DNA of 64,000 nucleotides from Dehalococcoidia bacterium (GTDB taxonomy: Bacteria > Chloroflexota > Dehalococcoidia > Lucifugimonadales > Lucifugimonadaceae), in assembly GCA_965214735.1 (NCBI GenBank), contig OZ243977.1:1621801-1685800 (forward strand), given 5' to 3'. This document shows, piece by piece, positions 1 to 64,000 of the stretch (the stretch's first letter is position 1; every line of letters starts with the position of its first letter). The notes under the pieces were generated by a model that saw only the letters and a program-made list of their open reading frames with translations, was not told where the DNA came from and ran no database searches. The position numbers and the translations under genes were made by a program.

Positions 1-575
1 CGTCGCCCTCGTATGCCCGATCCATCAGCAGCCGCGGGCTTCCGAGCTGCGGGCCGAGGCGTTCGAGCAGCCGGCGACCCTCCGGCGCGTCGTGCGCCTG
101 TCCCGGCGACAGGGAGAACGTCACGGCCGTCCGAGCATCCGCGGCAGCCATATGAATCTTGGTGGTCCAACCGCCCCGGGACTTCCCGATCGACTGGGGT
201 CCGTTTTTTTTAAGGCCCCCGTCCCGTCCGGATGCACCTTGACGATGGTGCTGTCCAAAGAGACCGCCTCCAGCTTGACACGCACTATCTGTTCTCTCTG
301 AAGGTGTTCGAACACCCGGTCTAGAACCCCCTTCTTCGACCAGCGGTTCATGCGGGTATAGATCGTGTGCCAGTTGCCGAACCGGGCCGGCAGCCCGCGC
401 CACTTGCAGCCGTGCTCGGCCACATACAGGATCGCGTTCAGAACCTGGAGGTTCGGGACGCTGACGTTGCCGCGCTGCACAGGCAGGTACGGAGCTATGC
501 GTTCGTATTGAGATTCTGTGATTTCCATGCGGAAAGCGTAGCACAGATCCACACGCTAGTGTTAACACGCCCTAG
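1..575 (-). mobile_element. IS5-family (IS427/IS1031-like) insertion sequence, copy 1, cut by the window edge
   Basis: The reverse complement matches the first ~575 bp of the complete copies at 16956-17776 and 32789-33610. The terminal sequence ...CGCTAGTGTTAACACGCCCTAG ends at 575. A T8 run at 204-211 equals an A8 run on the coding strand. Confidence 0.9.
121..552 (-). CDS. IS5-family transposase OrfA (N-terminal DNA-binding part, DUF4096-like)
   Basis: The 143-aa ORF is identical to OrfA of copy 2 (MEITESQYERIAPYLP...NRWSKKGVLDRVFEHL). It ends shortly after the A8 run. Confidence 0.85.
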   Translation of the reverse strand: MDLCYAFRMEITESQYERIAPYLPVQRGNVSVPNLQVLNAILYVAEHGCKWRGLPARFGNWHTIYTRMNRWSKKGVLDRVFEHLQREQIVRVKLEAVSLDSTIVKVHPDGTGALKKTDPSRSGSPGAVGPPRFIWLPRMLGRP

Positions 576-1803
576 TGCGCTCACTTTGGGAGTCTGCGTG
601 ATAGATTGACTGGGTTTCCAAGCGGGATGAGCATCAAGAGCCGCTTGCACATGCTCCTCAGCAGGCGACATGAACAGACGTTTGCGGTCTCCCTCGGCGA
701 CTATGGCGGTCATCTGCTCGCCCATCTTGCCGGCTTTCGCCTGCTCGCGCACGTACGCGAGCCTGACCGTGTTCCCGCAGGCGATGCAGGTGGTGCCAGT
801 GCGGTTGACATTGCCGGTTTCCGGCACTCCAACCTTGTGGTTCTGGACTGCGAATGAGACCGATCTGGCTTCGTCATCGATGACCGGACGGATCCAGCGC
901 TGGTTGCCGCGCTTCTTGGAGAGCTGGAAGGTTTTCATCATCGGAATCTTGATGCCGCATGCCGGGTTGGGGCATGGGATCGTGCGCGTCCAGAGCCAGG
1001 CGATGACGGTTCTCTCGATGCCGTCGGCATCCTTCACTTCGGGGTAGAGATGTCCGATGCGTCTGAAGGCTTCTTCTCGCATCCACTTGCCGTAGTATCG
1101 GATGTCGTTCGCCAGCCCCGCCGTGCCTCGCCATGGGATTCGCTGTCTGCGCCTGCCTCTGCCGGTGGTCATGCCCATGGGGTCGGAGTCGGGATTGACG
1201 GGAGGCTGGCTGTGGAACTTGGGCGGCAGCTCGATGAGGGACTTGGTGATGAGTACTGCGATGGGGTTGAGATCCGATCCCATCGCTTTCATTCCGAGTC
1301 TCTGCGCTTCTAGCGGGATGGAGCCTCCGCCGCAGAACGGGTCGTAGATGGCGGGCGCGTTGTCGCGGAGGTATCGGAGGGTGAGAGCGGAAGTGACATG
1401 GGGGGGGGGGGGGGGGGGTAGCTTGGGATGTGACGGGTGGGAATGGCGGCTTGTCGGGCGACCGGGCGATTGAGCGTGCGATCTCGCGTCGGGCTCGAGC
1501 CAGCAGGTCATCGTCGTTGGTGTTCTGCCACTTGACGAGTTCCTTGATCAGGTCGTGGAGACGCTGTCTTTCGATGCGTTGAGACTCTTCGGTCCGGAAT
1601 TCTTGGGGGCACGCTGACGGGTCGTCGACCATGCTGGCGAATATGACGGCGCGGCAGGCGGCGAGGGGGCGTCTCGCCCACCAGAGGTGGAGAGTGGAGG
1701 GGTGCCCGTGTCGGATGGACTTCTCGCGCGCCGATTCGGCGTTTACGACATCGAGCGGGAGGTCGACCTCGATGAGTTTCTTGCGATATGGCGTGTCTGG
1801 CAT
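576..1803 (-). pseudogene. DUF1156/COG1743-type DNA methyltransferase, frameshifted at a homopolymer and 3'-truncated by IS copy 1
   Basis: ORFs 874-1803 and 495-1511 are one gene in two frames. The N-terminus reads [18 protein letters not shown]...[15 protein letters not shown]. After the C19 tract come the SAM motif [18 protein letters not shown] and the Zn-ribbon-like CPNPAC...CIACG. The frame runs directly into the IS end at 575, so the C-terminal half, including catalytic motif IV, is absent here. Confidence 0.8.
1400..1418. repeat. G19 homopolymer (C19 / poly-Pro on the coding strand) inside the methylase gene
   Basis: Counted directly: g at 1400 plus 18 g at 1401-1418. The two methylase reading frames switch exactly here. 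Confidence 0.95.
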
Positions 1804-2264
1804 GGGTTTACAGGATATATACAGGATTTTGATGGGGAATACGGAGTGGAAGTGAGATGATTGAGATCAATGGTCAGGATGGTTGCACATGGTTAGCAGG
1901 GTTTGGGGTAGCGGGTCAGAGGATGCGCCGGGGTAGCGAGCTAGGTGAGAGTGGGACGGGCTGTTGTGTGGCGGTGCGACGGGCTGAGACAGGGTTATAC
2001 GGTCTGCTACAGTGTCAATGTAGAGAGGGGGATTTGTTGGATTTTGCTGTTGGAGTAAAGAAACGGGACGCAGGATATGAAACGGAGCAAGCGAGAAGAA
2101 CGAAGGTTTCATTGGTTCGATGTTAAACAGGCACGGGGATCGTCAGTCAAGGTGCCGCAACCGAGCGGGAAGTTTAAGATTCTGTTTCCGGGTGCGGAGT
2201 CGATCAAGTTGCCGTCAGAACAAAAATCCACGGATAAGGACGGTTCTGTGAAGTAGGCGACTTT

Positions 2265-2966
2265 ATGACGGACTCGTTTTTGATACTTACGTTGATCTTT
2301 TTGCCGGGCGGACTTTCAGTATCTCCCAATCAGTTCTATAATCCTCGTGTGGTCGACCATTCGGGAATCATACAATTAGGCATCTTGGTATATCATGCGA
2401 TCTTCGTCCATATTTTTATTTTCTCACTTCTTTGGTTAGCGTCTCTATTTTGGCCAGGTTATTTTTTAGGAATACTTGATCTTGATGCGATATTGGTTGA
2501 TGGGGTGCATGAATACATAAAAGCCAAAACTGATATTTGGTTCAGTGTATTCAGTATATATATTGTATCTCTGATATTCATTGCTGTATTGTTCGGGATT
2601 GCTGATCTACCTTCTAGATTCACAAATTTGATTGGTTCTTTAGCACATAGAATCGGATTGGCTGGCGAGCCTGTCTCTAATGTTCCGATCTGGTACGAGG
2701 TTTTTGATATAGAGCGAAAATCACTTAATGAACTTCATGTTCAATTACATGTATTGATGAAAGATGGCAGTGAGTATTATGGAGATTTATATAGTTATGA
2801 GCTTATATCTACTCCAGGGGAAGGCAGGAATATACTTCTCGGCGATGCTGTTTTCATTCCCAAAGGAGACAGATCTTCTCCAATTGAAATCTCTCTCGAC
2901 AAGGGTGGTGTATTATTGAATAGCAATAACATATCGAGTATCGAGTATCGAGTATTTGTACCATAG
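2265..2966 (+). CDS. hypothetical membrane protein, strongly AT-rich gene (possibly DUF6338-like; unverified)
   Basis: 233-aa ORF. The N-terminal two thirds are hydrophobic helices (LILTLIFLPGG, IFVHIFIFSLLWLASLFWPGYFLGIL, SVFSIYIVSLIFIAVLFGI). The C-terminus looks soluble and beta-rich. GC is visibly far below the flanks. Confidence 0.6.
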   Translation: MTDSFLILTLIFLPGGLSVSPNQFYNPRVVDHSGIIQLGILVYHAIFVHIFIFSLLWLASLFWPGYFLGILDLDAILVDGVHEYIKAKTDIWFSVFSIYIVSLIFIAVLFGIADLPSRFTNLIGSLAHRIGLAGEPVSNVPIWYEVFDIERKSLNELHVQLHVLMKDGSEYYGDLYSYELISTPGEGRNILLGDAVFIPKGDRSSPIEISLDKGGVLLNSNNISSIEYRVFVP

Positions 2967-2984
2967 CGGATACGAGGAAGATAG

Positions 2985-3086
2985 TTAAAAGATGTCGACG
3001 ATCTTGTGGATTAGCTGGCTGTTCAGATGTCCAGTCTCAGCTTGATATCGTCTTAAAGAGATGCTGTCGCCGGCGATGGATTTTGA
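2985..3086 (-). pseudogene. relic of a DUF499-gene 3' end (internally deleted, frameshifted copy)
   Basis: The minus strand reads SKSIAGDSISL..., versus ASKSIGDSISLDD in the intact gene. 3044-3086 aligns to 6156-6194 and 3026-3046 aligns to 6003-6023 (18/21). The relic therefore lacks the 132 nt in between and carries small indels. It abuts IR-L of the transposon. Confidence 0.6.
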
Positions 3087-3107
3087 TGGAACTTATATAC
3101 GAGTTTA
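3087..3107. repeat. IR-L of the IS1595-family transposon
   Basis: TGGAACTTATATACGAGTTTA, the exact reverse complement of 5750-5770. Confidence 0.9.
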
Positions 3108-3130
3108 CCCAAGCCCAGACCCGATATTTG

Positions 3131-3159
3131 TTGACAATATTAGTTATATTTGATATAAT
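3131..3159 (+). promoter_or_regulatory. perfect sigma70-type consensus promoter (TTGACA-N17-TATAAT) for the transposase/MTase operon
   Basis: TTGACA lies at 3131-3136, a 17-nt spacer follows, and TATAAT lies at 3154-3159. The ATG is at 3166, only 6 nt after the -10 element, and no SD is visible. The mRNA is therefore probably leaderless or nearly so. Confidence 0.7.
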
Positions 3160-3165
3160 GAAGAT

Positions 3166-4140
3166 ATGGCAACAAAGCAAATAGCACCGGGTCAATCCCA
3201 TCGCGAAGGTATCTCGCTTTTCAAAGTGATGAAGATGTTCAGCACGGAACTCAAGTCAGAGAACTGGTTCATCGAACAGCGGTGGGGGTCAAGGTCGAAA
3301 ATCGCCTGCCCGTTCTGCGAAAGCCGCAACATCCTGCATTGCAAGAACCGCAAGCCACAACCGTTCCGGTGCCGCGAATGTCGCAAACAATTCAGTGTCA
3401 AGACCGACACTTTCATGCACGGATCGAAGGTACCGCTATCGAAGTGGGGCGTGGCGATATACCTCTACAGCACCAGTCTCAAAGGTGTGAGTTCCATGAA
3501 ACTGCACAGAGACTTGGACGTGACGCAGAAGACCGCATGGTACATGGCGCACCGTATCCGTGAGGCGTGGGACACGTTCGAAAATCCGTTTCACGGACCG
3601 GTAGAGGTTGACGAGGTCTACATAGGCGGACTGGATCGCAACCGACATGCGTGGAAGGTCAAGGAAGGTCGTGGACCCAAAGGCAAAACCGCTGTCGTGG
3701 GAATGAAGGACCGTGACACCAATATGGTGACCGCAGAAGTCATCGAAACCACTGACAAAGAGACGTTGCAGGGTTTCGTTGAAGTCAACACCGAAGTTGA
3801 TGCAGAAGTCTACACGGATGGCAACCCGTCGTACGCCACTCTGAACCGCATTCACTTGTCAGTGGATCACTCCAACGAGGTCTATGTGGAAGGGAATACC
3901 CACACCAATGGAATAGAGTCGTTCTGGGCAATGTTCAAGCGCGGACACAAAGGCACGTATCACAAGATGTCCAAGAAACATCTGCACCGCTACATGTCCG
4001 AGTTCGCGGGCAGGCACAACGCTCGTCCGCTGGACACTGAAGACCAGATGGGACGTGTAGTCCGTCTGGGCGAAAGGAAGCGTCTGCGATACACTGATCT
4101 GATCGGACCACAGCACACACGTCGAAATCTGACTCTGTAA
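3166..4140 (+). CDS. IS1595-family transposase (N-terminal Zn-ribbon plus ISXO2-like DDE domain)
   Basis: CPFCESRNILHCKNRKPQPFRCRECRKQF Zn-ribbon, then VEVDEVYIGG ... NGIESFWAMFKRGHKGTYHKMSKKHLHRYMSEFAGRHN, which is typical of IS1595/ISXO2 transposases. Confidence 0.9.
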   Translation: MATKQIAPGQSHREGISLFKVMKMFSTELKSENWFIEQRWGSRSKIACPFCESRNILHCKNRKPQPFRCRECRKQFSVKTDTFMHGSKVPLSKWGVAIYLYSTSLKGVSSMKLHRDLDVTQKTAWYMAHRIREAWDTFENPFHGPVEVDEVYIGGLDRNRHAWKVKEGRGPKGKTAVVGMKDRDTNMVTAEVIETTDKETLQGFVEVNTEVDAEVYTDGNPSYATLNRIHLSVDHSNEVYVEGNTHTNGIESFWAMFKRGHKGTYHKMSKKHLHRYMSEFAGRHNARPLDTEDQMGRVVRLGERKRLRYTDLIGPQHTRRNLTL

Positions 4141-4207
4141 GAGGCGTGCCCTGACATGAACAGTAGCGGTACCCCCCCATTTTCCTACAAACGTTCAAAA
4201 CAGGACG

Positions 4208-5581
4208 TTGTTCCACGGCGACAATTTGGGGTTTCTGCGCGGGATGAATAGCGGCACGGTGCACCTCATCGCCACGGACCCGCCGTTCAACAAGAACCGC
4301 GACTTTCACGCCACGCCGGACAGTCTGTCGGCAGGTGCAAGGTTCCAAGACCGCTGGTCGTGGGACCGGGACGTTCATGAGGAGTGGACGGATGCTATCA
4401 AGGATGACTGGCCCGCTGCTTGGGCTGTGATCGACTGGTCGAGAATGACCTACGGGGACGACATGGCAGCGTTCCTGTGCTGGCTTGGCGTGCGGTTGAT
4501 GGAGATGCACCGCGTGTTGCGCGACGATGGGAGCATATACCTGCACATAGACCATACGGCGCACGCTTACGTGAAGACGCTGATGGACGCGATATTCGGG
4601 CGTAAGAACTTCAGAAACGAAATCGTGTGGCACTACACTGGTGGTGGTCGTAGCAAGACGTATTTTTCTCGTAAGCATGATTCTCTGTTGTACTACGCGA
4701 AAAACGCTAATCAGGCTGTATTCAATGTAGATGCAATTCGTGAACCATACAAAAAAACAAGTGGCTATGCACGAGGTGGAATCACAGCAAAAAGCGGCAA
4801 AAAGTACATGCCGAATCCCAAAGGCACGCCAGTAGATGATGTTTGGGATATACCGATTATCAATCCGCTAAGTAGAGAACGATATGGTTATCCTACCCAG
4901 AAACCGCTTACGCTTTACGAGCGTATCATCAAAGCGTCATCTAACGAGGGAGACATCGTACTTGATCCGTTCTGCGGATGTGCCACTACACCTATAGCAG
5001 CTGAACGCCTGGGGCGGCGGTGGATAGGGATGGACATTTGGGATGGTGCTGCGGACATTGTGAAACAACGCTTGGAAGATGAACGGCGCATGTTCGCATC
5101 CGAACATGTCCAAGTAATCACAATACCTCCAGTTCGAACCGACGATAACGATGTTGCTGCACCTGTTCTACGTATCAGATTGCACCGTCCGATGGAGCCT
5201 TGGCAACGCTTGACGCACAAGCAGATGTCCAATGTGCTGGTGTATTGCCAAAGCAATGGAGAAGGTGTGGTCTGTGCAGGTTGTGGACGCGTCCTCGAAA
5301 AGGAGTTCATGCAACTGGATCACATCATGCCACGATCAGACCGTGGTACCAACGACATTCTCAATCGTATCCTTCTATGCGGTCCCTGCAACTTGAGAAA
5401 GAGCAATACCTTGACGCTGGCAGGTCTGTTGAAGGAGAACAGAAAGAATGGTTGGATGAAGCACGCCGTACGCGCCCAGACAGCCAGGGATAACGCGGAA
5501 GTGTGTGCGTTACGAGTACGAGACGAGTTTGATACGTCTGAATGTCAATCACTCATCAATGGGAGAAGACTACCGATATGA
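4208..5581 (+). CDS. beta-class N6A/N4C DNA methyltransferase fused to a C-terminal HNH endonuclease domain
   Basis: Motif IV DPPF (LIATDPPFNKNRDF) precedes PTQKP and motif I (VLDPFCGCATTPIAAERLGRRWIGMD). The C-terminus has an HNH signature, CAGCGRVLEKEFMQLDHIMPRSDRGTNDILNRILLCGPCNLRKSN. TTG is the first possible start after an in-frame stop at 4157-4159. Confidence 0.85.
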   Translation: MFHGDNLGFLRGMNSGTVHLIATDPPFNKNRDFHATPDSLSAGARFQDRWSWDRDVHEEWTDAIKDDWPAAWAVIDWSRMTYGDDMAAFLCWLGVRLMEMHRVLRDDGSIYLHIDHTAHAYVKTLMDAIFGRKNFRNEIVWHYTGGGRSKTYFSRKHDSLLYYAKNANQAVFNVDAIREPYKKTSGYARGGITAKSGKKYMPNPKGTPVDDVWDIPIINPLSRERYGYPTQKPLTLYERIIKASSNEGDIVLDPFCGCATTPIAAERLGRRWIGMDIWDGAADIVKQRLEDERRMFASEHVQVITIPPVRTDDNDVAAPVLRIRLHRPMEPWQRLTHKQMSNVLVYCQSNGEGVVCAGCGRVLEKEFMQLDHIMPRSDRGTNDILNRILLCGPCNLRKSNTLTLAGLLKENRKNGWMKHAVRAQTARDNAEVCALRVRDEFDTSECQSLINGRRLPI

Positions 5582-5736
5582 CATACCGGCGCAGACCTAA
5601 AGACGAACGATTCAAGTTGTCGAAAAAGATCAGTAAGAAACGATACGTCATGCCAGCTCGGATCGACGCACATCCAGAAGAGATTGCACGCGGTATCTTA
5701 AGCATTCGAGGATACGCCAAGCGAGCTAAGTCATGA
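5578..5736 (+). CDS. small basic hypothetical protein (52 aa), start overlaps the MTase-HNH stop (ATGA)
   Basis: ATG at 5578-5580 overlaps TGA at 5579-5581. The product is MTYRRRPKDERFKLSKKISKKRYVMPARIDAHPEEIARGILSIRGYAKRAKS. It ends 13 nt before IR-R. I recognise no homology. Confidence 0.35.
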   Translation: MTYRRRPKDERFKLSKKISKKRYVMPARIDAHPEEIARGILSIRGYAKRAKS

Positions 5737-5749
5737 ATCAAGGTTTGGC

Positions 5750-5770
5750 TAAACTCGTATATAAGTTCCA
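5750..5770. repeat. IR-R of the IS1595-family transposon
   Basis: TAAACTCGTATATAAGTTCCA, the exact reverse complement of 3087-3107. Confidence 0.9.
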
Positions 5771-5902
5771 AGATTTTCCTGTGTTGCTTGGACCGACAAA
5801 CACGGTCAAAGGACGCAGGTCGATGCTGGCCTCGGCGATTGATCCGAAGTTGGAGATTGTTAATTCAAGAGACTTTGTGCTGGTGGGTAACGCAGTAGTC
5901 AT
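5771..5902 (-). pseudogene. N-terminal 44 codons of an AAA/ABC-type ATPase (AAA_15/AAA_21/OLD-like N-terminus), truncated by the IS1595-family transposon
   Basis: Hand translation of the minus strand gives MTTALPTSTKSLELTISNFGSIAEASIDLRPLTVFVGPSNTGKS, with Walker A GPSNTGKS. A strong SD (GAGGAGGAAGG) lies about 9 nt upstream of the ATG at 5902. The frame hits IR-R at 5770 and stops 11 codons later. The ORF is too short for the ORF track. Confidence 0.7.
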
Positions 5903-5981
5903 GCAGCGACCTTCCTCCTCAGTCGTCGGATGTTTTCACCGGGATGGCGGTAGATGTCTGGGTGAAAGGGTGATTTGCCCT

Positions 5982-8900
5982 TCATTCAGTTGTATCTGTA
6001 ACGATGTCCAGTCCTAGCTGGATGCCGTTTTCGCGGATCGAGCGGGTTATGTTCTGGGAGAAGCCGTGTGCATTTTGAGCTTCGATGATGATTCTGACGG
6101 TGACTTCTCCCCCACCGTCGTGCAGAGTGCGGATGATCTCGCTCTGCAGCTGGCTGATGTCGTCTAAAGAGATGCTGTCGCCGATGGATTTGGATGCGGT
6201 GATGCGCCTAGGGCCAGGAGGGGGCGCGGCTGAAAGAGTATCGGTTGGTGAGGACGGGATTGGTTCTCGGCGCTCTTGCTCTACGTAGTATTCGCTCGGC
6301 TCATTTTTCCTATCCTCTGATTGTTGAATCTGCGCGATCTCGTGACGGACTAGGAACCCCGGACTTTCGGCTAGGCGGTTGAGGGTTTCTCGGTATGCGA
6401 GGTTGTGGTACCGATCTCCGCTGTTTTCGGTGGCTTCACTGTAGCCGGTGGCGTGTCCGAATGCTCCCGATTGGACTCCTTCGGCGATGCAGGCGTTCAA
6501 TACGCTGCGGTTGCGGAGTCGCGGCATGTAGATGTAGGATGCGATGATGTTCCACAGGATGTCTATGTCGATGTGGTAGTCGTTATAGTTTTCGTTGGAC
6601 CAGATGTATCTCTCGAGGATGTTCACCAGTGCACTTGGTGCGATGCGGTCGACGAGGACTTCTTCGGCGATGCATTTGGCGAGTGCGCTTTGGATGATGT
6701 CGCCGGTGTTCGGCGCGTCTGTCTGGAGGGTAGAGAATTTGTATCTTCCGTCCGATGAATCGTCTTGAGCCGGTGCCAATGCCCATTTGTAGGCGTTGGG
6801 AAGCTGACTGACGACTTGGTTTTCAGCAGCTCTGAGGTTGCGTTCGGCTTCTCGTTTACGCGCTCCTTCGAGTGTGAGTTTTCGATCTCCGTTGAGGATG
6901 GAGTCCCACGCTAGATATGTGGTGGCGGCGCGTCTGAGCGTGTTTACATCGTCGTATCTTGCGGCGAGGAAGATGATGGTGTTGAGCTTGGTGCGTTTGG
7001 CATCGCCTCTGTTCAAGAGGATGTTGAGTGCCTCATCATGAGCGTAGTTGGCATCTGCCTGCCTTGATTTCAGGTAGCTCGAGGGTGGAAGTATGACGAG
7101 TCGGACGTTGTCGGATTCTGGGATTTTTTGCGATGATTCGGGGCATACGATGACATCGGATGTTCTGGAGTCTCTGGCGGCTTCGTGCAGCTGGTCGATG
7201 ATGTAGTGGTCTGTATGTTCGTTGCTTATCTGATCGGCGCGGTCGGCGGCGACTTTGTTCAGGTTCTCTTCGGTGTGGAAGTAGTATCGGTGGTCAGCTG
7301 CGCGGTATAGGTAGTAGAGCTGGCCATGCATCAGTTCCAAGGCGTCGCGATAAGTTGCGGCTGACTGTGTGGGCTCGACCGATGCGAGCATGACTTCGCG
7401 TCGTCCGATGCCTCTGATGGCGCGAGTTGGTGCGCTGGCGAGGAATACGGCTCTAGCGGCTCTTCGGGCGGCGCCTCCGACGTCTGCGAAGCGTTTCTGT
7501 GTTCTATCGATGATGTCGGTTCGGGAGTCTGTGCCGTCGATTTCGGTGATTACGGGTTCCCATCTTCCGTCTAGTACTTTTGTGAATTCGGCGCTGAGCG
7601 CGGGGTCGTCTAGCGGTAGTGATGCGGGGATGATGAGAGGCGAAGAGTCTCGTTGCAGGTAGAGCCTGCTGATGGTGTTCGCCATGATTCGTAGAACGCC
7701 GCGGGTGCGTTGGAATTTATGGATGGTGGACCAGTCTGTGTATAGGCGGTTGAATATCTCTGGGTGAATGGGGTAGCAGTTTTTGATTCTCTGCAGGTAT
7801 CGTGTTTCGGATGCTTCGGCTGGGAACTGCTTCTTCAGGTTGCCGCCGTACATATTTGAGAATGCTTGGCATGTTCGGTCGCGCTCTTGTTCATCGATGG
7901 AATCGGTAAAGAGTCTGCGTCGTATCACTTCGTAAGCTTCGTTTACTTCGAGGGGATGCCAGATAGATTCGGTTCTGCCGAAGAGTTGATCGAGCCGGTT
8001 TAGTGCTTCCATGCCTGCATCGCCGCCGGCTTCGGCTTCGCTTTCTGGCAGTGTCACGACGACGGTGACGTTTTTGCTTCTGCCGGCTGATTCGGTGAGC
8101 GCTTGCAGGAATGTGTATATGCTTCCGACGTTTTCTCGCGGCACGTTTCGCACGTAAGCGACGAGCTCGTCGATCAATATTACGGCGGGGCCTGTGTGTT
8201 GGAACAGCTGGTCCAGCTGAGCGCCGGCGGGTGCGGTCTGTGTACGTGCGGCTTCGGCGATGATGTCGTATGCTTGTTGGCTGCCGAGCTGGTATGCGAT
8301 CTGTCCCCAGAGTGTGTTGAGGGGGTCTCCGTTGGGTGTCTTTTGGCTGTCGGTTGGTGAGTGGTATGTACCGCTGATGACTGCGACTTTGGCTTTATCG
8401 GTTGTTTCGGTGTCTACCTCAGCTTCTTTGAACAGTTCAAGGATTTCTTGATTTTCGGTTAGTTGGTTGATGGATTTTGCGAGATGGAATAGTGCGATGA
8501 GGCTGTGTGTCTTGCCTCCTCCGAAGCCGGTTTTGGTTTGGATTACGGGGTCGCCGCCTTTTGCGTTGATTCGCTTGATGGCGTTTACGAGAAGTGAGTG
8601 TATGCCTGGGGTGATGTAAGTCCGTTTGAAGAATTCTCTGGGGTTTCCGTATTCGGGCGTCGCTTTGCCGTTTTGGACTTGTATGAGGTCGGCTGCGAAC
8701 TCGGATTCTGAGAAGTTTCCCTCGGCGACGTCGGAGTGTGGCTGGATGACATTGCGCCATGGTGCGAGGTTGGATGAGCTAGCGCGTGGTTTTGCGGCGG
8801 GTTTTGGTTGTGCTTTGGTTTCTTTTGGAGGTGCTGCTACTTGAACGGTGGTCGTGGTCGCTGGTGCGGGTCTGGTTTCGGGTGCGATGGGTTGTGCGGT

Positions 8901-9353
8901 CAGACCGTCTCGTATCTCTTCTACGGCGTGTTTCTGGTCTGGAGCGTTGACGATGCCGAGGATTTCGGCAATGTCGGTGAGTCTTGAGCGCGCCGTTTCA
9001 TGGTCAATCACAATGCCATGTGCCCAGCTCCTTCGGATTTCATTGACGAGTCCGTGGCGATTTAGGAAGGCGTAGCGATCGTTGATGCGTTTCGAGAATA
9101 CATCGTCCCAGTGGTTCGATACCATAGGCAAGAAATTGCCGATATCAATCGATTCTTCGACGTTGTTACCCCGTTGTCTGAGCTGTCGGTAGTAATCGTT
9201 GCTACTAGGCATAGATTCAGCGATAACGTTTTCGACAGGCCTGTTCGGGTTCGCGCGTTTCAATGATTGGATTATGAAACGTCGCATGGTATCGCGATAG
9301 ATATTTAGTCCCCTGTCCAATGCGTCTCGCGTTTTGTTACTTTGTGTGGTCAT
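5982..9353 (-). CDS. DUF499/COG1483-type P-loop ATPase with an N-terminal Swt1-like HEPN domain
   Basis: 1123 aa. The N-terminal helical domain ends in RRSWAH (Rx4H, nt 9018-9035). A Pro/Ala/Lys-rich linker follows. Then come APWRNVIQPH..., Walker A GFGGGKTHS (nt 8502-8528) and Walker B-like VILIDELVAY. Size and order are typical of DUF499 proteins. Confidence 0.8.
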   Translation of the reverse strand: MTTQSNKTRDALDRGLNIYRDTMRRFIIQSLKRANPNRPVENVIAESMPSSNDYYRQLRQRGNNVEESIDIGNFLPMVSNHWDDVFSKRINDRYAFLNRHGLVNEIRRSWAHGIVIDHETARSRLTDIAEILGIVNAPDQKHAVEEIRDGLTAQPIAPETRPAPATTTTVQVAAPPKETKAQPKPAAKPRASSSNLAPWRNVIQPHSDVAEGNFSESEFAADLIQVQNGKATPEYGNPREFFKRTYITPGIHSLLVNAIKRINAKGGDPVIQTKTGFGGGKTHSLIALFHLAKSINQLTENQEILELFKEAEVDTETTDKAKVAVISGTYHSPTDSQKTPNGDPLNTLWGQIAYQLGSQQAYDIIAEAARTQTAPAGAQLDQLFQHTGPAVILIDELVAYVRNVPRENVGSIYTFLQALTESAGRSKNVTVVVTLPESEAEAGGDAGMEALNRLDQLFGRTESIWHPLEVNEAYEVIRRRLFTDSIDEQERDRTCQAFSNMYGGNLKKQFPAEASETRYLQRIKNCYPIHPEIFNRLYTDWSTIHKFQRTRGVLRIMANTISRLYLQRDSSPLIIPASLPLDDPALSAEFTKVLDGRWEPVITEIDGTDSRTDIIDRTQKRFADVGGAARRAARAVFLASAPTRAIRGIGRREVMLASVEPTQSAATYRDALELMHGQLYYLYRAADHRYYFHTEENLNKVAADRADQISNEHTDHYIIDQLHEAARDSRTSDVIVCPESSQKIPESDNVRLVILPPSSYLKSRQADANYAHDEALNILLNRGDAKRTKLNTIIFLAARYDDVNTLRRAATTYLAWDSILNGDRKLTLEGARKREAERNLRAAENQVVSQLPNAYKWALAPAQDDSSDGRYKFSTLQTDAPNTGDIIQSALAKCIAEEVLVDRIAPSALVNILERYIWSNENYNDYHIDIDILWNIIASYIYMPRLRNRSVLNACIAEGVQSGAFGHATGYSEATENSGDRYHNLAYRETLNRLAESPGFLVRHEIAQIQQSEDRKNEPSEYYVEQERREPIPSSPTDTLSAAPPPGPRRITASKSIGDSISLDDISQLQSEIIRTLHDGGGEVTVRIIIEAQNAHGFSQNITRSIRENGIQLGLDIVTDTTE

Positions 9354-9415
9354 AGGTGTGTCTCGGAGTGTTTTACGCTTTCTCGGACTCTGTTGGGGGA
9401 TGATACGGCCTTTCC

Positions 9416-10231
9416 TCAGAGAATCTGATCCAGGAACATCTTTGTGCGTTCTTCTTGGGGGTTGTCGAAGATCTGTTCGGGAGTTCCGAGCTCTACAAGG
9501 CTTCCCTCGTCGAAGAACGCCATTCGGTCCGCCACTTCGCGGGCGAATCCCATCTCATGGGTCACGCATAGCATGGTCATACCGGTGGCTGCCAGCTCGC
9601 GCATCACGTCCAGCACTTCCTTGATCATCTCGGGGTCGAGCGCGGATGTGGGTTCGTCGAAGAGCATGATCTCGGGCTGCATCGCGAGCGCGCGTGCGAT
9701 GGCTACTCGCTGCTGCTGTCCGCCGGAGAGCTCGGCGGGGTACTTTTCGGCTTGTTCGGGTATTCCTACGCGCTCGAGCAGCTGCATGGCTAAGGCATCT
9801 GCTTCAGCTTTTGGTAGATGTCTCACTCGCTGCGGCGCCAAGGTGATGTTGCTGATGACAGACATGTGTGGAAAGAGGTTGAACTGTTGGAAGACCATGC
9901 CGACTTCTCGGCGGATGGCGTCGAGATTGCGAAGGTCGTTGGTCATCTCTATGCCGTCGACGACTATCGTGCCCTGCTGATGCTCTTCTAAGCGGTTTAT
10001 GAGGCGGATGAATGTGGATTTGCCGGATCCTGATGGTCCGAAGATGACTACGACTTCTCCCCTCTTGATGTCCATGCTGACATCTCGGACGGCGCAGAAG
10101 CTGCCGAACCATTTGTATACGTTCTGGCATACGATGATGTTGTCTCGCTGCTCGAGGGGGACGGATAGTATGGCATCTTCGGCTGTGTCGTGGATCGTTG
10201 GCTGAATAGATCGATCGGCGGTCTGGGTCAT
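9416..10231 (-). CDS. aapP: amino-acid ABC transporter ATP-binding protein
   Basis: Walker [10 protein letters not shown], signature [15 protein letters not shown] and Walker [12 protein letters not shown]. It is the last gene of a J-Q-M-P ordered operon. Confidence 0.9.
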
Positions 10232-10294
10232 GGTTGCGGTTCTCCGTGATGCGTAGGTGTTGATTGTGTTGCGGTGGTGCTGATTCGTGTCTTT

Positions 10295-11515
10295 CTATCG
10301 TCTTCCTACTCCGAGTGCGCGTTCGATTCGTCGGCTCACGTATGACATTGAGAATGTGAATATCCAGAACACGACTGCGATGAATAGATAGACTTCGCGT
10401 CCGTTGTCTACGAACTCGATGTTGCCTTGTATTGCGACGCGCCCCATCTCGACGAGGTCTAGCATGCCGATGATGAATACGAGGCTGGTGTCCTTAAAGA
10501 GGCTTATGGATTGTCCGACGATCGCTGGGATGATGTTGCGTATTCCCTGCGGCAGGGTTATCAGCAATGTGGTCTGCCATCCGCGGAGTCCGAGAGCGCG
10601 TGCGGCCTCGGTCTGCCCGGTAGTGACTGCTGCCATGCCTCCACGCACGTTTTCTGCCATGTATGCGGAGCTGAACAGTGTGATGGTTATTGCGGCCAGA
10701 TAGAGTTCATCGACGGATATGGTCTCGGGGAATGTGAGTGGCAGGATGTGTCGTGACATGAAGAGCAGTGTGATGAGAGGGACTCCGCGCACGATTTCGA
10801 TGAATCCGACGCAGAATATCTTTACGAATGGCAGCTGGCTTCTTCTGCCAAGTGCGAGCATGATGCCGATGGGAAACGAGCAGATGATGCCGAATGCTGC
10901 CAGCAGCAGGTTGAGCATCAATCCGCCGATGTCTTGAGTGTTTACGGGGTCTAGTCCCGGGATGCCGTCTATCCCGATGATCAGGATCAATGAGACGACG
11001 AAGACGAGTATTGCGGTTGTGACGAAGATTCGGGGACGTCTGACGGCTGGTATAGATGCTGCGGCGGCGTATCCTGCCGCTGCCGCGAGTGTGTTGAGCG
11101 CGAATAGAGTGCTGTTGATGATGCCGCTTTCGATAGATGCCAGCGCGGCGAGGATGGTGATGATGCATACAGCGATGACGAATCCGATGGCGATGCCGCC
11201 CCACATGCGCGCCGACATTCCGAGCAGGGTGCTTACCAGCAGCAGCGCGACTTCGGGTCTCCAGTAGAGCTCCTGCGGGTATAGTCCCACGATGTATAGA
11301 GGCATTCGGCTGGTGATGACTTCCCAATCGGCAGTCGTAAATACCCATTGGGCCACATTGATGCCTGCGAGAATCAGGATCACGGCGAGGGCGACGGTGA
11401 GGAAGGAGTCGAATACCGACTTGAACAGGTTGGCGCGTATCCAGCCCGCGATTCCCACGGTCATCCGAGGGGGAGCGGGAGCAGGATCAGGGGCGGTTGC
11501 GGATTGAGTGGTCAT
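10295..11515 (-). CDS. aapM: amino-acid ABC transporter permease (long AapM-like type)
   Basis: 406-aa polytopic membrane protein with the EAA-type loop AENVRGGMAAVTTGQTEAARALGL. Confidence 0.85.
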   Translation of the reverse strand: MTTQSATAPDPAPAPPRMTVGIAGWIRANLFKSVFDSFLTVALAVILILAGINVAQWVFTTADWEVITSRMPLYIVGLYPQELYWRPEVALLLVSTLLGMSARMWGGIAIGFVIAVCIITILAALASIESGIINSTLFALNTLAAAAGYAAAASIPAVRRPRIFVTTAILVFVVSLILIIGIDGIPGLDPVNTQDIGGLMLNLLLAAFGIICSFPIGIMLALGRRSQLPFVKIFCVGFIEIVRGVPLITLLFMSRHILPLTFPETISVDELYLAAITITLFSSAYMAENVRGGMAAVTTGQTEAARALGLRGWQTTLLITLPQGIRNIIPAIVGQSISLFKDTSLVFIIGMLDLVEMGRVAIQGNIEFVDNGREVYLFIAVVFWIFTFSMSYVSRRIERALGVGRR

Positions 11516-11522
11516 TGAATTT

Positions 11523-12698
11523 TCAGCCGGCGCCTGGGTATCTGGTGAGACGGTTGTATATGTTTCCGACCAGCGAGTAGAAGAGGCTCATGGCGAGGTA
11601 TGCGCCCATCACCATTGCGGTGAGTGATATTGCTGGAGCTATCTGTGTCATTGTGGTTGCCACGCTGACGATGTCCGGGTATCCGATTGCGGCTGCGAGG
11701 CTGGAGTTCTTGGTGAGGTTTAGGTACTGGCTGATGGTGGGTGGGATTATTACTCTGAGCGCTTGCGGAAATATCACGTGCCGCATGGTGGGCATCGTGG
11801 GTAGTCCGAGCGAGCGCGATGCTTCGGTCTGTCCCTTGTTGACGGCTTGAATTCCGGCGCGTACGATCTCGGCGATGTATGCGGAGGTGTAAGCGACTAG
11901 CCCGACGAGGAGTGCGACGAAGCTGCCGGTGAACTTTGCGCCGCCTTGGATTCGTCCGAATCTGCCCTGAGCTTCTGGAACCATTAGTTCGAGCGGGGTG
12001 AATATGATAATTCCGATTAGTGTGATGAAGATGGCGATTGCGAAGCCTGCGACGATGGGGTAGCTCGGTCTGCCGGTTTTGAGTTCTCGCGTGTGCAGCT
12101 GTTTGGCGACTAGTACTGCTGTTGCGATGCCTGCGATGGTGAGGATGGTCCAGTACCAGAATCCGCCCATCGGGGTGGGCCAAGGCAGGTACAGGCCGCT
12201 GTTGTTCAAGTAGAAGGTGTTGAGCAACTCGTATCCTTCTCGCACGTTTGGAAGGGACAGGACTATCAGGAACCAGAAGAGCAGCTGCACGAGCAGGGGG
12301 ATGTTGCGGAAGATCTCTATGTATGCGAGTGCGATTCGGCTCAGCAGCCAGTTGGAAGAGAGTCTGGAAACTCCGATGATGATGCCGATGATGGTGGCGA
12401 ACACGACTCCGAGTAGAGACGCCTTGATAGTGTTCAGAACCGCCACTCCGAATCCGTATAGGTAGCTCTGGGACGGATGGTAGTCGATGACCGATTCTCC
12501 GATCGGTATCTGGGCGGATTGGTCGAGAAAACCAAATCCGAAGGGTATGTCGCGGTCTTGAATCTCGCGATTCACATTGAACAGGAATGCCGAGATGATG
12601 AAGATGACGATCACGGCGGAGACGATCTGCAATGTCCACTGCAACACAACTACATTGCGCCACACAGGAATTCCTCGGTGATATAGAAGCCTGTTCAA
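11523..12698 (-). CDS. aapQ: amino-acid ABC transporter permease (long AapQ-like type)
   Basis: 391-aa polytopic membrane protein with the EAA-type loop AEIVRAGIQAVNKGQTEASRSLGL. Confidence 0.85.
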   Translation of the reverse strand: MNRLLYHRGIPVWRNVVVLQWTLQIVSAVIVIFIISAFLFNVNREIQDRDIPFGFGFLDQSAQIPIGESVIDYHPSQSYLYGFGVAVLNTIKASLLGVVFATIIGIIIGVSRLSSNWLLSRIALAYIEIFRNIPLLVQLLFWFLIVLSLPNVREGYELLNTFYLNNSGLYLPWPTPMGGFWYWTILTIAGIATAVLVAKQLHTRELKTGRPSYPIVAGFAIAIFITLIGIIIFTPLELMVPEAQGRFGRIQGGAKFTGSFVALLVGLVAYTSAYIAEIVRAGIQAVNKGQTEASRSLGLPTMPTMRHVIFPQALRVIIPPTISQYLNLTKNSSLAAAIGYPDIVSVATTMTQIAPAISLTAMVMGAYLAMSLFYSLVGNIYNRLTRYPGAG

Positions 12699-12750
12699 TC
12701 CCAGTTCCTGTAGCTACCCTTCGCCTGTTATCGATGACATGGCGGCTGTT

Positions 12751-12781
12751 AAAAAAGAAGGGGGATGCTTGAGCATCCCCC
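12751..12781 (-). terminator. intrinsic terminator/attenuator between the binding-protein gene and the permease genes
   Basis: The minus-strand RNA reads GGGGGAUGC-UCAA-GCAUCCCCC followed by UUCUUUUUU. It lies 43 nt after the stop of the 12824-14038 gene. Confidence 0.75.
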
Positions 12782-12823
12782 TCCCGGTGTGACTCCTTTG
12801 ACGAAAACTCGTCGCGAATTTTA

Positions 12824-14038
12824 TCAGCGCAACGGTGGCGCGTAGATTTGTCCGCCTTTGGGGCAGTCGCTGCACGGTGCGTCTGACCATAGAGCGTTTC
12901 GCCCGCCTTCTCGCGGAAGGTCGATGCCGTCAGGTCCCAGATTGCGGTCGTATATCTCGCCGTAGTTCCCGACTTCTTTTAGAACGTCCTGCATGAAGGT
13001 CTCGTCCAGGCCGAGAGTCTCTTGTCCGAAGCTTCCTTCGGTTCCTAGCAATCGCTTGGCTTTGACGTTATCACCTCCGGCGATGGCATCTACGTTGCCG
13101 CTGTTAATGCCGTATGCCTCGGCATAGATCAATCCAGCCATGACGGTTTTCACGACATCGAACCACTGTTCATCGCCGTGTGGCACCACGGGGCCTAGTG
13201 GCTCTTCGGAGATGGTCTCGGGGAGAATCACGTGGTCGTCAGGGTTGGGTAGCGCCGTGCGCAGAGCCGCGAGCTGAGAGCGGTCATTCGTGAAGACATC
13301 GCACTGCCCCGACTCGTAAGCGTCCAAAACGACATCGGTATCTTCGAACACGGTGGGATTGTAGTCCAGATTGTTCTGTCGGAAGAAGTCTTCCATGTTC
13401 AGCTCGGTGGTCGTGCCGCTAGTTACGCATACTGCTGCTCCGCCGAGCTCCATCGCCGATGTCACGCCGAGGTTCGCCGGCACCATGAAGCCTTGTCCGT
13501 CATAGAAGGTGGTGTGGACGTAGTTGCCCCACTGTGCGTCTCGGCTAGTGGTCCAAGTGACGGTCCTGACCAATAGGTCGACTTCGCCGGATTGGATCGT
13601 TGGTCCACGCTCGGCAGCTGTTATGTATTGGATCTCGATGGCTTCAGGATCGCCCAACACGGCGGTTGCGACTGCTCTGCAGAGGTCGATGTCGAAACCT
13701 ACGTTGCGTCCGCTGGCATCTAGTGAACCGTATCCTGGCACATCATTTCTGCTGGCGCATATCAGAGTGCCGCGATCTTGCACAGCGGCGAGACGGTTGG
13801 ACACTTGCTCGGCCTCCATAGCCATCTTCTCAGCGTCCATCGCCATCTTCTCAGCGGCGTCGGCCCGTTCTTCGGCAGCGGCGGCCCGCTCGTTAGCGGC
13901 GTTAACAGCAGATTCAGCAGCAGCGGCAGTGGCGGCGGCATTCTCAAGCAAGGTTTCATTTTCATCTTCGTCCCCGGTGCAGGCGGCAAATACCAGCATT
14001 CCCGCCAGAAGCACCGAAGTTAGACCTATTACCTTCAT
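12824..14038 (-). CDS. aapJ: amino-acid ABC transporter substrate-binding lipoprotein, paralogue 1
   Basis: Signal peptide with lipobox LVFAAC, then an Ala/Glu-rich helical linker, then a family-3 SBP core (GTLICASRNDVPGYGSLD...GFDIDLCRAVA...). Confidence 0.85.
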   Translation of the reverse strand: MKVIGLTSVLLAGMLVFAACTGDEDENETLLENAAATAAAAESAVNAANERAAAAEERADAAEKMAMDAEKMAMEAEQVSNRLAAVQDRGTLICASRNDVPGYGSLDASGRNVGFDIDLCRAVATAVLGDPEAIEIQYITAAERGPTIQSGEVDLLVRTVTWTTSRDAQWGNYVHTTFYDGQGFMVPANLGVTSAMELGGAAVCVTSGTTTELNMEDFFRQNNLDYNPTVFEDTDVVLDAYESGQCDVFTNDRSQLAALRTALPNPDDHVILPETISEEPLGPVVPHGDEQWFDVVKTVMAGLIYAEAYGINSGNVDAIAGGDNVKAKRLLGTEGSFGQETLGLDETFMQDVLKEVGNYGEIYDRNLGPDGIDLPREGGRNALWSDAPCSDCPKGGQIYAPPLR

Positions 14039-14308
14039 GTTCTCAGTTCCTCTCCAGATTTTTCGTATTAACTCAAGTTTCGACGTGCGTCGTTTACGCG
14101 TCGACCCAATGAATTAATTGTACGACTGTGCCTTCGGCTTTTTCCTACTCAAGAATGACTGAATAGCTTGGATCAGCGGGTTCAGAGCGTCTCTCGCAAT
14201 CAACGCTGTATTTCGCTGAAGAGCCTATCGTCCGCTAGATAGAGTCTGTAGGGATACGTCCTCAGTCCGTGATCTTCTTCAGATCACAAAAGCTTTTGAT
14301 ATCCCGTT

Positions 14309-14328
14309 GTCTCTCCTTAAGGAGAGAC
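14309..14328 (-). terminator. possible terminator hairpin after binding-protein paralogue 2
   Basis: Perfect 8-bp stem GTCTCTCC-TTAA-GGAGAGAC. A second 7-bp hairpin lies at 14269-14287. There is no clean U-tract, so this call is weak. Confidence 0.35.
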
Positions 14329-14359
14329 GGCTACTTCCTGCTCCGTCTCCGACGACGTT

Positions 14360-15508
14360 TCATCGCAGGGGTGCGGCGTAGATCTGTCCGCCGTTGATCC
14401 AGAGATCGTTCCGTCCTTCGCGAGGCAGTCCGAGCCCGTCGTCGCCCAAGTTTCGGTCGTATATTTCGCCGTAGTTGCCCACGCCCTTTATGACGTCCTG
14501 CATGAAGGTGTCTGACAAGCCCAGCGTTTCCTGTCCGAATCCGCCTTCTGTGCCTAGCAGGCGCTTCACCTTGACGTTGTCTCCGCGTGCCATTGCATCC
14601 ACGTTGGAACTATCTACGCCGTATACCTCGGCATATATCAATCCTGCCATCACTGCTTTTACGATGTCGAACCACTGCTCATCACCATGCGGCACTACTG
14701 GCGCCAACGGTTCCTCCGAGATGATTTCGGGGAGTATGACGTGGGCTGCTGGGTCCGGGAGCTCGGTTAGGAAGGATGTGAGCCCTGATCGATCGGTGGT
14801 AATTGCATCGCACTGCCCTTCTCTGTATGCCTCAAGCGCCACATCGGACTGATCGAACACTGCTGGGACGTATTCGAGATTGTTCTGTCGGAAGAAGTCT
14901 GCAAGATTGAGCTCAGTAGTTGTTCCGGTTGTCACACATATTGCAGCGCCACCAAGCTCGAAAGCCGATTCAATGTCGAGGGATTTCGTGGCCATGAAGC
15001 CTTGTCCATCGTAGAACATGACGGGTGCGAAGTTTCCCCATCCCACGTCTCTAGTCGATGTCCATGTGGTAGTGAGGTTCATGACATCGACCTCGCCCGA
15101 TTGCAGTGTCGGGCCGCGCTCCGACAAGGATATGAATGAGAACTCGAGCGCGTCGGGGTCTCCAAGCACAGCGGCGGCGACTGCACGGCATAGATCTATA
15201 TCGAATCCGACGCTTCTGCCAGATGCGTCGAGGGAATGGAAGCCGGGGGTGTCATTGCCGGTGGCGCAGACCACAGCTTCGCGCTCTTTGACTCTGGCCA
15301 GTCGGCCTCGTTCAAGTTCAGAGGTTTCTGCTGCCATCTTCTCTGCGGCATCTGCACGCTCGTTTGCGGCATCTCGTTCCGCAATCGCCGCAGACGCTGT
15401 TGCGCGGGCATCCGCGACATCCTCATCGGCGGTATCGTCCTGTCCGGTGCATGCGCCAAAGATTAGAGACCCAACGAGAAGCATGGATATAAGAACTGCT
15501 GGTTTCAT
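14360..15508 (-). CDS. aapJ: amino-acid ABC transporter substrate-binding lipoprotein, paralogue 2
   Basis: Paralogous to 12824-14038 along the whole core. I chose the start at MKPAVLISMLLVGSLIFGAC (lipobox), which has GGAG 7 nt upstream and TATAAT (rc of 15533-15538) 24 nt upstream. The ORF-track maximum extends to 15550. Confidence 0.8.
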   Translation of the reverse strand: MKPAVLISMLLVGSLIFGACTGQDDTADEDVADARATASAAIAERDAANERADAAEKMAAETSELERGRLARVKEREAVVCATGNDTPGFHSLDASGRSVGFDIDLCRAVAAAVLGDPDALEFSFISLSERGPTLQSGEVDVMNLTTTWTSTRDVGWGNFAPVMFYDGQGFMATKSLDIESAFELGGAAICVTTGTTTELNLADFFRQNNLEYVPAVFDQSDVALEAYREGQCDAITTDRSGLTSFLTELPDPAAHVILPEIISEEPLAPVVPHGDEQWFDIVKAVMAGLIYAEVYGVDSSNVDAMARGDNVKVKRLLGTEGGFGQETLGLSDTFMQDVIKGVGNYGEIYDRNLGDDGLGLPREGRNDLWINGGQIYAAPLR

Positions 15509-15738
15509 TACACGGCTCCGAGGTGTCGCAAGATTATAGAAGTTCGACAAGTAAATTTTACAAATAAGGTAAAACTTCCTAGCGACTTTTTGAGTAATGA
15601 AACGATGCTCCTGCGTCTTTCATCTCTAAGCCTTTTAACCTTTACGGCTGCGATATCCACTTGATAGACAATGCTCTAGCCATCGCGTTTCGGATGGCTG
15701 GTAGCCTCGGCTTAATCAGGTGGTTAGTTCTAATGTGC

Positions 15739-16626
15739 CTAGACCGGCATGGTTCGCCCGGTTTTGGCGCGGCCGTATTCGGCGAACTCTTTGCTTGGCG
15801 CGCCGGTCATGCCGATGCCGACTACATCTATGAGATAGTCGACGGTCTCTTCCATGGTCATGTTGTCGTCTCGCCATCCTGAGTAGAAGGCTACGTTGGA
15901 CTTTGCACATGCGTCCTTGACGATATTGCGCGCGGTATCCATGTAGTCGGGATAGGGCGGATCGTGTGCGTCGGGATTGCCGTGCGACATGCCCATATCG
16001 CCGGGTCCCCATTCTGCGAATCCGATTCCTGGAACCGCAGCGATCTCGTCGGCGTTGGCGAGGCAGTGTCGATCTTCGATTTTCAGTCCGAGCAGTAGTT
16101 CGCCGTCGGGGTTGAGGGGCCAAGGGTCGGCGATATTGACGTATTTGCGTGCGTCGACTCCCCATATATCTGCTGGCGCACCCTGTCCTCCTCCTCCTCG
16201 AAGTCCTTCTGGGATTATGTCGCGCGCCGCGGTTTGGAAGGGGTATCTGGATGCTGCGACGAACCACTTGACCGCCTCGGGGTCTCTAGCGTGGGTGTGA
16301 AGGAGTCCGTGAATTCCGGTGCTGAGCGCGTGACGCATCTGCCAAGCGTTGTACTTGACCTCTTCTGGGGTGATGGCGTTGTGTGGCAGAGTTGCCACGA
16401 CAGTGGGAGTCAGGTGTCCGCTGGGTGTCGGGCCGCCGGCTTTGAGTCCTTTCATGAACGCGCCGAGTCCTCCGATATCGAAGTGGTGGTGCTCGAAGTC
16501 GACGAGTATCATGTCGGCCCAAGTTTGAGCGAGGTTCACGCCTGCTTCGAACGTTAGTTCGGGCGTGTGGGTTGCGTATATGGTTTGTCCCTGTTCAAGC
16601 AGATCGATGCATTTGTTGATTCGCAT
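15739..16626 (-). CDS. HpcH/HpaI aldolase-fold family protein (divergent subgroup), tandem paralogue A
   Basis: ILVDFEHHHFD and LGLKIEDRHCLANADEIAAVPGIGFAEWGPGDMGMS resemble the DxEH and IE...GxxDL motifs of HpcH/HpaI enzymes. The start at MRINKC has AGAGGA 5 nt upstream. The ORF maximum extends to 16668. Confidence 0.6.
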   Translation of the reverse strand: MRINKCIDLLEQGQTIYATHTPELTFEAGVNLAQTWADMILVDFEHHHFDIGGLGAFMKGLKAGGPTPSGHLTPTVVATLPHNAITPEEVKYNAWQMRHALSTGIHGLLHTHARDPEAVKWFVAASRYPFQTAARDIIPEGLRGGGGQGAPADIWGVDARKYVNIADPWPLNPDGELLLGLKIEDRHCLANADEIAAVPGIGFAEWGPGDMGMSHGNPDAHDPPYPDYMDTARNIVKDACAKSNVAFYSGWRDDNMTMEETVDYLIDVVGIGMTGAPSKEFAEYGRAKTGRTMPV

Positions 16627-16978
16627 TGTGTTCCTCTTTGGTTGACCAGCGGGATCGCCGTCGCTCATATTTTCGTCGCCTGTTCGTTGTCCCGCGCGAG
16701 TAACGCTAACAGATAGAGTTGGCGTCGTGTGTGATCGAGCAGGTAAATCAGTCCAACGATCAGCGAGACGTGACGTGATTGTGCTGGAGTGTGGTGCTAC
16801 GGTTGCTTTCTTTTATCTCTATCGCGCATCTGGGATCGTTTATGCATCCGACGACAATGGGGTTGACTCGCACGGGTTTCTCTTCGAACTCGAAGGAACA
16901 TTGACACCTACGACGTAGGCGGAGTATGGATACAGGATGAGAGTACCGGTGGCGACTAGGGCGTGTTAACACTAGCGT

Positions 16979-17766
16979 GTGGATCTGTGCTACGCTTTCC
17001 GCATGGAAATCACAGAATCTCAATACGAACGCATAGCTCCGTACCTGCCTGTGCAGCGCGGCAACGTCAGCGTCCCGAACCTCCAGGTTCTGAACGCGAT
17101 CCTGTATGTGGCCGAGCACGGCTGCAAGTGGCGCGGGCTGCCGGCCCGGTTCGGCAACTGGCACACGATCTATACCCGCATGAACCGCTGGTCGAAGAAG
17201 GGGGTTCTAGACCGGGTGTTCGAACACCTTCAGAGAGAACAGATAGTGCGTGTCAAGCTGGAGGCGGTCTCTTTGGACAGCACCATCGTCAAGGTGCATC
17301 CGGACGGGACGGGGGCCTTAAAAAAAACGGACCCCAGTCGATCGGGAAGTCCCGGGGCGGTTGGACCACCAAGATTCATATGGCTGCCGCGGATGCTCGG
17401 ACGGCCGTGACGTTCTCCCTGTCGCCGGGACAGGCGCACGACGCGCCGGAGGGTCGCCGGCTGCTCGAACGCCTCGGCCCGCAGCTCGGAAGCCCGCGGC
17501 TGCTGATGGATCGGGCATACGAGGGCGACGAGAGCCGCCAGCTGGCGCTGGACCTGGGCTTCGTCCCCGTGGTTCCGCCGCGCCGGAGCCGGATCGATCC
17601 GTGGGAGTACGACCGCGAGATGTACAAGCGGCGCAACGAGATCGAGCGGCTGTTCCGCCGGCTGAAGGGCTTCCGACGCATCTTCTCACGCTTCGAGAAG
17701 CTGGACGCGATCTTCACCGGGTTCATCATGTTCGCACTCATAACAGAGGCATTGCGCCAGTGTTAA
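16979..17766 (+). CDS. IS5-family transposase OrfAB, requires a -1 frameshift at the A8 run (OrfA alone = 16979-17410)
   Basis: OrfA ends at 17410. The -1 frame (C-terminal part of ORF 16963-17766) continues NGPQSIGKSRGGWTTKIH...DRAYEGDESRQL...NEIERLFRRLKGFRRIFSRFEKL (DDE domain). A slip on TTA_AAA_AAA_ACG gives exactly the copy-3 protein. Confidence 0.85.
17320..17327 (+). promoter_or_regulatory. A8 run containing an A_AAA_AAA -1 frameshift heptamer (IS copy 2)
   Basis: Counted directly. In the zero frame it reads TTA AAA AAA ACG. Confidence 0.7.
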
Positions 17767-17776
17767 CACGCCCTAG

Positions 17777-18664
17777 CTACACTGGCATCGTTCGTCCTGT
17801 TTTGGCCCTGCCGTAGTCGGCGAACTCTTTGTTGGGTGCTCCCAGCATTTTGCAGCCTAGGTCGTCGATCAGGATGTCGACTGTCTGCTCGGTGGTGAGG
17901 TCTTCGGTCACCCATGCGGCGTAGAATGCGACGTTTGCTTTTTCGAGGGCATCTTTCACTATGTTGCGTGCGTTATCCATGAAGTCTGGATATGGCGGGT
18001 CGTGTGCATCGGGGTCTCCGAATGACATTCCCATGTCTCCGGGTCCCCACTCCGCGAATGAGATTCCGGGCACTGCGGCGGTCTCTTCAGCGTTCGCCAA
18101 GCAGTGGCGGTCCTCGATTTTGAGTCCGAGCATCAGTTCTCCCTCGGGATTCATGGGCCAAGGGTCTGCGATCTGGACGTACTTCCGAGGGTCGATGCCC
18201 CAGATTTCGGCAGGCTTGCGCTGTCCACCGCCGCCGCGCAGGCCTTCGGGGATGATTTCACGTCCCAAGGTTTGGAAGGGGTAGCGACAGGCGGCTACGA
18301 ACCACTTGGTGGCTTCAGGGTTGCGGACGTGAGTGTGGAGGAGTCCGTGGATGCCGGTGCTGAGGGCGTGGCGCATCTGCCATGCGTTGTATCTGACTTC
18401 CTCGGCGGAGATGGCGTTGTGAGGCAAAGATGCGACGACGGTAGGTGTGGGGTGTCCGCTAGGAGTGGGTCCGCCGGCTTTGAGTCCCTTCATGAATTCG
18501 CCGAGGCCTCCGATGTCGAAGTGATGATGCTCAAAGTCGATGAGTATCATGTCGGCCCAGGTCTGCGCGGTTTCTACTCCGGCGTCGTATGAGAGCTCTG
18601 GTGCGCCGTGGTGATAGAACGGTTGCCCTTGTTCTAGCAGTTCGATGCATTTGTTGATTCGCAT
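17777..18664 (-). CDS. HpcH/HpaI aldolase-fold family protein (divergent subgroup), tandem paralogue B
   Basis: 295 aa, roughly 80 percent identical by eye to 15739-16626. GAGGA lies 5 nt upstream of the ATG. Its TAG stop (17777-17779) directly abuts the IS end at 17776. Confidence 0.6.
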   Translation of the reverse strand: MRINKCIELLEQGQPFYHHGAPELSYDAGVETAQTWADMILIDFEHHHFDIGGLGEFMKGLKAGGPTPSGHPTPTVVASLPHNAISAEEVRYNAWQMRHALSTGIHGLLHTHVRNPEATKWFVAACRYPFQTLGREIIPEGLRGGGGQRKPAEIWGIDPRKYVQIADPWPMNPEGELMLGLKIEDRHCLANAEETAAVPGISFAEWGPGDMGMSFGDPDAHDPPYPDFMDNARNIVKDALEKANVAFYAAWVTEDLTTEQTVDILIDDLGCKMLGAPNKEFADYGRAKTGRTMPV

Positions 18665-18866
18665 GATGTTCCTCGTTGATTGATCGGGGGGGAGTGTCTT
18701 CTCAGTTCAGTGGCAGGCGGTATGGAGTATGGCGACAAGAAACAGAGTGTCGGCTGTCCAAGACGGTTTCATCGATACGCAATCCACCCGCGGGATGTAA
18801 CGCTAACAGACAACAACCTTCTACGCATTTTGTGCTCGGGACGGACGGATGGGTTTCAGCAGGCTC

Positions 18867-19946
18867 TTACGGGGTGAGACGCCAAGGTATTCCAAGTTCT
18901 GCAGTGATTCCGCGGAACCAGTCGATAACTTCGGGATGGTAAGGGATGCCGTGTTCTCGCCGTTGTATCTCTTCTTCGTGTTCGGGCAATCCTGCGTAGA
19001 CTACTCTGTCCTCTCCTTCTGCGGGTGTGCAGTCTTGCAATGCTCGCATGTAGTCGTCCATGTCGGATTTGAATTGATCGACATCGACGAATGCTTCGAG
19101 TTTGTATGCGATGAAGTGGTGTGATGCTCCGCGTCGTCGATTTGGTCCGCCGCCGCTTCCTCCGAGGATTCCGCATAGAATCTCGATCATCACCGCCAGG
19201 GAGTAGCCTTTATGCGCGCCCAGTTCACGGGTGCCGCCCGCTGGGAGCATCATGTAGTCGTCGGGGATCTGACGTTCGTCCATGATCGGCGTGCCGTTGG
19301 TTTCGGCGATCCATCCCGGCATAACCGGGACTCCGAGACGCTTGGCGAGCACTATCTTGTTGCCGGCGACGCTGCTCATTGAGGCGTCGAATATGAATGG
19401 CGGCTCGTTGCGGGTCGGTGCCGCGATGCCTAGTGGGTTCAAGCCAACCAGCCGCTCGGCTCCGTGGACAGGTGCGACGGATACTCCGCCGGTAGTCATA
19501 GCGATGCCGATCATGTCGCGCTCGAGCGCCATCGCTGCGTGATATGCGCAGGCACCGAAGTGTCTGCCGTTGATAGCGGTGATGGTGCCGATTCCGTAGG
19601 TCTCTGCTCGATCCATCGCCATCTTCATAGCCATGGGTCCGATCGCCAGTCCGTGCCCGCCGTCACAGTCGAGGGTAGCCGCGGCTGGGAGCTCCCTGGT
19701 GATCTTGGGTTCGGGAGTAGGGTTTATTCCGCCTTGTCCAAAGGCTTGGACGTAGCTGCGAAGCATGTTTGAGACACCGTGGGATTCGATGCCTCTGGCA
19801 TCTGCGTATACGAGGACGTCAGCGGACTGGACGGCGTCATCGTCGGGCATTCCCATCTTGCGGAAGATATCTTCGACAGTTGCTCGCATGTCTTCGATTT
19901 GGACATGTACGGCGACATCGTGTGGGACGTGGAATCGTTCTAGCAC
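18867..19946 (-). CDS. Ldh_2 family (malate/L-lactate/sulfolactate-type) dehydrogenase
   Basis: ADARGIESHGVSNMLRSYV...DGGHGLAIGPMAMKMAMDRAETYGIGTITAINGRHFGA is typical of the Ldh_2 family. Confidence 0.8.
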   Translation of the reverse strand: MLERFHVPHDVAVHVQIEDMRATVEDIFRKMGMPDDDAVQSADVLVYADARGIESHGVSNMLRSYVQAFGQGGINPTPEPKITRELPAAATLDCDGGHGLAIGPMAMKMAMDRAETYGIGTITAINGRHFGACAYHAAMALERDMIGIAMTTGGVSVAPVHGAERLVGLNPLGIAAPTRNEPPFIFDASMSSVAGNKIVLAKRLGVPVMPGWIAETNGTPIMDERQIPDDYMMLPAGGTRELGAHKGYSLAVMIEILCGILGGSGGGPNRRRGASHHFIAYKLEAFVDVDQFKSDMDDYMRALQDCTPAEGEDRVVYAGLPEHEEEIQRREHGIPYHPEVIDWFRGITAELGIPWRLTP

Positions 19947-20167
19947 TCGATCTGCCCTTTCTTCATCGGCAGCGTCGCAGAAGCTAAGCGCGAAACGGCG
20001 CGGCTTTCGGGTTGCGGCATTGCCTAAATCGATCGATTCGAAAGTATATCTGGCATCACCGCTGGTGTGTGAAATGGGTTATATTCACGTGCAACATGTG
20101 AGTGTCGGTCGGTGCTGCTATGTTGCGCTACCGCATTGAAGCCAATCGAGATAGAGGAGGTTGAGAG

Positions 20168-21283
20168 ATGCCTAGGGGAAGAGTCGCAGTATTCATGGCG
20201 TCGGGAGTTCCGTTCGAGATCGAGGAACTGCCGACTCCGGAAGTCAAGCCGGGCGGGATATTGATCAAGAACACTCACGCTGTGATCTGCGGTTCGGATC
20301 TGCATGGATGGCGCGGTGATGGGGATAATCCTCCACCGCCGAGTCGACGGGTCACTGGGCATGAGTTCACGGGCGTGGTGCATACGATCACGGAGGGTGC
20401 AGAGACGGATTCTCTACGTCGCCCGTTGAGAGAGGGTGACAGAGTGGCGTTTCCGTTCTTCAATCCTTGCAATCGCTGCTACTGGTGCATCCGAGGCGAG
20501 CATCACGCGTGTCCGCATAGGTCTAGGAATAATCATCAGGGGCTAGACCGTCATCCGTACTGCGATGGTGGGATGGCTGACTACTACTATCTTCCTCCGG
20601 GTCACTATATCTTCAAGGTTCCGGACGAACTTGCGACGGATGTTGTTCCCCCAGTTAACTGCGCGCTTGCTCAGGTGATGTTCGGTTTGGAACGGGCGAA
20701 GATGGATTTCGGTGACACTGTGGTTATTCAAGGTGCAGGTGGACTAGGCACTTTTGCGACTGCGGTTGCGTCGGAGAAGGGGGCGTCTAAGGTGATCGTG
20801 ATCGACGGTCAGCAACCGCGTCTGGATCTGGCGATGAAGTGCGGTGCGACGCACACGATCTCTATGATGGATTATCCGACTCCGCAATCGAGGGTCGAGA
20901 GAGTGCGGGAGCTTACGCACGGCGTCGGCGCGGATGTCGTTGTGGAGGTGGTAGGCATTGCGGCGGCGACGCTGGAGGGTTTGGACATGGTTCGAACCAA
21001 CGGCAAGTACATAGACATCGGCAATATAGGGGGTGGGAGCATTGAGTTCCCGGCTCTGAAGATTATCGGCAACCAGACCCAATGGCTCGGGACCACGCAT
21101 TACGATCCTTGGATCATCGAGGCGGCGTTGCAGTTCTTGGTCCGAGTTCAGGATCGGATGCCGGTTGCTAACGTCGTTTCACACAAGTATCCGCTCGAGG
21201 GGATCAACGATGCGTTCGAGTTCGCTGAGTGGCAGGGCCGTGAAGGCGGCACATCGGCGAACCGGGTGGCGCTGACGATGTGA
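20168..21283 (+). CDS. zinc-dependent alcohol dehydrogenase (MDR superfamily)
   Basis: GHEFTGVV, the structural-Zn Cys cluster CNRCYWCIRGEHHAC and the Rossmann motif VVIQGAGGLG. GAGGAGG RBS. Confidence 0.85.
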   Translation: MPRGRVAVFMASGVPFEIEELPTPEVKPGGILIKNTHAVICGSDLHGWRGDGDNPPPPSRRVTGHEFTGVVHTITEGAETDSLRRPLREGDRVAFPFFNPCNRCYWCIRGEHHACPHRSRNNHQGLDRHPYCDGGMADYYYLPPGHYIFKVPDELATDVVPPVNCALAQVMFGLERAKMDFGDTVVIQGAGGLGTFATAVASEKGASKVIVIDGQQPRLDLAMKCGATHTISMMDYPTPQSRVERVRELTHGVGADVVVEVVGIAAATLEGLDMVRTNGKYIDIGNIGGGSIEFPALKIIGNQTQWLGTTHYDPWIIEAALQFLVRVQDRMPVANVVSHKYPLEGINDAFEFAEWQGREGGTSANRVALTM

Positions 21284-21368
21284 TTCTTCCGTCGGGACGT
21301 AGGCATGAGCTTCGGCTCGGTTGTTTCTGGATAGTCGATTGGTCAACGCTCCCAGATACTAGAAGCAG

Positions 21369-22790
21369 ATGATTCTTGCAAATGCCTATTCATACGGAAG
21401 AGCGTTGACGGCAGCAACCGTTGCCAGTGCATCATTAGCGTTAGCCTCTGCGTTAGCAGTCATAAGCTGTGCAGCGGCTCAGTCCACTCCGACAAACACT
21501 TCGAGAATTGCGGATTCTACTCCGACGCCTCTGAGGTATGCGATTTACCTCTTTAAGCCGACAGAGATGCCCGCGCCGAAGCCTTCGCAGAACCCCGTTA
21601 CAGCGACATCTACCCCTGAACCAACGATGACTGCCACGGTTACGGTCGAACCTTCAGTCATTCCCGCAGAATCCACATCAGCGACCTCCTTCTACGTCAG
21701 CTGCGAGGAGGCGGAAGAAGACGGCGCGGAGCGAGTGAGAGGAAACATAGGAGAAGGGTTGGGATTCCATGAATCGTTAATCCCGAGCGTCATAGATGGA
21801 GACAGCGACGGAGTGGTATGCGAGGTACCGCCTGCGCCTGTCACATCTACACAGTCCCCTGCAACCGTCGCAGCCGCCACCGTCGATGCGAATCGCACCC
21901 CTGATGCTGCCGCCGAATCGACTGAGATGCTTGAAATCTACGCCAGCTGTGAGGAGGCTGAAGAGGACGGCGCGGAGCGAGTGAAGGGTAGCAAAGGAGA
22001 CGGGCGGGGATTCCCCGAATCGTCAGTCCCAAACGTCAGAGACGGCGACGGCGACGGAGTGGTCTGCGAGGTATCGCCTGCCGCATCTACTACACAGCCC
22101 CCTGCAACCGTCGCAACAGTCCCCGTCGATGCGACTCGCACCCCTGAGGCTGCCACCGAATCGACAGGAACACTTGAAGTCTACGCCAGCTGCGAGGAGG
22201 CTGAAGAAGACGGCGCGGAGCGAGTGAAGGGGAGCAAAGGAGAAGGACGGGGATTCCCTGAATCGTCAGTACCAAGCGTCAGAGACGGCGACGGCGATGG
22301 AGTGGTCTGCGAGGTATCGCCTGCTGCATCTACACAGAACCCTGCAACCGCCGCAACAGTCCCCGTCGATGCGACTCACACACCTGAGGCTGCTACCGAA
22401 TCGACAGCGACATTTGAAATCTACACCAGCTGTGAGGAGGCTGAAGAGGACGGCGCGGAGCGAGTGAAGGGGAGCAAAGGAGAAGGACGGGGATTCCCTG
22501 AATCGTCAGTACCAAGCGTCAGAGACGGAGATGGCGACGGAGTGGTCTGCGAAGTATCACCTGCTGCATCTACACAGAACCCTGCAACCGCCCCCGTCGA
22601 TGCGAATCGCACCCCTGACGCTGCCAGCGAATCGACAGCGACATTTGAAATCTACGCCAGCTGCGAGGAGGCTGAAGAAGACGGCGCGGAGCGAGTGAAG
22701 GGTAGCAAAGGAGACGGGCGGGGATTCCCTGAATCGTCAGTACCGAGCGTCAGAGATGGAGATGGCGACGGGGTGGTCTGCGAGCGATAG
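21369..22790 (+). CDS. secreted lipoprotein with five tandem Excalibur calcium-binding domains
   Basis: Lipobox AVISC. Five copies of (Y)[14 protein letters not shown](K/R)GxxGxGxGF...[10 protein letters not shown] are separated by Pro/Thr/Ala linkers. Confidence 0.8.
21640..22787 (+). repeat. five tandem coding repeats of about 231-246 bp (Excalibur units)
   Basis: The CTACG(C/T)CAGCTG(C/T)GAGGAGGC motif recurs at about 21692, 21938, 22181, 22421 and 22652. Confidence 0.85.
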
Positions 22791-22876
22791 CCTCAACTGG
22801 GGCTGGCTTTTCTGGGCGACGCTCATGTAACTTGCTATCTATGTACCTCTTGGCTTTGGATTCAGACTCCCGGACG

Positions 22877-24613
22877 ATGAAGATGCAACTGACGGTTGGC
22901 AGAGCGTTGATACTAACTACGGTATTCAGTGTTGGGTTGGCTTTGGTGAGCTGCGCAGATGCGGAATCTACGCTCGAATCCGCCCCGACACTCGTATCGA
23001 CTCCCACATCTCTCGCTGAGCCATCTCCCACACATACAGCCACGCCAACGGCTACCGTCTCATCTTCCGCTTCTATCTCCGCAAACACACCGACACCTGC
23101 ATCTCTGCCTGAAAATGAGTATCAAGTCGAGATAGTCGAAGTGATCGATGGCGACACCATCGATGTGGATGTCTTAGACGTGGCCATCGAGGGCCTGAAG
23201 AAACAGCGGATCCGCTTAGAGGGATTGGACGCTCCAGAGACGCGCACAACCGATCTCTTTGAGAAGGCATGCGGTCTCTACTCAAAGGAGCGGGTGTCAG
23301 AGTTTCTGGTGATTCACTCGCCTTTCGTGATGATCACTGAGTTTGAAGACGGAGCGTTCGGGCGCATACTCGGAGACCTCAAATCGGAATCAGGCGTCTT
23401 TCTATCCCGATTCATGCTGGATGAACGTCTTGCGGTGCAGTACGACGCTACGAGCCCCAGGGACTTCGAAGACCATCGCGCCAACTGCCAGCATCATCTC
23501 GACTCGGGGAACATATCATTTTCCGAATCCGTAGAAGCTTTCAAGACTGGCGATGAACCTGCAACTGCGCCTGATACCGTTGCCGAACCTCCCGCCCCGA
23601 CACTCGTATCGACTCCCGCATCTCTCGCTGAGCCATCTCCCACACACACAGCCACGCCAACGTATACCTTCTCATCTTCCGATTCCATCTCCGCGCGCAC
23701 ACCGACACCTGCATCTCTGCCTGAAAATGAGTATCGAGTCGAGATAGTCGAAGTGATCGATGGCGATACCATCGATGTGGATGTCCTAGACGTGGCTATC
23801 GAGGGTCTGAAGGAACAGAGGATCCGCTTAGAGGGGTTGGACGCTCCAGAGACGCGCACAACCGATCTCTTTGAGAAGGCATGCGGTCTCTACTCAAAGG
23901 AGCGGGTGTCGGAGTTTCTGGTGATCCACTCGCCTTTCGTGATGATCACCGAGTTTGAAGACGGAGCGTTCGGGCGCATACTCGGAGACCTCAAATCGGA
24001 ATCAGGCGTCTTTCTATCCCGATTCATGCTGGATGAACGTCTTGCAGTGCAGTACGATGCTACGAGTCCCAGGGACTTCGAAGATCATCGCGCCAACTGC
24101 CAGCACCATCTCGACTCGGGGGACATATCATTTTCCGAATCCCTAGAAGCTGTCAAGCTCGACGATGAACCTGCAACCGCGCCTGATACCGTTGCCGAAC
24201 CTCCCGCAACCGCCATACCCGCCGATGAAATGACGGAGCCAGTCCAAACCTACGGCAGCTGCGAAGAAGCTGAAGCGGCTGGTGTGGAGCGAGTCAGGGG
24301 AAGCAATGGAGACGGGCTGGGATTCCGTGGGGAGATTATCCGCAAAGGTCCCAGAGATGGCGATGATGATGGCGTGGTCTGTGAGGTATCGCCCGGCACA
24401 TATATAGAGCCCGCGGCAACCGCCATACCCGCCGATGAAATGACGGAGCCAGTCCAAACCTACGGCAGCTGCGAAGAAGCTGAAGCGGCTGGTGTGGAGC
24501 GAGTCAGGGGAAGCAAAGGAGACGGGCTGGGATTCCCTGAGGAGATTATCCGCAAAAGTGGTAGAGGGGTTCCCAGAGATGGCGATGATGATGGCGTGGT
24601 CTGTGAGAAGTAA
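22877..24613 (+). CDS. secreted lipoprotein: two thermonuclease (SNase-like) domains plus two Excalibur domains
   Basis: [26 protein letters not shown] lipobox. [11 protein letters not shown]...[12 protein letters not shown] (SNase signature) occurs twice, and [18 protein letters not shown]...[10 protein letters not shown] occurs twice. The ORF maximum starts at 22832 (TTG). Confidence 0.8.
22981..24204 (+). repeat. 2 x 612 bp near-identical tandem duplication (whole SNase module)
   Basis: CGCCCCGACACTCGTATCGACTCCC occurs at 22981 and again at 23593. The two units differ at only scattered positions. Confidence 0.9.
24207..24610 (+). repeat. 2 x ~210 bp tandem duplication (Excalibur module)
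   Basis: CAACCGCCATACCCGCCGATGAAATGACGGAGCC occurs at 24207 and 24417. Confidence 0.85.
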
Positions 24614-24616
24614 CCA

Positions 24617-24690
24617 CCGGCTACGAACGTTATTTCACACAAGTGTCCGCTTGAGTAAATCGACGACGCATTCGGGTTTGATGAGTGGCG
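24617..24690 (+). pseudogene. relic of an MDR alcohol-dehydrogenase 3' end (degenerate duplicate of 21161-21233)
   Basis: About 80 percent nt identity by eye. It translates to PATNVISHKCPLE*IDDAFGFDEW, versus PVANVVSHKYPLEGINDAFEFAEW at the end of the intact ADH. It contains an in-frame stop. Confidence 0.65.
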
Positions 24691-24756
24691 CATCAGCCGC
24701 GGGAGTGTCGGGCATGTGCGGGGATTATGGGGTTGCGCGGTTCTCGGTTGGAGGGT

Positions 24757-25446
24757 TTAGATTTGTGGTTTCTGAAGGTGTGTAGTGTCGTTTAAGGATT
24801 GTGCACGCCAGACGTTGCGTAGGTGGCTGTGCTCCTTCAAGACGGTTATGCTCGTGTTGTCGATGTTGAAGCGCCATTGGTCTCTGATTCTCAGTTTGAG
24901 GAACTGGGCCAAGAGCGTCTGGATCGGTCCGCCGTGTGCGACGATCAGGATCGCGTCGTTCGTTTGTGCATGCTTGATTACGAGCTCGTCGACGAAGGTG
25001 GCTATTCGGTGCCACATGTCACGCTCGCTTTCGCCTTCTGGAAAGGTGGCATCTGGTCGAGTCTCCCAATCGATCCACTTCCAGAAGAATTCGGGGTCTT
25101 GGTCGCGGATGGTTGACCACGGAGTGTTTTCGTAGTCGCCGTAGTACGTTTCTCGGAGTTCGGAACGCAGTGCAAATTTCAGGTCTGGTCTGAGCTTGAG
25201 CAGAGGCTCTGCGGTGTTTACGGCACGTTGAAGGTCACTGGAGTACACGGCTGAAAAGTCGGTTTTGGCGAGGTGGCGTGCGAGGATGTTTGCTTGACGC
25301 ACGCCTTTCTCAGTTAGGGGCGCGTCGTAGTGCCCCTGCGCCTTGTCTTCGGCGTTGCCGCCGGTCTGACCGTGGCGAACCAAGATGATGGATCTGTTGT
25401 TCAACCCGACGACCCCGTCCTCGGTGGCGATCAACGGTAGTTCCAA
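24757..25446 (-). CDS. histidine phosphatase (phosphoglycerate mutase-like) family protein
   Basis: LVRHGQTGGN (RHG motif) and VAHGGPI. Confidence 0.8.
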   Translation of the reverse strand: MELPLIATEDGVVGLNNRSIILVRHGQTGGNAEDKAQGHYDAPLTEKGVRQANILARHLAKTDFSAVYSSDLQRAVNTAEPLLKLRPDLKFALRSELRETYYGDYENTPWSTIRDQDPEFFWKWIDWETRPDATFPEGESERDMWHRIATFVDELVIKHAQTNDAILIVAHGGPIQTLLAQFLKLRIRDQWRFNIDNTSITVLKEHSHLRNVWRAQSLNDTTHLQKPQI

Positions 25447-26126
25447 GCAGGCGGCACGAAGCCGTTGAGGTGGGTGATGTCGTTCCAGCGGTCGATCTGC
25501 CAGCCGTCATCCCGCCAAGTGGGTTCATCGATTACGGAGCTGATGCCAGTGTTGTCGGTCTTCAGTCGCCACTTGTCTTCGAGCCGCATCTTACAGATGT
25601 ATGCCGCGGCGGCTTTTATCGAGCCGCCGTGGCTGAAGATCAGGATGTTGGCGTCTGCGTCGTGGCTTCGAGCGACCTCGTCGGTGAAGTTGGCGACTCT
25701 CCGCATGTGCTCGCGGTCCGTCTCCCCGCCCGGGAATCTGACGTCGGAGCCGACTTCGGGGTCCAAGAGCTTCTGGAACACCTCGGGGTGTTGCGTCAGA
25801 AGTTCGTTCCAGGCGAGATTTTCGCATTCACCGTAGAACTTCTCTCTAAGGTCGGGGGTCGTTTCGATCTTCATCTCGGATCGTAGTTTTAGAAGGGGTT
25901 CTGCAGTTTGGATAGTGCGAGAGGAATCGCTTGAGTAGACGGTGTCTATTCGCCAGTTTTCGAGTCTTTTGGCTAGGAGTCGTGCCTGTGCCCTGCCCTG
26001 TTCGTTCAGAGGTTCATCGTAGTGGCCCTGCGCGAGACCCTCAGCGTTGCCGTCAGTCTCGCCGTGGCGAATCATGAATAGAGTAGTCAAAGGCTGGCCA
26101 TCCCGAGTTCCATGTGATCGACTCAA
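25431..26126 (-). CDS. histidine phosphatase (phosphoglycerate mutase-like) family protein, paralogue
   Basis: MIRHGETDGN (RHG motif) and FSHGGSI. It overlaps the downstream paralogue by 16 nt. Confidence 0.8.
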   Translation of the reverse strand: MSRSHGTRDGQPLTTLFMIRHGETDGNAEGLAQGHYDEPLNEQGRAQARLLAKRLENWRIDTVYSSDSSRTIQTAEPLLKLRSEMKIETTPDLREKFYGECENLAWNELLTQHPEVFQKLLDPEVGSDVRFPGGETDREHMRRVANFTDEVARSHDADANILIFSHGGSIKAAAAYICKMRLEDKWRLKTDNTGISSVIDEPTWRDDGWQIDRWNDITHLNGFVPPAWNYR

Positions 26127-26209
26127 TGGTACTGCGCCGAATGTGAGGCGTGGTTAACGCGATGGTTTGGCACCCTCTTATTCTGTTATCCTTTACGTAA
26201 CACGTAACA

Positions 26210-26491
26210 ATGATTCGAGGATTCAAAGATCGAAGCACAAGGCGGTTTTACGAGGGTCATCGAATACTCGGCTTTCAGCGTTTCGAGAATCAAGCGGTGC
26301 GTCGGCTCACGGTTTTAGACAATGCGAGTTCGCTGCAAGATTTGGCAGGGTTGCCGAGGAATCGGTTGGAGTCGCTTTCAGGAGACCGCGCTGGCCAGCA
26401 CAGCATAAGGATCAATCGTCGATGGCGCATCTGTTTCATCTGGAGCAGCGATGGCACTTACGATGTCGAGATCGTCGATTATCACGGATGA
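26210..26491 (+). CDS. higB: HigB-type toxin (RelE/ParE superfamily, plasmid maintenance system killer)
   Basis: The 93-aa product MIRGFKDRSTRRFYEG...GDRAGQHSIRINRRWRICFIWSSDGTYDVEIVDYH is classic HigB. Confidence 0.85.
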   Translation: MIRGFKDRSTRRFYEGHRILGFQRFENQAVRRLTVLDNASSLQDLAGLPRNRLESLSGDRAGQHSIRINRRWRICFIWSSDGTYDVEIVDYHG

Positions 26492-26501
26492 AGAGTTTGA
26501 G

Positions 26502-26813
26502 ATGAGCATCAGTAATCGCATGAGGCCTGTTCACCCAGGTGAGGTATTGGGTGAGGAACTTGAGACGCTTGGGATTTCAGCCCGAGCGCTGGCTCAAGAG
26601 CTAGGCGTCCCAACCAACCGCATCACATCCATCCTCAATGGTCAGCGCGGAGTGACTGCCGACACAGCTCTAAGGTTGTCCCGCTACCTTGGGACAACCC
26701 CGCAACTCTGGCTCAACCTGCAAAAATCCTTCGAACTTCGCGTTGTGGAGATCGAATTCGGCAACGATATCGCGAGGCAAGTGCAACCGAGGAGCCCCGC
26801 AACTCATCTGTAG
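26502..26813 (+). CDS. higA: HigA-type antitoxin (XRE-family HTH)
   Basis: MRPVHPGEVLGEELETLGISARALAQELGVPTNRITSILNGQRGVTADTALRLSRYLGTTPQLWLNLQ. The start was chosen 10 nt after the higB stop. The ORF maximum starts at 26451. Confidence 0.85.
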   Translation: MSISNRMRPVHPGEVLGEELETLGISARALAQELGVPTNRITSILNGQRGVTADTALRLSRYLGTTPQLWLNLQKSFELRVVEIEFGNDIARQVQPRSPATHL

Positions 26814-26824
26814 CGGTGTCCTAT

Positions 26825-27598
26825 TCACTCGCCGGGATACTGCTCGCGGATCTCGGCGAAGAGCTTGACCATCGGCTGGCATCCCAGCGAGAGAGGGCTG
26901 GAGACGTTCATCATGGTGTATCCCTCTCCGATCCATCGTCGGCAGACTTCAGGGTCTTGGAAGGTCGTGGCTAGGAACTTGCCGGTGCCTTTGATCCGCT
27001 GTGCGACGTCAGCCATGATCTGTTCGACTCTGTCGTGGTGTATCTGGCCTGGTATTCCGAGCGTGGCGGAGAGGTCTGTCGGACCGACGAGTAGAACTTC
27101 AAAGCCGTCGATTTCCAGTGTGTCGTCCAGTTTTTCGTATGCCTCGGTACTCTCCATCTGGATGATTAGCAATGTCTCATCGTTTGCGTGTTTAAGTACA
27201 TCGTCTTGGGTGATGTTCATCATTGATGCGAACCAAGGTGCGATTCCGCGCTCTCCCATAGGCGGGTATTTGGCGTATCTCACTGCTTCGGCTGTCTCTT
27301 CGGGGTTATCGACTTGGGGTACCATCACGCCGACTGCACCGACGTCGTATGCCTTTTTGATGTGGCCGGGGTCGTTCCATGGAACTCGGATTACGGGTGC
27401 GCAGCCGGCGATGCGTCCTTGGACGCAGATGGTTCCGATGCTCTCGGTTCCCCAGGGGCTGTGCTCTTGATCGATCCAGACCCAGTCGGGGCCGACGTTG
27501 TACACGGCGTGCGCCACATGAGGTTCACGTGAGAACATGGATGTTCCCAGCACGGCTCCGCCTTTGGCGAGTTTCGATCTGATGTCGCTCGGATACAT
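26825..27598 (-). CDS. HpcH/HpaI family aldolase (2-keto-3-deoxy-acid aldolase type)
   Basis: VWIDQEHSPW, VIRVPWNDPGHIKKAYDVGAVGVMVPQV, YPPMGERG, IIQMES...VGPTDLS. Confidence 0.8.
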   Translation of the reverse strand: MYPSDIRSKLAKGGAVLGTSMFSREPHVAHAVYNVGPDWVWIDQEHSPWGTESIGTICVQGRIAGCAPVIRVPWNDPGHIKKAYDVGAVGVMVPQVDNPEETAEAVRYAKYPPMGERGIAPWFASMMNITQDDVLKHANDETLLIIQMESTEAYEKLDDTLEIDGFEVLLVGPTDLSATLGIPGQIHHDRVEQIMADVAQRIKGTGKFLATTFQDPEVCRRWIGEGYTMMNVSSPLSLGCQPMVKLFAEIREQYPGE

Positions 27599-27755
27599 CT
27601 CTTTTCCGTTCCAGTTAAAGGTTCGCTTCGTACGCGTCGCCGCGTCTCAAGGCATGTTATCAGCACGACGCTCAGATGATGCTGCCCGATGCCAGTTGCC
27701 GATGTGGTGATAGCGTTGAATGGAAACCAGAGAACGGGCTCTACGGAGAGATGGA

Positions 27756-28070
27756 ATGATAGTCGTCACCACCAACGAAGTGCAAGGCAGAAGAATCGAC
27801 GAAGTGCTGGGACTGGTTCGCGGCAACGCGGTACGAGCCAGAGGCATCGGCTATGACATAACCGCCATGCTCAAGAACATCAAGGGCGGCAGCGTATCTG
27901 AATATACGCGCCTGTTGAAGGACACTCGCGAGGAAGCGACGCAGGAGATGATCGATGCGGCGGCACAACTCGGGGCGGATGCGATAGTGACTACGAGATA
28001 CACGACATCTTCGGTCGGTCAAGGATTCTCGGAGATACTAGCATATGGCACCGCGGTTAAGCTGAAGTAG
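27756..28070 (+). CDS. YbjQ/UPF0145 family protein
   Basis: MIVVTTNEVQGRRIDEVLGLVRGNAVRARG...GADAIVTTRYTTS...AYGTAVKLK. GGAGAG RBS. The ORF maximum starts at 27720. Confidence 0.8.
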   Translation: MIVVTTNEVQGRRIDEVLGLVRGNAVRARGIGYDITAMLKNIKGGSVSEYTRLLKDTREEATQEMIDAAAQLGADAIVTTRYTTSSVGQGFSEILAYGTAVKLK

Positions 28071-28105
28071 AGACTTGAGAAGATCGCGTTAACTGGAGGT
28101 ATGTC

Positions 28106-28420
28106 ATGGTTACACGGAACAATGGTCGACCGATGGATCTCTCGACCACGGATTTCATCGCGGGGCGAGAGATCGATAGTAATGTGGGTTTAGTCGTGAG
28201 CGCGGAGAAGCTCGGGCGCGGCGGGACATCGAATGTAGAGGAGACGACTGAAGAGGCCGTGGGACTTCTGATTGAGACGGCACAGAGTGCTGGCGCGGAT
28301 GCCATTATCGGATTGAAGATAAAGGCGATTCAACCGACTTCGGAGCACGCTGATCAACACTACAGCATTCTTTGCTACGGCACGGCGGTGAAGTTGAAGT
28401 TGCGGACGCGCTCTGACTGA
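28106..28420 (+). CDS. divergent YbjQ-like protein (tandem paralogue)
   Basis: FIAGREIDSNVGLVVS...GADAIIGLKIKA...CYGTAVKLK parallels the upstream gene. Confidence 0.6.
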   Translation: MVTRNNGRPMDLSTTDFIAGREIDSNVGLVVSAEKLGRGGTSNVEETTEEAVGLLIETAQSAGADAIIGLKIKAIQPTSEHADQHYSILCYGTAVKLKLRTRSD

Positions 28421-28512
28421 CCAGATCTCGAGCTGGGCAAAAGTCTTCGTAGCGAGGTTAGTGCATGTGTACGTGAGTACTACCCTGGGGAGGCGTGTGG
28501 GGTTCAACAGGT

Positions 28513-29871
28513 TTATCGCGAACGTAGAGGCTTTGCAGGTGCCTCTGGTAAGGGAGATACGCCATTATCGGCGCGTCGGGCAGATATTCCGACTCCTTGG
28601 TAGTTGAAGCCTAGCTTTTGCATTTTGTCGGGGTCGAGAGCATTCCTGCCGTCGAAGATGAACTTGGGTGGAAGCATCTGTTCTACGGCTGATTTCCAGT
28701 TAGATTGAATGATCTGGTTCCATTCCGTCATGAGTACCAATGCATGCGCGCCTTCTGCCGCTTGAGCGACTCCGTCGGTGAAGTTGATGCTTGAAGGCAG
28801 TCTGGCACTTGCGTTGCGAGTGGCTTGTGGATCGAAGGTATTCACTCGCGCTCCTCTATCGACTAAGATTCGTATGAGGTCGATGGAAGGTGCGTCTCTA
28901 ACGTCGTCGGTGCCGGGTTTGAACGCCAACCCGAGCACTCCGATGGTTAGTCCATCCAAGGTGCCTCCGAACTGTTTCTGGAGGGCATGCAGCGGGAGCA
29001 GGCGTTGTTGATTGTTGGTGTTTATCACGGATCTCAGCAGGTTTAAGTTGGCACCGTTGATCATTCCCAGATGATCGAGTGCTCTTACATCTTTAGGGAA
29101 GCATGATCCACCGTATCCTACGCCGGCGTGGATTCTGGTGCCGGTCCTGGAATCCATGGCTAGACCTCTGCTAACTTGGTCGATGGATGCGCCGATCAAA
29201 TCGCATAGAGATGCGATTTCGTTGATGAACGATATTCGAGTGGCGAGAAATGCGTTGCTGGCGTACTTGATCATCTCTGCGCTGGTGATGTCGGTGACCA
29301 TGTATGGGGCTTCGATGCCTCTATGCATCTCGCTGAGTGCTTCTAGGACTTCTCGATCGTTTGTCTCGGCTCCTACGACGATGCGGTCGGGATGTTCCCA
29401 ATCTTGTCTCGCCTTTCCGGCCCTGAGGAATTCGGGATTGGAGGCGTACTTTATTCCAGCGCCTGCGAGTTCTTGTTCCGCGATTCGCATGCCGGTTCCA
29501 GGCGGCACTGTGCTTTTCATGACGACTACCAAGTCGCGTGGATTCATGGACTTGATCCAAGCGATAGCGGACCTGACTTGTCGCAGGTCTGCGGCGCCGT
29601 CTCTTGTGGGCGGCGTGCCGGTGGCGATGAGGGCGATGTCGCCCAATGTTTCATCTACGTCGTCGCGATGTTTGAATCGGAGAGTGTTCTTCTCCAACGC
29701 GGTGGTCAGCCAATCCTGCAGGCCGGGTTCGTATATCGGGACTTCGCCTGTTTTCAGGGTTTGGATGCGATCTGGATCGATATCTATCGCCAGTACATCA
29801 TGTCCGACGTTGGCGAGTCCGGTCGCTGCGACGACCCCGACGTATCCGAGTCCGATGACGGCAATCTTCAT
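28513..29871 (-). CDS. ugd: UDP-glucose 6-dehydrogenase
   Basis: MKIAVIGLGYVGVV, NPEFLR, catalytic GGSCFPKD and AFKPGTDDVRDAP. Confidence 0.9.
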   Translation of the reverse strand: MKIAVIGLGYVGVVAATGLANVGHDVLAIDIDPDRIQTLKTGEVPIYEPGLQDWLTTALEKNTLRFKHRDDVDETLGDIALIATGTPPTRDGAADLRQVRSAIAWIKSMNPRDLVVVMKSTVPPGTGMRIAEQELAGAGIKYASNPEFLRAGKARQDWEHPDRIVVGAETNDREVLEALSEMHRGIEAPYMVTDITSAEMIKYASNAFLATRISFINEIASLCDLIGASIDQVSRGLAMDSRTGTRIHAGVGYGGSCFPKDVRALDHLGMINGANLNLLRSVINTNNQQRLLPLHALQKQFGGTLDGLTIGVLGLAFKPGTDDVRDAPSIDLIRILVDRGARVNTFDPQATRNASARLPSSINFTDGVAQAAEGAHALVLMTEWNQIIQSNWKSAVEQMLPPKFIFDGRNALDPDKMQKLGFNYQGVGISARRADNGVSPLPEAPAKPLRSR

Positions 29872-30304
29872 GCTGGCTGCCGCTCCTGCTCAGCTGCTCG
29901 GGAACTGCGGGCTCGTGTGCCTTTAGTCACGTCAATGGATGTGCCGTGACATAGCTCAATGGGAGTATGGGGCGAATCGACCATAGGAGGATAGCTTAAG
30001 GGCAGGAGTTTGGGAATGATTTCTGCTGGTTTTGGCACTTCTGCAATCTTTGGGAATTCTCCACAGTACCATTATGTGATAGGTAGTCCACTTTCCCAAG
30101 ATATCGTGCCAAGCTTCAGGAATCGGCTAACGATGATGACTGATTCTTTGCGCCGATCATGGGTGATTCCGTCTTGTCTGGACCTGTAGCCATTGATTCG
30201 CGGCTCATAGTTTTCGGCTGGTGGTTGTGTTTGCTTAGAGTGGCTTACCTGTATGGTTATGGTGTTGATAGAGTTTCTCGCAAGTTTGGAGCAGGAGCAG
30301 GTAG

Positions 30305-31036
30305 ATGGTTAGGGAAAACCGAGTGATTAATGCGATGAAGAAGGGGCGGAAGGCGCTGGGCTACCAGATGACTTTCCCATCGGTCTGGGATGTCGAGATA
30401 CTTGGTAGGTTAGATTTCGACTATGTTTGGCTGGATGGAGAGCATGGCCCGTTCGGCTACACGGAGCTGGAGGAGATGGTAAGAGCGGTGGAGGCGGCTG
30501 GTGCGACTGCCGTGGCGCGTGTGGAGAACGTCGAAGCTTCCCATATTTTGCAGTATCTGGACCGTGGTGTCCAAGGCATCATGGGTCCTCATATAGCGAG
30601 CGGCGAGGATGCTGAGAAGCTTGTGGATGCTTGTTACTTCGGGCCTATGGGGCATCGTTCCTTCGGAGGCAATCGCGGGACGAACTACTCGTTCACTCCG
30701 GACGCCTGGGGCGACAAGCGCGACTTCTACTCGCAAGCAAACGAGAACATGCTGGTGGGCGCGCTGCTGGAGGATCAAGGCTCCATCGACAACATCGACG
30801 ACATCTTGGCGGTGGAGGGCATTCACTACTTCGGCATCGGGATGAACGATTTCGCGCAAGGGATCGGCTATCCGGGTGAGCCTGAGCATCCAGACGTAGT
30901 GAAGGCGGCGGATGAGCTATCGTCGTACATCCGCGGCAAGGGGAGGTATATGAGCGGGGACATAATGAGCTCGATCTGGATTCACGAGCTGCTGTTGAAC
31001 TCCGCGGAGGAGTTCATGCGGGAGAATGTCGGCTGA
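30305..31036 (+). CDS. HpcH/HpaI family aldolase
   Basis: VWLDGEHGPF, VARVENVEASHILQYLDRGVQGIMGPHI, GHRSFGG, GMNDFAQ. Confidence 0.8.
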   Translation: MVRENRVINAMKKGRKALGYQMTFPSVWDVEILGRLDFDYVWLDGEHGPFGYTELEEMVRAVEAAGATAVARVENVEASHILQYLDRGVQGIMGPHIASGEDAEKLVDACYFGPMGHRSFGGNRGTNYSFTPDAWGDKRDFYSQANENMLVGALLEDQGSIDNIDDILAVEGIHYFGIGMNDFAQGIGYPGEPEHPDVVKAADELSSYIRGKGRYMSGDIMSSIWIHELLLNSAEEFMRENVG

Positions 31037-32510
31037 AGTTTTGGTGTCTAACGCGGCTGAAATTAGTGAAGAGCTGATCGGCGAGCTTGTCCATATAGTG
31101 GGCGAGGAGTATGTGATTTGGCGATCAGATGATCTGATTCTGTATGAGTACGACGGATCTATCGATCGTTCGGCTCCGGCGGCGGTCGTTCTGCCGGGCA
31201 ACGCTGATGAGTTGGCGAAGTGCGTTAAGGCTACGAACAGGCACGATGCGTACATCGTCCCTCGCGGGGCCGGAACGGGGCTGAGCGGCGGTGCGGTTCC
31301 GCTTCACGGCTCGGTCGTGATGCCGGTGACGCGGCTCAACCACGTGTTGGAAGTGGATGTCGAGAATAGAGTGGCGATTGTCGAGCCGGGTTTAGTCAAC
31401 ATCGAGCTTTCGCAGTCGGTTGCGCGTTACGGGTTGTACTACGCACCTGATCCTTCATCTCAGAAGGCTTGCACCATCGGGGGTAACGTGGCGGAGAACG
31501 CAGGTGGTCCGCACTGCTTGGCGCTTGGAGTGACGACGAACCATGTATTGGGTATCGAAGTGGTGTTGGCGGATGGTGAACGCGTCTGGCTGGGCGGCGA
31601 GACTCGAGAAGGTTTCGGCTACGACCTGAGAGGGGCTTTCATCGGGTCTGAGGGTACGTTGGGTATCGTCACGAAGGTAGCTGTGCGCCTGATGAAGAAG
31701 CCGGAGGCGGTTCGCACGATGCTTGCGGCATTTCGCTCGCTGGATGATGCTTCGCAGACGGTATCGGACATCATAGCCGCCGGCATGGTTCCGTCTGCTC
31801 TCGAGATGATGGATCGAGTGACGATAGACGCCTGCGAGCCGGTTTATCATCCCGGTTATCCTGACGATGCGGAAGCTGTTCTGATCGTGGAACTCGATGG
31901 TCTGCGCGAATCGGTGGATGAAGATTCGGAGCGGGTTCGAAGCATCTGCGGCAGTAATGGTGCATCTGAGATTCGCGAGGCTGAGGATGAGGGTAAGCGC
32001 GCCGAGTTGTGGGCTACTCGCAAGGGTGCGATAGGCGCTTTCGGGACGATTGCGCCGAACTACTACTTAGTGGACGGGGTGGTGCCTCGGACAAAGCTTC
32101 GCGATGTGATGCGTCAGGTTAGGGAGATAGGTGAGGAGCTGGGATTGACGATAGGCAACGTTTTCCACGCCGGCGATGGCAATCTTCACCCGTGCATCTT
32201 GTTCGACGGTCGGGATCGTGCCCAAGTGCGAAGAGTGATCGAGTGTGGCGAGCGGATACTGGAAGCGTGTATCGATGCGGGCGGCGCGTTGAGCGGTGAG
32301 CACGGTATCGGGATCGAGAAGCAAGCTTATATGCCGTTGGTGTTTACTGCCGAAGATTTGGCGACGATGGCGAAGCTTCGACCGGCGTTCGGCGCCGGAG
32401 AGCGATTCAATCCGGGCAAGGTGTTTCCCGGGGGTGCCGTGCACGGCGGCGCGTACGGGATATCGGAGGATTCTTTCCGCCCTACTAGCGGTGCGCTTCA
32501 GGCGGTGTGA
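31026..32510 (+). CDS. glcD: FAD-linked oxidase, glycolate oxidase subunit GlcD-like
   Basis: PRGAGTGLSGGAVP, GGNVAENAGGPHC, HAGDGNLHP, GGALSGEHGIG. Confidence 0.85.
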   Translation: MSAEVLVSNAAEISEELIGELVHIVGEEYVIWRSDDLILYEYDGSIDRSAPAAVVLPGNADELAKCVKATNRHDAYIVPRGAGTGLSGGAVPLHGSVVMPVTRLNHVLEVDVENRVAIVEPGLVNIELSQSVARYGLYYAPDPSSQKACTIGGNVAENAGGPHCLALGVTTNHVLGIEVVLADGERVWLGGETREGFGYDLRGAFIGSEGTLGIVTKVAVRLMKKPEAVRTMLAAFRSLDDASQTVSDIIAAGMVPSALEMMDRVTIDACEPVYHPGYPDDAEAVLIVELDGLRESVDEDSERVRSICGSNGASEIREAEDEGKRAELWATRKGAIGAFGTIAPNYYLVDGVVPRTKLRDVMRQVREIGEELGLTIGNVFHAGDGNLHPCILFDGRDRAQVRRVIECGERILEACIDAGGALSGEHGIGIEKQAYMPLVFTAEDLATMAKLRPAFGAGERFNPGKVFPGGAVHGGAYGISEDSFRPTSGALQAV

Positions 32511-32680
32511 GTGACGTGAAAGCATGAACGTCGATGTAAGGCGTAGGCAAGTTTTTCAGGTTGCGCGTGGCTGAATCGAGTTCATGGCGAGGTGTGAGTT
32601 GGTTTGTGCGGACCTAGTCTCCGGCTTCATGTAAAGCGCTGGGGGATAGGCGCATCGGATGCGTTTTCCTTCTCTATGAA

Positions 32681-32708
32681 GTTCCCGCGCCCGCGGGAAT
32701 GGCGTGGG
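32681..32708. repeat. small palindromic REP-like element, copy 1
   Basis: GTTCCCGCGCCCGCGGGAATGGCGTGGG, with stem TTCCCGCG/CGCGGGAA. It lies downstream of glcD. A related copy is at 41492-41518. Confidence 0.6.
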
Positions 32709-32811
32709 AGTATGAAGATTCTGTAGATGGCTTACACTTGGTAGCGGACGGTTGGGGCTGGTTACTATTATGGTGGTGATGGTTTTTTCTAGGGCGTGTT
32801 AACACTAGCGT

Positions 32812-33594
32812 GTGGATCTGTGCTACGCTTTCCGCATGGAAATCACAGAATCTCAATACGAACGCATAGCTCCGTACCTGCCTGTGCAGCGCGGCAACGT
32901 CAGCGTCCCGAACCTCCAGGTTCTGAACGCGATCCTGTATGTGGCCGAGCACGGCTGCAAGTGGCGCGGGCTGCCGGCCCGGTTCGGCAACTGGCACACG
33001 ATCTATACCCGCATGAACCGCTGGTCGAAGAAGGGGGTTCTAGACCGGGTGTTCGAACACCTTCAGAGAGAACAGATAGTGCGTGTCAAGCTGGAGGCGG
33101 TCTCTTTGGACAGCACCATCGTCAAGGTGCATCCGGACGGGACGGGGGCCTTAAAAAAAAACGGACCCCAGTCGATCGGGAAGTCCCGGGGCGGTTGGAC
33201 CACCAAGATTCATATGGCTGCCGCGGATGCTCGGACGGCCGTGACGTTCTCCCTGTCGCCGGGACAGGCGCACGACGCGCCGGAGGGTCGCCGGCTGCTC
33301 GAACGCCTCGGCCCGCAGCTCGGAAGCCCGCGGCTGCTGATGGATCGGGCATACGAGGGCGACGAGAGCCGCCAGCTGGCGCTGGACCTGGGCTTCGTCC
33401 CCGTGGTTCCGCCGCGCCGGAGCCGGATCGATCCGTGGGAGTACGACCGCGAGATGTACAAGCGGCGCAACGAGATCGAGCGGCTGTTCCGCCGGCTGAA
33501 GGGCTTCCGACGCATCTTCTCACGCTTCGAGAAGCTGGACGTGATCTTCACCGGGTTCATCATGTTCGCACTCATAACAGAGACATTGCGCTAG
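32812..33594 (+). CDS. IS5-family transposase, single fused 260-aa ORF
   Basis: It is continuous across the A9 run (33153-33161): ...HPDGTGALKKNGPQSIGKSRGGWTTKIH... This equals the predicted frameshift product of copies 1 and 2. Confidence 0.9.
   Translation: MDLCYAFRMEITESQYERIAPYLPVQRGNVSVPNLQVLNAILYVAEHGCKWRGLPARFGNWHTIYTRMNRWSKKGVLDRVFEHLQREQIVRVKLEAVSLDSTIVKVHPDGTGALKKNGPQSIGKSRGGWTTKIHMAAADARTAVTFSLSPGQAHDAPEGRRLLERLGPQLGSPRLLMDRAYEGDESRQLALDLGFVPVVPPRRSRIDPWEYDREMYKRRNEIERLFRRLKGFRRIFSRFEKLDVIFTGFIMFALITETLR
33153..33161 (+). other. A9 run (one extra A relative to copies 1 and 2) that fuses orfA and orfB
   Basis: Counted directly: 8 a at 33153-33160 plus an a at 33161. Confidence 0.9.
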
Positions 33595-33645
33595 TGTTAA
33601 CACGCCCTAGATGACTGTCGGGAGGCTGCTATTCCTATTGGATAT

Positions 33646-34686
33646 GTGAAACTGGGACGGACCGGGGTCAAGGTGTCGAATCTGTGCCTTGGTTCTGATA
33701 ACTTCGGCAACCCGTTCGGTTGCGACGAGGCGACGTCTCACCGCATCATGAGCGCGGCGTTCGATGCGGGTATCAACTTTCTGGACACTTCAGACTCTTA
33801 CTCGATCGGCGATTCGGAGCGGGTGATCGGGAACTACTTCCGCGCTACCGCGAGAAGAGACCAAGTGGTGTTGGCGACGAAGTACCGCTCACGGGTGGGC
33901 GATGGAGTGAATGATATCGGTGCTTCCAGATACCACATCGTGAGGACGGTAGAAGCATCGCTCAAGAGACTGAAGACGGATCGGATCGATCTGCTCTACT
34001 GCCACTCTTGGGATGCTGAGACTCCCGTCGAGGAGACTCTTCGTGCTGTTGACGATCTGATTCATCAAGGCAAGGTGGTTTACGCCGGGGCGTCGAACTT
34101 CCCGACTTGGGTATTGGCATCGGGGCTATGGGTTTCTGATGTTCGGAATCTTTATCGGTTCGAGGCGATTCAGAGCGTGTTCAACATCTTGCAGCCGGGG
34201 TTGGGCAAGGAGATGATTCCGTTCGCCCATAAGCACGGCGTGGCGGTAGTGCCTTACAGCCCGTTGGCGAGTGGACTGCTGACCGGCAAGCACTCGGGAT
34301 CGTATCTCGAGGACTCGAAGTTCGGTGATCGTGACGATTCTCGTGGCGGCACTTTGAAGCGTCGTTACGGGGACGATCTACGACACAAGACCGTGGAACG
34401 GCTGAAGTCAGTGGCAGATAAGTATGACGAGCCGATGATCAGGCTCGCTTTGCAGTGGGTGGCCGACACTCCGGGCGTGACCGCGCCTATATTCGGGGCG
34501 CGTCGCATGGATCAGTTGGATGGGATATTGGATGCTTGGAGCGTGCGTGCGTCTGAAGATGCCATGGCGGAGGTTCGCGTGATAGCGGATGATTTCGCGT
34601 CTGGGTCGCCGATGAACTACCCGCCGATTTCGGGGGATGCCTTCGGGACAGTCCCTCAAGCGACGGGGGGAGGGATACGGATATGA
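33646..34686 (+). CDS. aldo/keto reductase
   Basis: (GTG)KLGRTGVKVSNLCLGSDNFG...GINFLDTSDSY...DLLYCHSWD...GASNF. Confidence 0.85.
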   Translation: MKLGRTGVKVSNLCLGSDNFGNPFGCDEATSHRIMSAAFDAGINFLDTSDSYSIGDSERVIGNYFRATARRDQVVLATKYRSRVGDGVNDIGASRYHIVRTVEASLKRLKTDRIDLLYCHSWDAETPVEETLRAVDDLIHQGKVVYAGASNFPTWVLASGLWVSDVRNLYRFEAIQSVFNILQPGLGKEMIPFAHKHGVAVVPYSPLASGLLTGKHSGSYLEDSKFGDRDDSRGGTLKRRYGDDLRHKTVERLKSVADKYDEPMIRLALQWVADTPGVTAPIFGARRMDQLDGILDAWSVRASEDAMAEVRVIADDFASGSPMNYPPISGDAFGTVPQATGGGIRI

Positions 34687-35654
34687 ACTACGTTCGTCTT
34701 GGCGGTACCGGGCTCAAGGTCTCGGAGTACTGCATCGGTGGCGACAACTTAGGGGGACAGACGGATGCGGAGGAATCGCTGCGGATCATGGGAGCTGCTT
34801 TCGATGCCGGCGTGAACTTCATCGATACTGCCAACGTGTACTGCGGCGGCAGGTCGGAAGAGATAGTGGGGCGTTTCATAGAGTCTCGTCGTTCGGATGT
34901 TGTGCTGGCGAGTAAGGGTAACGGTAGGATCGGCGATGGTCCGAACGATTCGGGTGTGAATCGCAAGTATGTGATGCGTGCTATCGAGGATTCGCTGAGA
35001 CGTCTGGGAACCGACTACATTGATCTGTATCAGATTCATTCGTTCCCTTGGGAAGTTCCTATAGATGAGCTGGTTCAGGCTTACAGCGATGTGGTGGCAT
35101 CTGGCAAGGCTCGTTATATCGGAGTATCGAACTTTGCGGGATATCAGCTGACGGAGGCGTTGTGGCAAGCGGACAAGCTGGGAGCCAGGCGTTTCGACTG
35201 CGTCCAGCCGCGGTACAATCTTTTGGTTCGTGATGCTGAGAGAGAGTTGCTGCCGGCTTGCGCCGAGTTTGGAGTCGGCGTGATCGTGTATTCTCCGCAG
35301 GCGGGCGGGTTCCTGCTTGGCAAGCATCGGAATTTCGAGGCGGAGCCGGGCACACGTTTCTCAGATGCTTTCTGGGCATCGCAGTACTATCGCGACACGT
35401 ACTGGTCGGCGTCTATGTTCGACGCGATGGAGCGTATCTTCGGGATTGCAGATCAGCACGGCGTCACGCCTGGTGCGTTGTCGCTCAGGTGGGTGATCAG
35501 CAATCCGGTGGTGACTTCGTGCATCGTCGGAGCTCGGACTGAGGAGCAGCTGGCTGCGAATTTGGCGGCTTGGGACGAGGATGTTCCTGAAGAAGCACTT
35601 GATGAGGCTACGGAGGCGAGCGAGTCGGTGCGGACTACCTATTCGCAGGTTTGA
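34683..35654 (+). CDS. aldo/keto reductase
   Basis: MNYVRLGGTGLKVSEYCIGGDNLG...GVNFIDTANVY...DLYQIHSF...GVSNF. There is a 4-nt overlap with the upstream AKR. Confidence 0.85.
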   Translation: MNYVRLGGTGLKVSEYCIGGDNLGGQTDAEESLRIMGAAFDAGVNFIDTANVYCGGRSEEIVGRFIESRRSDVVLASKGNGRIGDGPNDSGVNRKYVMRAIEDSLRRLGTDYIDLYQIHSFPWEVPIDELVQAYSDVVASGKARYIGVSNFAGYQLTEALWQADKLGARRFDCVQPRYNLLVRDAERELLPACAEFGVGVIVYSPQAGGFLLGKHRNFEAEPGTRFSDAFWASQYYRDTYWSASMFDAMERIFGIADQHGVTPGALSLRWVISNPVVTSCIVGARTEEQLAANLAAWDEDVPEEALDEATEASESVRTTYSQV

Positions 35655-35801
35655 CACTTTCGTTTTTAGTAGTTTGTCTCGGCTGTAAGATTGTGTGAAG
35701 GCGATTGCGTTTTTGCCGCTTTCAGATATCGTCGCGATGCATTCTGATGCGTATTCGTGTTCCAGTGGCGTTGTCTGTTTCGTAACTATGGGGAGTTTGA
35801 C

Positions 35802-36224
35802 ATGAGTCTGAACATCTATCTTCATTTCGACGGTAACTGCCGCGAGGTGTTTGAGTTTTATCGGTCGGTGTTTGGCGGCGATTTCGCTTCACTCTCAACG
35901 TTTAGTGAAGCACCAGAAGGTACGGAGATCCGGGAGGATGAGATGGACAACGTGATGCATGTCGCGTATCCGCTAGGATCGGGTGTCTTGATGGGCAGTG
36001 ATGTGCCATCGGCGTTCGCGCCGCCGCCGGTTCAGGGCAGCAACTTTTCGATCTCGTACGAGCCTTCGAGCAGGGAGGAGATGGACGAGGTGTTCGCGAA
36101 GCTTTCGGACGGCGGAAGAGTGACGATGCCGGTGGACGAGATGTTCTGGGGAGCGTACTTCGGATCGTGCACCGACAAGTTCGGGATCAATTGGCAGTTC
36201 AACCTCCAGTTATCGGAGGATTAG
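35802..36224 (+). CDS. VOC/glyoxalase-superfamily protein (PhnB-like)
   Basis: MSLNIYLHFDGNCREVFEFYRSVFGG...MHVAY...MFWGAYFGSCTDKFGINWQFN. GGGGAG RBS. The ORF maximum starts at 35757. Confidence 0.75.
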   Translation: MSLNIYLHFDGNCREVFEFYRSVFGGDFASLSTFSEAPEGTEIREDEMDNVMHVAYPLGSGVLMGSDVPSAFAPPPVQGSNFSISYEPSSREEMDEVFAKLSDGGRVTMPVDEMFWGAYFGSCTDKFGINWQFNLQLSED

Positions 36225-36560
36225 ATGCTGTCGCTCATCTGATTGATTGGTGGAAGCGATCTGAGGCGGTGTTTCCAGCTATTGGCATGCACTTGGATCT
36301 ATGGTTTCCGGATATCTTCTTGGCGACGGGATATGTCGCTGACTACCGACATACAGTGCCAATACTGCCCTACCGTTCTCGTGTTGCATCGGTGGTCTAT
36401 CCTTTCTGAGCAGGAGTAGCTGGAAGCGATGCTTCGCATCGGTGTACTTGCTCATGTGTGAGGCTCATGTAGCATCTCTACGACTAGCCGCTGCGCCTCT
36501 GACGCAGTTTTTACGACCTAGATATCCGATGGATGCATCCATGCAGTTGAGTAGTGCTAC

Positions 36561-37874
36561 ATGAGCTTCGATGTTGCAGGTTCGGTTCAAGATTCTCATC
36601 GTGTGGATGGGCTGGATCCCTCGGAGACGGTGAGAGTGAAGAGCGAATCTGACGTATGTGCAGCCTTGCGTGATGCCCATGCGGCTGAGTCAGCGGTCAT
36701 ACCTTGCTCTGGAGGAACTCGAATTTCGGTAGGCAATGTTCCTGAGGCGTACGATGTTGCGCTCGACCTTTCGGGGCTCAACTCGAAGATCGAGCATGTG
36801 GCTGGGGATATGACGGTGGTGTGCGATGCTGGTGTTCGGGTCGGTGATGTAGAGGAGATATTGAGAGCGCAGGGGCAGCGTCTGCCCTTTCTGGTTCCGC
36901 GCGGGGATTATGCGACGATTGGCGGATCTGTGGCATCTAATGCGCCTAGCCGTTTGCGCCCGATGTTCGGAGGGATTCGTGACTGGGTGATCGGGATGAG
37001 GGTGATCTTGGCAGATGGTACTGCGACGAAGAGCGGGGGCCGCGTGGTTAAGAATGTGCAGGGTTTTGACTTGCATCGTCTACACACAGGTGCCTATGGC
37101 ACGTTGGGTGTTATCGTGGAGGTTGCGTTGAAGCTGGTTCCTGTTGCAAGATCGAGCAGGACGGTGGCGCTGTGGTTCGATCAGGTTGAGACTGCGGATG
37201 AGACGGCACGCGAGATCGGGATGCGTAATTTGAATGTGGAATCTGCCCGTCTGTACGTCGGTGGTCGAGCCACCGGGATGATTCGCGACTTGGCTGCCAA
37301 TCGGTACATGGATTCTGGAGATGACTCTCAAGTTGCGGATACGCTTCTTCTTGTGAAGCTGAATGGCTCGTGGGCATCGCTCGAGCGTCAGACTCAGGAG
37401 CTGATGGGATTGGCGGGGACGGTGCCCGCTTTGGGATATGAACGTCTGGACCGTGAGTCGGATGCCGAGTCTTGGGACTACATGGAAGCTCCGATCGATG
37501 GTAGTGGGTTTCGAGCACAGCTGGCTTTGAAGCCTAGTGATTCATTGAGAGTTATGAGTGGTCTCAAACGGATCGCCGATCGTGAGGGTTTGAGCGATGG
37601 CTTCGCAGGATTTATGGATGTTGGGCACGGCTCTGCGACGGTGGCTTTGAATGATGTGACGGCGGACTTTGCGGCGATTTTTGCGAATGAATGTATCGGA
37701 GCCGCGCGTGTGGTTGGAGGTTCGGCGTTGATCGAGGAGTGCTCGACTGAGGCGAAGAAGGGGATGGATGTGTTTGGCATCGATGATGGTGCGCGTGGGA
37801 TCATGATGCAGATGAAGCGAGAGTTCGATCCGCGTCGGATCCTGAATCGTGGACGCTACGCCTTTAGAATCTGA
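36561..37874 (+). CDS. glcE: FAD-binding oxidase, glycolate oxidase subunit GlcE-like
   Basis: FAD_binding_4-like region (PCSGGTRISVGN...ATIGGSVASNAPS...VKNVQGFDLHRL). It lies immediately upstream of glcF. Confidence 0.7.
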   Translation: MSFDVAGSVQDSHRVDGLDPSETVRVKSESDVCAALRDAHAAESAVIPCSGGTRISVGNVPEAYDVALDLSGLNSKIEHVAGDMTVVCDAGVRVGDVEEILRAQGQRLPFLVPRGDYATIGGSVASNAPSRLRPMFGGIRDWVIGMRVILADGTATKSGGRVVKNVQGFDLHRLHTGAYGTLGVIVEVALKLVPVARSSRTVALWFDQVETADETAREIGMRNLNVESARLYVGGRATGMIRDLAANRYMDSGDDSQVADTLLLVKLNGSWASLERQTQELMGLAGTVPALGYERLDRESDAESWDYMEAPIDGSGFRAQLALKPSDSLRVMSGLKRIADREGLSDGFAGFMDVGHGSATVALNDVTADFAAIFANECIGAARVVGGSALIEECSTEAKKGMDVFGIDDGARGIMMQMKREFDPRRILNRGRYAFRI

Positions 37875-37888
37875 GATGTGTTAGCGCG

Positions 37889-39238
37889 TTGAAAATCGAT
37901 TCAAAGCTTGCCGGCCGGGGCTTCATCACTCCGGACGGGCCTGAAGAGAGCGACCTGTACAAATGTGTTCAGTGCGGGTTCTGTCTCAACGCGTGCCCGA
38001 CATATTTGGAGACTGGCTTAGAGACAGAGTCTCCACGTGGCAGGCTGACTCTGATGAAGGCGGTCAACGAGGGGCGGCTGGAGATGACTCCGACGGTTAC
38101 TCGCCATTGGGATCTGTGCTTGCAGTGCCGCGCCTGTGAAGTGGCTTGCCCTTCAGGCGTTCCGTACGGACGCATCATGATGTCGACTCGTGCGGAGATG
38201 AAGGAGCGTGTGAAGCGTCCGTTGAAGGAGCGCTTCGCTAGGGAGGTCGGTTTCAATCAGATACTCCCGCGCCCGGCTTTGCTCAGGACCGTTGGCAAGG
38301 TCGCGAAGTTCTACCAGCGTTCAGGCATCCGCTCAGCGTTTAGAAGGAGCGGATTTTTGGGTTCTCTGCCGGGCCGGATGGATCATCTAGACGCCTCGAT
38401 GCCGGAGATTGGCGATGGGGTTTTTGTAGCTGATGGCAGGGTGTTGAAGCCGTTGGGGGCGATCAAGGCTAGAGTTGCGATGTTGGCGGGCTGTGTGATG
38501 ACGATGATGCATGCGGATGCTCTGGAGTCGGCTGTGAGGGTGATGGTGCATAACGGTGTGGAGGTGCATGTTCCGGCTGACCAGGGATGCTGCGGGTCGC
38601 TGAATATGTATGCGGGAGAGCGTTCGACTGCCCGAAGTATGGCGCAGCGCAACGTGGTCTCTCTTTTGCGGATGAATCCCGATGCAGTGGTATCTGTTTC
38701 AGCTGGATGCGGTTCGACGATGAAGGAGTATGAGGAGCTACTGCCGGGAGATGATGACGCTGCGTTGCTGGCTGAGAAGACGAGAGATGTGCACGAGTTC
38801 CTGACGGATTTGGGGATCACTTCTCCGACGGGAAGGATCGAGAAGAGTGTCACGTTCCAGGATCCTTGCCACTTGTTGTCGACGCAGAGGGTTCACGATG
38901 CGCCCCGCGAGTTGTTGCGTTCGATTCCGGGGTTGAAGCTGGTTGAGATGTCGGAGGGTGCTGTGTGTTGCGGCTCGGCGGGCACGTACTCGATATCGCA
39001 GCGTGAGATGTCGCTTCAGTTAGGGGACCGCAAGGCACGCAACATTGTAGCGTCGGGCGCCGATGTCATGGTGACGGGTAATCCTGGATGTGCGCTTCAG
39101 CTTAATAACGCGCTGGCGCGCGCGGGGCACGATATCGAAGTGAAGTACGTTGTCGAGCTGCTGGACGAAGCGTATCGGTCTGGCGGTGATTACAGTCAGA
39201 CTGTGTATGCTGGAGGTGGCAGAGATGCCAGCTCCTGA
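37889..39238 (+). CDS. glcF: glycolate oxidase iron-sulfur subunit GlcF-like
   Basis: Two ferredoxin-type clusters, CVQCGFCLNACP and CLQCRACEVACP, plus two CCG-type Cys-rich repeats (QGCCGS, AVCCGSAG). Confidence 0.85.
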   Translation: MKIDSKLAGRGFITPDGPEESDLYKCVQCGFCLNACPTYLETGLETESPRGRLTLMKAVNEGRLEMTPTVTRHWDLCLQCRACEVACPSGVPYGRIMMSTRAEMKERVKRPLKERFAREVGFNQILPRPALLRTVGKVAKFYQRSGIRSAFRRSGFLGSLPGRMDHLDASMPEIGDGVFVADGRVLKPLGAIKARVAMLAGCVMTMMHADALESAVRVMVHNGVEVHVPADQGCCGSLNMYAGERSTARSMAQRNVVSLLRMNPDAVVSVSAGCGSTMKEYEELLPGDDDAALLAEKTRDVHEFLTDLGITSPTGRIEKSVTFQDPCHLLSTQRVHDAPRELLRSIPGLKLVEMSEGAVCCGSAGTYSISQREMSLQLGDRKARNIVASGADVMVTGNPGCALQLNNALARAGHDIEVKYVVELLDEAYRSGGDYSQTVYAGGGRDASS

Positions 39239-40437
39239 GCAGCGGCAGAGATAGCGGCTCCGTGCGGGACTTCGTATCCTAGGGTGGGAAGTATCGCTTC
39301 GAGGGCGTTGAGCAGGGCGAAGACGTTGGCGGGGATGCAAGACTCTCCCATGAGGCCGATTCGAATCACTTTACCTGCGAACTGTCCCAGCCCGCGTCCG
39401 ACTTCAATGGAGTACTGGTTCAGAAGCATGCTGCGGAGTTCGACGTCGTCCACGCCGTCGGGTAGGTTGACGACAGTCAGCTGATTCAGGCGGTCTGCCT
39501 CTGCAACCGGTGAATCCAGTTCGATTGCCGCCAAGCCGGATCTAAGTGAGTCTGCTACTCTCTGGTGTCGAGTCCACCTCGCCTCGATGCCTTCTTCTTC
39601 AACGAGGGTCAGTGCTTCACGAAGTCCGTAGATCATGCTGACCGGGCTGGTGTGATGGTGGATGTGGTCGGGTCCCCAGTAGTCGGCGATCAGCGCGAGG
39701 TCTAGGTACCATGAACTGGGAAGGGTTTCGCGGTTTCTGATGTGGTGCAGCGCTCTGTCGGAGATCGCGGCTGGACTGATGCCGGGCGGTGCGGCGAGAC
39801 ATTTCTGGGATCCGCCGTATGCGTAGTCGATGCCCCAGTCGTCGAAATTTATCGGAGTGCCGGCGAGAGATGTCACGACGTCGGTCATGAACAGAGCGTC
39901 GTGGTGATGAGCGAGCGACGAGAGTGTTGAGACATCTTGCAGAACGCCGGTGGATGTTTCTGCGTGAATTGCGGAGACGAGGACGGTTCCGGGATTCTCA
40001 TCGAGGGCCTGTTCCAGAGCCTCAGGGTCGATGGGTTTACCCCATTCGGCATCGACTCTGACCACCTCGACGCCGAGCCTTTCGCACATGATTATCTGTC
40101 GTTCACAGAAGAATCCGTTGACGCAGATTATGGCCTTGTCTCCTCGCTGTAGGATGCTCGAGAGTCCGGCTTCCATACCTGCAGATCCTGCGCCGGCTAC
40201 TGCCATTGTGGTCTGCTCTGTCATGAAGATGCTGGCGAGCAACTTAGATACGTCTTCGAGGATTTCGAAGAAAGCGGGGTCGAGATATCCGATGATGGGC
40301 TGGGACATCGCCCTCAATACTCGAGGGTTGGCAGAGCTAGGTCCGGGCCCGAGTATCATTCGGCGCGGAATGGGTCGAGCCGCGCCGAATGAGCGGTCCG
40401 TTTCGGAGGGTGTTTCGTTATCTTCGCCGTTTTTCAC
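39196..40437 (-). CDS. class-V aminotransferase (serine/alanine-glyoxylate aminotransferase type)
   Basis: ILGPGPSSANPRVLRAM N-terminus and PLP-lysine region YAYGGSQKCL. The start is uncertain: GTG at 40437 has GAGG upstream, ATG at 40359 is also possible, and the ORF maximum is 40581. The 3' end overlaps glcF by 43 nt (convergent). Confidence 0.75.
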   Translation of the reverse strand: MKNGEDNETPSETDRSFGAARPIPRRMILGPGPSSANPRVLRAMSQPIIGYLDPAFFEILEDVSKLLASIFMTEQTTMAVAGAGSAGMEAGLSSILQRGDKAIICVNGFFCERQIIMCERLGVEVVRVDAEWGKPIDPEALEQALDENPGTVLVSAIHAETSTGVLQDVSTLSSLAHHHDALFMTDVVTSLAGTPINFDDWGIDYAYGGSQKCLAAPPGISPAAISDRALHHIRNRETLPSSWYLDLALIADYWGPDHIHHHTSPVSMIYGLREALTLVEEEGIEARWTRHQRVADSLRSGLAAIELDSPVAEADRLNQLTVVNLPDGVDDVELRSMLLNQYSIEVGRGLGQFAGKVIRIGLMGESCIPANVFALLNALEAILPTLGYEVPHGAAISAAAQELASLPPPAYTV

Positions 40438-40647
40438 GTCGCCTCGCTTGCTTGGGTTCGTGTTGGTGCACCCAAATTTCACGATAATGTATAACGGCTT
40501 CACGGGCAAATCGTGAAGCCGTTGACTGATCAACCGATCTAGTGGAAGGCGCGGGTTTAGACTTGCCCTGATACTCATCAACGGTGTAGATCGAATATGC
40601 TCTAAAGCCGAGATGTAAAGCGAATTCAGATATAGAGGATTGCAGAG

Positions 40648-41439
40648 ATGGATTTAGGACTTGAAGGCAAGGTTGCGGTTGTTACGGGTGCGAGCGATGG
40701 TATTGGCAAGGCAGCGGCGACGAGGTTCGCGATGGAGGGTGCCAACGTTGCGTTGGTGTCGCGAACGAAATCGGATTTAGAAGCTGTCGCCGCCGAGTTG
40801 AACGGTGCGGGCGGAGGTGAAGTGGTCGCGGCTCCATCCGATGTTTCGGACGAGGATGCGGTGAAGGGGATGATGAGCGATGTTGCGGAGAGGTTCGGTA
40901 GGATCGATATCTTGGTTAACAACGCGGGTACGTCTTCGGCATCGCGTTTCGAGGAGATGACGAACGAACAGCTTGACATCGATTTTTCCCTGAAGGTCAA
41001 GGGTGCTATCTACATGACTCGCTATGCACTGCCCCATCTCAAGCAGTCGGATGGAGCGGCGATTTGCAACACTACCACTCCCGGCGGAAAGGCGGCGGCT
41101 GGCGGCAGTCAACCTACGTCGTTGTCTCGGGCGGCTGGCATCTCCCTTACCAAGGCTTGGTCGAAGGAGTTCGGGGAATACGGGATTCGGGTGAACACTG
41201 TATGTGTCGGAGTGCTGAAGAGCCGCCAGCATCGTCGTCGTTGGGAGGCGATGAACGCTGCGGATCCGTCCTATTCATTGGACGATCACTGGGCTACTTT
41301 CGGGCCTACAGTACCGTTGGGTCGGATCGGAGAAGCCTCAGAGGCCGGCGATGTGATAGCGTTCCTCTGCTCGGATCGTGCGAGCTACATCTCGGGCGCG
41401 GCTGTGAATGTGGATGGCGGAGCGGCGGCAGTGTACTGA
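40648..41439 (+). CDS. SDR family oxidoreductase
   Basis: VAVVTGASDGIGKA, NNAG, C-terminal YISGAAVNVDGG. Confidence 0.85.
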   Translation: MDLGLEGKVAVVTGASDGIGKAAATRFAMEGANVALVSRTKSDLEAVAAELNGAGGGEVVAAPSDVSDEDAVKGMMSDVAERFGRIDILVNNAGTSSASRFEEMTNEQLDIDFSLKVKGAIYMTRYALPHLKQSDGAAICNTTTPGGKAAAGGSQPTSLSRAAGISLTKAWSKEFGEYGIRVNTVCVGVLKSRQHRRRWEAMNAADPSYSLDDHWATFGPTVPLGRIGEASEAGDVIAFLCSDRASYISGAAVNVDGGAAAVY

Positions 41440-41491
41440 TCTGTAGCTGGCTTAACTAATATCGATCCACGGGTGCATTGTCTTACTATAG

Positions 41492-41518
41492 GTTCCCGCT
41501 TTCGCGGGAATGACGGGG
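41492..41518. repeat. small palindromic REP-like element, copy 2
   Basis: GTTCCCGCTTTCGCGGGAATGACGGGG, with stem TTCCCGC/GCGGGAA. It lies between convergent gene ends. Confidence 0.6.
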
Positions 41519-41519
41519 A

Positions 41520-42695
41520 CTACGGATTCGCGAGGCTAGTATCTAGCGCTGCCCTTACGAATATCTCAGCTCCGATCGGCAGGCATGCCTCGTCGAAGTC
41601 GAACTTGGCGTTGTGATGGCCTTCAGCGCCTTTTTTGGACGCGCCTAGGATGAAGTAGGTTCCGGGGATGCGGTTCATGAACTCTGCCATGTCGTCGCCG
41701 ACGCTTATAGGGGCTATTTCGCCCACGGAGTCCTCGCCTGCGGTCTGCATCGCCAATCCAGAAATCCAATCCGCGATTGCCGGATTGTTGACTACTGGCG
41801 GCGTGCCGCTCAGGTAGGTGTAGCTGGCATCTGCGCGCAAAGAACGAGCTACGTTTTGGACTATCCGCTCCATCGCTTCTCTGATGGCTTGGTGAGTCTG
41901 AGAGTTGTAGGCGCGGATGGTGCCCCGCATCTCGACGCTGTCGGCAATAACGTTTCCCGCGCTGCCGCCTTCGATGCTTCCGAAGGTGACCACACCCATC
42001 TCGTGAGGCGGTATCTCGCGTGCCACCACCGTTTGGCTCGTATTGACGATCTGAGAAGCTACGACTATCGGATCCACGGTTAGGTGGGGCATTGCGCCGT
42101 GACCGCCGAAGCCCCTTACTGAGACGCTGAACATATCGGCGCCGGCGAAGACGGTTCCTTGGTTGACACCTACATATCCGGTAGGCACTTGATTCCAGAG
42201 GTGGGTTCCGATCACTGCGTCTGCATCAGCGATCATCTCCATCACGCCGTCGTCAATCATTGCGAGCGCCCCCTGCGCCCACTCTTCGGCGGGCTGGAAG
42301 AGAAAGAGAACGCTCCCATCGATGCGGTCCTGCATCTGGGAAATGACATCTGCCGCTGCCAGTGCCATGGCGATGTGGCCGTCATGCCCGCATGCATGCA
42401 TCGCTCCGTTGGTAGATGCGAATTCGAGCCCGGTCAATTCTTCGATCGGCAGGCCATCGATGTCGGCTCTGATCACGAGCGTCTTGCCGGGGTTTTCGCC
42501 TTTCAGTTCGGCGAGAATCCCGGTTCCGCCGATATTCTCGGTCACTTGCAGTCCCGCCGAGCGAAGACGTTTCGCTATGTAATCTGCGGTGCGGATCTCG
42601 TTGAAAGAGGTCTCCGGTCTGGCATGGAGGAATCGTCGCGTGGCGATGATGTCCTTCCTGCGAGCTTCGATCGCTGACGATATATCGTCTCGCAT
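41520..42695 (-). CDS. M20D family amidohydrolase (N-acyl-amino-acid/hippurate hydrolase type)
   Basis: HARPETSFNE, MHACGHDGH, FQPAEE. Confidence 0.85.
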   Translation of the reverse strand: MRDDISSAIEARRKDIIATRRFLHARPETSFNEIRTADYIAKRLRSAGLQVTENIGGTGILAELKGENPGKTLVIRADIDGLPIEELTGLEFASTNGAMHACGHDGHIAMALAAADVISQMQDRIDGSVLFLFQPAEEWAQGALAMIDDGVMEMIADADAVIGTHLWNQVPTGYVGVNQGTVFAGADMFSVSVRGFGGHGAMPHLTVDPIVVASQIVNTSQTVVAREIPPHEMGVVTFGSIEGGSAGNVIADSVEMRGTIRAYNSQTHQAIREAMERIVQNVARSLRADASYTYLSGTPPVVNNPAIADWISGLAMQTAGEDSVGEIAPISVGDDMAEFMNRIPGTYFILGASKKGAEGHHNAKFDFDEACLPIGAEIFVRAALDTSLANP

Positions 42696-42697
42696 GA

Positions 42698-43705
42698 TCA
42701 GGTGTACCTGCCCTCACGAGCAGCGGCAGTCGCCTGAGCGCGTTCTAGGAATGCGTCTTGCGCCGCTGGCACGTTTTCCGGATCGCCGGACCATATCTGC
42801 AGCGGTGTCTGTTGAAGTCCTCTACCGTATGAGTAAGTGAGTTCCCAAGGAGCGCCTTCGGAGTTGGCGAGCTTGTTGATGGCATCGAGGTTTACAGTCG
42901 CCTCTTCGTCTGCCTGCCCTCCTGAAAGAAAGGCGATGCCTGGGACGGCTGCGGGTATGTTGCGATTGAAGTTGTCGAGCGTTTTTCGAGCTACTGTGTC
43001 GGCATCTGCGCGATGCGGCGCGTCGGTTGCGCTGAGTACCATGTTGGGCTTTAGGACCATGCCTTCAAGATCCACCTTCTGTTGACGTAGCTCTTGGAAG
43101 ACGCGTTGCAGGGTGCGATCGGTTGCATAATCGCATTCTTCTATCGAGTGATCGCCATCCATTAGCACCTCGGGCTCGACAATGGGTACGAGCCCTGCTT
43201 CCTGGGACAGTGCGGCAAAGCGTGCGAGCGAGTGTGCGTTTACACTGATGCAGTAGTCGGTCGGGATGTGGTCTCCAATGGTGATTACGGCTCGCCATTT
43301 TGTGAATTGTGCGCCGAGTTCTCGGTATTCGTCAAGGCGGTCGCGCAGCCCATCTAGTCCATCGGTTGTGAGTTCGTTGGACGATCCGGCGAGAGGATTG
43401 GTGGATTTGTCGACTTTGATGCCGGGGATGACTCCTTCGCTTCGGAGGACTTTGACGAATGGCGTTTGGTCGTCAGTCGACTGTCGCAGTGTCTCGTCGT
43501 AAAGGATTATTCCGCTGATGTACTGTCCGTATCCTTCAGTGGTGAAGAGCAGTTGTCGCCAAGCGCGTCGGTTCGGTTCGGTGTTTTCGACGTTTATTGA
43601 AGCTAGGCGTCTGCCGATGGTGCCGGTAGATTCGTCGGCGGCGAGTATTCCCTTGCCGCGTGCGACCATTGCGTTTGCGACTGCTTTGAGATCGTTGCCC
43701 ATCAT
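42698..43705 (-). CDS. class I fructose-bisphosphate aldolase
   Basis: GILAADESTGTIGRRL, GIKVDK, LEGMVLKPNMV, FLSGGQ. Confidence 0.85.
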   Translation of the reverse strand: MMGNDLKAVANAMVARGKGILAADESTGTIGRRLASINVENTEPNRRAWRQLLFTTEGYGQYISGIILYDETLRQSTDDQTPFVKVLRSEGVIPGIKVDKSTNPLAGSSNELTTDGLDGLRDRLDEYRELGAQFTKWRAVITIGDHIPTDYCISVNAHSLARFAALSQEAGLVPIVEPEVLMDGDHSIEECDYATDRTLQRVFQELRQQKVDLEGMVLKPNMVLSATDAPHRADADTVARKTLDNFNRNIPAAVPGIAFLSGGQADEEATVNLDAINKLANSEGAPWELTYSYGRGLQQTPLQIWSGDPENVPAAQDAFLERAQATAAAREGRYT

Positions 43706-43812
43706 TTCACCTCCGATAACGAGTGTAGAGCCGGCGAAGTTGGCTGTTGGATTTGAGCCTTGAGCCTCATGATAAGGCTTTTCGTATAAGGCAATCCTAG
43801 CGATGTCGTAGT

Positions 43813-45024
43813 CTACCGCTGTGGTCCGCGTTCGATTTCCAAGTGGTCGACCAACGCTTGGTTCTCTAGAGTACGAGCGAAATGATGTCCCCAGCTGTCG
43901 ATCGGGCTTTTTCGAGGCTCATCGCTCACGCGAATGGTAGCGTCCGATCTCTGGCGTACTTCGTCCTTCAGGCGGGTACCGATTCCCGGTCGTTGTGGTG
44001 CGTGCAGGTATCCGTCTCGAATATCTAGGTTGGGATCTACGAAGTCGTTGTACCAGCCCTTGGCGAAATCAGGCACGTGCTCCTGCATCATGGCGTTCGG
44101 CGAGCTCATGCATATGTGAGAGCATGCGAATATGTTGACCGGTCCTGTGGCGTCGTGTGGAGCGAAGGGTACCTGATGTGTGGATGCGAGGATGGCGATC
44201 TTGTGAGTCTCGGATATGCCGCCGGTCCATATGAGGTCAGGCATGACGATTCTGGCGGATCCGTTCTCGATGAATTGGCGCAGCTGCCACCGTGTCAGGA
44301 GCCGTTCGGAGATGCATACCGGCGTCTTTGTAGCTGCCTGCAATCGTGCCATAGCGTCGGGGTTCAGCAGCGGCATGAGGTCTTCCTGCCACATCATTTC
44401 GTATGGCTCCATCGCCTGTGCGATTCGTATCGCAACCGGCAATGTCCACTTCCCGTGGCCGTCGTTGGCGATCTGCATGTCCATGCCGACTGCGTCGCGA
44501 ATGTCGCGGATCGGCTTGAGCGCCGTGTCTAGTTCTTTGGGCGATAGGGACTGTCCGTCTGATGCTTGTGCGAGTCCGATGGTGGGGCCGCCCTTTATAG
44601 CTGTGATTCCCTCGTCGAGCAGCTTCCTCGCGGCCTCTCCGGCACCGACTATGGGCATAGCGGTCGCATATACGCGGATCTTGGTTCTGACTGCTCCACC
44701 GAGCAGCTCGTATATGGGGACTCCTAGTGACTGTCCCTTGATGTCCCACAGCGCCATATCTATGGATGAGATTGCGCGCATCTCTGCTCCTCCGTATCCG
44801 GCGTGGTCGGAGAGTCGGAACATAGCCTCCCAGTGGCGCTCGATGGCGAAAGGATCGCGGCCGATGATCAGGGGTCCGAACCAATCGTGCACCGCGGACT
44901 CTACGACTGAGGGCGCGTAGTAGGTTTCGCCTAACCCCACGATTCCTTCATCGGTGTGAATCTGCACCCATATAACTTGGGGCTGCTCGGCAACTCGGAT
45001 CGTCTCTATCTTAGTGACTTTCAC
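43813..45024 (-). CDS. enolase-superfamily enzyme (mandelate racemase/muconate lactonizing family; acid-sugar dehydratase-like)
   Basis: MKVTKIETIRV...IHTDEGIVGLGETY, MALWDIKG, DGHGKW..., WQEDLMP. Confidence 0.8.
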   Translation of the reverse strand: MKVTKIETIRVAEQPQVIWVQIHTDEGIVGLGETYYAPSVVESAVHDWFGPLIIGRDPFAIERHWEAMFRLSDHAGYGGAEMRAISSIDMALWDIKGQSLGVPIYELLGGAVRTKIRVYATAMPIVGAGEAARKLLDEGITAIKGGPTIGLAQASDGQSLSPKELDTALKPIRDIRDAVGMDMQIANDGHGKWTLPVAIRIAQAMEPYEMMWQEDLMPLLNPDAMARLQAATKTPVCISERLLTRWQLRQFIENGSARIVMPDLIWTGGISETHKIAILASTHQVPFAPHDATGPVNIFACSHICMSSPNAMMQEHVPDFAKGWYNDFVDPNLDIRDGYLHAPQRPGIGTRLKDEVRQRSDATIRVSDEPRKSPIDSWGHHFARTLENQALVDHLEIERGPQR

Positions 45025-45147
45025 TTGTCGTACTCCTCTCTGGGTCTGTCAGCGTCGAGCACTCTTCTGAGCTGAATGAGCAGGTAAAGAAGCTGGGCGA
45101 CAGCTGGGTAATTAGATGCTACTCCGCTTGTAGTACGATCCAACCAG

Positions 45148-46689
45148 ATGGCAAGCTGCCTTTCAGGCAATATGTCCTTGTACTTGGGAACTCCGTATGA
45201 AGCTGTGCGCGGAAGGGTGAATCCACAACCTACATCCGTCCGTTACAACGACTGGCGCCAAGTGATGGTGGAGCCGCTGGATGCGTTCACGCCTACCATA
45301 CCCGTCAGCGTGATCATCCCTTGCTACCAGACGCTCGCTGAGACGCTGGATAGAACCTTGGCGGCACTTGAGCGTCAGACCTACCCGCGGGAGATGTTCG
45401 AGGTAATAATCGTCGATGATGGGTCGGAGCCGCCGCTGGAGCAACCTAGATCGACCTCTCTGGATGTCAAAGTGATGCGCCAGGAGCGTCGCGGGTTCGG
45501 CCTTCCAAGGGCGCGCAACACTGGTGCTCGGGCGGCGGCCCACGACATCCTGCTATTCCTCGACGACGACATCCTCACGGAGGCGGACTGGATGATGTCG
45601 CACGCGCGCTGGCATCACGTCGTCTCTGACGCCCTGACCTGTGGGCTCTACGCCAGTGTGTCTCCTGGAGACATTGCCGCGGATACAGTGCGGTACTGGA
45701 CCGGGTCATTAGACGAATTGTTTTCGGATCGTCCATGTGACCCGCCTCGGACTGAAACTCATCTAGTCAGGACCAACGGCCTGACATCGACTGCCGACGA
45801 CTTGTTCAGGTTCGTAATCGGGGGGAACCTCGGGGTCAGCAGGGAATTCTACGAGATGGTGGGTGGCTTCAACGAATCCTTCACGCGCTGGGGAATGGAG
45901 GATGCCGAGTTCGGGTATCGGGCTTATACCCTCGGTGCGCTGTTGATACCAGTGCGAGATGCCCTGGTTTGGCACCAAGGGCGATGGAAGGATGATAGAG
46001 AGATCAAGCACCGGAGTCTTCAGCTTCAGCGTGGTAAGGCAGCCCATTTTATTGCCCACCCCGAGTTCCGCGATAAACAGCCCGGGAGAATCTTCGCGGT
46101 ACCGCAGTACGTGGTGACTGTAGATGCGAGACATAGTCCTGCCGATCAGATTATCCGTGCCGTTGTGAATGTTCTGGCAGACCACGAGCATGACTTGGTG
46201 ATCAGAATCGAATTGGATGATAGCGTAGGTGCTGAAGGGCTGATACGGCTCCAAGAAGAGTTCGGTACCGATCCACGAGTGCGCGTCGCTCCTACTCGCC
46301 CGGCACTCGACGAATTCGCGGCATCGCCCTTTCACGTCAAGATTCCCGCCGCAGTATTCGCCAAGGATATGATGCGTCGGCTACGTTCCAATCTGGGAAG
46401 CGCCGTCGCCGCGACATCGGTACTTCCAGATGGAAGCACGGTGTCGATCACGCGGGCGTGGGCTCTGCATCGGGCGCATCGCACGGGGAAAAGCACCGCC
46501 GATTTCGGTGATGTGCGGATGATACGCGACAAGGTTCTTAAGCCGAAGAGATCAGCACCTGCGGGCCACCCCACCAGATGGAGATCTTTGCTCCGTTGGG
46601 TGCGGGACATCCGTAGTCCCGGAGATGCTTGGGCTTTCTTAAGGAGCTTGGTGGTGGCGGTTCGGTGGCGGGTGGCTATCAAACGATAG
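45148..46689 (+). CDS. family-2 glycosyltransferase with a long C-terminal extension
   Basis: VSVIIPCYQTLAETLDRTLAALERQTYP...VIIVDDGSEP, NTGARAA..LLFLDDD. Confidence 0.75.
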   Translation: MASCLSGNMSLYLGTPYEAVRGRVNPQPTSVRYNDWRQVMVEPLDAFTPTIPVSVIIPCYQTLAETLDRTLAALERQTYPREMFEVIIVDDGSEPPLEQPRSTSLDVKVMRQERRGFGLPRARNTGARAAAHDILLFLDDDILTEADWMMSHARWHHVVSDALTCGLYASVSPGDIAADTVRYWTGSLDELFSDRPCDPPRTETHLVRTNGLTSTADDLFRFVIGGNLGVSREFYEMVGGFNESFTRWGMEDAEFGYRAYTLGALLIPVRDALVWHQGRWKDDREIKHRSLQLQRGKAAHFIAHPEFRDKQPGRIFAVPQYVVTVDARHSPADQIIRAVVNVLADHEHDLVIRIELDDSVGAEGLIRLQEEFGTDPRVRVAPTRPALDEFAASPFHVKIPAAVFAKDMMRRLRSNLGSAVAATSVLPDGSTVSITRAWALHRAHRTGKSTADFGDVRMIRDKVLKPKRSAPAGHPTRWRSLLRWVRDIRSPGDAWAFLRSLVVAVRWRVAIKR

Positions 46690-46745
46690 GGTCGCAAGAT
46701 CGCTGTGTAGTCAGGTATGTAAGTTTCTTCTCATAAGGGCTTCGC

Positions 46746-47945
46746 TCAATCAGAAGACTTCTCGCCGGAGTAGCCTTCGGACTCCATGACTCGTGCCGCG
46801 CGCGGGTTCTGCTGTATCTTGTTCAGAACCGCCTCGCGGGCACGGTTCCAAGTTTCACGGCTCTCGTTTACGAAGCGGTACGACTCGCGATAGTCGTCGA
46901 GCATGCCGTTGATCTCCGGGACTACGTAGCGGGATACCAGGTCCCAGCTACGGCGCGTGTTCTCGCGATTAGCCCAGTCATGGGCAAATCCGATGACACA
47001 TCCGAAGCCGCCGGTCAACTCCATCATCTCTCGGATCTTGGCGACCAAGTCGTCGGGAGTGCCTATCACCGCTGTGCTGGTGTCGGAGAATGCGACATCG
47101 TCCACTGCTTCATCTGGGGTCTCGTAGATTGGTCCGTCGCCGGCCGCCAGAGTTCCCACTGTGTACAGGTTGTTGTGTCTGAGCAGCCCTTCCTTCGCCT
47201 GCTCTCGAGCCTCTTGCCGCGTCTCCGCGATGTGCCAGCTGAGTACGATACGCCAGTTTTTACGGTCGACGGTGTTGCCGTGCTTTGCAGCGGACTCTTC
47301 GGCGAAGCTCCACTGGAGCGGCAGAGACTGCATTCCCGCCTTGGTCATCGATCCGATCGAGAGGACACCTGCTTGGTGCTTGCCGGCCAGGGTCATTCCA
47401 GATGGGCTTACCATTGATGCCACCGCGAACTCCAAGTCTCTCTGAAGCGGTCTCAGCTGCAGTTTCGCATCCCGTAGCGTGAACCATTCAGCCTCGTATG
47501 TGAAGCGTTCCCCTCCTTCGAAGAGTCGTCGAATGACACCCATGGCCTCGTCCTGTCGGTCTCGCAGCGTCATCGGGTCGAAGCCTAGAGTGTGGGCATC
47601 GGATGGTAGCGCGCCGGGTCCGGATCCGAATATCGCTCGGCCTCTGGACTGATGATCTAGCTGGACGATCCGCTGAGCCACCATGAATGGATGATGGTAG
47701 GGTAGCGACACGACTCCGGTGCCCAGCATGATCCGATGGGTTCGTTCTGCCGCGGCGGCGAGAAAGATCTCGGGCGACGCTATCATTTCCCATCCGGTCG
47801 AGTGATGCTCGCCGCACCAGAACTCGTCGTATCCCAATCGATCCAGCTGTCGGACGAATTCGAGATCGTTCTGGAACTGAAGCGTGGGGTTCTCGCCTAT
47901 CGGATGGTGCGGCGCGAGAAACGCTCCGAATCGCAAGTGTGCCAT
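46746..47945 (-). CDS. LLM-class (luciferase-like) flavin-dependent oxidoreductase
   Basis: MAHLRFGAFLAPHHP...YDEFWCGEHHS...GTGVVSLPYHHP. Confidence 0.8.
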   Translation of the reverse strand: MAHLRFGAFLAPHHPIGENPTLQFQNDLEFVRQLDRLGYDEFWCGEHHSTGWEMIASPEIFLAAAAERTHRIMLGTGVVSLPYHHPFMVAQRIVQLDHQSRGRAIFGSGPGALPSDAHTLGFDPMTLRDRQDEAMGVIRRLFEGGERFTYEAEWFTLRDAKLQLRPLQRDLEFAVASMVSPSGMTLAGKHQAGVLSIGSMTKAGMQSLPLQWSFAEESAAKHGNTVDRKNWRIVLSWHIAETRQEAREQAKEGLLRHNNLYTVGTLAAGDGPIYETPDEAVDDVAFSDTSTAVIGTPDDLVAKIREMMELTGGFGCVIGFAHDWANRENTRRSWDLVSRYVVPEINGMLDDYRESYRFVNESRETWNRAREAVLNKIQQNPRAARVMESEGYSGEKSSD

Positions 47946-48100
47946 ACCGTCTTCTCCACTTTCGTTCCGATTGCTTCGTACGAAACCTATCCTAATCTGG
48001 ACGAGCAGATAGCAACAACCTTCGCCGCGGAAAACATTGGGAGCGAAGGGCGATCTTCTCGGAGGGCAAAGTGCGAATAGTGCGTTGATTCTGTCGATGA

Positions 48101-48176
48101 TGGTGGAGCTGGGGGGATTCGAACCCCCGACCTCTTCATTGCGAACGAAGCGCTCTCCCGACTGAGCTACAGCCCC
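48101..48176 (-). tRNA. tRNA-Ala (anticodon CGC)
   Basis: Cloverleaf folded by hand: acceptor GGGGCTG/CAGCTCC with G3:U70, anticodon loop TTCGCAA, T-loop TTCGAAT, encoded CCA. Confidence 0.9.
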
Positions 48177-48309
48177 AACTGAATCCGCTACTCAATGGTA
48201 CTATCGGCGCAAGTTCGAAACTGTGCTGATCGGGGTGCGAGCCGATACGCTCATCTCTATCTGGCAGCAGGAAAGCCAAATGGAGTTATTGCGTTGAGAC
48301 TCGAGCAGA

Positions 48310-49068
48310 TTACTCTTCGGCTTCGGAATCATCGGGTTCAGCTGTCGCTTCTTCTGCGATGGCGGTGAAGGTGGCTGCGACTTCTTTGGAGACGGCAGTC
48401 GCGGTGGCGTAGGCAGATTGGGCTGCCGCGGTGGCAGTTGCCCAGGCATCGTCGCCGGAGATGGCGTCTGAAAGCGCCACGTCGAAGATCAGGGTGGCGT
48501 TGGCTGGTATCCTGGGCGGAGATCCGGCAGCTCCGTAGCCGAGATCGGGTGGGATTTTTATTCGTCGCCGCTCCCCTACCTTCATATCTATGATCGACTC
48601 TCGCCACCCGGGTATGACGCCCTGCACGAAGAATGATGCTTCGCTTTCCAATAGGTAGGTAGAGCCGAAGATGCACCCGTCTTCGAGCCATCCGGTGTAG
48701 TGAACGGTAACTTGCCAATCTTGCTGTGGAGAGGGTCCCGATCCCTCTTCGAGGACTACGTGTCCCAATCCGTTGGTGGCGGTGCGGAAATCGGAATCTG
48801 ATGCCTCCTCGAATTTCGGCGCGTCTGGCGGGTATTCGTCGTTGCGGCACAGACGTTGTGAAGTTGTCGGTTCGACGAATGGGATGACGAGGTCTTCTTC
48901 ACCTGGATTTGCGCCTCCGCCTCTGCACCCGGCGATGGTGCTTGCGACGACAAAAGCGAGCGCGAAGACTGCTAGCGCAGGACTGATTGGCACCATGCGC
49001 GACAGACGCGCGAGCCGTCGCTCGGGCGCTGGTGAATAAAGGGTCGAGGAGCTACGCCTTCTCAACAT
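48310..49068 (-). CDS. FKBP-type peptidyl-prolyl isomerase lipoprotein
   Basis: Lipobox TIAGC and FKBP core VTVHYTGWLEDGCIFGSTY...VIPGWRESIIDMKVGERRRIKIPPDLGYG, with an Ala/Thr/acidic tail. Confidence 0.8.
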   Translation of the reverse strand: MLRRRSSSTLYSPAPERRLARLSRMVPISPALAVFALAFVVASTIAGCRGGGANPGEEDLVIPFVEPTTSQRLCRNDEYPPDAPKFEEASDSDFRTATNGLGHVVLEEGSGPSPQQDWQVTVHYTGWLEDGCIFGSTYLLESEASFFVQGVIPGWRESIIDMKVGERRRIKIPPDLGYGAAGSPPRIPANATLIFDVALSDAISGDDAWATATAAAQSAYATATAVSKEVAATFTAIAEEATAEPDDSEAEE

Positions 49069-49076
49069 GCTCGGCC

Positions 49077-49847
49077 CTACTTGGATTTGGCCGACTCCAT
49101 GAATTTAGCTGCTCCCTCGTTGATCCAAGGTGCGGTCCCCGTCAAGAAGAACTGGACTCCGAGGTCCACGTAGTACTGAACATCGTCGCTGGTGCAGATC
49201 GCGCCGGCGGTCTTCCCTGCCGCCACGATGCGCTTGTATGCGTCTTCCATAACGGCTTTCGCCTCTGGGTGTCCGGGTTGTCCCTTGTAGCCCATAGAAG
49301 CAGAAAAGTCGCCTGGTGCCACGAAGAAGACGCCGATGTGGTCTACTTCCAAGATCTCATCTAGGTTTTCGTAGGCGATTATATCTTCGATGAGGATTAT
49401 CAGCAGGGAGTTATCGTCTGCTACTTCCATGAAGTTGGGCACTCCGAAGCCTTGCCTGCTGGTGTAGCTTCCACGTTTGCCGATGGGAGGGAACTTTCCG
49501 CCATCGACGACATTTTGTGCCTCTTCCGCGGTGTTGACGTGGGGCACCACGATTGCCTGTGCTCCGCGGTCGAGCGTCCGATAGATCAGTCCCTGATGAT
49601 TTGCATTCACTCTCACTACTGGCGTGATTCCCCATAAGTCGCATGCGCGGGTGAGGTTTCCCAAGTCGGCGGCATCGACGCCTCCATGCTCTCCTTCAAG
49701 CCAGATGCCGTCGTAGCCATGGGCTAGTGCAACGGGGCCGAACGAGTCTATGTCGTCGGCGTGTGTGATACCGCCAACTACGATGGCGAGCTCACCGTTT
49801 TCGATCTTTTCTTTGGCGCGATTCGGTCGGAGGTTCATCTCATTCAA
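49077..49847 (-). CDS. HpcH/HpaI family aldolase
   Basis: IWLEGEHGGVD, VVRVNANHQGLIYRTLDRGAQAIVVPHV, FPPIGKRG, ILIED...VAPGDFS. Confidence 0.8.
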   Translation of the reverse strand: MNEMNLRPNRAKEKIENGELAIVVGGITHADDIDSFGPVALAHGYDGIWLEGEHGGVDAADLGNLTRACDLWGITPVVRVNANHQGLIYRTLDRGAQAIVVPHVNTAEEAQNVVDGGKFPPIGKRGSYTSRQGFGVPNFMEVADDNSLLIILIEDIIAYENLDEILEVDHIGVFFVAPGDFSASMGYKGQPGHPEAKAVMEDAYKRIVAAGKTAGAICTSDDVQYYVDLGVQFFLTGTAPWINEGAAKFMESAKSK

Positions 49848-50042
49848 TTCCTAGTCCATGGTTCTTTGAAATTTTGAACTCTGTGCCGCAATTCTAACCG
49901 CGCGACATGCGGAGCGGTACTAGTAGAAGATTCTGATGGCGTAGGTTTTTATGCGTGACGAGTTCTTTGCTGGCGTATATCATCAGCGACAGTTCGCAAG
50001 TCTGAAAGATAAAGATACGGATATCAGGGAGCCAGAGGGACA

Positions 50043-51137
50043 ATGCTTGAGAGATTCAAGGTGCCTGAGGATGATCGCGTTTACGTGGAGCACGATGCGA
50101 TGCACGATGTTACGAAGCGGATCTTCCGACAGATCGGGCTGGATGAGGAGGGTGCGACTGCATCGACGGATGTGCTGATCGGAAACGACCTTCGAGGCAA
50201 CGAGTCTCATGGAGTATCCAACGGTCTGAGAGGGTATGTTCGAGGTTATGCTGCCGACCAGCTCAATCCTAGACCCGATTGGCGAGTCGTTCGAGAAACG
50301 AGCACTACCGCCAACATCGATGCTGATGGCGCTTTAGGCATTCACATCGGTCCCCCTGCAATGGAGATGGCGATCTCGAAGGCTGATGAGCATGGTGTGG
50401 GAGTTGTGACAGTGTTCAACACCGGGCATTTGGCAGGTTGCAGCCACTATGTTTTGCAGGCTGTGGAGGCTGGGATGATCGGGCACACGATGACGGCGGG
50501 AGGCGCTGGAATAACGATTCCGACTTGGGGCTCGAGACCGTTTCTAGGCACCAATCCTTTGGCGTGGGGCGCGCCGGCACGCACGATGCCCCCGTATATG
50601 CTCGACATCGCCACTACACAGGTCGCGGCGAACAAGATCTGGCTGTTGAGACGAACGGGAGCCACGGTTCTGCCGGGATGGATAACGGATACCGAGTACG
50701 AACCGGTGTTGGAAGAGACGGCGGCGCCGGGTCCTGAAACGCGAGGCAAGTACGGGATGCTACCGATCGGCGGCACCCGTGAGAATGGGTCGCACAAGGG
50801 TTTCGGTCTCGGTTTGATGAACGAGATCATGTGCAACGAGCTGACGGGGCTGGGTCCTGGTCCGCTGCTTGGCCATCAGGGCGGTCATCTGTTCACGGTG
50901 TACGACATCGAGGCGTTTACGGACAAGGAGAAGTTCTTGGACGACATGGACTCGCTGCTCAAGGCGGTAGTGGAACATCCGCCTGGGAAGGGGCATGAGC
51001 GAGTCGTGTATCCTGGTCTGTTAGAGGCGGAAGAGATCGAGAAGCGGACGAAGACGGGTATTCCGTATCACACGGAGGTTATCGATTGGTTCGAGTCGCA
51101 CTGCGCTGAGGTGGGCTTGGAGTGTGAATTGAGGTAG
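50043..51137 (+). CDS. Ldh_2 family dehydrogenase, paralogue
   Basis: NDLRGNESHGVSNGLRGYV...DGALGIHIGPPAMEMAISKADEHGVGVVTVFNTGHLAG. It is a paralogue of 18867-19946. Confidence 0.8.
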   Translation: MLERFKVPEDDRVYVEHDAMHDVTKRIFRQIGLDEEGATASTDVLIGNDLRGNESHGVSNGLRGYVRGYAADQLNPRPDWRVVRETSTTANIDADGALGIHIGPPAMEMAISKADEHGVGVVTVFNTGHLAGCSHYVLQAVEAGMIGHTMTAGGAGITIPTWGSRPFLGTNPLAWGAPARTMPPYMLDIATTQVAANKIWLLRRTGATVLPGWITDTEYEPVLEETAAPGPETRGKYGMLPIGGTRENGSHKGFGLGLMNEIMCNELTGLGPGPLLGHQGGHLFTVYDIEAFTDKEKFLDDMDSLLKAVVEHPPGKGHERVVYPGLLEAEEIEKRTKTGIPYHTEVIDWFESHCAEVGLECELR

Positions 51138-51382
51138 GGAGAGCTTTGCGGTAGATGCCATAGTTCAGAGATTGACGTGCGCCTAGAACTATTTGACGAG
51201 TCGAAGTGTACGAGCCGTGCCTCATTGGCTAGGCTCGCTCCATAGCCACTTCAGAATCTGAAGCACGCGTGATTACCGAAGACGAATTCAGACACATCCT
51301 TTCAGATTCAGCCAATTTGCGCTGAATCCAATATCCAGCACCATGGTGGCTTCGGGTACCCCGAAGTTCAAGGAGGATTAAT

Positions 51383-52168
51383 TTGAGTTCTCCTGCAGGT
51401 CTTTGCGACACCATGCGTAGCAGCCTCTCGGCGTTGTATCAGTGCTCTCCTGCACCTCAGGAAGGAGTCCGTATCCGGACTCCTTTTCTATATCCTGACG
51501 GTGGGATCGTGGACGTTTTCGTGGTTGAGGATGCTGATGGCTACACGGTGACTGACTTCGGGGATGCTCTCGGCTGGTTGCGAAATCAGACGATCAGGGG
51601 CAAGCTCAGACCGCGGCAACGTCGCTTGCTCGACGATATAAGCCTTACTTTGGGGGTCGGACTTCAGGGAGGACAGATCAGACACCGATGCACTGAACTT
51701 GACGATCTAGCTAGTTCGGTGCAGCTGGTGGGACAGGCGGCTGTAAGAGTGGCGGATCTCTGGTTCACGTTCCAGACTCGGACGTTAGAGACGGTGGCGG
51801 ATGAAGTGGATGATTGGCTCAGAGAAAGGGAGATCTGCTTCGAAAAGAGATTCAAGTCTAGGGGAAGATCAGGTCGGCAACGGACCGTTGACTACAAAAT
51901 ATCAACACCGTCGCAGATATCTTTAGTTTTCTTGCTTAGCACTGGCTCTAAAGCCGCGACAAGACGCCTCACCGAACGCGTGTTTACCGGATGCGTAGAT
52001 CTAAAAAATGCCGAGTCGGTAGCAAGCAGCCACGAGTTTGTCTCGTTGTTTGATGACAGCGTCGATGTCTGGCAGCCCTATGACTTTAGACTCCTTGAGA
52101 ATGTTTCTCATATCGCTCGATGGTCGAATCGGGAAGAGCTGGAAGATATCTTGAAGGCATCTGCTTGA
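51383..52168 (+). CDS. hypothetical protein, DUF1828/DUF1829-like (unverified)
   Basis: TTG start 6 nt after AGGAGG. The N-terminus IRTPFLYPDGGIVDVFVVEDADGYTVTDFGDALGWL resembles the DUF1828 pattern. There is no metabolic-family signature, and local GC is lower than in the neighbours. Confidence 0.5.
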   Translation: MSSPAGLCDTMRSSLSALYQCSPAPQEGVRIRTPFLYPDGGIVDVFVVEDADGYTVTDFGDALGWLRNQTIRGKLRPRQRRLLDDISLTLGVGLQGGQIRHRCTELDDLASSVQLVGQAAVRVADLWFTFQTRTLETVADEVDDWLREREICFEKRFKSRGRSGRQRTVDYKISTPSQISLVFLLSTGSKAATRRLTERVFTGCVDLKNAESVASSHEFVSLFDDSVDVWQPYDFRLLENVSHIARWSNREELEDILKASA

Positions 52169-52380
52169 AATGTGTGGCGATTAACTCGTCTGTATCCTCC
52201 GAGCAACCAAACTTCATCTCCCGCGGTCTATCCACATTGCATTCATGACGATGAATCGATTGAATTGTCTTTTCTAGATGGGCAACGGGGTGCGCGTTTG
52301 TTTTCAGCAGCCTGATATAGTCTTTTAACTTCGCTCGGAATGCGACTATCTGATTTCGCTGTAGCATAGGATGCAACTCG

Positions 52381-53379
52381 ATGCTGGAAAGTTCCCGCAA
52401 TCTCATGTGCAGCACTATCAAATTCGTCTTCATGCCTCCGCAGGACGACCTGAAGCGATGGTTCGCTCGTCGGCTTTCGGACTCGATGGCAGAGTACAGG
52501 GTGGTGTCGCCCGAAACTGATGATGAGGCGACTGAAGAGTTGCGAGACGCTGATGCCGCATTTGGATGGGTGTCGCCTGAAGCGCTGTCTACAGCGTCAC
52601 GGCTTCGATGGCTTCAGAATCCTGATGCCGGTCCTTTCTACGGCTACTACCACGATGCTCTGATCGATCATCCGGTGGTGATATCGAATCCTCGCGGCAT
52701 CTACTTCGACCACATCAGCCACCACATCATGATGTTCGTTCTGGCACTGTCGAGAGGGCTGCCGTGGTACTTCGACGCTCAGCGCGAGGGGCGATGGGAC
52801 AAAGATGCGCGTAAGTCTGGGTATATGAACCTTCCGGATTCGACTGCGCTGATAAACGGTTTCGGAGGGATCGGAGCAGAGGCCGGGAGGATGTGCGCGT
52901 CATTTGGGATGCGCGTGATTGGGATCGATCCTCGGTTGGAGCGGGATGCGGGGGATGCCGAGGTCTATCTGCCCGCGGAGCTGGATCGATGGCTGCCAGA
53001 AGCGGATTTTGTGATATCCACGGTGCCGCATACGCCGGAGACCGCGGGTATGTTCAACGCGGCACGGTTCTCTTTGATGAAGCCGAGTTCCTACTTCATC
53101 AATGTGGGGAGAGGGATGGTCTGCAAGATCGACGACTTGGCGGATGCGATCGAGTCGGGTGAGATTGCGGGTTGCGGTCTGGATGTGTTCGAGGTCGAGC
53201 CGCTGCCATTCGATCACAAGCTTTGGCGGTTGCCGAATGTGCTGATGACTCCGCACGTGGCGGTGAGAGACGCGGATGATATACCGGAGCGACGTTTCCA
53301 GATCGTCTTGGAGAATGCGCGTCGCTTCGCGAGGGGCGAGGGGCTGATGAACGTGGTGGATAAGACGAGGTGGTACTAG
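52381..53379 (+). CDS. D-isomer-specific 2-hydroxyacid dehydrogenase
   Basis: NAD motif GFGGIGAEAGRM, VSTVPHTPET, NVGRG, DVFEVEPLP, TPHVA. The true start may be 52405 or 52432. Confidence 0.85.
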   Translation: MLESSRNLMCSTIKFVFMPPQDDLKRWFARRLSDSMAEYRVVSPETDDEATEELRDADAAFGWVSPEALSTASRLRWLQNPDAGPFYGYYHDALIDHPVVISNPRGIYFDHISHHIMMFVLALSRGLPWYFDAQREGRWDKDARKSGYMNLPDSTALINGFGGIGAEAGRMCASFGMRVIGIDPRLERDAGDAEVYLPAELDRWLPEADFVISTVPHTPETAGMFNAARFSLMKPSSYFINVGRGMVCKIDDLADAIESGEIAGCGLDVFEVEPLPFDHKLWRLPNVLMTPHVAVRDADDIPERRFQIVLENARRFARGEGLMNVVDKTRWY

Positions 53380-53425
53380 GGATTTCTCTTCTACCTCCGC
53401 ATCAACAGTGAAGCTGCCTCTCCTG

Positions 53426-54856
53426 CTACCGCCGTTGACTCCGACTAGATAGTGCCGTTTCTGGTGCTTTCCGCAACGAACGGACTGTTGTGTCAACGGT
53501 CTTGGGTTCGGATATCTCTCTGGGGGTTTCTACTCCAAGAGCTGGGAATTTGCGGGCTTGGGACATAACCCGCGACTCGAATGATCCGACGCTGCTGTTG
53601 TATCTGGATACGGCTGTCTCCAGAGATTTACCAACACCAGCAATGTGCCCGGCAAAGACCGACAATCGGTCGTGTAGCTCGCGGCCTAGTTCGCCTATCT
53701 TAAGTGCTTCATCTGCGATTCTTCGCTCTTGCCAGCCCATCGCCACGCATTTTAGGAGTGCGACCAAAGTAGAGTGCGTGCAGATGACGATCTGCTTTTG
53801 CAATGCACGGTCCAACAGATCCGGGTCTCTTTCAACGGCGGGGGGCAATGCGAACTCGGGCACTACCATCACCACAAAATCGGCGCTATTGGGCAAGCCG
53901 CGCTGATACTCCTTGCTCGCCAGACTGTCTGCGTGATTCCGCATATGACGTGTGTGACGTGCCAGATGACGTTCGCGTTCATCATCTGATGTGGCACTCT
54001 CCGCGTCCAAGTAGCCTACTAGCGACACTTTGGAGTCGATGATGATGTCTCGATCATGCGGCATGTGCACGATGAAGTCCGTACGCCCTCCCTGTTGATC
54101 GGATGTTTGAGTCTTGTAGTGGATGCCTTTTGTCAGACCCGATAGCTCAAGCGCGCGCTCTACCTGCATTTCTCCCCACTGCCCACGAACTTGGGGCTTA
54201 GACAACGCGGAGGATAAAGAGCGTGTCTCCGATGTGAGCACGTTGTTTGACTTCAAAAGGCTTTCTATGTGCTGCCGCAATTCGCCGGTGGACTCTGATC
54301 GCGCCTTCTCGAGAGAATCGATCTTCTCCGAGAGAGGTTTGACCAGTTTCTCCACTGCTTGCTCCCTCTGCCTCAATGATGCGTCGGCACTCTCCATGAA
54401 CGACTTACGTTGCTGCTCCAAGGTCTGATTAGCCAAGACTTTGAAGGAATCGCTGGCCTGTTTGATCAAGTCTGCCCGCTCGCCCAACTCTTTCTGGGTA
54501 TTCTTGAAATCCGTCTCGAATCGGGTCTTATCTCCCTCCAGCTTTCGGATTTCCTCTTGCAACTTCTCTATCCGGTTCTCATAAGCATCGTGATTAGCCC
54601 TCAATTCATCGAATCGTTGCTCTGAGCTTTGGATCCTCGTCTGTAGCGCCGCGTTGTCCTTCTCCAATGCGCGCGCACTTTCGGCTTCCGAAGATGATGC
54701 TTCCAACTGTTCCTGCGTCGATGCGAGCCGGTTCTGTAGATCGGCGCGCTCGGCGATCAAACTTTTGGTCTCGCTCTGGCTCCTAAAAGCGAAGATTAGG
54801 GCACCCAAACCCAAACCTGCTGCAATTATCAGCATTGTGAGACCTATTGGATCCAT
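53426..54856 (-). CDS. rmuC: DNA recombination protein RmuC
   Basis: An N-terminal TM helix, a long coiled coil, then the RmuC nuclease-like domain (QVRGQWGEMQVERALE...DFIVHMP...IIIDSKVSL). Confidence 0.85.
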   Translation of the reverse strand: MDPIGLTMLIIAAGLGLGALIFAFRSQSETKSLIAERADLQNRLASTQEQLEASSSEAESARALEKDNAALQTRIQSSEQRFDELRANHDAYENRIEKLQEEIRKLEGDKTRFETDFKNTQKELGERADLIKQASDSFKVLANQTLEQQRKSFMESADASLRQREQAVEKLVKPLSEKIDSLEKARSESTGELRQHIESLLKSNNVLTSETRSLSSALSKPQVRGQWGEMQVERALELSGLTKGIHYKTQTSDQQGGRTDFIVHMPHDRDIIIDSKVSLVGYLDAESATSDDERERHLARHTRHMRNHADSLASKEYQRGLPNSADFVVMVVPEFALPPAVERDPDLLDRALQKQIVICTHSTLVALLKCVAMGWQERRIADEALKIGELGRELHDRLSVFAGHIAGVGKSLETAVSRYNSSVGSFESRVMSQARKFPALGVETPREISEPKTVDTTVRSLRKAPETALSSRSQRR

Positions 54857-54973
54857 AAATCTGTCCTTCGGTAATTATGTTTCTGACGAGCAGCCAACGC
54901 CCTATACTTGCTAACTGAATGTTAATTGTTGCCCATCATATGCTTCCCTAGCTTGTATTCGAGGAATTTCGCC

Positions 54974-55858
54974 ATGATCGTTGATGTTCATACTCATTTG
55001 CCCAGCCATCCCGATACCGTGCCGGATGATGAGATGCTGACCGAATCTGTAATGCGTTCAGGCGAGACGGTACAGCTGACGAACAGCATCGACGACTATG
55101 TGCGTGACATGTCGCCGGTGGATAAGACGTTCATCTTCGGGATCGCGCCGCGTCCCTGGCGGCCGGATGAGAGGGTGTTGCGCACCGGCGGCTGGGATGC
55201 CTCGCTGAATCACAACGACATCGCCTCGCTGACTGCTCAGCGATCGGGTGGTTTGGCGATTCCATTCATGTCGCTGCATCCGCTCGATCCGAACTGGGAG
55301 GATGAGTACGATCGCTGTATGGGTGACTTGGGTTGCAAAGGTATCAAGCTGGGGCCGAACTATCAGGACTTCGATCCGACGTCTGCGGAGGCTTTCCGAC
55401 TCTTTGCGAGGCTGGAATCGGATGGCATTCCGATCATTTTTCACCAAGGTACATCTCCGATGCAGGAGGCGCCGCTTACGTACGCTCATCCATTGACTAC
55501 GGAGAAGGTGGCGCTGGCGTTCCCGAGGCTTAAGATGGTGTTGGCGCATCTGGCTCATCCTTGGCAGGTGGATTGCATCTCAGTCATAAGGAAGCACCCG
55601 AACGTCTGGGCCGACGTATCGGCGCAGTTCTATCGTCCGTACTCTTTCTGGGATGCGATGCTGAAGTTCTACGAATGGGGATCGACTGAAAAAATCCTGT
55701 TCGCGTCTGACTGGCCGGTCACTAAGCCGCAAGACAACATCGATCATCTGCGCGGGCTCAGCAAGTTCGCAAAGGACCATCATCTACCGAGCATACCGGA
55801 GGACGAGATCGAGGGGATAATCCACCGCGACGCGTTGGAGATTCTGGGCGTGGACTGA
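54974..55858 (+). CDS. amidohydrolase-family metal-dependent hydrolase (TIM barrel)
   Basis: MIVDVHTHLP..., IIFHQG, LAHLAHPW, ASDWP. GAGGA RBS. The ORF maximum starts at 54926. Confidence 0.8.
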   Translation: MIVDVHTHLPSHPDTVPDDEMLTESVMRSGETVQLTNSIDDYVRDMSPVDKTFIFGIAPRPWRPDERVLRTGGWDASLNHNDIASLTAQRSGGLAIPFMSLHPLDPNWEDEYDRCMGDLGCKGIKLGPNYQDFDPTSAEAFRLFARLESDGIPIIFHQGTSPMQEAPLTYAHPLTTEKVALAFPRLKMVLAHLAHPWQVDCISVIRKHPNVWADVSAQFYRPYSFWDAMLKFYEWGSTEKILFASDWPVTKPQDNIDHLRGLSKFAKDHHLPSIPEDEIEGIIHRDALEILGVD

Positions 55859-55928
55859 GCGGCTTGTGGAGATCTGCGGGTAAACCGCCAAGCTGCTGCG
55901 AGGCTAAATTACCATTTAAGTAAGAGAT

Positions 55929-56014
55929 GCCGAGGTGGCGAAACGGTAGACGCGCTACGTTCAGGGCGTAGTGTCCGCAAGGACGTGTGGGTTCGAATCC
56001 CACCCTCGGCACCA
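55929..56014 (+). tRNA. tRNA-Leu (anticodon CAG)
   Basis: Acceptor GCCGAGG/CCTCGGC, anticodon stem CTACG/CGTAG, loop TTCAGGG, long variable arm TGTCCGCAAGGACGT, T-loop TTCGAAT, encoded CCA. Confidence 0.9.
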
Positions 56015-56170
56015 GTTTTTCTTCTGTTGAATCTTGGTGCGGCATGCTTTCACAGTAATGACGGGGTTGCGAGGGGTTGCCAAGTAGGAGGGAGATTGTT
56101 GTAGCAGCTTCCGTTTTCGGCGGTCTCTTCGGGTCTGGCTTTGGGATGTTAATCTTGAGCTATTCATAGT

Positions 56171-56246
56171 GCGCTTGTAGCTCAGCGGATAGAGCGCAGC
56201 CCTGCGAAGGCTGAGGTCGTGGGTTCAAATCCCGCCAAGCGCGCCA
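56171..56246 (+). tRNA. tRNA-Arg (anticodon GCG)
   Basis: Canonical 76-nt cloverleaf: acceptor GCGCTTG/CAAGCGC, D-loop AGCGGATA (A20), anticodon loop CTGCGAA, T-loop TTCAAAT, encoded CCA. Confidence 0.85.
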
Positions 56247-56352
56247 CTTTCTGCTCTTTCAAGCGGTACTCCGTCGATTTGTATAATCTGGTGCACCGCA
56301 CCGACTTTCAAGCGAGTGCAATCATGATCGGCTGGAAGCGGTTCGACTTCGG

Positions 56353-56429
56353 GGGCGGTTAGCTCAGCTGGCTAGAGCGCGTCGTTGACATCGACGAGGT
56401 CGGAGGTTCGAGTCCTCCATCGCCCACCA
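56353..56429 (+). tRNA. tRNA-Val (anticodon GAC)
   Basis: Acceptor GGGCGGT/ATCGCCC, anticodon stem CGTCG/CGACG, loop TTGACAT, T-loop TTCGAGT, encoded CCA. Confidence 0.9.
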
Positions 56430-56552
56430 AGCTACGTAAAGCCGAGAATCCTCAGCCTATGGGGAGGTTCGAGATGACGAAGACCGCGTGTCATCCGATT
56501 TGGCTGTCGTATTCTTTCCCGCTCAAACATGACGCGTGAAACATAGTCGGGA

Positions 56553-57026
56553 TTGAATGCAATGGCCGGCAAGATGTCCAATAAATCAAGCAAGGCTGCA
56601 AAGAAGGCGATGGCCGAGCCTGTCTTACTCTCAGGAGGCAACCCTCAGATCGCTAAGGCCGATGGCGATGCCCCTGTGCAGGCTTATATCGCGGCCATGC
56701 CGGGGTGGAAAAGCGGTGTCGGTCGGCGTCTTGACGCGCTCATCGTGCGCACTGTGCCCGACGTGCGGAAGGCGGTGAGGTGGAATTCGCCTTGGTATGG
56801 CATTGAAGGAGAAGGGTGGTTCCTGAGTTACCATGTCTTCACTCGTTACGTGAAAGTGACCTTCTTGAGCGGCGCGTCGCTGCGTCCGGTCCCGCCCGGC
56901 TCGGGCAAGGACAAAGACTCGCGCTGGATCGACATCTACGAGGGCGAATTCGACGAGGAGCAGATGGAAAAATGGGTCCTGCAGGCGGTTGCCATACCGG
57001 GCTGGCGGGGCTTTGATCGTTTGTGA
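56553..57026 (+). CDS. DUF1801 (YdhG-like) domain protein
   Basis: VQAYIAAMPGWKSGVGRRLDALIVRTVPDVRKAVRWNSPWYGIEGEGWFLSYHVFTRYVKVTF. Confidence 0.7.
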   Translation: MNAMAGKMSNKSSKAAKKAMAEPVLLSGGNPQIAKADGDAPVQAYIAAMPGWKSGVGRRLDALIVRTVPDVRKAVRWNSPWYGIEGEGWFLSYHVFTRYVKVTFLSGASLRPVPPGSGKDKDSRWIDIYEGEFDEEQMEKWVLQAVAIPGWRGFDRL

Positions 57027-57200
57027 ATACCGACACGGCATCGTTCGAGCGACCTAGCTAATACTCACTCAATCTTTCAATACGCGGCGAGGTGCAAGAG
57101 TTCACGCTGTGTTGCAGCTGTTAGCGATGCCCTAGCCGTTAGAGACTTATCATGGCTGTTGCTATCTGTGGTTCTGCAAAGGTCTTTGCGAGCGGTAAAA

Positions 57201-58217
57201 ATGCCTAGTTCTGCATATCCTAGCGTTTCGGTAATCATTCCGGCGCGCGGTGCGTTGGAGACCATCATTCCAACCCTCGATGCGATATCGGCTCAAGATT
57301 ATGAGGGGACGATTGAGGTTATCGTCGCCGATGGCGACGATAACCCGGCTATGGCAGAGGCTATCCGTCAATTCCACCCGTCTGTGCGGGTGATTCCCAA
57401 TCCAGAAAAAGCAGTGGCGCCTGGAGCCAATGCGGCGTTTCGGGTGGCGAGCGGGGAGATCATAGTGCGTTGCGATGCCCATACGAAGTTTCCGCCCAGT
57501 TATGTGCGCCACGCCATAGAAACGCTGGAGCGGACTGGGGCGGCAAACGTCGGTGGACGACAGTTAGCTGCGGGTACTACCTTTTTTGAACGAGCTGCGG
57601 CACTGGCGATGAGCACCCCGCTAGGGGTAGGCGATGCTCGTCACCGTCTGGGCGGTAAAGAGGGAGATGCCGATACTGCCTTTCTGGGTACGTTCCGGCG
57701 CGATACGCTGGACGATATGGAGGGAGGATATGCCGATTTTGCACGGAACCAGGACTACGAGTTCAATTACCGTTTGCGTAAACAGGGTAAGACGGTGTGG
57801 TTCGATCCCAAGTTAGTGGTTGAATACAAGCCTCGTGGCACACTATGGGCGTTGGCGTTGCAGTATTTCCGCTACGGCCGCGGAAAGTCGGCGATGCTGC
57901 TGAAACATCCGAGATCGGTTCGCGCTCGCCACCTTGCTGCTCCTGCACTGGTGCTGGCTCTGGCGGCTGGGACGGTACTTGCTATTGTGGGATTTCATTT
58001 ACCGTTGGTGGCGCTGCTATTCACTTACATTTCGACCATCGTGGTCGGATCGGCGATCGTGGGCTTACGGCGGCGGGACTCATCGGCTGTTCTCCTTCCC
58101 GTAGCTCTGGCAATCATGCACCTTAACTGGGGATTTGGCTTCTTCATCCCCGAGCGGTGGCACCTAGAAACTCGGGGGTTGAAAAATCTCGGGCAGCGCG
58201 ACTCGGGGCAGTCTTAG
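57201..58217 (+). CDS. family-2 glycosyltransferase with C-terminal TM helices
   Basis: VSVIIPARGALETIIPTLDAISAQDY...EVIVADGDD, RCDAH, and C-terminal hydrophobic helices. The ORF maximum starts at 57159 (TTG). Confidence 0.75.
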   Translation: MPSSAYPSVSVIIPARGALETIIPTLDAISAQDYEGTIEVIVADGDDNPAMAEAIRQFHPSVRVIPNPEKAVAPGANAAFRVASGEIIVRCDAHTKFPPSYVRHAIETLERTGAANVGGRQLAAGTTFFERAAALAMSTPLGVGDARHRLGGKEGDADTAFLGTFRRDTLDDMEGGYADFARNQDYEFNYRLRKQGKTVWFDPKLVVEYKPRGTLWALALQYFRYGRGKSAMLLKHPRSVRARHLAAPALVLALAAGTVLAIVGFHLPLVALLFTYISTIVVGSAIVGLRRRDSSAVLLPVALAIMHLNWGFGFFIPERWHLETRGLKNLGQRDSGQS

Positions 58218-59293
58218 GGTAGCGGGCTCCAGCGCAGTCCGAGCGCGACGGCGGCTAGCGCCAAGATGCCGCCTATTGCTGTCAGCAAAGCGGAAATCTC
58301 GGTTCTGACCTTCTTCTTTACGATGTGCATCGGTATCTCTTCAAAAACTTGGAGCAACTCGTCAGCACTTTCTGCCAAGTAGTATTCGCCGTCGGTGATT
58401 TCGGCGACTTGCCTCAAGGTGTAGTCGTCGAGTGCAACCGGGTTGCCACCTCCCAGTCGTCCGAAGTTTCTTCCCCAGAAACCTCCTCGCCCGATGCGAT
58501 TCGCCAGCTGGTCATCTCCGAGTTGACTTGGTGTGCACCTTAATTCTGCGCCCTGCGGAGTGCCGAAACCGATCGTGTAGATTCGAACGCCTCGGTCACT
58601 GGCTGCTTCAGCCACTGCCAAGGCGCTTACGCCGCGGGTGCTGGCGCCATCGGTCAGAAGAACTATGACGTCGGGTTGATGCGTCGCTTCGAGATCGGAG
58701 TTCGATTGGTTTGCTCTAGAGCTGACGAAAACGTCCATCGGCGGGATGTCCGGGTTAACTTCTGAAAGGGCATCCATGGAGCGTGCGATGGCACTGCCTA
58801 CCGCGGTGGCGCGTGCCGTGGTGAGGTTTGCGACTGCCTCCAACAATGCATCTCTGTCGGTTGTGGGAGGAACGATCAGCTCTGCGATTCCGGCGAATGC
58901 TACGATTCCGATCTGTGTATCGGCGGATTGGCTCTCGATGAATTTTTCGGCGGATTCTCCGGCGACCGTGAGACGGTTGGGAGCGATGTCGTTGGCGCAC
59001 ATGCTGAGCGACACGTCCAGCGCCAGCATTACAGTGGTTCGATTAGATGCGACGCTGATGTTGGCCCAGGGGCGTGACAGGGCGATTATGAGTAACACGA
59101 GGGCGAGGATCAGCAGAGCGAATGGCACGTGGCGTCGCCAACGGAGTCGGCCGGGCATAGCTTGCTGTATCAGCGATAGGCTCGAGTAACGCACGGCGAA
59201 CCGCCTGCGTCGCCTGAGCACCAAGATGTAAGCCACTACGACTAAGGGTATGGCGATCAAAAGCAGCAGATAGAGCGGCCAAAACAGTCCCAT
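58214..59293 (-). CDS. VWA domain-containing membrane protein (BatB-like)
   Basis: N-terminal TM helices, the VWA MIDAS start MLALDVSLSM, and a C-terminal TM helix. Confidence 0.8.
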   Translation of the reverse strand: MGLFWPLYLLLLIAIPLVVVAYILVLRRRRRFAVRYSSLSLIQQAMPGRLRWRRHVPFALLILALVLLIIALSRPWANISVASNRTTVMLALDVSLSMCANDIAPNRLTVAGESAEKFIESQSADTQIGIVAFAGIAELIVPPTTDRDALLEAVANLTTARATAVGSAIARSMDALSEVNPDIPPMDVFVSSRANQSNSDLEATHQPDVIVLLTDGASTRGVSALAVAEAASDRGVRIYTIGFGTPQGAELRCTPSQLGDDQLANRIGRGGFWGRNFGRLGGGNPVALDDYTLRQVAEITDGEYYLAESADELLQVFEEIPMHIVKKKVRTEISALLTAIGGILALAAVALGLRWSPLP

Positions 59294-59307
59294 CGATATT
59301 CTCCAAA

Positions 59308-60309
59308 CTACGGAACGCGTCCGAACCAGAAGAGCGACATGGTTGCGCCTGCTAACAGAATCAGCGCGCTCAATCCTCCCAGCACTCCCGTTATCTCAAC
59401 CTCTCTAGGCTCGACCACGAACTCGTTTTCCAGCTTCTCATAGATCGAAGGGATATCTGAGGCAGTCGCGACGTTGAAGTAGGAGCCCTCTGTGAGTGAT
59501 GCGATCTCCCGTAAAACGGGTTCGTTCAGCTGGGTGAAGGTGTAAAAGCCGTCGATCTCCAGCGTGAAGCCTTCGACCGAGCCGACGCCGACTGTGTACA
59601 CCCTCACGCCGCGATCGATAGCTGTTTGCGCCGCTTCCATCGGATCGGATTGGTCGGTGTTTTCACCGTCAGTCAACAAGACGATAACTGCCGGGGCGAA
59701 TGCGGTGCGCGCCGGAGGCTCAAAGGACTGCGGCAAGCTAGGGCCCATCCCGTCTTGGGGTTCGGGGTTGATCGGCGGAGCGACGATGTTGAGCGCGGTC
59801 ATTATCCCTCTTCCCAACGATGTACCGCTCTGAGGGACTAATCGGTCGATGGTCGCGGACAATGCATCGATGTCGTCGGTCGGAGGTTGCACCACCAATC
59901 CTCCTTCTCCGAAAGCGACTACTCCGATCTTGGTGCTGTCTGTTCGCCGCTCTACGAATGCCTTGGCGGCTGATTTGGCTGCTTCCATCCTAGTGGGTTC
60001 TGCGTCTTCTGCTGCCATGCTGGCTGAGACATCGAAGGTCAGCATGACGGTGCCTTCCAACTTAGGCAGTGGCAGAGTCAGCTGTGGACGCGCTGAAGCC
60101 ACGATCAGAAGTGAGAGTGCGATGAGGAAGAGGATCGGTGCGATGTGGCGACGCGTTCCTGCTTGAGGAGATGGGCTGCCCTGAATCGATCCTAATGTGC
60201 CGAGGTCGGCAGCGTTTCGTGCACGCCTTCGTTGCATGCGGATGTAGATGAAAATGCACAGTGGCACTGCCAGCAGCGAGATGAGGATCCATGGCCAGAT
60301 GAATGTCAA
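59308..60309 (-). CDS. VWA domain-containing membrane protein (BatA-like)
   Basis: N-terminal TM helices, the VWA MIDAS start MLTFDVSASM, and a C-terminal TM helix. Confidence 0.8.
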   Translation of the reverse strand: MTFIWPWILISLLAVPLCIFIYIRMQRRRARNAADLGTLGSIQGSPSPQAGTRRHIAPILFLIALSLLIVASARPQLTLPLPKLEGTVMLTFDVSASMAAEDAEPTRMEAAKSAAKAFVERRTDSTKIGVVAFGEGGLVVQPPTDDIDALSATIDRLVPQSGTSLGRGIMTALNIVAPPINPEPQDGMGPSLPQSFEPPARTAFAPAVIVLLTDGENTDQSDPMEAAQTAIDRGVRVYTVGVGSVEGFTLEIDGFYTFTQLNEPVLREIASLTEGSYFNVATASDIPSIYEKLENEFVVEPREVEITGVLGGLSALILLAGATMSLFWFGRVP

Positions 60310-60320
60310 GATCCATCTAC

Positions 60321-61232
60321 CTACTTTCGCCGCGCCCGGCTGCGAAGGGATGCGAATCGCAGGATTGCACGCGCCAAATCTTCATCTGTTGAGAGCGACA
60401 GTCGGTCGACACCGACTCGTTTGAAGGTCTGCGAGAGTTCTGCTTCTCGTCGCATCGCTGCTTCATGGAATCTTTGGCGGAAACCTTTGTCGCTGGTGTC
60501 TACGCTCAACTGCACGCCCGTCTCCGAGTCCTCGACAAGTACCACTCCGACGTCGGGCAGGTCGGCTTCGCGCGGGTCCCAGAGGCGGATCGCCAGCAGC
60601 TCATGCTTTCTGTTGAGGCGGTCCATCGCTTCGTCCCATCCAGGCGTACAGATGAAGTCGGAGATCAGGAATATGAGAGAGCGTCTCTTGATGCTGTTGA
60701 ATGCCGATTCCATCAGTTTTGCGAGATTGGTCATCGTGCCACTGGGAGATGAACCATATCTTTGTATCTCGCTGATGAGACGTAGCACCTGGGTGCGGCT
60801 GCCTCGGGGCGGGATCGGAATTTCGACGTTGTTGTCGTACAAAATAGCGCCCACACGGTTCCCGTTTCGAGTGAGGACTCGAGCCAGTACCGCCACAAAG
60901 TCGAGCATTACAGACTCTTTGTGGCGATCCAATGCGCCGAATGCCATCGATGGGCTCAGATCCAGCAGGAACCACGCCGTGACCTCACGGTCCTCCATGT
61001 ATTTACGGACGTATGGCGCGTCCATTCGCGCGGTCACGTTCCAATCGATGTGGCGTATGTCGTCAGGCGGTTGGTACTCTCGCAGGTCGGCGAAGTCTAG
61101 ACCTCCTCCCATGAAGAGGCTGCTGTAGTCGCCTTGGAGGATGCCGTCGAGCCGTCTGACAACTTGCCAATCGAGTCGATGCAGCAGCCGCTCCGGAGCT
61201 TCCTGATCAATGGTCAGCACGGTTTCCTGCAT
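60321..61232 (-). CDS. DUF58 domain-containing protein
   Basis: GGLDFADLREYQPPDDIRHIDWNVTARMDAPYVRKY is the hallmark DUF58 motif. It sits downstream of moxR. Confidence 0.85.
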   Translation of the reverse strand: MQETVLTIDQEAPERLLHRLDWQVVRRLDGILQGDYSSLFMGGGLDFADLREYQPPDDIRHIDWNVTARMDAPYVRKYMEDREVTAWFLLDLSPSMAFGALDRHKESVMLDFVAVLARVLTRNGNRVGAILYDNNVEIPIPPRGSRTQVLRLISEIQRYGSSPSGTMTNLAKLMESAFNSIKRRSLIFLISDFICTPGWDEAMDRLNRKHELLAIRLWDPREADLPDVGVVLVEDSETGVQLSVDTSDKGFRQRFHEAAMRREAELSQTFKRVGVDRLSLSTDEDLARAILRFASLRSRARRK

Positions 61233-62208
61233 ATTCGCGTAGAGGCACTTCTGGCACTGGGACGACGTTTATGAATCGTTCCAGCAGGTCGTCGCTTTGG
61301 ACGTTATCCGAGAGTGCCTCGTATGAGAGCACCAATCGGTGTCTGATGACGTCTAGTGCCACGTCTCGGACGTCCTGCGGCAATGCGTAGGAGCGTCCTC
61401 GGACGAACGCCAATGCGCGTCCCGCCATTATCAAGTTGATAGACGCTCGCGGGCTGGCGCCGAACAAGATGTATGGCTTCAATTCGTCGAGTCCGCACAG
61501 CTCTGGCTGGCGTGTGGCGGTCACGAGTTTCACGGAGTAATCGACTAATGATGGGTCCACGTAGACTTTGTCTGCCTGTTGCTGCAATCGCAGAAGCTGC
61601 TCAGTGTCGAAGACTCGCTGGACCTCTTGGAGAATCCCGGTCATGCGCTCGACGATTACGAACTCTTCAGTCGCGCTCGGATATCCGACGAGTACTTTGA
61701 GCATGAATCGATCTACCTGAGCCTCGGGCAGCGGGTATGTGCCCTCTGATTCGATAGGGTTCTGGGTCGCCATCACCAAGAATGGCTGCGGCACCGGATG
61801 TGTCTCTCGCCCGATGGTGACCTGTCGCTCCTGCATCACCTCTAGCAGTGCGCTCTGTACCTTTGCGGGTGCGCGGTTTATCTCGTCTGCCAAGAGCAGG
61901 TTTGTGAATACCGGCCCTAGCGATGTGTTGAATTCGCCGGTCTTCTGGTTGTATATGCGAGTGCCGATGAGGTCTGCCGGCATGAGATCGGGTGTGAACT
62001 GTATGCGTTGAAACTCTCCTCCTATCGCTTGAGAGAGCGTCTTGACTGCCATCGTCTTTGCTAGTCCGGGCACTCCTTCTACCAAGATGTGGCCGCGAGA
62101 TAGCAGTGCCACGACCATCCGCTCCAACAGGTGGTCCTGGCCGACGATGACCTTCTTGACCTCGTATAGAACTCGTTCCATCGGTTGAATGTTTCCGTTG
62201 TTCCTCAT
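61207..62208 (-). CDS. MoxR-family AAA+ ATPase
   Basis: GHILVEGVPGLAKT (Walker A), LLADEINRAPAKVQSALLEVMQE, MATQNPIE. Confidence 0.9.
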   Translation of the reverse strand: MRNNGNIQPMERVLYEVKKVIVGQDHLLERMVVALLSRGHILVEGVPGLAKTMAVKTLSQAIGGEFQRIQFTPDLMPADLIGTRIYNQKTGEFNTSLGPVFTNLLLADEINRAPAKVQSALLEVMQERQVTIGRETHPVPQPFLVMATQNPIESEGTYPLPEAQVDRFMLKVLVGYPSATEEFVIVERMTGILQEVQRVFDTEQLLRLQQQADKVYVDPSLVDYSVKLVTATRQPELCGLDELKPYILFGASPRASINLIMAGRALAFVRGRSYALPQDVRDVALDVIRHRLVLSYEALSDNVQSDDLLERFINVVPVPEVPLREYAGNRADH

Positions 62209-62237
62209 TGTGATTGTGTTCCTATCGTCTCGTCCGT

Positions 62238-63158
62238 TTACTGCTCAGGTCCGCCGGCGGCGCCGGCTGCTACTTCGATGGGCACCGCGAATCCGATGCC
62301 GATAAACACTTCTTGTTCTGTCGGATTCATCGCCCCGGTCACGATTCCGACGACTTGGCCTCTACGGTCCAACAATGGGCCGCCGGAGTTTCCCGGATTG
62401 ACGGCTGCATCGAACTGAATCAGTCCCCTCATAGGCTGTTCACCTTCCGGAGGCATGAACTCGCGCTCTAGCCCTGAAACCACTCCTGCGCTTATGGAGC
62501 CTGTCAATCCTAGAGGATGGCCGACGGCAAACACTTCATCCCCGACCCTTATCGCGTCGGCGTTTCCGATGGTTCCGGGCACAACCAGTCCGGGCGGGGT
62601 GTATGGCGTCAAAACCGCGATGTCGTTGTCGGGGTCTGCATTCGTCACGAAAGCAGATGTCTGAGAGCCATCCGAGTAGTAGATCTGGATCTCTGCCGCT
62701 TCCTCCACGACGTGCAGCGCGGTGAGGACATCGGCGTTGTTGTTGATGACTACCCCGGCGCCGAAGCCGAGATCGTTCTCGCCCGTCATATTGGATGAAG
62801 TCGCTTGAACGATGACCAGTGAGGGGATGATGGTCCGATATACCAGCGCCGAAGTGGCGGGCGGCGGTGTTGCCATAGCCAGTATCTCGGCGACGGCTTC
62901 CTCGACGTTCACCGTCTCCACCAGTTCATCATCGATCTGGAAAGTTCTCCATAGCAGCACTGCGAGAAGCAAGAGCACCACACCGAATGCGGCGGCTGTG
63001 AACCACGCCGAGTACCTGCGAAGGTTGCGCCAGCGGCTCATATCGGATCCTGCCGCCCCGTCCACTCGATCAGAGTGATCAACATCCGTCACTCCTAGTC
63101 GATCCTGTGGATTCGATTCATGTCTGGGAAGTAAAGCTGCCTCCTCACTCTGGGGCAT
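62238..63158 (-). CDS. membrane-anchored trypsin-like serine protease (S1C/HtrA-like, no PDZ visible)
   Basis: TM helix FTAAAFGVVLLLLAVLLW, catalytic His context VLTALHVV, Asp context DNDIAVL, Ser context GNSGGPLL. Confidence 0.8.
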   Translation of the reverse strand: MPQSEEAALLPRHESNPQDRLGVTDVDHSDRVDGAAGSDMSRWRNLRRYSAWFTAAAFGVVLLLLAVLLWRTFQIDDELVETVNVEEAVAEILAMATPPPATSALVYRTIIPSLVIVQATSSNMTGENDLGFGAGVVINNNADVLTALHVVEEAAEIQIYYSDGSQTSAFVTNADPDNDIAVLTPYTPPGLVVPGTIGNADAIRVGDEVFAVGHPLGLTGSISAGVVSGLEREFMPPEGEQPMRGLIQFDAAVNPGNSGGPLLDRRGQVVGIVTGAMNPTEQEVFIGIGFAVPIEVAAGAAGGPEQ

Positions 63159-63470
63159 TCGCCAAATCGGGCTTCAACTATGCTGCCCTACTGCTCATAC
63201 CGGGTGGCTGTAGGTGAATTATCCACTATTGTGACGGATCATCAGACTCGCGCGGCTGGTAGCGGCGGGTAAGTTCATCGCCGCGGTTGTGGCGGTCGAT
63301 ACAGCGGAGATCGGTTTCTGTCTTACTGCAGGCAACCTGTTTTCTATACGTCACTCGGGCATAGAGCGGATCTTCAAGCCCCAGTTAGGGTTGCTCGTAC
63401 TTGCGGTAGCTCGATATGCCGAGTGTCTGCATCACTCCTTCATCAGCACTCGACATTCAGGGTTGTCGAA

Positions 63471-64000
63471 CTAGCCAAGGCGATGTCCTGATGCGGGTTG
63501 TTTGTTGCCGTGTATTGATGGCTCGCTGGCGAGTAGCGATCTGATGCGCGCCACTGCCTCGAGCGCGTCTTCGTCAAGACCTAGCACCTCGCGCACCAGC
63601 CGTTCGTCGAGTCGGATGCGGTTTCTATCGACGTTGAGCCTGTAGAACGGCTCGAACTGCACTTCGCGGAGTTCGCGGAACACCTCTTCGGCCGCGGCAA
63701 GCTGCCAGTCATCAAGCTGGCGCACATCCAGAGTCGGGAGCGTGGTTAGCATGGTGCGGCTTCCGAGTCCTCGTCCTGCCTGCGATCGGTTGGAATGGTT
63801 CGCGTGGCAGAGCATACCAAATGTGGAGTTTAGCCATAGAGCGAGGGCGAGTTCTCGATTCTGTCGTTTCGTCTCATCATCGTCTAGTACTTGGAGAGTG
63901 TGCCAAGACCTGACGCCCAATGTGGGGATGCGCGTAGTCGCGGCGTGGATGCGTTGCGACCCGTAGCCCACGTCCGGAGTGATGTGCAAGTATCCGGATT
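63471..64000 (-). CDS. hypothetical protein, C-terminal part only (frame open to the window edge); faint resemblance to the C-terminal specificity region of N6-adenine DNA methyltransferases
   Basis: There is no stop between 63989 and 64000 in frame. LALALWLNSTFGML...LPTLDVRQLDDWQL... resembles TaqI_C-like target-recognition segments. I cannot verify this without a search. Confidence 0.35.
   Translation of the reverse strand, partial: SGYLHITPDVGYGSQRIHAATTRIPTLGVRSWHTLQVLDDDETKRQNRELALALWLNSTFGMLCHANHSNRSQAGRGLGSRTMLTTLPTLDVRQLDDWQLAAAEEVFRELREVQFEPFYRLNVDRNRIRLDERLVREVLGLDEDALEAVARIRSLLASEPSIHGNKQPASGHRLG

Follow-up and report, generated by a model that had tools for sequence, protein, structure and literature searches.

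A probably inactivated, helicase-less Hma-type locus with a full-length HEPN-ATPase gene and a broken methylase gene in a Dehalococcoidia bacterium

In a window of 64,000 nucleotides from the genome of a Dehalococcoidia bacterium, we identified a defense locus in which a full-length gene for a HEPN-DUF499 ATPase lies upstream of a disrupted gene for a DUF1156 methylase. On the basis of profile matches, the HEPN-ATPase is HmaC and the split methylase is HmaB of the published Hma system, for which the Type-1 DUF499-centred BREX-related (BR) system is another name (PMC12839542). We consider this to be, probably, a recently inactivated Hma / Type-1 BREX-related locus of a helicase-less subtype, in which loss of the methylase would silence the system. 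The original prediction had recognized the HEPN_Swt1, DUF499 and DUF1156 domains, and these calls agree with our Pfam and PADLOC profile searches; the COG1483/COG1743 pairing is likewise correct, and all sequence features that it listed are real and correctly placed. Its description of the module as a predicted pair is outdated, since this is the named Hma system (PADLOC; PMC11232893; PMC12839542; PMC3710099). A 2013 study that covers the HEPN-AAA+ R-M operon of Ava_2192 reported the HEPN-DUF499 fusion (PMC3710099), which is the commonest architecture of the Type-1 BREX-related system, occurring in 1370 of 2446 taxa.

The hmaC gene (5982..9353, minus strand; ORF call, PADLOC and Pfam) encodes a full-length AAA+ ATPase of 1123 aa. 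Its DUF499/HmaC ATPase body (aa 195-1116; 6006..8771, minus strand), delimited by Pfam, PADLOC and homologue alignment, matched the PADLOC HmaC profile over profile positions 2-935 of 941 with 821 bits and the DUF499 model of Pfam with 102.5 bits (E = 2e-29); it contains the Walker A motif GFGGGKTHS (8502-8528, minus strand). The Swt1/Abi2-type HEPN RNase domain (Pfam PF18731) spans aa 14-134 (8952..9314, minus strand), scored 34.7 bits versus a cut-off of 27.5, and carries the Rx4H motif R107-H112 (RRSWAH; 9018-9035, minus strand). R107, H112, GFGGGKTHS and the Walker B residues D395-E396 were unchanged across 25 homologues, and PF18731 and PF04465 were found together in 113 of the 120 best HmaC homologues. 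The nearest relative is P0001 of locus L001, with 96% identity; identity falls to 40-55% for members of the closest clade and to ~32-37% for canonical loci. The dN/dS of hmaC against L001 is 0.28, with dS equal to that of the adjoining genes, a ratio that includes the time before the presumably very recent disruption and is therefore uninformative on selection afterwards. Purifying selection acted on hmaC after its divergence from L001.

The hmaB pseudogene (572..1803, minus strand; PADLOC HmaB and Pfam DUF1156), which retains only codons 1-409 of a DUF1156 N6-adenine methyltransferase, shares its strand with hmaC and lies 4178 bp downstream of it, the distance given in the original prediction. 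PADLOC matched HmaB in two frames, with 154.5 and 267.6 bits, over profile positions 5-409 of 967. The ORF at 874-1803 (minus strand) carries DUF1156 (Pfam, 106.6 bits) and covers HmaB profile positions 8-117, and the ORF at 495-1511 (minus strand), in a different frame, covers positions 136-409 of 967. The gene is disabled twice, by a +1 frame break in a hypermutable C19 tract and by an IS5-family insertion at codon 409, in agreement with the earlier view that the methylase is dead while the ATPase gene is full length. The catalytic DPPY motif lies at ~aa 552 in the L004 HmaB orthologue, that is, beyond codon 409, and neither a C-terminal half of hmaB nor a complete, catalytically competent HmaB with DPPY and the C-terminal HTH triad was found within the 64-kb window. 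Because the window starts inside the IS5-family element, the remainder of hmaB may lie off-window. The gene had been described as the N-terminal half of a methylase; codons 1-409 are indeed present, but the missing half reflects the IS at the window edge.

The IS5-family element (IS427-like) in hmaB is represented by the right 571 bp of ~814 bp (1..571, minus strand), and ~240 bp of this copy lie beyond the window start. It includes the DUF4096 ORF (orfA, 121-552; Pfam 84.4 bits). In this element, an A8 slippery site accompanies the DUF4096 and DDE ORFs, and insertion generates a 4-bp CTAG duplication. As in the IS5 family, we found a DUF4096 transposase, the terminal inverted repeat GGCGTGTTAACAC, CTAG duplications and three near-identical copies, the other two of which are complete and CTAG-flanked (copy 2 at 16960..17772 and copy 3 at 32793..33606, both on the plus strand). 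Window positions 1-576 are 100% identical to 17530-16955, and 1-575 are 99.8% identical to 33364-32789. Copy 2 is missing from the relative L001. This element is active and targets CTAG, and the CTAG at its junction with hmaB (572-575) reads Ala-Leu in the hmaB frame.

The regular target at this junction, which fits the hmaB frame as a genuine insertion would, is one of the observations that bear on whether the lesions are artefacts. Long homopolymers are the chief residual indel error of long-read consensus sequences. The G19 tract might thus be miscalled (G18 or G21), and the IS copy might be a minority variant or a mis-join, being part of a near-identical three-copy repeat; hmaB would then be intact in most cells and the system functional. 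A single-base change does bring hmaB back into frame, and the L001 contig stops inside hmaB, 94 bp before the site equivalent to the tract. However, the same IS has moved in this lineage, as the absence of copy 2 from L001 shows, and it splits hmaB even when the gene is in frame. We regard an artefact as unlikely.

The frame break itself occurs at a G19 homopolymer (1400..1418; C19 on the coding strand, encoding poly-Pro), whose exact length in the assembly is unreliable, in the linker joining the DUF1156 and MTase domains. Conceptual repair by removal of one G or addition of two (G18 or G21) gave a single 409-aa frame up to the IS junction. Neither this 19-G homopolymer nor the missing helicase effector of the clade described below had been noticed in the original prediction. 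The next longest G/C run in the 64-kb window is 7, making this the sole run above that length, and 9e-6 runs of at least 19 are expected under an i.i.d. model.

These features raise the possibility that the tract is a contingency locus, a selected phase-variation switch that would turn hmaB, and the whole system along with it, ON and OFF at high frequency, with the IS insertion as a later, separate event. As in phase-variable methylases, a long repeat lies within the ORF and its number sets the frame; hmaB is exactly one slip (-1) away from ON, and extra prolines would be tolerable in this non-conserved linker. Long G runs were also found at other hma genes: in the archaeal L055, the DPFAGGG motif of hmaB contains a G11 run and the gene's frame is shifted by +1, and in Collinsella loci a G10 run precedes hmaA by ~90 nt. 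A precedent is the G tract in pglX of the Pgl system (PMC4365076). On the other hand, no tract matching the G19 site was found in 14 hmaB orthologues, the tract length is known from one assembly alone, long runs coincide with hma genes in 3-4 cases across loci, which is not strong statistically, and the switch is moot now that the IS is in place. We therefore give a selected switch a tentative place, somewhat short of an even chance. The original prediction had suggested both that the system may be phase-switched and that it may be in the process of being lost, and these are the two readings that the evidence favors.

The region between hmaC and hmaB was also characterized. As had been proposed, the locus contains a second mobile element, unrelated to the IS5-family element: an IS1595-like transposon with an MTase-HNH gene as its cargo (3087..5770, plus strand; inverted repeats and Pfam). 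It comprises a transposase gene (3166-4140; DDE_Tnp_IS1595 126.9 bits, Zn ribbon 23.1 bits), a cargo gene for an N6_N4 MTase-HNH fusion (4208-5581; Pfam N6_N4_Mtase 182 bits, HNH 40 bits) and a 64-aa ORF (5542-5736), and is bounded by terminal inverted repeats of 29 nt that are 93% complementary. Its Zn-ribbon DDE_Tnp_IS1595 transposase and inverted repeats place it with the IS1595 family, of which members with passenger genes are known; it differs in its MTase-HNH fusion cargo, in the lack of a clean 8-bp duplication and in being a single copy in the window. The 8-mers on either side, GATTTTGA and AGATTTTC, do not form an identical target duplication; they belong to different genes and have in common a shifted GATTTT core. 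This mismatch suggests cassette exchange with a subsequent IS-mediated deletion.

On one side of the transposon lies the truncated AAA-ATPase gene of the original prediction, reduced to the first 44 codons for an AAA_15 (PD-T4-4_A / AriA-like) ATPase (5771..5902, minus strand; Pfam 30.9 bits; PADLOC matches to AriA, HEC-01A and Old). It is severed by the IS1595-like element directly past its Walker A motif (GPSNTGKS), and the stump shares 72-74% identity with the N-terminus encoded by a complete 521-aa gene that occupies this slot in L004. On the other side, the feature previously called a gene relic proved to be a decayed second hmaC 3' end (~3005..3088, minus strand), recognized by direct repeats (D2, D13, D20) and by a match to L001 hmaC (13158-13199, 87% identity). 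It reads SKSIAGDSISL, a frameshift and DDIKLRLDI before a stop codon, with ~45 codons deleted internally, and repeats hmaC at 3019-3054 versus 5996-6031 (75%), 3054-3072 versus 6165-6183 (100%) and 3071-3088 versus 6179-6196 (89%).

Next to hmaB, and convergent with hmaC, lies a membrane-protein gene assigned to DUF6338 (2265..2966, plus strand) by a borderline Pfam score (26.3 bits versus a cut-off of 26.5) and by a slot match in L001. It had been described as a foreign AT-rich gene; the AT-richness stands (35-39% GC), but it is not an insert specific to the window, as L001 has a DUF6338 gene with 45% identity in the equivalent slot. A possible small partner ORF (2077-2256) weakly resembles its L001 counterpart (E = 3e-5 over 19 aa). 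The gap measures 30-2100 bp in relatives and holds differing cargo, such as a complete AAA_15 gene with a 158-aa partner in L004, DUF5615 and NYN in L007, and DUF433 and DUF5615 in L083. The gap between hmaC and hmaB is thus a variable cargo slot; insertions within hma operons have been reported in 66.5% of systems (PMC11232893).

To place the locus, we compared it with its closest clade of 16 loci, comprising L002-L014 and L016 from species-representative genomes and L082 and L083 obtained via truncated HmaB matches. The order hmaC→hmaB was found in all 16, and the window has the same order on one strand and an HmaC nearest to this clade. Downstream of hmaB, every one of the 16 loci has a stand-alone GIY-YIG ORF of ~120 aa, a type of ORF absent from every hmaA-containing locus examined. 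The GIY-YIG domain passed the Pfam cut-off in four of the five ORFs tested, with 23.8-29.8 bits, and its catalytic residues (Y, Y, R, E, N) do not vary. GIY-YIG identity correlated with HmaC identity (r = 0.95, 66 pairs), and hmaC, hmaB and the GIY-YIG gene co-diverge in this clade. Using three HmaA proteins as tblastn queries, we found no match in the 64-kb window; HmaA likewise gave no tblastn match within ±10 kb in L001-L013 and L016, and in L014 it gave only a partial, 31%-identical match to an unrelated upstream helicase. For L082 and L083, the absence of HmaA was judged from gene tables. These comparisons suggest that the window locus, as seen within 64 kb, belongs to an hmaC→hmaB subtype without HmaA; its GIY-YIG gene would be expected to the left of window position 1. 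We found no description of a helicase-less hmaC→hmaB→GIY-YIG subtype in the Hma / BREX-related papers examined.

The original prediction had found it unusual for the HEPN-ATPase to be intact when the methylase is dead, but broken hmaB genes recur. L012 and L083 combine a broken hmaB with a full-length hmaC ORF, and hmaB is also broken in L055 and in L082, where the hmaC 3' end is out of frame too. L082 and L083 were chosen for their truncated hmaB, and in the unbiased sample hmaB was broken in only 1 of 14 loci.

Family knowledge suggests how such a system would work. HmaB may methylate adenines of the host within a motif that its nested recognition domain reads, and HmaC, an ORC/Cdc6-like AAA+ ATPase, may assemble with HmaB on unmodified DNA; the GIY-YIG nuclease would then cleave invading DNA, and the HEPN RNase fused to HmaC could come into play last, as an abortive effector. 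If the analogy with BREX and the Type I and III R-M systems holds, the methylase may double as the specificity subunit for restriction, so that its loss would silence the system rather than lead to self-attack. The BREX methylase is required for defense and methylation alike (10.1101/2024.04.12.589305). HmaC would accordingly be harmless without HmaB, as this analogy and the recurrence of broken hmaB in other genomes suggest. The knock-out of hmaB was probably very recent, leaving hmaC intact. The combination of an intact ATPase and a dead methylase may thus be compatible with recent inactivation plus a BREX-like methylase-off logic.

A different expectation follows if HmaB is an antitoxin-like, self-protecting methylase, self-protection having been raised as a condition in the original prediction, in which case a lone HEPN-ATPase would be unstable and autotoxic. 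Published models do propose that the methylase shields the host's DNA against the system itself (PMC7641849, PMC12839542). We find this reading very improbable: the genome was assembled in the hmaB-dead state, hmaB-null loci recur elsewhere, the BREX methylase is needed for defense itself, and the closest clade is without the helicase-nuclease that is the toxic part in those models. HmaC might instead have an independent job as a self-contained abortive-infection ATPase-RNase, or one that acts with the neighboring cargo, selected regardless of hmaB. Its full length, its complete set of catalytic residues and the low dN/dS would fit such a role, as would the full-length hmaC ORFs of L012 and L083. 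However, the dN/dS covers pre-disruption time, hmaC is linked to and co-diverges with hmaB and the GIY-YIG gene across the 16 loci, and the adjoining AAA_15 partner has been destroyed too, all of which makes an independent role rather unlikely. Recent inactivation of the whole system remains our preferred reading.

Compared with known systems, the locus has the HEPN-fused DUF499 AAA+ ATPase and the DUF1156 N6-adenine methylase of Hma on one strand, with defense-type foreign genes between the core genes; in the Hma system of Halomonas meridiana, an AAA_15/AAA_21-type ATPase cassette lies between hmaB and hmaC, as here (PMC11232893). It differs in its gene order (hmaC→hmaB versus the canonical hmaA-hmaB-hmaC), in the lack of the Swi2/Snf2 helicase-PD-(D/E)XK nuclease HmaA in the window, in place of which the closest loci have a GIY-YIG nuclease, and in that its hmaB is a pseudogene. 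Activity against phage T4 has been demonstrated experimentally for HmaA; in Halomonas, HmaA alone gave phage protection, and over-expression of HmaB left phage T4 infectivity unchanged (PMC11232893). SspBCD / Dnd systems, in which SspC is a DUF499 ATPase, show a distant similarity (PADLOC SspC, E = 2.6e-5); membership was rejected, as the matches are partial and very weak and there are no phosphorothioation genes.

With BREX (Type 3: BrxC / PglXI / BrxHII), the locus shares an ORC/Cdc6-like ATPase and a large N6-adenine methylase. In contrast, the best PADLOC match of the ATPase is HmaC/DUF499 and not BrxC (DUF6079), the effectors are HEPN and, in relatives, GIY-YIG, and PglZ, BrxA/B and BrxL were not noticed here, where no profile search was made for them. 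As for the lesion, the mod genes of Type III R-M systems (phasevarions) similarly have a simple-sequence repeat inside the methylase ORF that sets the ON/OFF frame, and their OFF state is safe because restriction depends on the methylase; they encode another protein family, and the repeat here, a homopolymer of 19 nt, lies in a linker. The Pgl/Type-2 system, which is switched by changes in G-tract length within the methylase gene pglX, provides a lesion of the same kind as the G19 tract.

The locus in the window is a recently disabled member of a known defense family, and what is new lies mostly in its relatives, namely a helicase-less subtype with a GIY-YIG nuclease gene and a hint that hmaB can serve as an on/off point. 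PADLOC profiles identified the 1123-aa minus-strand ORF at 5982-9353 as HmaC, with a score of 821 bits over positions 2-935 of the 941-position profile, and matched the methylase pieces to HmaB positions 8-117 and 136-409 of 967, which assigns the locus to the Hma systems. Pfam searches matched HEPN_Swt1 at aa 14-134 of HmaC (34.7 bits, cut-off 27.5), DUF499 in the same protein (E = 2e-29) and DUF1156 in the methylase. An alignment of HmaC with 24 homologues showed no variation in the HEPN motif (R107-x4-H112), in Walker A (GFGGGKTHS) or in Walker B (D395-E396). Operons combining a HEPN-AAA+ protein, a methylase and a SNF2-REase were first noticed in 2013 (PMC3710099) and seen again in 2020 (PMC7641849); PADLOC gave them the name Hma, and in 2026 they were reclassified as a Type-1 DUF499-centred BREX-related system (PMC12839542). 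The features named in the original prediction were all recovered in place by ORF, Pfam and repeat analysis, but its interpretation as a whole stands only in part; the family was already known and the architecture is ordinary. The HEPN-DUF499 fusion had been singled out as noteworthy, yet a homologue search with the window protein, which listed more than 2300 HEPN-HmaC homologues, gave both domains (PF18731 and PF04465) together in 113 of its top 120 matches, and the HEPN fusion is found in 1370 of 2446 Type-1 taxa (PMC12839542), indicating that this is the usual Hma architecture.

The hmaB gene changes frame within a run of 19 G's at 1400-1418, which reads as C19 and poly-proline on the coding strand. 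A 5' piece (874-1803, minus strand) carries DUF1156 (106.6 bits), and a second piece in another frame (495-1511, minus strand) holds the start of the methyltransferase domain. Removal of one G, or addition of two, yields a single 409-codon open frame up to the junction with an insertion sequence (IS). The tract is the sole G/C run longer than 7 in the 64-kb window, where a composition model expects 9e-6 runs of this length. The 14 orthologues have an ordinary linker of 10-20 residues and no tract at this position; an exact-pattern scan of metagenome contigs gave 0 matches to the tract in other assemblies, and a protein-anchored scan returned no relative above 66% identity. It is conceivable, and we hold this tentatively, that the tract is a selected contingency switch, a reading compatible with our main explanation. 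A 19-nt homopolymer is intrinsically unstable, so that hmaB would have switched between in-frame and out-of-frame states ahead of the IS insertion, and transcriptional slippage would also make the frameshift leaky. The same frameshift or, less likely, the IS join might instead be an assembly artefact or a minority variant, which we consider unlikely. Separately, in two Hma loci of Collinsella, the hmaA start codon is preceded at a distance of about 90 nt by a G10 run (L018:3418-3427 and L035:3532-3541), which may act as a promoter-level phase switch.

The IS belongs to the IS5 family and is about 814 bp long. The window starts inside it, so that the left edge holds only positions 1-571 (DUF4096, 84 bits) and about 240 bp of the element lie off-window. 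It joins hmaB at a CTAG that the Ala-Leu codons (GCA CTA G) provide, ahead of the catalytic DPPY motif (approximately aa 552 in the orthologue of locus L004). Two further complete, CTAG-flanked copies are present at 16960-17772 and 32793-33606. Window positions 1-576 are 100% identical to 17530-16955, and positions 1-575 are 99.8% identical to 32789-33364 (aligned as 33364-32789); copies this similar indicate that the insertion in hmaB is very young. Moreover, the copy at 16960 is missing from the nearest relative, L001, indicating that the element moved recently in the lineage and is currently active in this genome. Two HpcH/HpaI-like paralogues (15739-16668 and 17777-18664; approximately 75% nucleotide identity) flank this second copy, and the pair is also found in L001. 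No C-terminal half of hmaB was detected elsewhere in the 64-kb window. Its description as an "N-terminal half" is thus accurate for the window, although not necessarily for the genome, since the window edge cuts inside the IS. Relocation of the missing half by inversion between inverted IS5 copies was considered and rejected, as the window contained no HmaB, GIY-YIG or AAA_15 remainder.

The gap between hmaC and hmaB spans 4178 bp and consists of four pieces with intergenic spacers, and its predicted size and contents (a membrane-protein gene, a gene relic, an IS1595 element carrying an MTase-HNH and a cut ATPase gene) were all found. The membrane-protein gene (2265-2966; 35-39% GC) encodes DUF6338. 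It had been taken for a foreign insert, but L001 has a DUF6338 gene at the equivalent place and in the same direction downstream of hmaC, with a protein only 45% identical, followed by hmaB at 86% nucleotide identity; the gene is therefore better described as an occupant of a fast-evolving slot than as a private acquisition. A word-indexed search for DUF6338 homologues returned only the query itself, and the literature search gave only an unrelated mention of the family. Just upstream of this gene, a 59-aa ORF (2077-2256) has a weak counterpart in L001 (VPQPSGKFKILF versus IPQPKGEFVDLF; E = 3e-5), and the DUF6338 cassette may comprise two genes.

The IS1595-like element (3087-5770) has 29-nt inverted repeats at its ends. 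Besides a transposase it carries, as cargo, a single-chain N6_N4 methylase-HNH nuclease fusion (N6_N4-MTase-HNH; 4208-5581) and an unannotated 64-aa ORF (5542-5736). We discarded the idea that the MTase-HNH cargo is a known plasmid-borne unit, because a plasmid collection gave only distant methylases of <40% identity, none of them covering the HNH part. The left end of the element adjoins the relic of a second hmaC 3' end (~3005-3088), in which 19 nt are identical to 6165-6183 within flanks of 75-89% similarity; it reads SKSIAGDSISL, a frameshift, then DDIKLRLDI and a stop, with about 45 codons deleted. At the right end lies what is left of an AAA_15 ATPase gene, its initial 44 codons, broken off just past the Walker A motif. 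The 8-mers on either side of the element, GATTTTGA and AGATTTTC, form no clean duplication. We infer a plausible, though unproven, history: a cassette exchange would first have brought in an hmaC 3' end along with the AAA_15 cassette, and a deletion mediated by an IS would have come later. Relics of hmaC 3' ends are not a general signature of cassette exchange, as the gaps of other loci had none and the match in locus L082 was the gene's own C-terminus in another frame.

On the hmaC side, L001 (a contig of GCA_964347645.1) aligns collinearly with window positions 6003-20000, a stretch that runs through an amino-acid ABC transporter operon, with 96-98% of nucleotides identical, and its HmaC is 96% identical, indicating that the locus is chromosomal and vertically inherited on this side. 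Integration as a tRNA-associated island was rejected, since no tRNA gene lies near the locus and the flank is syntenic with the relative. No structured RNA was matched by Rfam in positions 1-10000. In comparison with L001, hmaC has a dS of 0.084, the same as its neighbors (0.077-0.119), and a dN/dS of 0.28. An independent function of HmaC seems improbable to us.

Across another 14 related loci, gap sizes lie between about 30 bp and 2.1 kb, with differing cargo. The slot of L004 holds a complete 521-aa AAA_15 ATPase (PD-T4-4_A/AriA-like) with a 158-aa partner, and the window AAA_15 stump is 72-74% identical to the N-terminus of this ATPase. Those of L007 and L083 contain DUF5615 with NYN and DUF433 with DUF5615, respectively, with unknown genes in others. 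Such variable cargo agrees with the published figure of inserted genes in 66.5% of hma systems, one example being the AAA_21-type ATPase pair that separates hmaB from hmaC in Halomonas (PMC11232893).

Canonical Hma loci (such as L021, L037 and L068) run hmaA-hmaB-hmaC and encode an HmaA of 1175-1232 aa, whereas the loci closest to the window have the order hmaC-hmaB. This closest set comprises 16 loci: L002-L014 and L016, from MAGs of Dehalococcoidia, other Chloroflexota and Poribacteria, together with L082 and L083. Searches with tblastn found no HmaA-like match within ±10 kb in L002-L013 and L016, and in L014 only a partial match, at 31% identity, to a helicase that lies upstream and is unrelated; no helicase appears in the gene tables of L082 and L083, and the window has no HmaA match over 64 kb. 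All 16 helicase-less loci, but none of those containing hmaA, have a conserved ORF of roughly 115-135 aa downstream of hmaB (e.g., L009:16163-16528 and L083:12482-12859). It scored above the Pfam cut-off for GIY-YIG in four of five cases tested and retains the catalytic residues (Tyr, Tyr, Arg, Glu and Asn); across 66 pairs, its identity values correlate with those of HmaC (r = 0.95). Its conservation, catalytic residues and co-divergence with HmaC indicate that it behaves as a component of the module and not as a passer-by. For the window locus this position would lie beyond the left edge, and the GIY-YIG gene is known from the 16 relatives. L007 carries a second, divergent hmaC-hmaB pair (18060-23354; HmaC 194 bits) directly after the GIY-YIG gene of its first module, forming tandem Hma modules, and in L082 the whole hmaC-hmaB-GIY-YIG module (609-14530) lies between the E1 and E2/E3 genes of a pyruvate/2-oxoacid dehydrogenase cluster.

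In the accessible part of the 2026 survey (PMC12839542), GIY-YIG is absent from the text and, as a domain, from six supplementary files, and our literature search found no paper linking a DUF499 operon with GIY-YIG. We regard the helicase-less GIY-YIG variant as one for which the Hma/BR literature searched holds no description. HEPN-HmaC, HmaB and a minimal GIY-YIG nuclease form a co-evolving trio without HmaA in a natural clade, which offers a simpler setting for asking about the functions of the ATPase and the methylase. The sole available experiment, a partial test in Halomonas, concerns HmaA working alone, which protects against phage T4 (PMC11232893), and this gives the HmaA-less clade its value for the roles of HmaB and HmaC. 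The window locus is a broken example; its value lies in directing attention to relatives with intact loci, among them L005, L009 and L016.

Damage to hmaB also occurs in L012, L083, L082 and L055. In L083, an IS110 is inserted after aa 431. In L012 (16660-16725), some 20 hmaB codons are replaced by a perfect 44-nt palindrome (GGCGTCCGCTCCATGATCCT CTAG ...) with an in-frame TAG at its center. In L082 (9290-9410), a MITE-like insert of about 115 nt sits at a CTAG right after the conserved TTFSDLV codons, with CTAGTGC repeats on either side; P0122, the HmaB of a second genome, has a very similar tail, which suggests a MITE using the CTAG made by these codons. In the archaeal locus L055 (Bathycorpusculum), a G11 run at 4192-4202 encodes the Gly-Gly-Gly of the SAM-binding DPFAGGG motif and leaves hmaB +1 out of frame, where G10 would be in frame. 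The hmaC gene is a full-length ORF in L012 and L083, and in L082 its 3' end is itself out of frame. L082 and L083 were chosen through truncated HmaB matches; in the unbiased set of species-representative genomes, hmaB was broken in one of 14 and full length in the other 13, and we treat a seeming excess of truncated HmaB proteins mainly as a ranking bias toward targets of query-like length.

The original prediction called an intact effector beside a dead methylase an unusual state, if the methylase is the self-protecting component. With a young IS, an unstable tract and broken hmaB genes in other genomes, this combination is unremarkable, and the view that it is an autotoxic paradox is, of the rival explanations, the least supported and very improbable. 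The most economical reading is that HmaB would supply sequence recognition for restriction too, so that its loss would turn the system off safely. Breaks in hmaB beside a full-length hmaC, here in a hypermutable tract, lead to the prediction that the methylase is needed for restriction and that its loss is not autotoxic. It is possible, if doubtful, that the locus is both a degraded member of a Hma/BREX-related subtype for which we found no description, with a stand-alone GIY-YIG nuclease replacing the helicase-nuclease and the HEPN-ATPase before the methylase, and a genuine contingency locus in which C19 switches hmaB. If so, no homopolymer phase switch would have been reported in the Hma/BREX-related family before this one, and HmaB would be a specificity subunit for both restriction and modification, with methylase-OFF equal to a safe system-OFF. 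In the related BREX systems, methylation and defense both need the methylase, and in Pgl a G tract in the methylase gene serves as a phase switch.

Follow-up and report, generated by a model that had tools for sequence, protein, structure and literature searches.

Within a defence island of a Dehalococcoidia genome lies a 2684-bp unit, bounded by inverted repeats (IRs), which encodes a transposase, a fusion of a DNA methyltransferase (MTase) with an HNH nuclease, and a small basic protein. The locus raises the question of whether this unit is a mobile element with a restriction-modification (RM)-like passenger and, if so, what the passenger might do, how its expression might be controlled, and in what state the present copy survives. 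The whole stretch of DNA analysed, 64 kb in length, is referred to as the window. The explanation that accounts best for the observations, favoured with modest confidence, is a transporter IS (tIS; an IS-like element with one or more passenger genes between its IRs) with RM-like cargo, a poly-C switch and a rearranged copy at this site.

Boundaries and organization of the element

The sequence TGGAACTTATATACGAGTTTA is present exactly twice in the window, at 3087–3107 on the plus strand and at 5750–5770 on the minus strand, and the number of 21-bp IR pairs expected by chance is zero (100 shuffles). When extended, the repeats reach 29 nt with 93% identity (27/29). Perfect IRs delimiting a 2684-bp unit, as described in a first-pass annotation made from the sequence alone, are therefore confirmed. 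The order of components is IRL, promoter, DDE transposase, cargo slot, ORF3, and IRR, with the transposase, the MTase-HNH gene, and the 52-aa ORF all on the plus strand (Table 1). Just inside IRL, the promoter matches the sigma-70 consensus at 12 of 12 positions and has an extended -10 element; a perfect promoter is likewise found inside the IRL of L085, a sister element with a 69% identical transposase. No further promoter-like or terminator-like sites were found on the plus strand within the 2684-bp unit, which agrees with the earlier description of three same-strand ORFs behind one promoter.

Table 1. Coordinates of the element, its genes, and its surroundings in the window.
Feature	Position	Strand	Basis or remark
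IRL	3087..3115	+	homologous to GGGAATTATATAC(G/C)AGTTTAGCCA ends of related tIS
Sigma-70 consensus promoter	3131..3159	+	TTGACA, 17 nt, TATAAT, TG ahead of -10
IS1595-family DDE transposase, 324 aa, full length	3166..4140	+	Pfam/NCBIfam profiles
Ancestral start ATG 4156 and leader of the MTase-HNH gene	4156..4207	+	contains C7 tract 4172-4178
Beta-class N6A/N4C MTase with C-terminal HNH nuclease, 457 aa, TTG start	4208..5581	+	profiles
MTase domain	~4259-5065	+	within 4208..5581
Hypervariable recognition region	~4652-4876	+	coincides with GC dip
HNH domain	~5273-5407	+	within 4208..5581
ORF3, basic, 52 aa	5578..5736	+	ATG overlaps MTase-HNH stop codon (ATGA)
IRR	5742..5770	-	IR comparison
Left flank: degenerate partial copy of hmaC 3' end	2990..3086	-	
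Right flank: first 44 codons of AriA/OLD/GajA-like defence ATPase	5771..5902	-	includes Walker A GPSNTGKS
Context: intact hmaC (HEPN_Swt1 plus DUF499 ATPase), Hma defence system	5982..9353	-	HmaC 821 bits
Context: hmaB (DUF1156 adenine methylase)	495..1803	-	frame broken at G19 tract 1400-1418

The transposase is recognized by PF12762 DDE_Tnp_IS1595 (E=9e-37, 127 bits; cut-off 27) and by the NCBIfam model transpos_IS1595 (182 bits; cut-off 75), and its match to PF12760 Zn_ribbon_IS1595 (E=7e-5, 23.1 bits) lies slightly below the cut-off of 25.4. The zinc-ribbon residues C48/C51/C69/C72 are kept and are invariant in 12 relatives; D149/D218/E251 and E279-x3-R283 are also kept and invariant among the relatives. 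An N-terminal zinc ribbon is a feature of the IS1595 family that is missing only from the IS1016 group (PMC8101967), and tIS form a described category within the family (bioRxiv 10.1101/2021.05.26.445724). With the IS1595 profiles matched and every family-invariant residue intact, the assignment of an IS1595/ISXO2-type transposase was correct. Domains, IRs, and relatives together bear out an element of the IS1595 family whose IRs enclose an MTase-HNH passenger, and the 2684-bp unit is almost certainly a genuine tIS of this family. The ISNwi1 subgroup has ends of the form ggnnatTAT and a transposase with DDEK plus ER4; the ends of the relatives, GGGAATTAT, fit this form and those of the window copy, TGGAACTTAT, deviate. 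The window element may belong to the ISNwi1 subgroup with passenger genes in the scheme of ISfinder, and its ends are here called ISNwi1-like.

ORF3 had been described as translationally coupled, and the overlap with the preceding stop codon supports the coupling. It is not cargo: throughout the IS lineage, whatever the passenger, no other gene stands between ORF3 and IRR, and ORF3 is a conserved backbone gene of the IS. No domain match for ORF3 was found in Pfam, PHROG, PADLOC, or NCBIfam.

Related elements and mobility

At least 13 insertions with MTase plus HNH cargo are bounded by homologous ends (GGGAATTATATAC) and flanked by an 8-bp target duplication (TSD), namely L001, L002, L016, L026, L051, L065, L068, L071, L073, L074, L077, L084, and L103; these 13 relatives, like the window unit, hold their passengers between the IRs and are thus tIS. 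The TSD is identical at 8/8 positions in all of them except L071 (7/8), and also in L085, L099, and L104. L001 and L002, both 2832 bp long and 100% identical to each other, lie at different sites between TSDs TTTGCATT and AATTTAAT, and together with the other TSD-bounded relatives they indicate that the MTase-HNH-carrying architecture moves. In the window copy, too, the transposase would bind both IRs, move the whole unit, and duplicate 8 bp of the target.

The search for related IR-bounded copies, on which the first-pass annotation had made its reading depend, thus returned homologous IRs and an 8-bp TSD around many of them. The proposed search of metagenomes for the window's exact IR was negative: the exact 20-mer GGAACTTATATACGAGTTTA (3088-3107) was not found together with a transposase in a scan of JGI metagenomes, and 11 single matches, mostly on human-gut contigs, were without transposase or element homology and were taken as chance or irrelevant. 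IS-type IRs with TSDs were also sought around solo fusion genes, where only L041 was notable, with an unrelated IR, the rest being GC-rich 7/8 noise.

An IS1595 transposase is adjacent at 15 of the 80 genome loci that hold the fusion, and this association recurs across 35–78% identity and in two gene orders; at the other 65 loci the fusion lies among housekeeping genes with no transposase nearby. Two members of the IS lineage, L104 and L099, transpose with unrelated cargo, which indicates that the association with MTase-HNH is recurrent and not obligatory, and L100 and L101 are plain relatives without cargo. In L085 the cargo is split into a Dam-type MTase and a wHTH-HNH protein; the HNH of the latter is homologous to that of the fusion (E=4e-6). 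Cargo decay is seen in L103 (frameshifted without a homopolymer), L102 (deleted), and L051 (truncated). Insertions in or near defence genes comprise the window copy, L085 (McrB-like locus), and L099 (Type ISP gene).

The MTase-HNH fusion and its family

The fusion matches N6_N4_Mtase with E=2e-53, and its C-terminal domain, for which a profile check had been proposed, matches HNH PF01844 with E=4e-10 (40 bits; cut-off 21.4), as claimed. The MTase motifs DPPF (motif IV) and VLDPFxGCATT (motif I; VLDPFCGCATT in the window) are invariant in 66 homologues, and so is the HNH signature CxxC..DH..N..CxxCN (C356/C359, D371-H372, N386, C391/C394-N395). A structure model contains a confident HNH domain (pLDDT >90), which is of the Cas9/IscB type (NCBIfam guided_IscB, E=2e-7; Cas9 HNH match). 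The MTase fold matches those of M.RsrI, M.MboIIA, CcrM, and M.BceJIV (Foldseek target TM-scores 0.66–0.80; phmmer E=1e-24 to 2e-15). In the Foldseek search of the PDB only the MTase part was matched, with no solved structure of an MTase-HNH fusion, and PADLOC assigned MTase models only.

The recognition region is mosaic: the same-genome paralogue P0002 is 95% identical N-terminally vs 36% in the TRD, and P0004 is 71% identical to the window fusion in the N-terminal part and 77% in the TRD. On these comparisons, the recognition region is shuffled between paralogues. Pfam scans of 96 neighbouring ORFs revealed no recurrent partner family of solo fusions, which suggests that the fusion is self-sufficient. 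The family yielded at least 8000 matches in the search and spans Chloroflexota, Poribacteria, Proteobacteria, Acidobacteriota, Nitrospira, and a Nitrosopumilus MAG. Among annotated phages and plasmids no record covered MTase and HNH together, MTase-only homologues being abundant on both, and a scan of IMG/VR with close-clade patterns did not find the fusion. A literature search for N6_N4_Mtase plus HNH fusions or IS-borne MTase-HNH found nothing specific, and such elements are not described in a paper on thaumarchaeal MGEs.

Start codon and poly-C tract

The domains of the 457-aa ORF were correctly named in the first reading, but 457 aa is not the full gene: the conserved N-terminus of the fusion extends upstream of the TTG start, and the ancestral start is lost. 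The C7 tract puts the ATG at 4156 one base out of frame, and loss of a single C brings it back into frame; with C6 or C9 the product would be a 474/475-aa protein whose N-terminus matches the homologues. The same layout of ATG, leader, and poly-C recurs in L036, where the frame is kept with C7, and in L017, where it is broken with C15, as it is in the window; L102, an 84%-identical relic, has C16 at the site of the window's C7. Coding-strand C runs of at least 7 occur five times at the 5' ends of homologues vs 0.71 expected (P ~8e-4). This enrichment and the C7 vs C16 difference suggest a phase-variation switch, in which slipped-strand length changes of the poly-C between the ATG and the conserved N-terminus would turn translation ON or OFF; in the assembled C7 state the gene would be OFF, or translated solely from the internal TTG. 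There is a precedent in the phase-variable Type IIG enzyme cj0031 (PMC8355987). We give the switch a little less than an even chance, and the C7 frameshift could instead be a long-read homopolymer error or plain decay.

Insertion site and state of the window copy

The element had been thought to disrupt an ATPase gene in a defence island. A truncated 5' fragment of an AriA/OLD/GajA-like ATPase gene indeed ends at the IS boundary on the right, but the simple split of one gene does not hold, as the left flank is a partial hmaC copy, not the remainder of the right-flank gene, and there is no 8-bp TSD at the window copy, its flanks GATTTTGA vs AGATTTTC matching at 3/8 positions. A simple insertion with TSD was also tested by shifting the ends through all offsets of ±4 nt; this gave no more than a displaced 6-mer, GATTTT, and the model was rejected. 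The lack of a TSD and the origin of the flanks from two different genes imply that the junction has very probably been rearranged since insertion. An IS-associated deletion, or recombination between two copies, would have joined the truncated ATPase on the right to the hmaC remnant on the left, with loss of the target duplication. The window copy is not a fresh insertion. At its outermost 5–6 nt it reads TGGAAC, against a consensus of GGGAA in active relatives, and the window holds one copy of the element; with these deviant ends, no TSD, and a single copy in the window, it may be immobile. In the surrounding island, the 3' end of hmaB is cut off by an IS4/5-type element, of which copies occur there, and another IS of the window shows an A8 vs A9 homopolymer between its copies.

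These features lend some weight to a harsher reading, that the window copy is a dead relic, immobile and decaying, with its cargo a pseudogene and the C7 frameshift a result of decay or assembly error. Besides the missing TSD, the rearranged flanks, and the non-consensus outer ends, the island itself is decaying, with hmaB both frameshifted and truncated and IS4/5 copies present, the relatives L102 and L103 are clearly degraded, and the A8 vs A9 difference is possibly a sequencing error. Against this, the transposase, the 457 MTase-HNH codons, and ORF3 are uninterrupted and keep all family-invariant residues, the IRs retain their full 21-bp match, the promoter does not deviate from the consensus, and the sole lesion is a difference of 1 nt in a tract whose length demonstrably varies. 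A dead relic is consequently considered unlikely, though it is the weightiest of the rival explanations.

Function of the cargo

The cargo may be a single-polypeptide RM-like enzyme, a reading to which we assign an even chance. The beta-class MTase with its exchangeable recognition region would methylate a specific site, and the tethered HNH would cut or nick DNA without the mark; the host would acquire a defence gene that can travel, and the IS a passenger that is open to selection and possibly addictive. The split cargo of L085, a Dam methylase with a separate HNH, favours an RM-like role, and the first-pass idea of an RM-like or addiction module is plausible and strengthened by it. Addiction in the sense of post-segregational killing is a conjecture, and other roles are conceivable for a nuclease that is joined to its own MTase.

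Among such roles, the cargo might be an orphan (solitary) MTase without a restriction function, which would shield incoming DNA, or the element itself, against restriction by the host or would act epigenetically, with the HNH merely an additional DNA-binding, nicking, or processivity module, comparable to the C-terminal DNA-binding domain of CcrM. A separate REase partner was found nowhere, solitary CcrM is among the closest solved relatives, and both the PADLOC result and the MTase-only homologues of phages and plasmids point the same way. Invariance of the HNH catalytic and zinc residues in 66 homologues is, on the other hand, unexpected for a pure binding role; L085, with its HNH encoded beside a Dam MTase, has the standard M plus R layout; and the shuffled recognition regions and 5' poly-C tracts resemble those of RM enzymes, so that an orphan MTase is judged improbable. 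Far less probable still is that the HNH serves the transposon itself by cutting empty or target sites for homing, retention, or transposition, as with TnpB/IscB of IS200/IS605, with the MTase marking self DNA. The Cas9/IscB type of the HNH and the recurrence of the IS1595 association over a wide range of identity and in two gene orders would fit, but 65 of the 80 family loci lack a neighbouring transposase, and the relatives with other cargo (L104, L099) or none (L100, L101) argue that the nuclease is dispensable for mobility.

Returning to the RM-like reading, its broadest form can be offered only tentatively: the fusion would be an uncharacterised RM type, a beta-MTase with a Cas9/IscB-like HNH, which changes specificity by swaps of recognition modules and is gated by a 5' poly-C. 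A dedicated IS1595 lineage, in which the cargo has a defined place between transposase and ORF3, would spread this single gene as a cassette for defence or addiction through the bacterial phyla, and possibly the archaea, of symbiont communities.

Significance

If the fusion truly restricts DNA, the element would be the smallest imaginable mobile defence unit, with one mark-and-cut gene on a 2.7-kb IS, and would define a very large uncharacterised enzyme family (at least 8000 matches) whose modular recognition domains are a possible source of new specificities. Should the function not be confirmed, it is a well-documented yet ordinary tIS whose passenger is a methylase. In either case, ORF3 and the conserved slot for cargo provide a concrete handle on how IS1595-family elements turn into gene transporters. 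Contingency-locus switching of DNA modification is well known from host-adapted pathogens, and the poly-C tracts in both methylase genes of the island suggest that it also occurs in uncultivated environmental or symbiotic lineages.

Comparison with known enzymes and systems

With other tIS of the IS1595 family the element shares a DDE_Tnp_IS1595 transposase with an N-terminal zinc ribbon, short IRs starting with GG, an 8-bp TSD (in the relatives), and passengers inside the IRs. IS1595 elements with passenger genes are already known; what differs here is the specific cargo, a module of MTase plus HNH that is either fused or split, the defined cargo slot closed by a small conserved backbone gene, ORF3, and the absence of a TSD from the window copy.

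M.MboIIA, M.RsrI, M.BceJIV, and CcrM share fold and motif order with the fusion; none of them has an HNH domain, and their motif I reads GSGTT vs GCATT in the fusion. Type IIG/IIC enzymes such as MmeI and Cj0031 of C. jejuni likewise unite nuclease and MTase in a single chain, with one recognition region that can be exchanged, and have no partner gene. Known Type IIG enzymes, however, pair a gamma-class MTase with a PD-(D/E)XK nuclease at the N-terminus, whereas the MTase of the fusion is beta-class (closest to M.MboIIA and M.RsrI) and its predicted nuclease is a C-terminal Cas9/IscB-like HNH. Some members of the fusion family also share with cj0031 a homopolymer tract near the 5' end (PMC8355987). 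As in mobile selfish or addictive Type II RM systems, an MTase and a nuclease are found on a transposable unit near defence genes, but here they are encoded by one gene (two in L085) within a minimal IS, and not on a plasmid, prophage, or composite transposon.

Structure of the window element

The structural interpretation of the window element is solid. The 64-kb window contains its terminal 21-mer, TGGAACTTATATACGAGTTTA, at two places and no others, where no occurrence is expected by chance, and the left and right inverted repeats (IRL and IRR), which match at 27 of 29 nt when extended, delimit a unit of 2684 bp. Between them lie three co-directional ORFs, encoding an IS1595-family transposase, a methyltransferase-HNH fusion (MTase-HNH) and a 52-aa product (ORF3). 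The transposase is full length and retains all residues that are invariant among its relatives. The first-pass annotation had proposed an IS1595-type element with perfect 21-bp repeats, three same-strand ORFs behind one promoter and an HNH domain at the C-terminus of the fusion; repeat count, domain matches, promoter consensus and HNH profile search all agree with it.

Features of the window element and of other parts of the window
Feature	Position	Strand	Remarks
IRL	3087-3107	+	exact 21-mer
Promoter	3131-3159	+	perfect TTGACA-17-TATAAT with extended -10, just inside IRL
IS1595 transposase	3166-4140	+	DDE_Tnp_IS1595 E=9e-37; Zn ribbon E=7e-5; NCBIfam transpos_IS1595 182 bits
Upstream ATG	4156		one base out of frame with the fusion
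C7 tract	4172-4178		between upstream ATG and fusion
MTase-HNH fusion	4208-5581	+	N6_N4_Mtase E=2e-53; HNH E=4e-10
ORF3	5578-5736	+	own ATG overlaps the stop codon of the MTase-HNH gene
IRR	5750-5770	-	exact 21-mer
hmaB	495-1803	-	frameshifted
G19 tract	1400-1418		in hmaB; coding-strand C19, encodes PPPPPP
DUF6338 gene	2265-2966	+	low GC (35-39%)
DUF4096 (IS4/5 OrfA) gene	121-552		
cgggacgggggcctt-A8/A9-cggaccccagtcgat	204-211	-	
cgggacgggggcctt-A8/A9-cggaccccagtcgat	17320-17327	+	
cgggacgggggcctt-A8/A9-cggaccccagtcgat	33153-33161	+	

Mobility of related elements

Comparison with relatives indicates that the window unit belongs to a genuine mobile element type. The closest transposase relative (P0121, 75% identical) was found in two separate genomic contexts of one assembly, within 100% identical 2832-bp units that each contain a transposase, an MTase-HNH and an ORF3 homologue; their repeats (GGGAGTTATATACCAGTTTAGCCA) are clearly homologous to those of the window, and they are bordered by perfect 8-bp target-site duplications (TSDs; TTTGCATT and AATTTAAT). 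When the fusion protein was used as query against 185,579 species-representative genomes, 80 loci in many phyla were recovered, and an IS1595 transposase adjoins the fusion gene in 15 of them. Inverted repeats, mostly of the consensus GGGAATTATATAC, and an 8-bp TSD (7 of 8 positions in L071) enclose the gene pair in nine loci (L016, L026, L051, L065, L068, L071, L073, L074 and L077), and the two genes occur in co-directional or convergent order. Further TSD-bounded members are L084 (transposase 78% identical), L103, L085/L086, L104 and L099. The expectation that homologous repeats would terminate other copies was thus borne out, with 8-bp TSDs in many relatives.

The ends of the relatives (GGGAATTAT) fit what we take to be the signature of the ISNwi1 subgroup. 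The carrier is a new IS1595-family member of the transporter ISs (tIS), which are already known. Such elements, ISs with passenger genes, are a recognised category and are stated to occur only in the families IS1595 and IS66 (bioRxiv 10.1101/2021.05.26.445724).

The lineage is inserted in or beside defence loci in three cases: the window; L085 (2500-5560), between a McrB-like AAA_5 gene and DUF8425; and L099 (3953-8683), which interrupts a Type ISP restriction-modification (RM) gene whose Type_ISP_C domain resumes past the element.

ORF3 and exchange of cargo

In all members of the window transposase clade ORF3 is the final gene ahead of IRR, whatever cargo precedes it, and it is therefore a backbone gene and no part of the cargo. 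The cargo between transposase and ORF3 is an MTase-HNH in the window, in the identical copies L001/L002, and in L084 and L103; a Dam MTase plus a wHTH-HNH protein in L085; a TM2-domain protein plus unknowns in L104; and several unrelated genes in L099. More distant relatives (~60% identical) are plain ISs. The ORF3 family is small (18 clusters), has the conserved core ERF..Y.MP..I.A..EI.R....G..K and matched no known domain in domain searches; regulation or binding of the element ends are possible roles. An extra ORF of ~105 aa, without a Pfam match, lies between IRL and transposase in L001 (5645-5968) and L103 (2445-2759) and is absent from the window element.

The cargo has been swapped: between elements whose transposases share 75% identity, the fusions share only 43%. 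The transposase-cargo junction, where stop and start codons overlap (TGATG) in L001, L084 and L103, is remodelled in the lineage of the window element and L102, a degraded relic. Within the fusion, the recognition region is shuffled among paralogues: identity of the window protein to P0002, a paralogue in the same genome, falls from 95% in the N-terminal part to 36% in the central region, and for P0004 the order is the opposite (71% and 77%). In the window this region is a GC dip (0.45 vs 0.60 on the upstream side).

The junction and the Hma island

The element had been described as disrupting an ATPase gene within a defence island. The right flank does encode the N-terminus of an AriA/OLD/GajA-like defence ATPase, 44 residues that reach as far as Walker A; the left flank, however, is not its continuation and instead repeats, in degenerate form, the 3' end of neighbouring hmaC (local alignment score 103, shuffles 54 ± 5; ~41 of the last 46 nt identical), and no 8-bp duplication was found at any offset of the ends tried. 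The window copy is without a clean insertion structure, which is most simply explained by an adjacent deletion associated with the IS or by two IS copies having recombined.

The island is a decaying Hma system, in which hmaC is intact (821 bits) and hmaB, encoding a DUF1156 adenine methylase, is frameshifted and cut off by an IS4/5-type element. A further foreign insertion seems to be the DUF6338 membrane-protein gene, which lies on the opposite strand and separates the hmaC remnant from hmaB. The three cgggacgggggcctt-A8/A9-cggaccccagtcgat sites, one of them inside the DUF4096 gene, differ in their A-run (8 vs 9) and are probably three copies of an IS5-family element in which the A-run serves as -1 frameshift site.

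A possible phase switch

Fusion homologues start M..PNFxNRTLYHGDNL, and in the window this conserved stretch extends upstream of the TTG start, towards an ATG separated from it by C7; with one C removed in silico, the frame runs through to a protein of 474 aa whose N-terminus is typical. L102, an 84%-identical relic in another assembly, has C16 at the matching position. Unrelated genomes also have an ATG, a leader and a poly-C tract ahead of the conserved N-terminus; the frame is kept in L036 (C7) and lost in L017 (C15). The 5' ends of fusion genes contain more coding-strand C runs of at least 7 than expected (5 observed vs 0.71, P ~8e-4).

Only three G/C runs of at least 7 exist in the 64-kb window, two of them in DNA-methylase genes. 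The hmaB frame breaks exactly at its G19, splitting the gene into two overlapping ORFs, and hmaB is a candidate phase-variable methylase, or else a homopolymer assembly error. For the fusion gene, too, long-read homopolymer error or plain decay is a possible source of the frameshift; a phase switch, to which the recurrence and enrichment of the tracts point, is given a little less than an even chance. Other G/C homopolymers of 11-16 nt lie <5 kb from MTase-HNH genes in several MAGs (L015:11040, L017:8819, L052:5106, L062:9659, L032:9176).

The MTase-HNH family and known systems

The fusion family is very large (at least 8000 matches, mostly 470-490 aa), and the MTase motifs and full HNH signature (CxxC, DH, N, CxxCN) are invariant among homologues. 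The AlphaFold model, with a mean pLDDT of 80 and values >90 across the HNH domain, resembles MTases of the beta-class N6A type, and the predicted family architecture is a beta-class MTase with a C-terminal Cas9/IscB-type HNH. The PDB yielded no solved structure with an MTase-HNH fusion, and neither the searched literature nor the PDB a characterised enzyme of this build.

Solo fusion genes have no conserved neighbour, lying among unrelated housekeeping genes, which suggests that the protein works alone and that the HNH is not a transposition accessory. In L085 a D12-class MTase gene adjoins a separate wHTH-HNH gene whose product aligns to the window HNH (34% identity, E=4e-6); this is the usual arrangement of M plus R and gives the strongest argument so far for an RM-like fusion, a function that we rate at even chances.

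Members of the family occur in many bacterial phyla and in at least one archaeal MAG (L032, Nitrosopumilus sp., OZ242041.1). Judged by record titles only, many of the hosts (Poribacteria, Poriferihabitaceae, Dehalococcoidia, Nitrospira) point to sponge-symbiont communities, which implies wide horizontal spread. In L003 (1-13422) the fusion P0003 (67% identical) lies amid Thy1, sigma-70-like factor, dCTP deaminase and SSB genes, which looks like phage or prophage; despite this setting, no full fusion was found in an IMG/VR scan with patterns of the close clade, in GenBank phage records or in annotated phages and plasmids. In L041 a solo MTase-HNH gene without a transposase occupies a 1450-bp unit (5860-7309) with perfect 20-bp inverted repeats (GGTTGTGTTGCGTTAGTGTG, in no other locus compared) and the same 8 bp on either side (GAACAACC); this unit is a candidate for a MIC-like, non-autonomous cassette that depends on another type of IS.

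The linkage of RM genes to mobile elements is well known (PMC12707154). The C7 tract of the window matches the pattern of homopolymer-driven phase variation known from RM genes, one of which, cj0031, encodes a single-chain Type IIG enzyme (PMC8355987). As a putative single-chain RM enzyme the cargo may be likened to Type IIG, from which it would differ in build, its MTase being beta-class and its Cas9/IscB-type HNH C-terminal.
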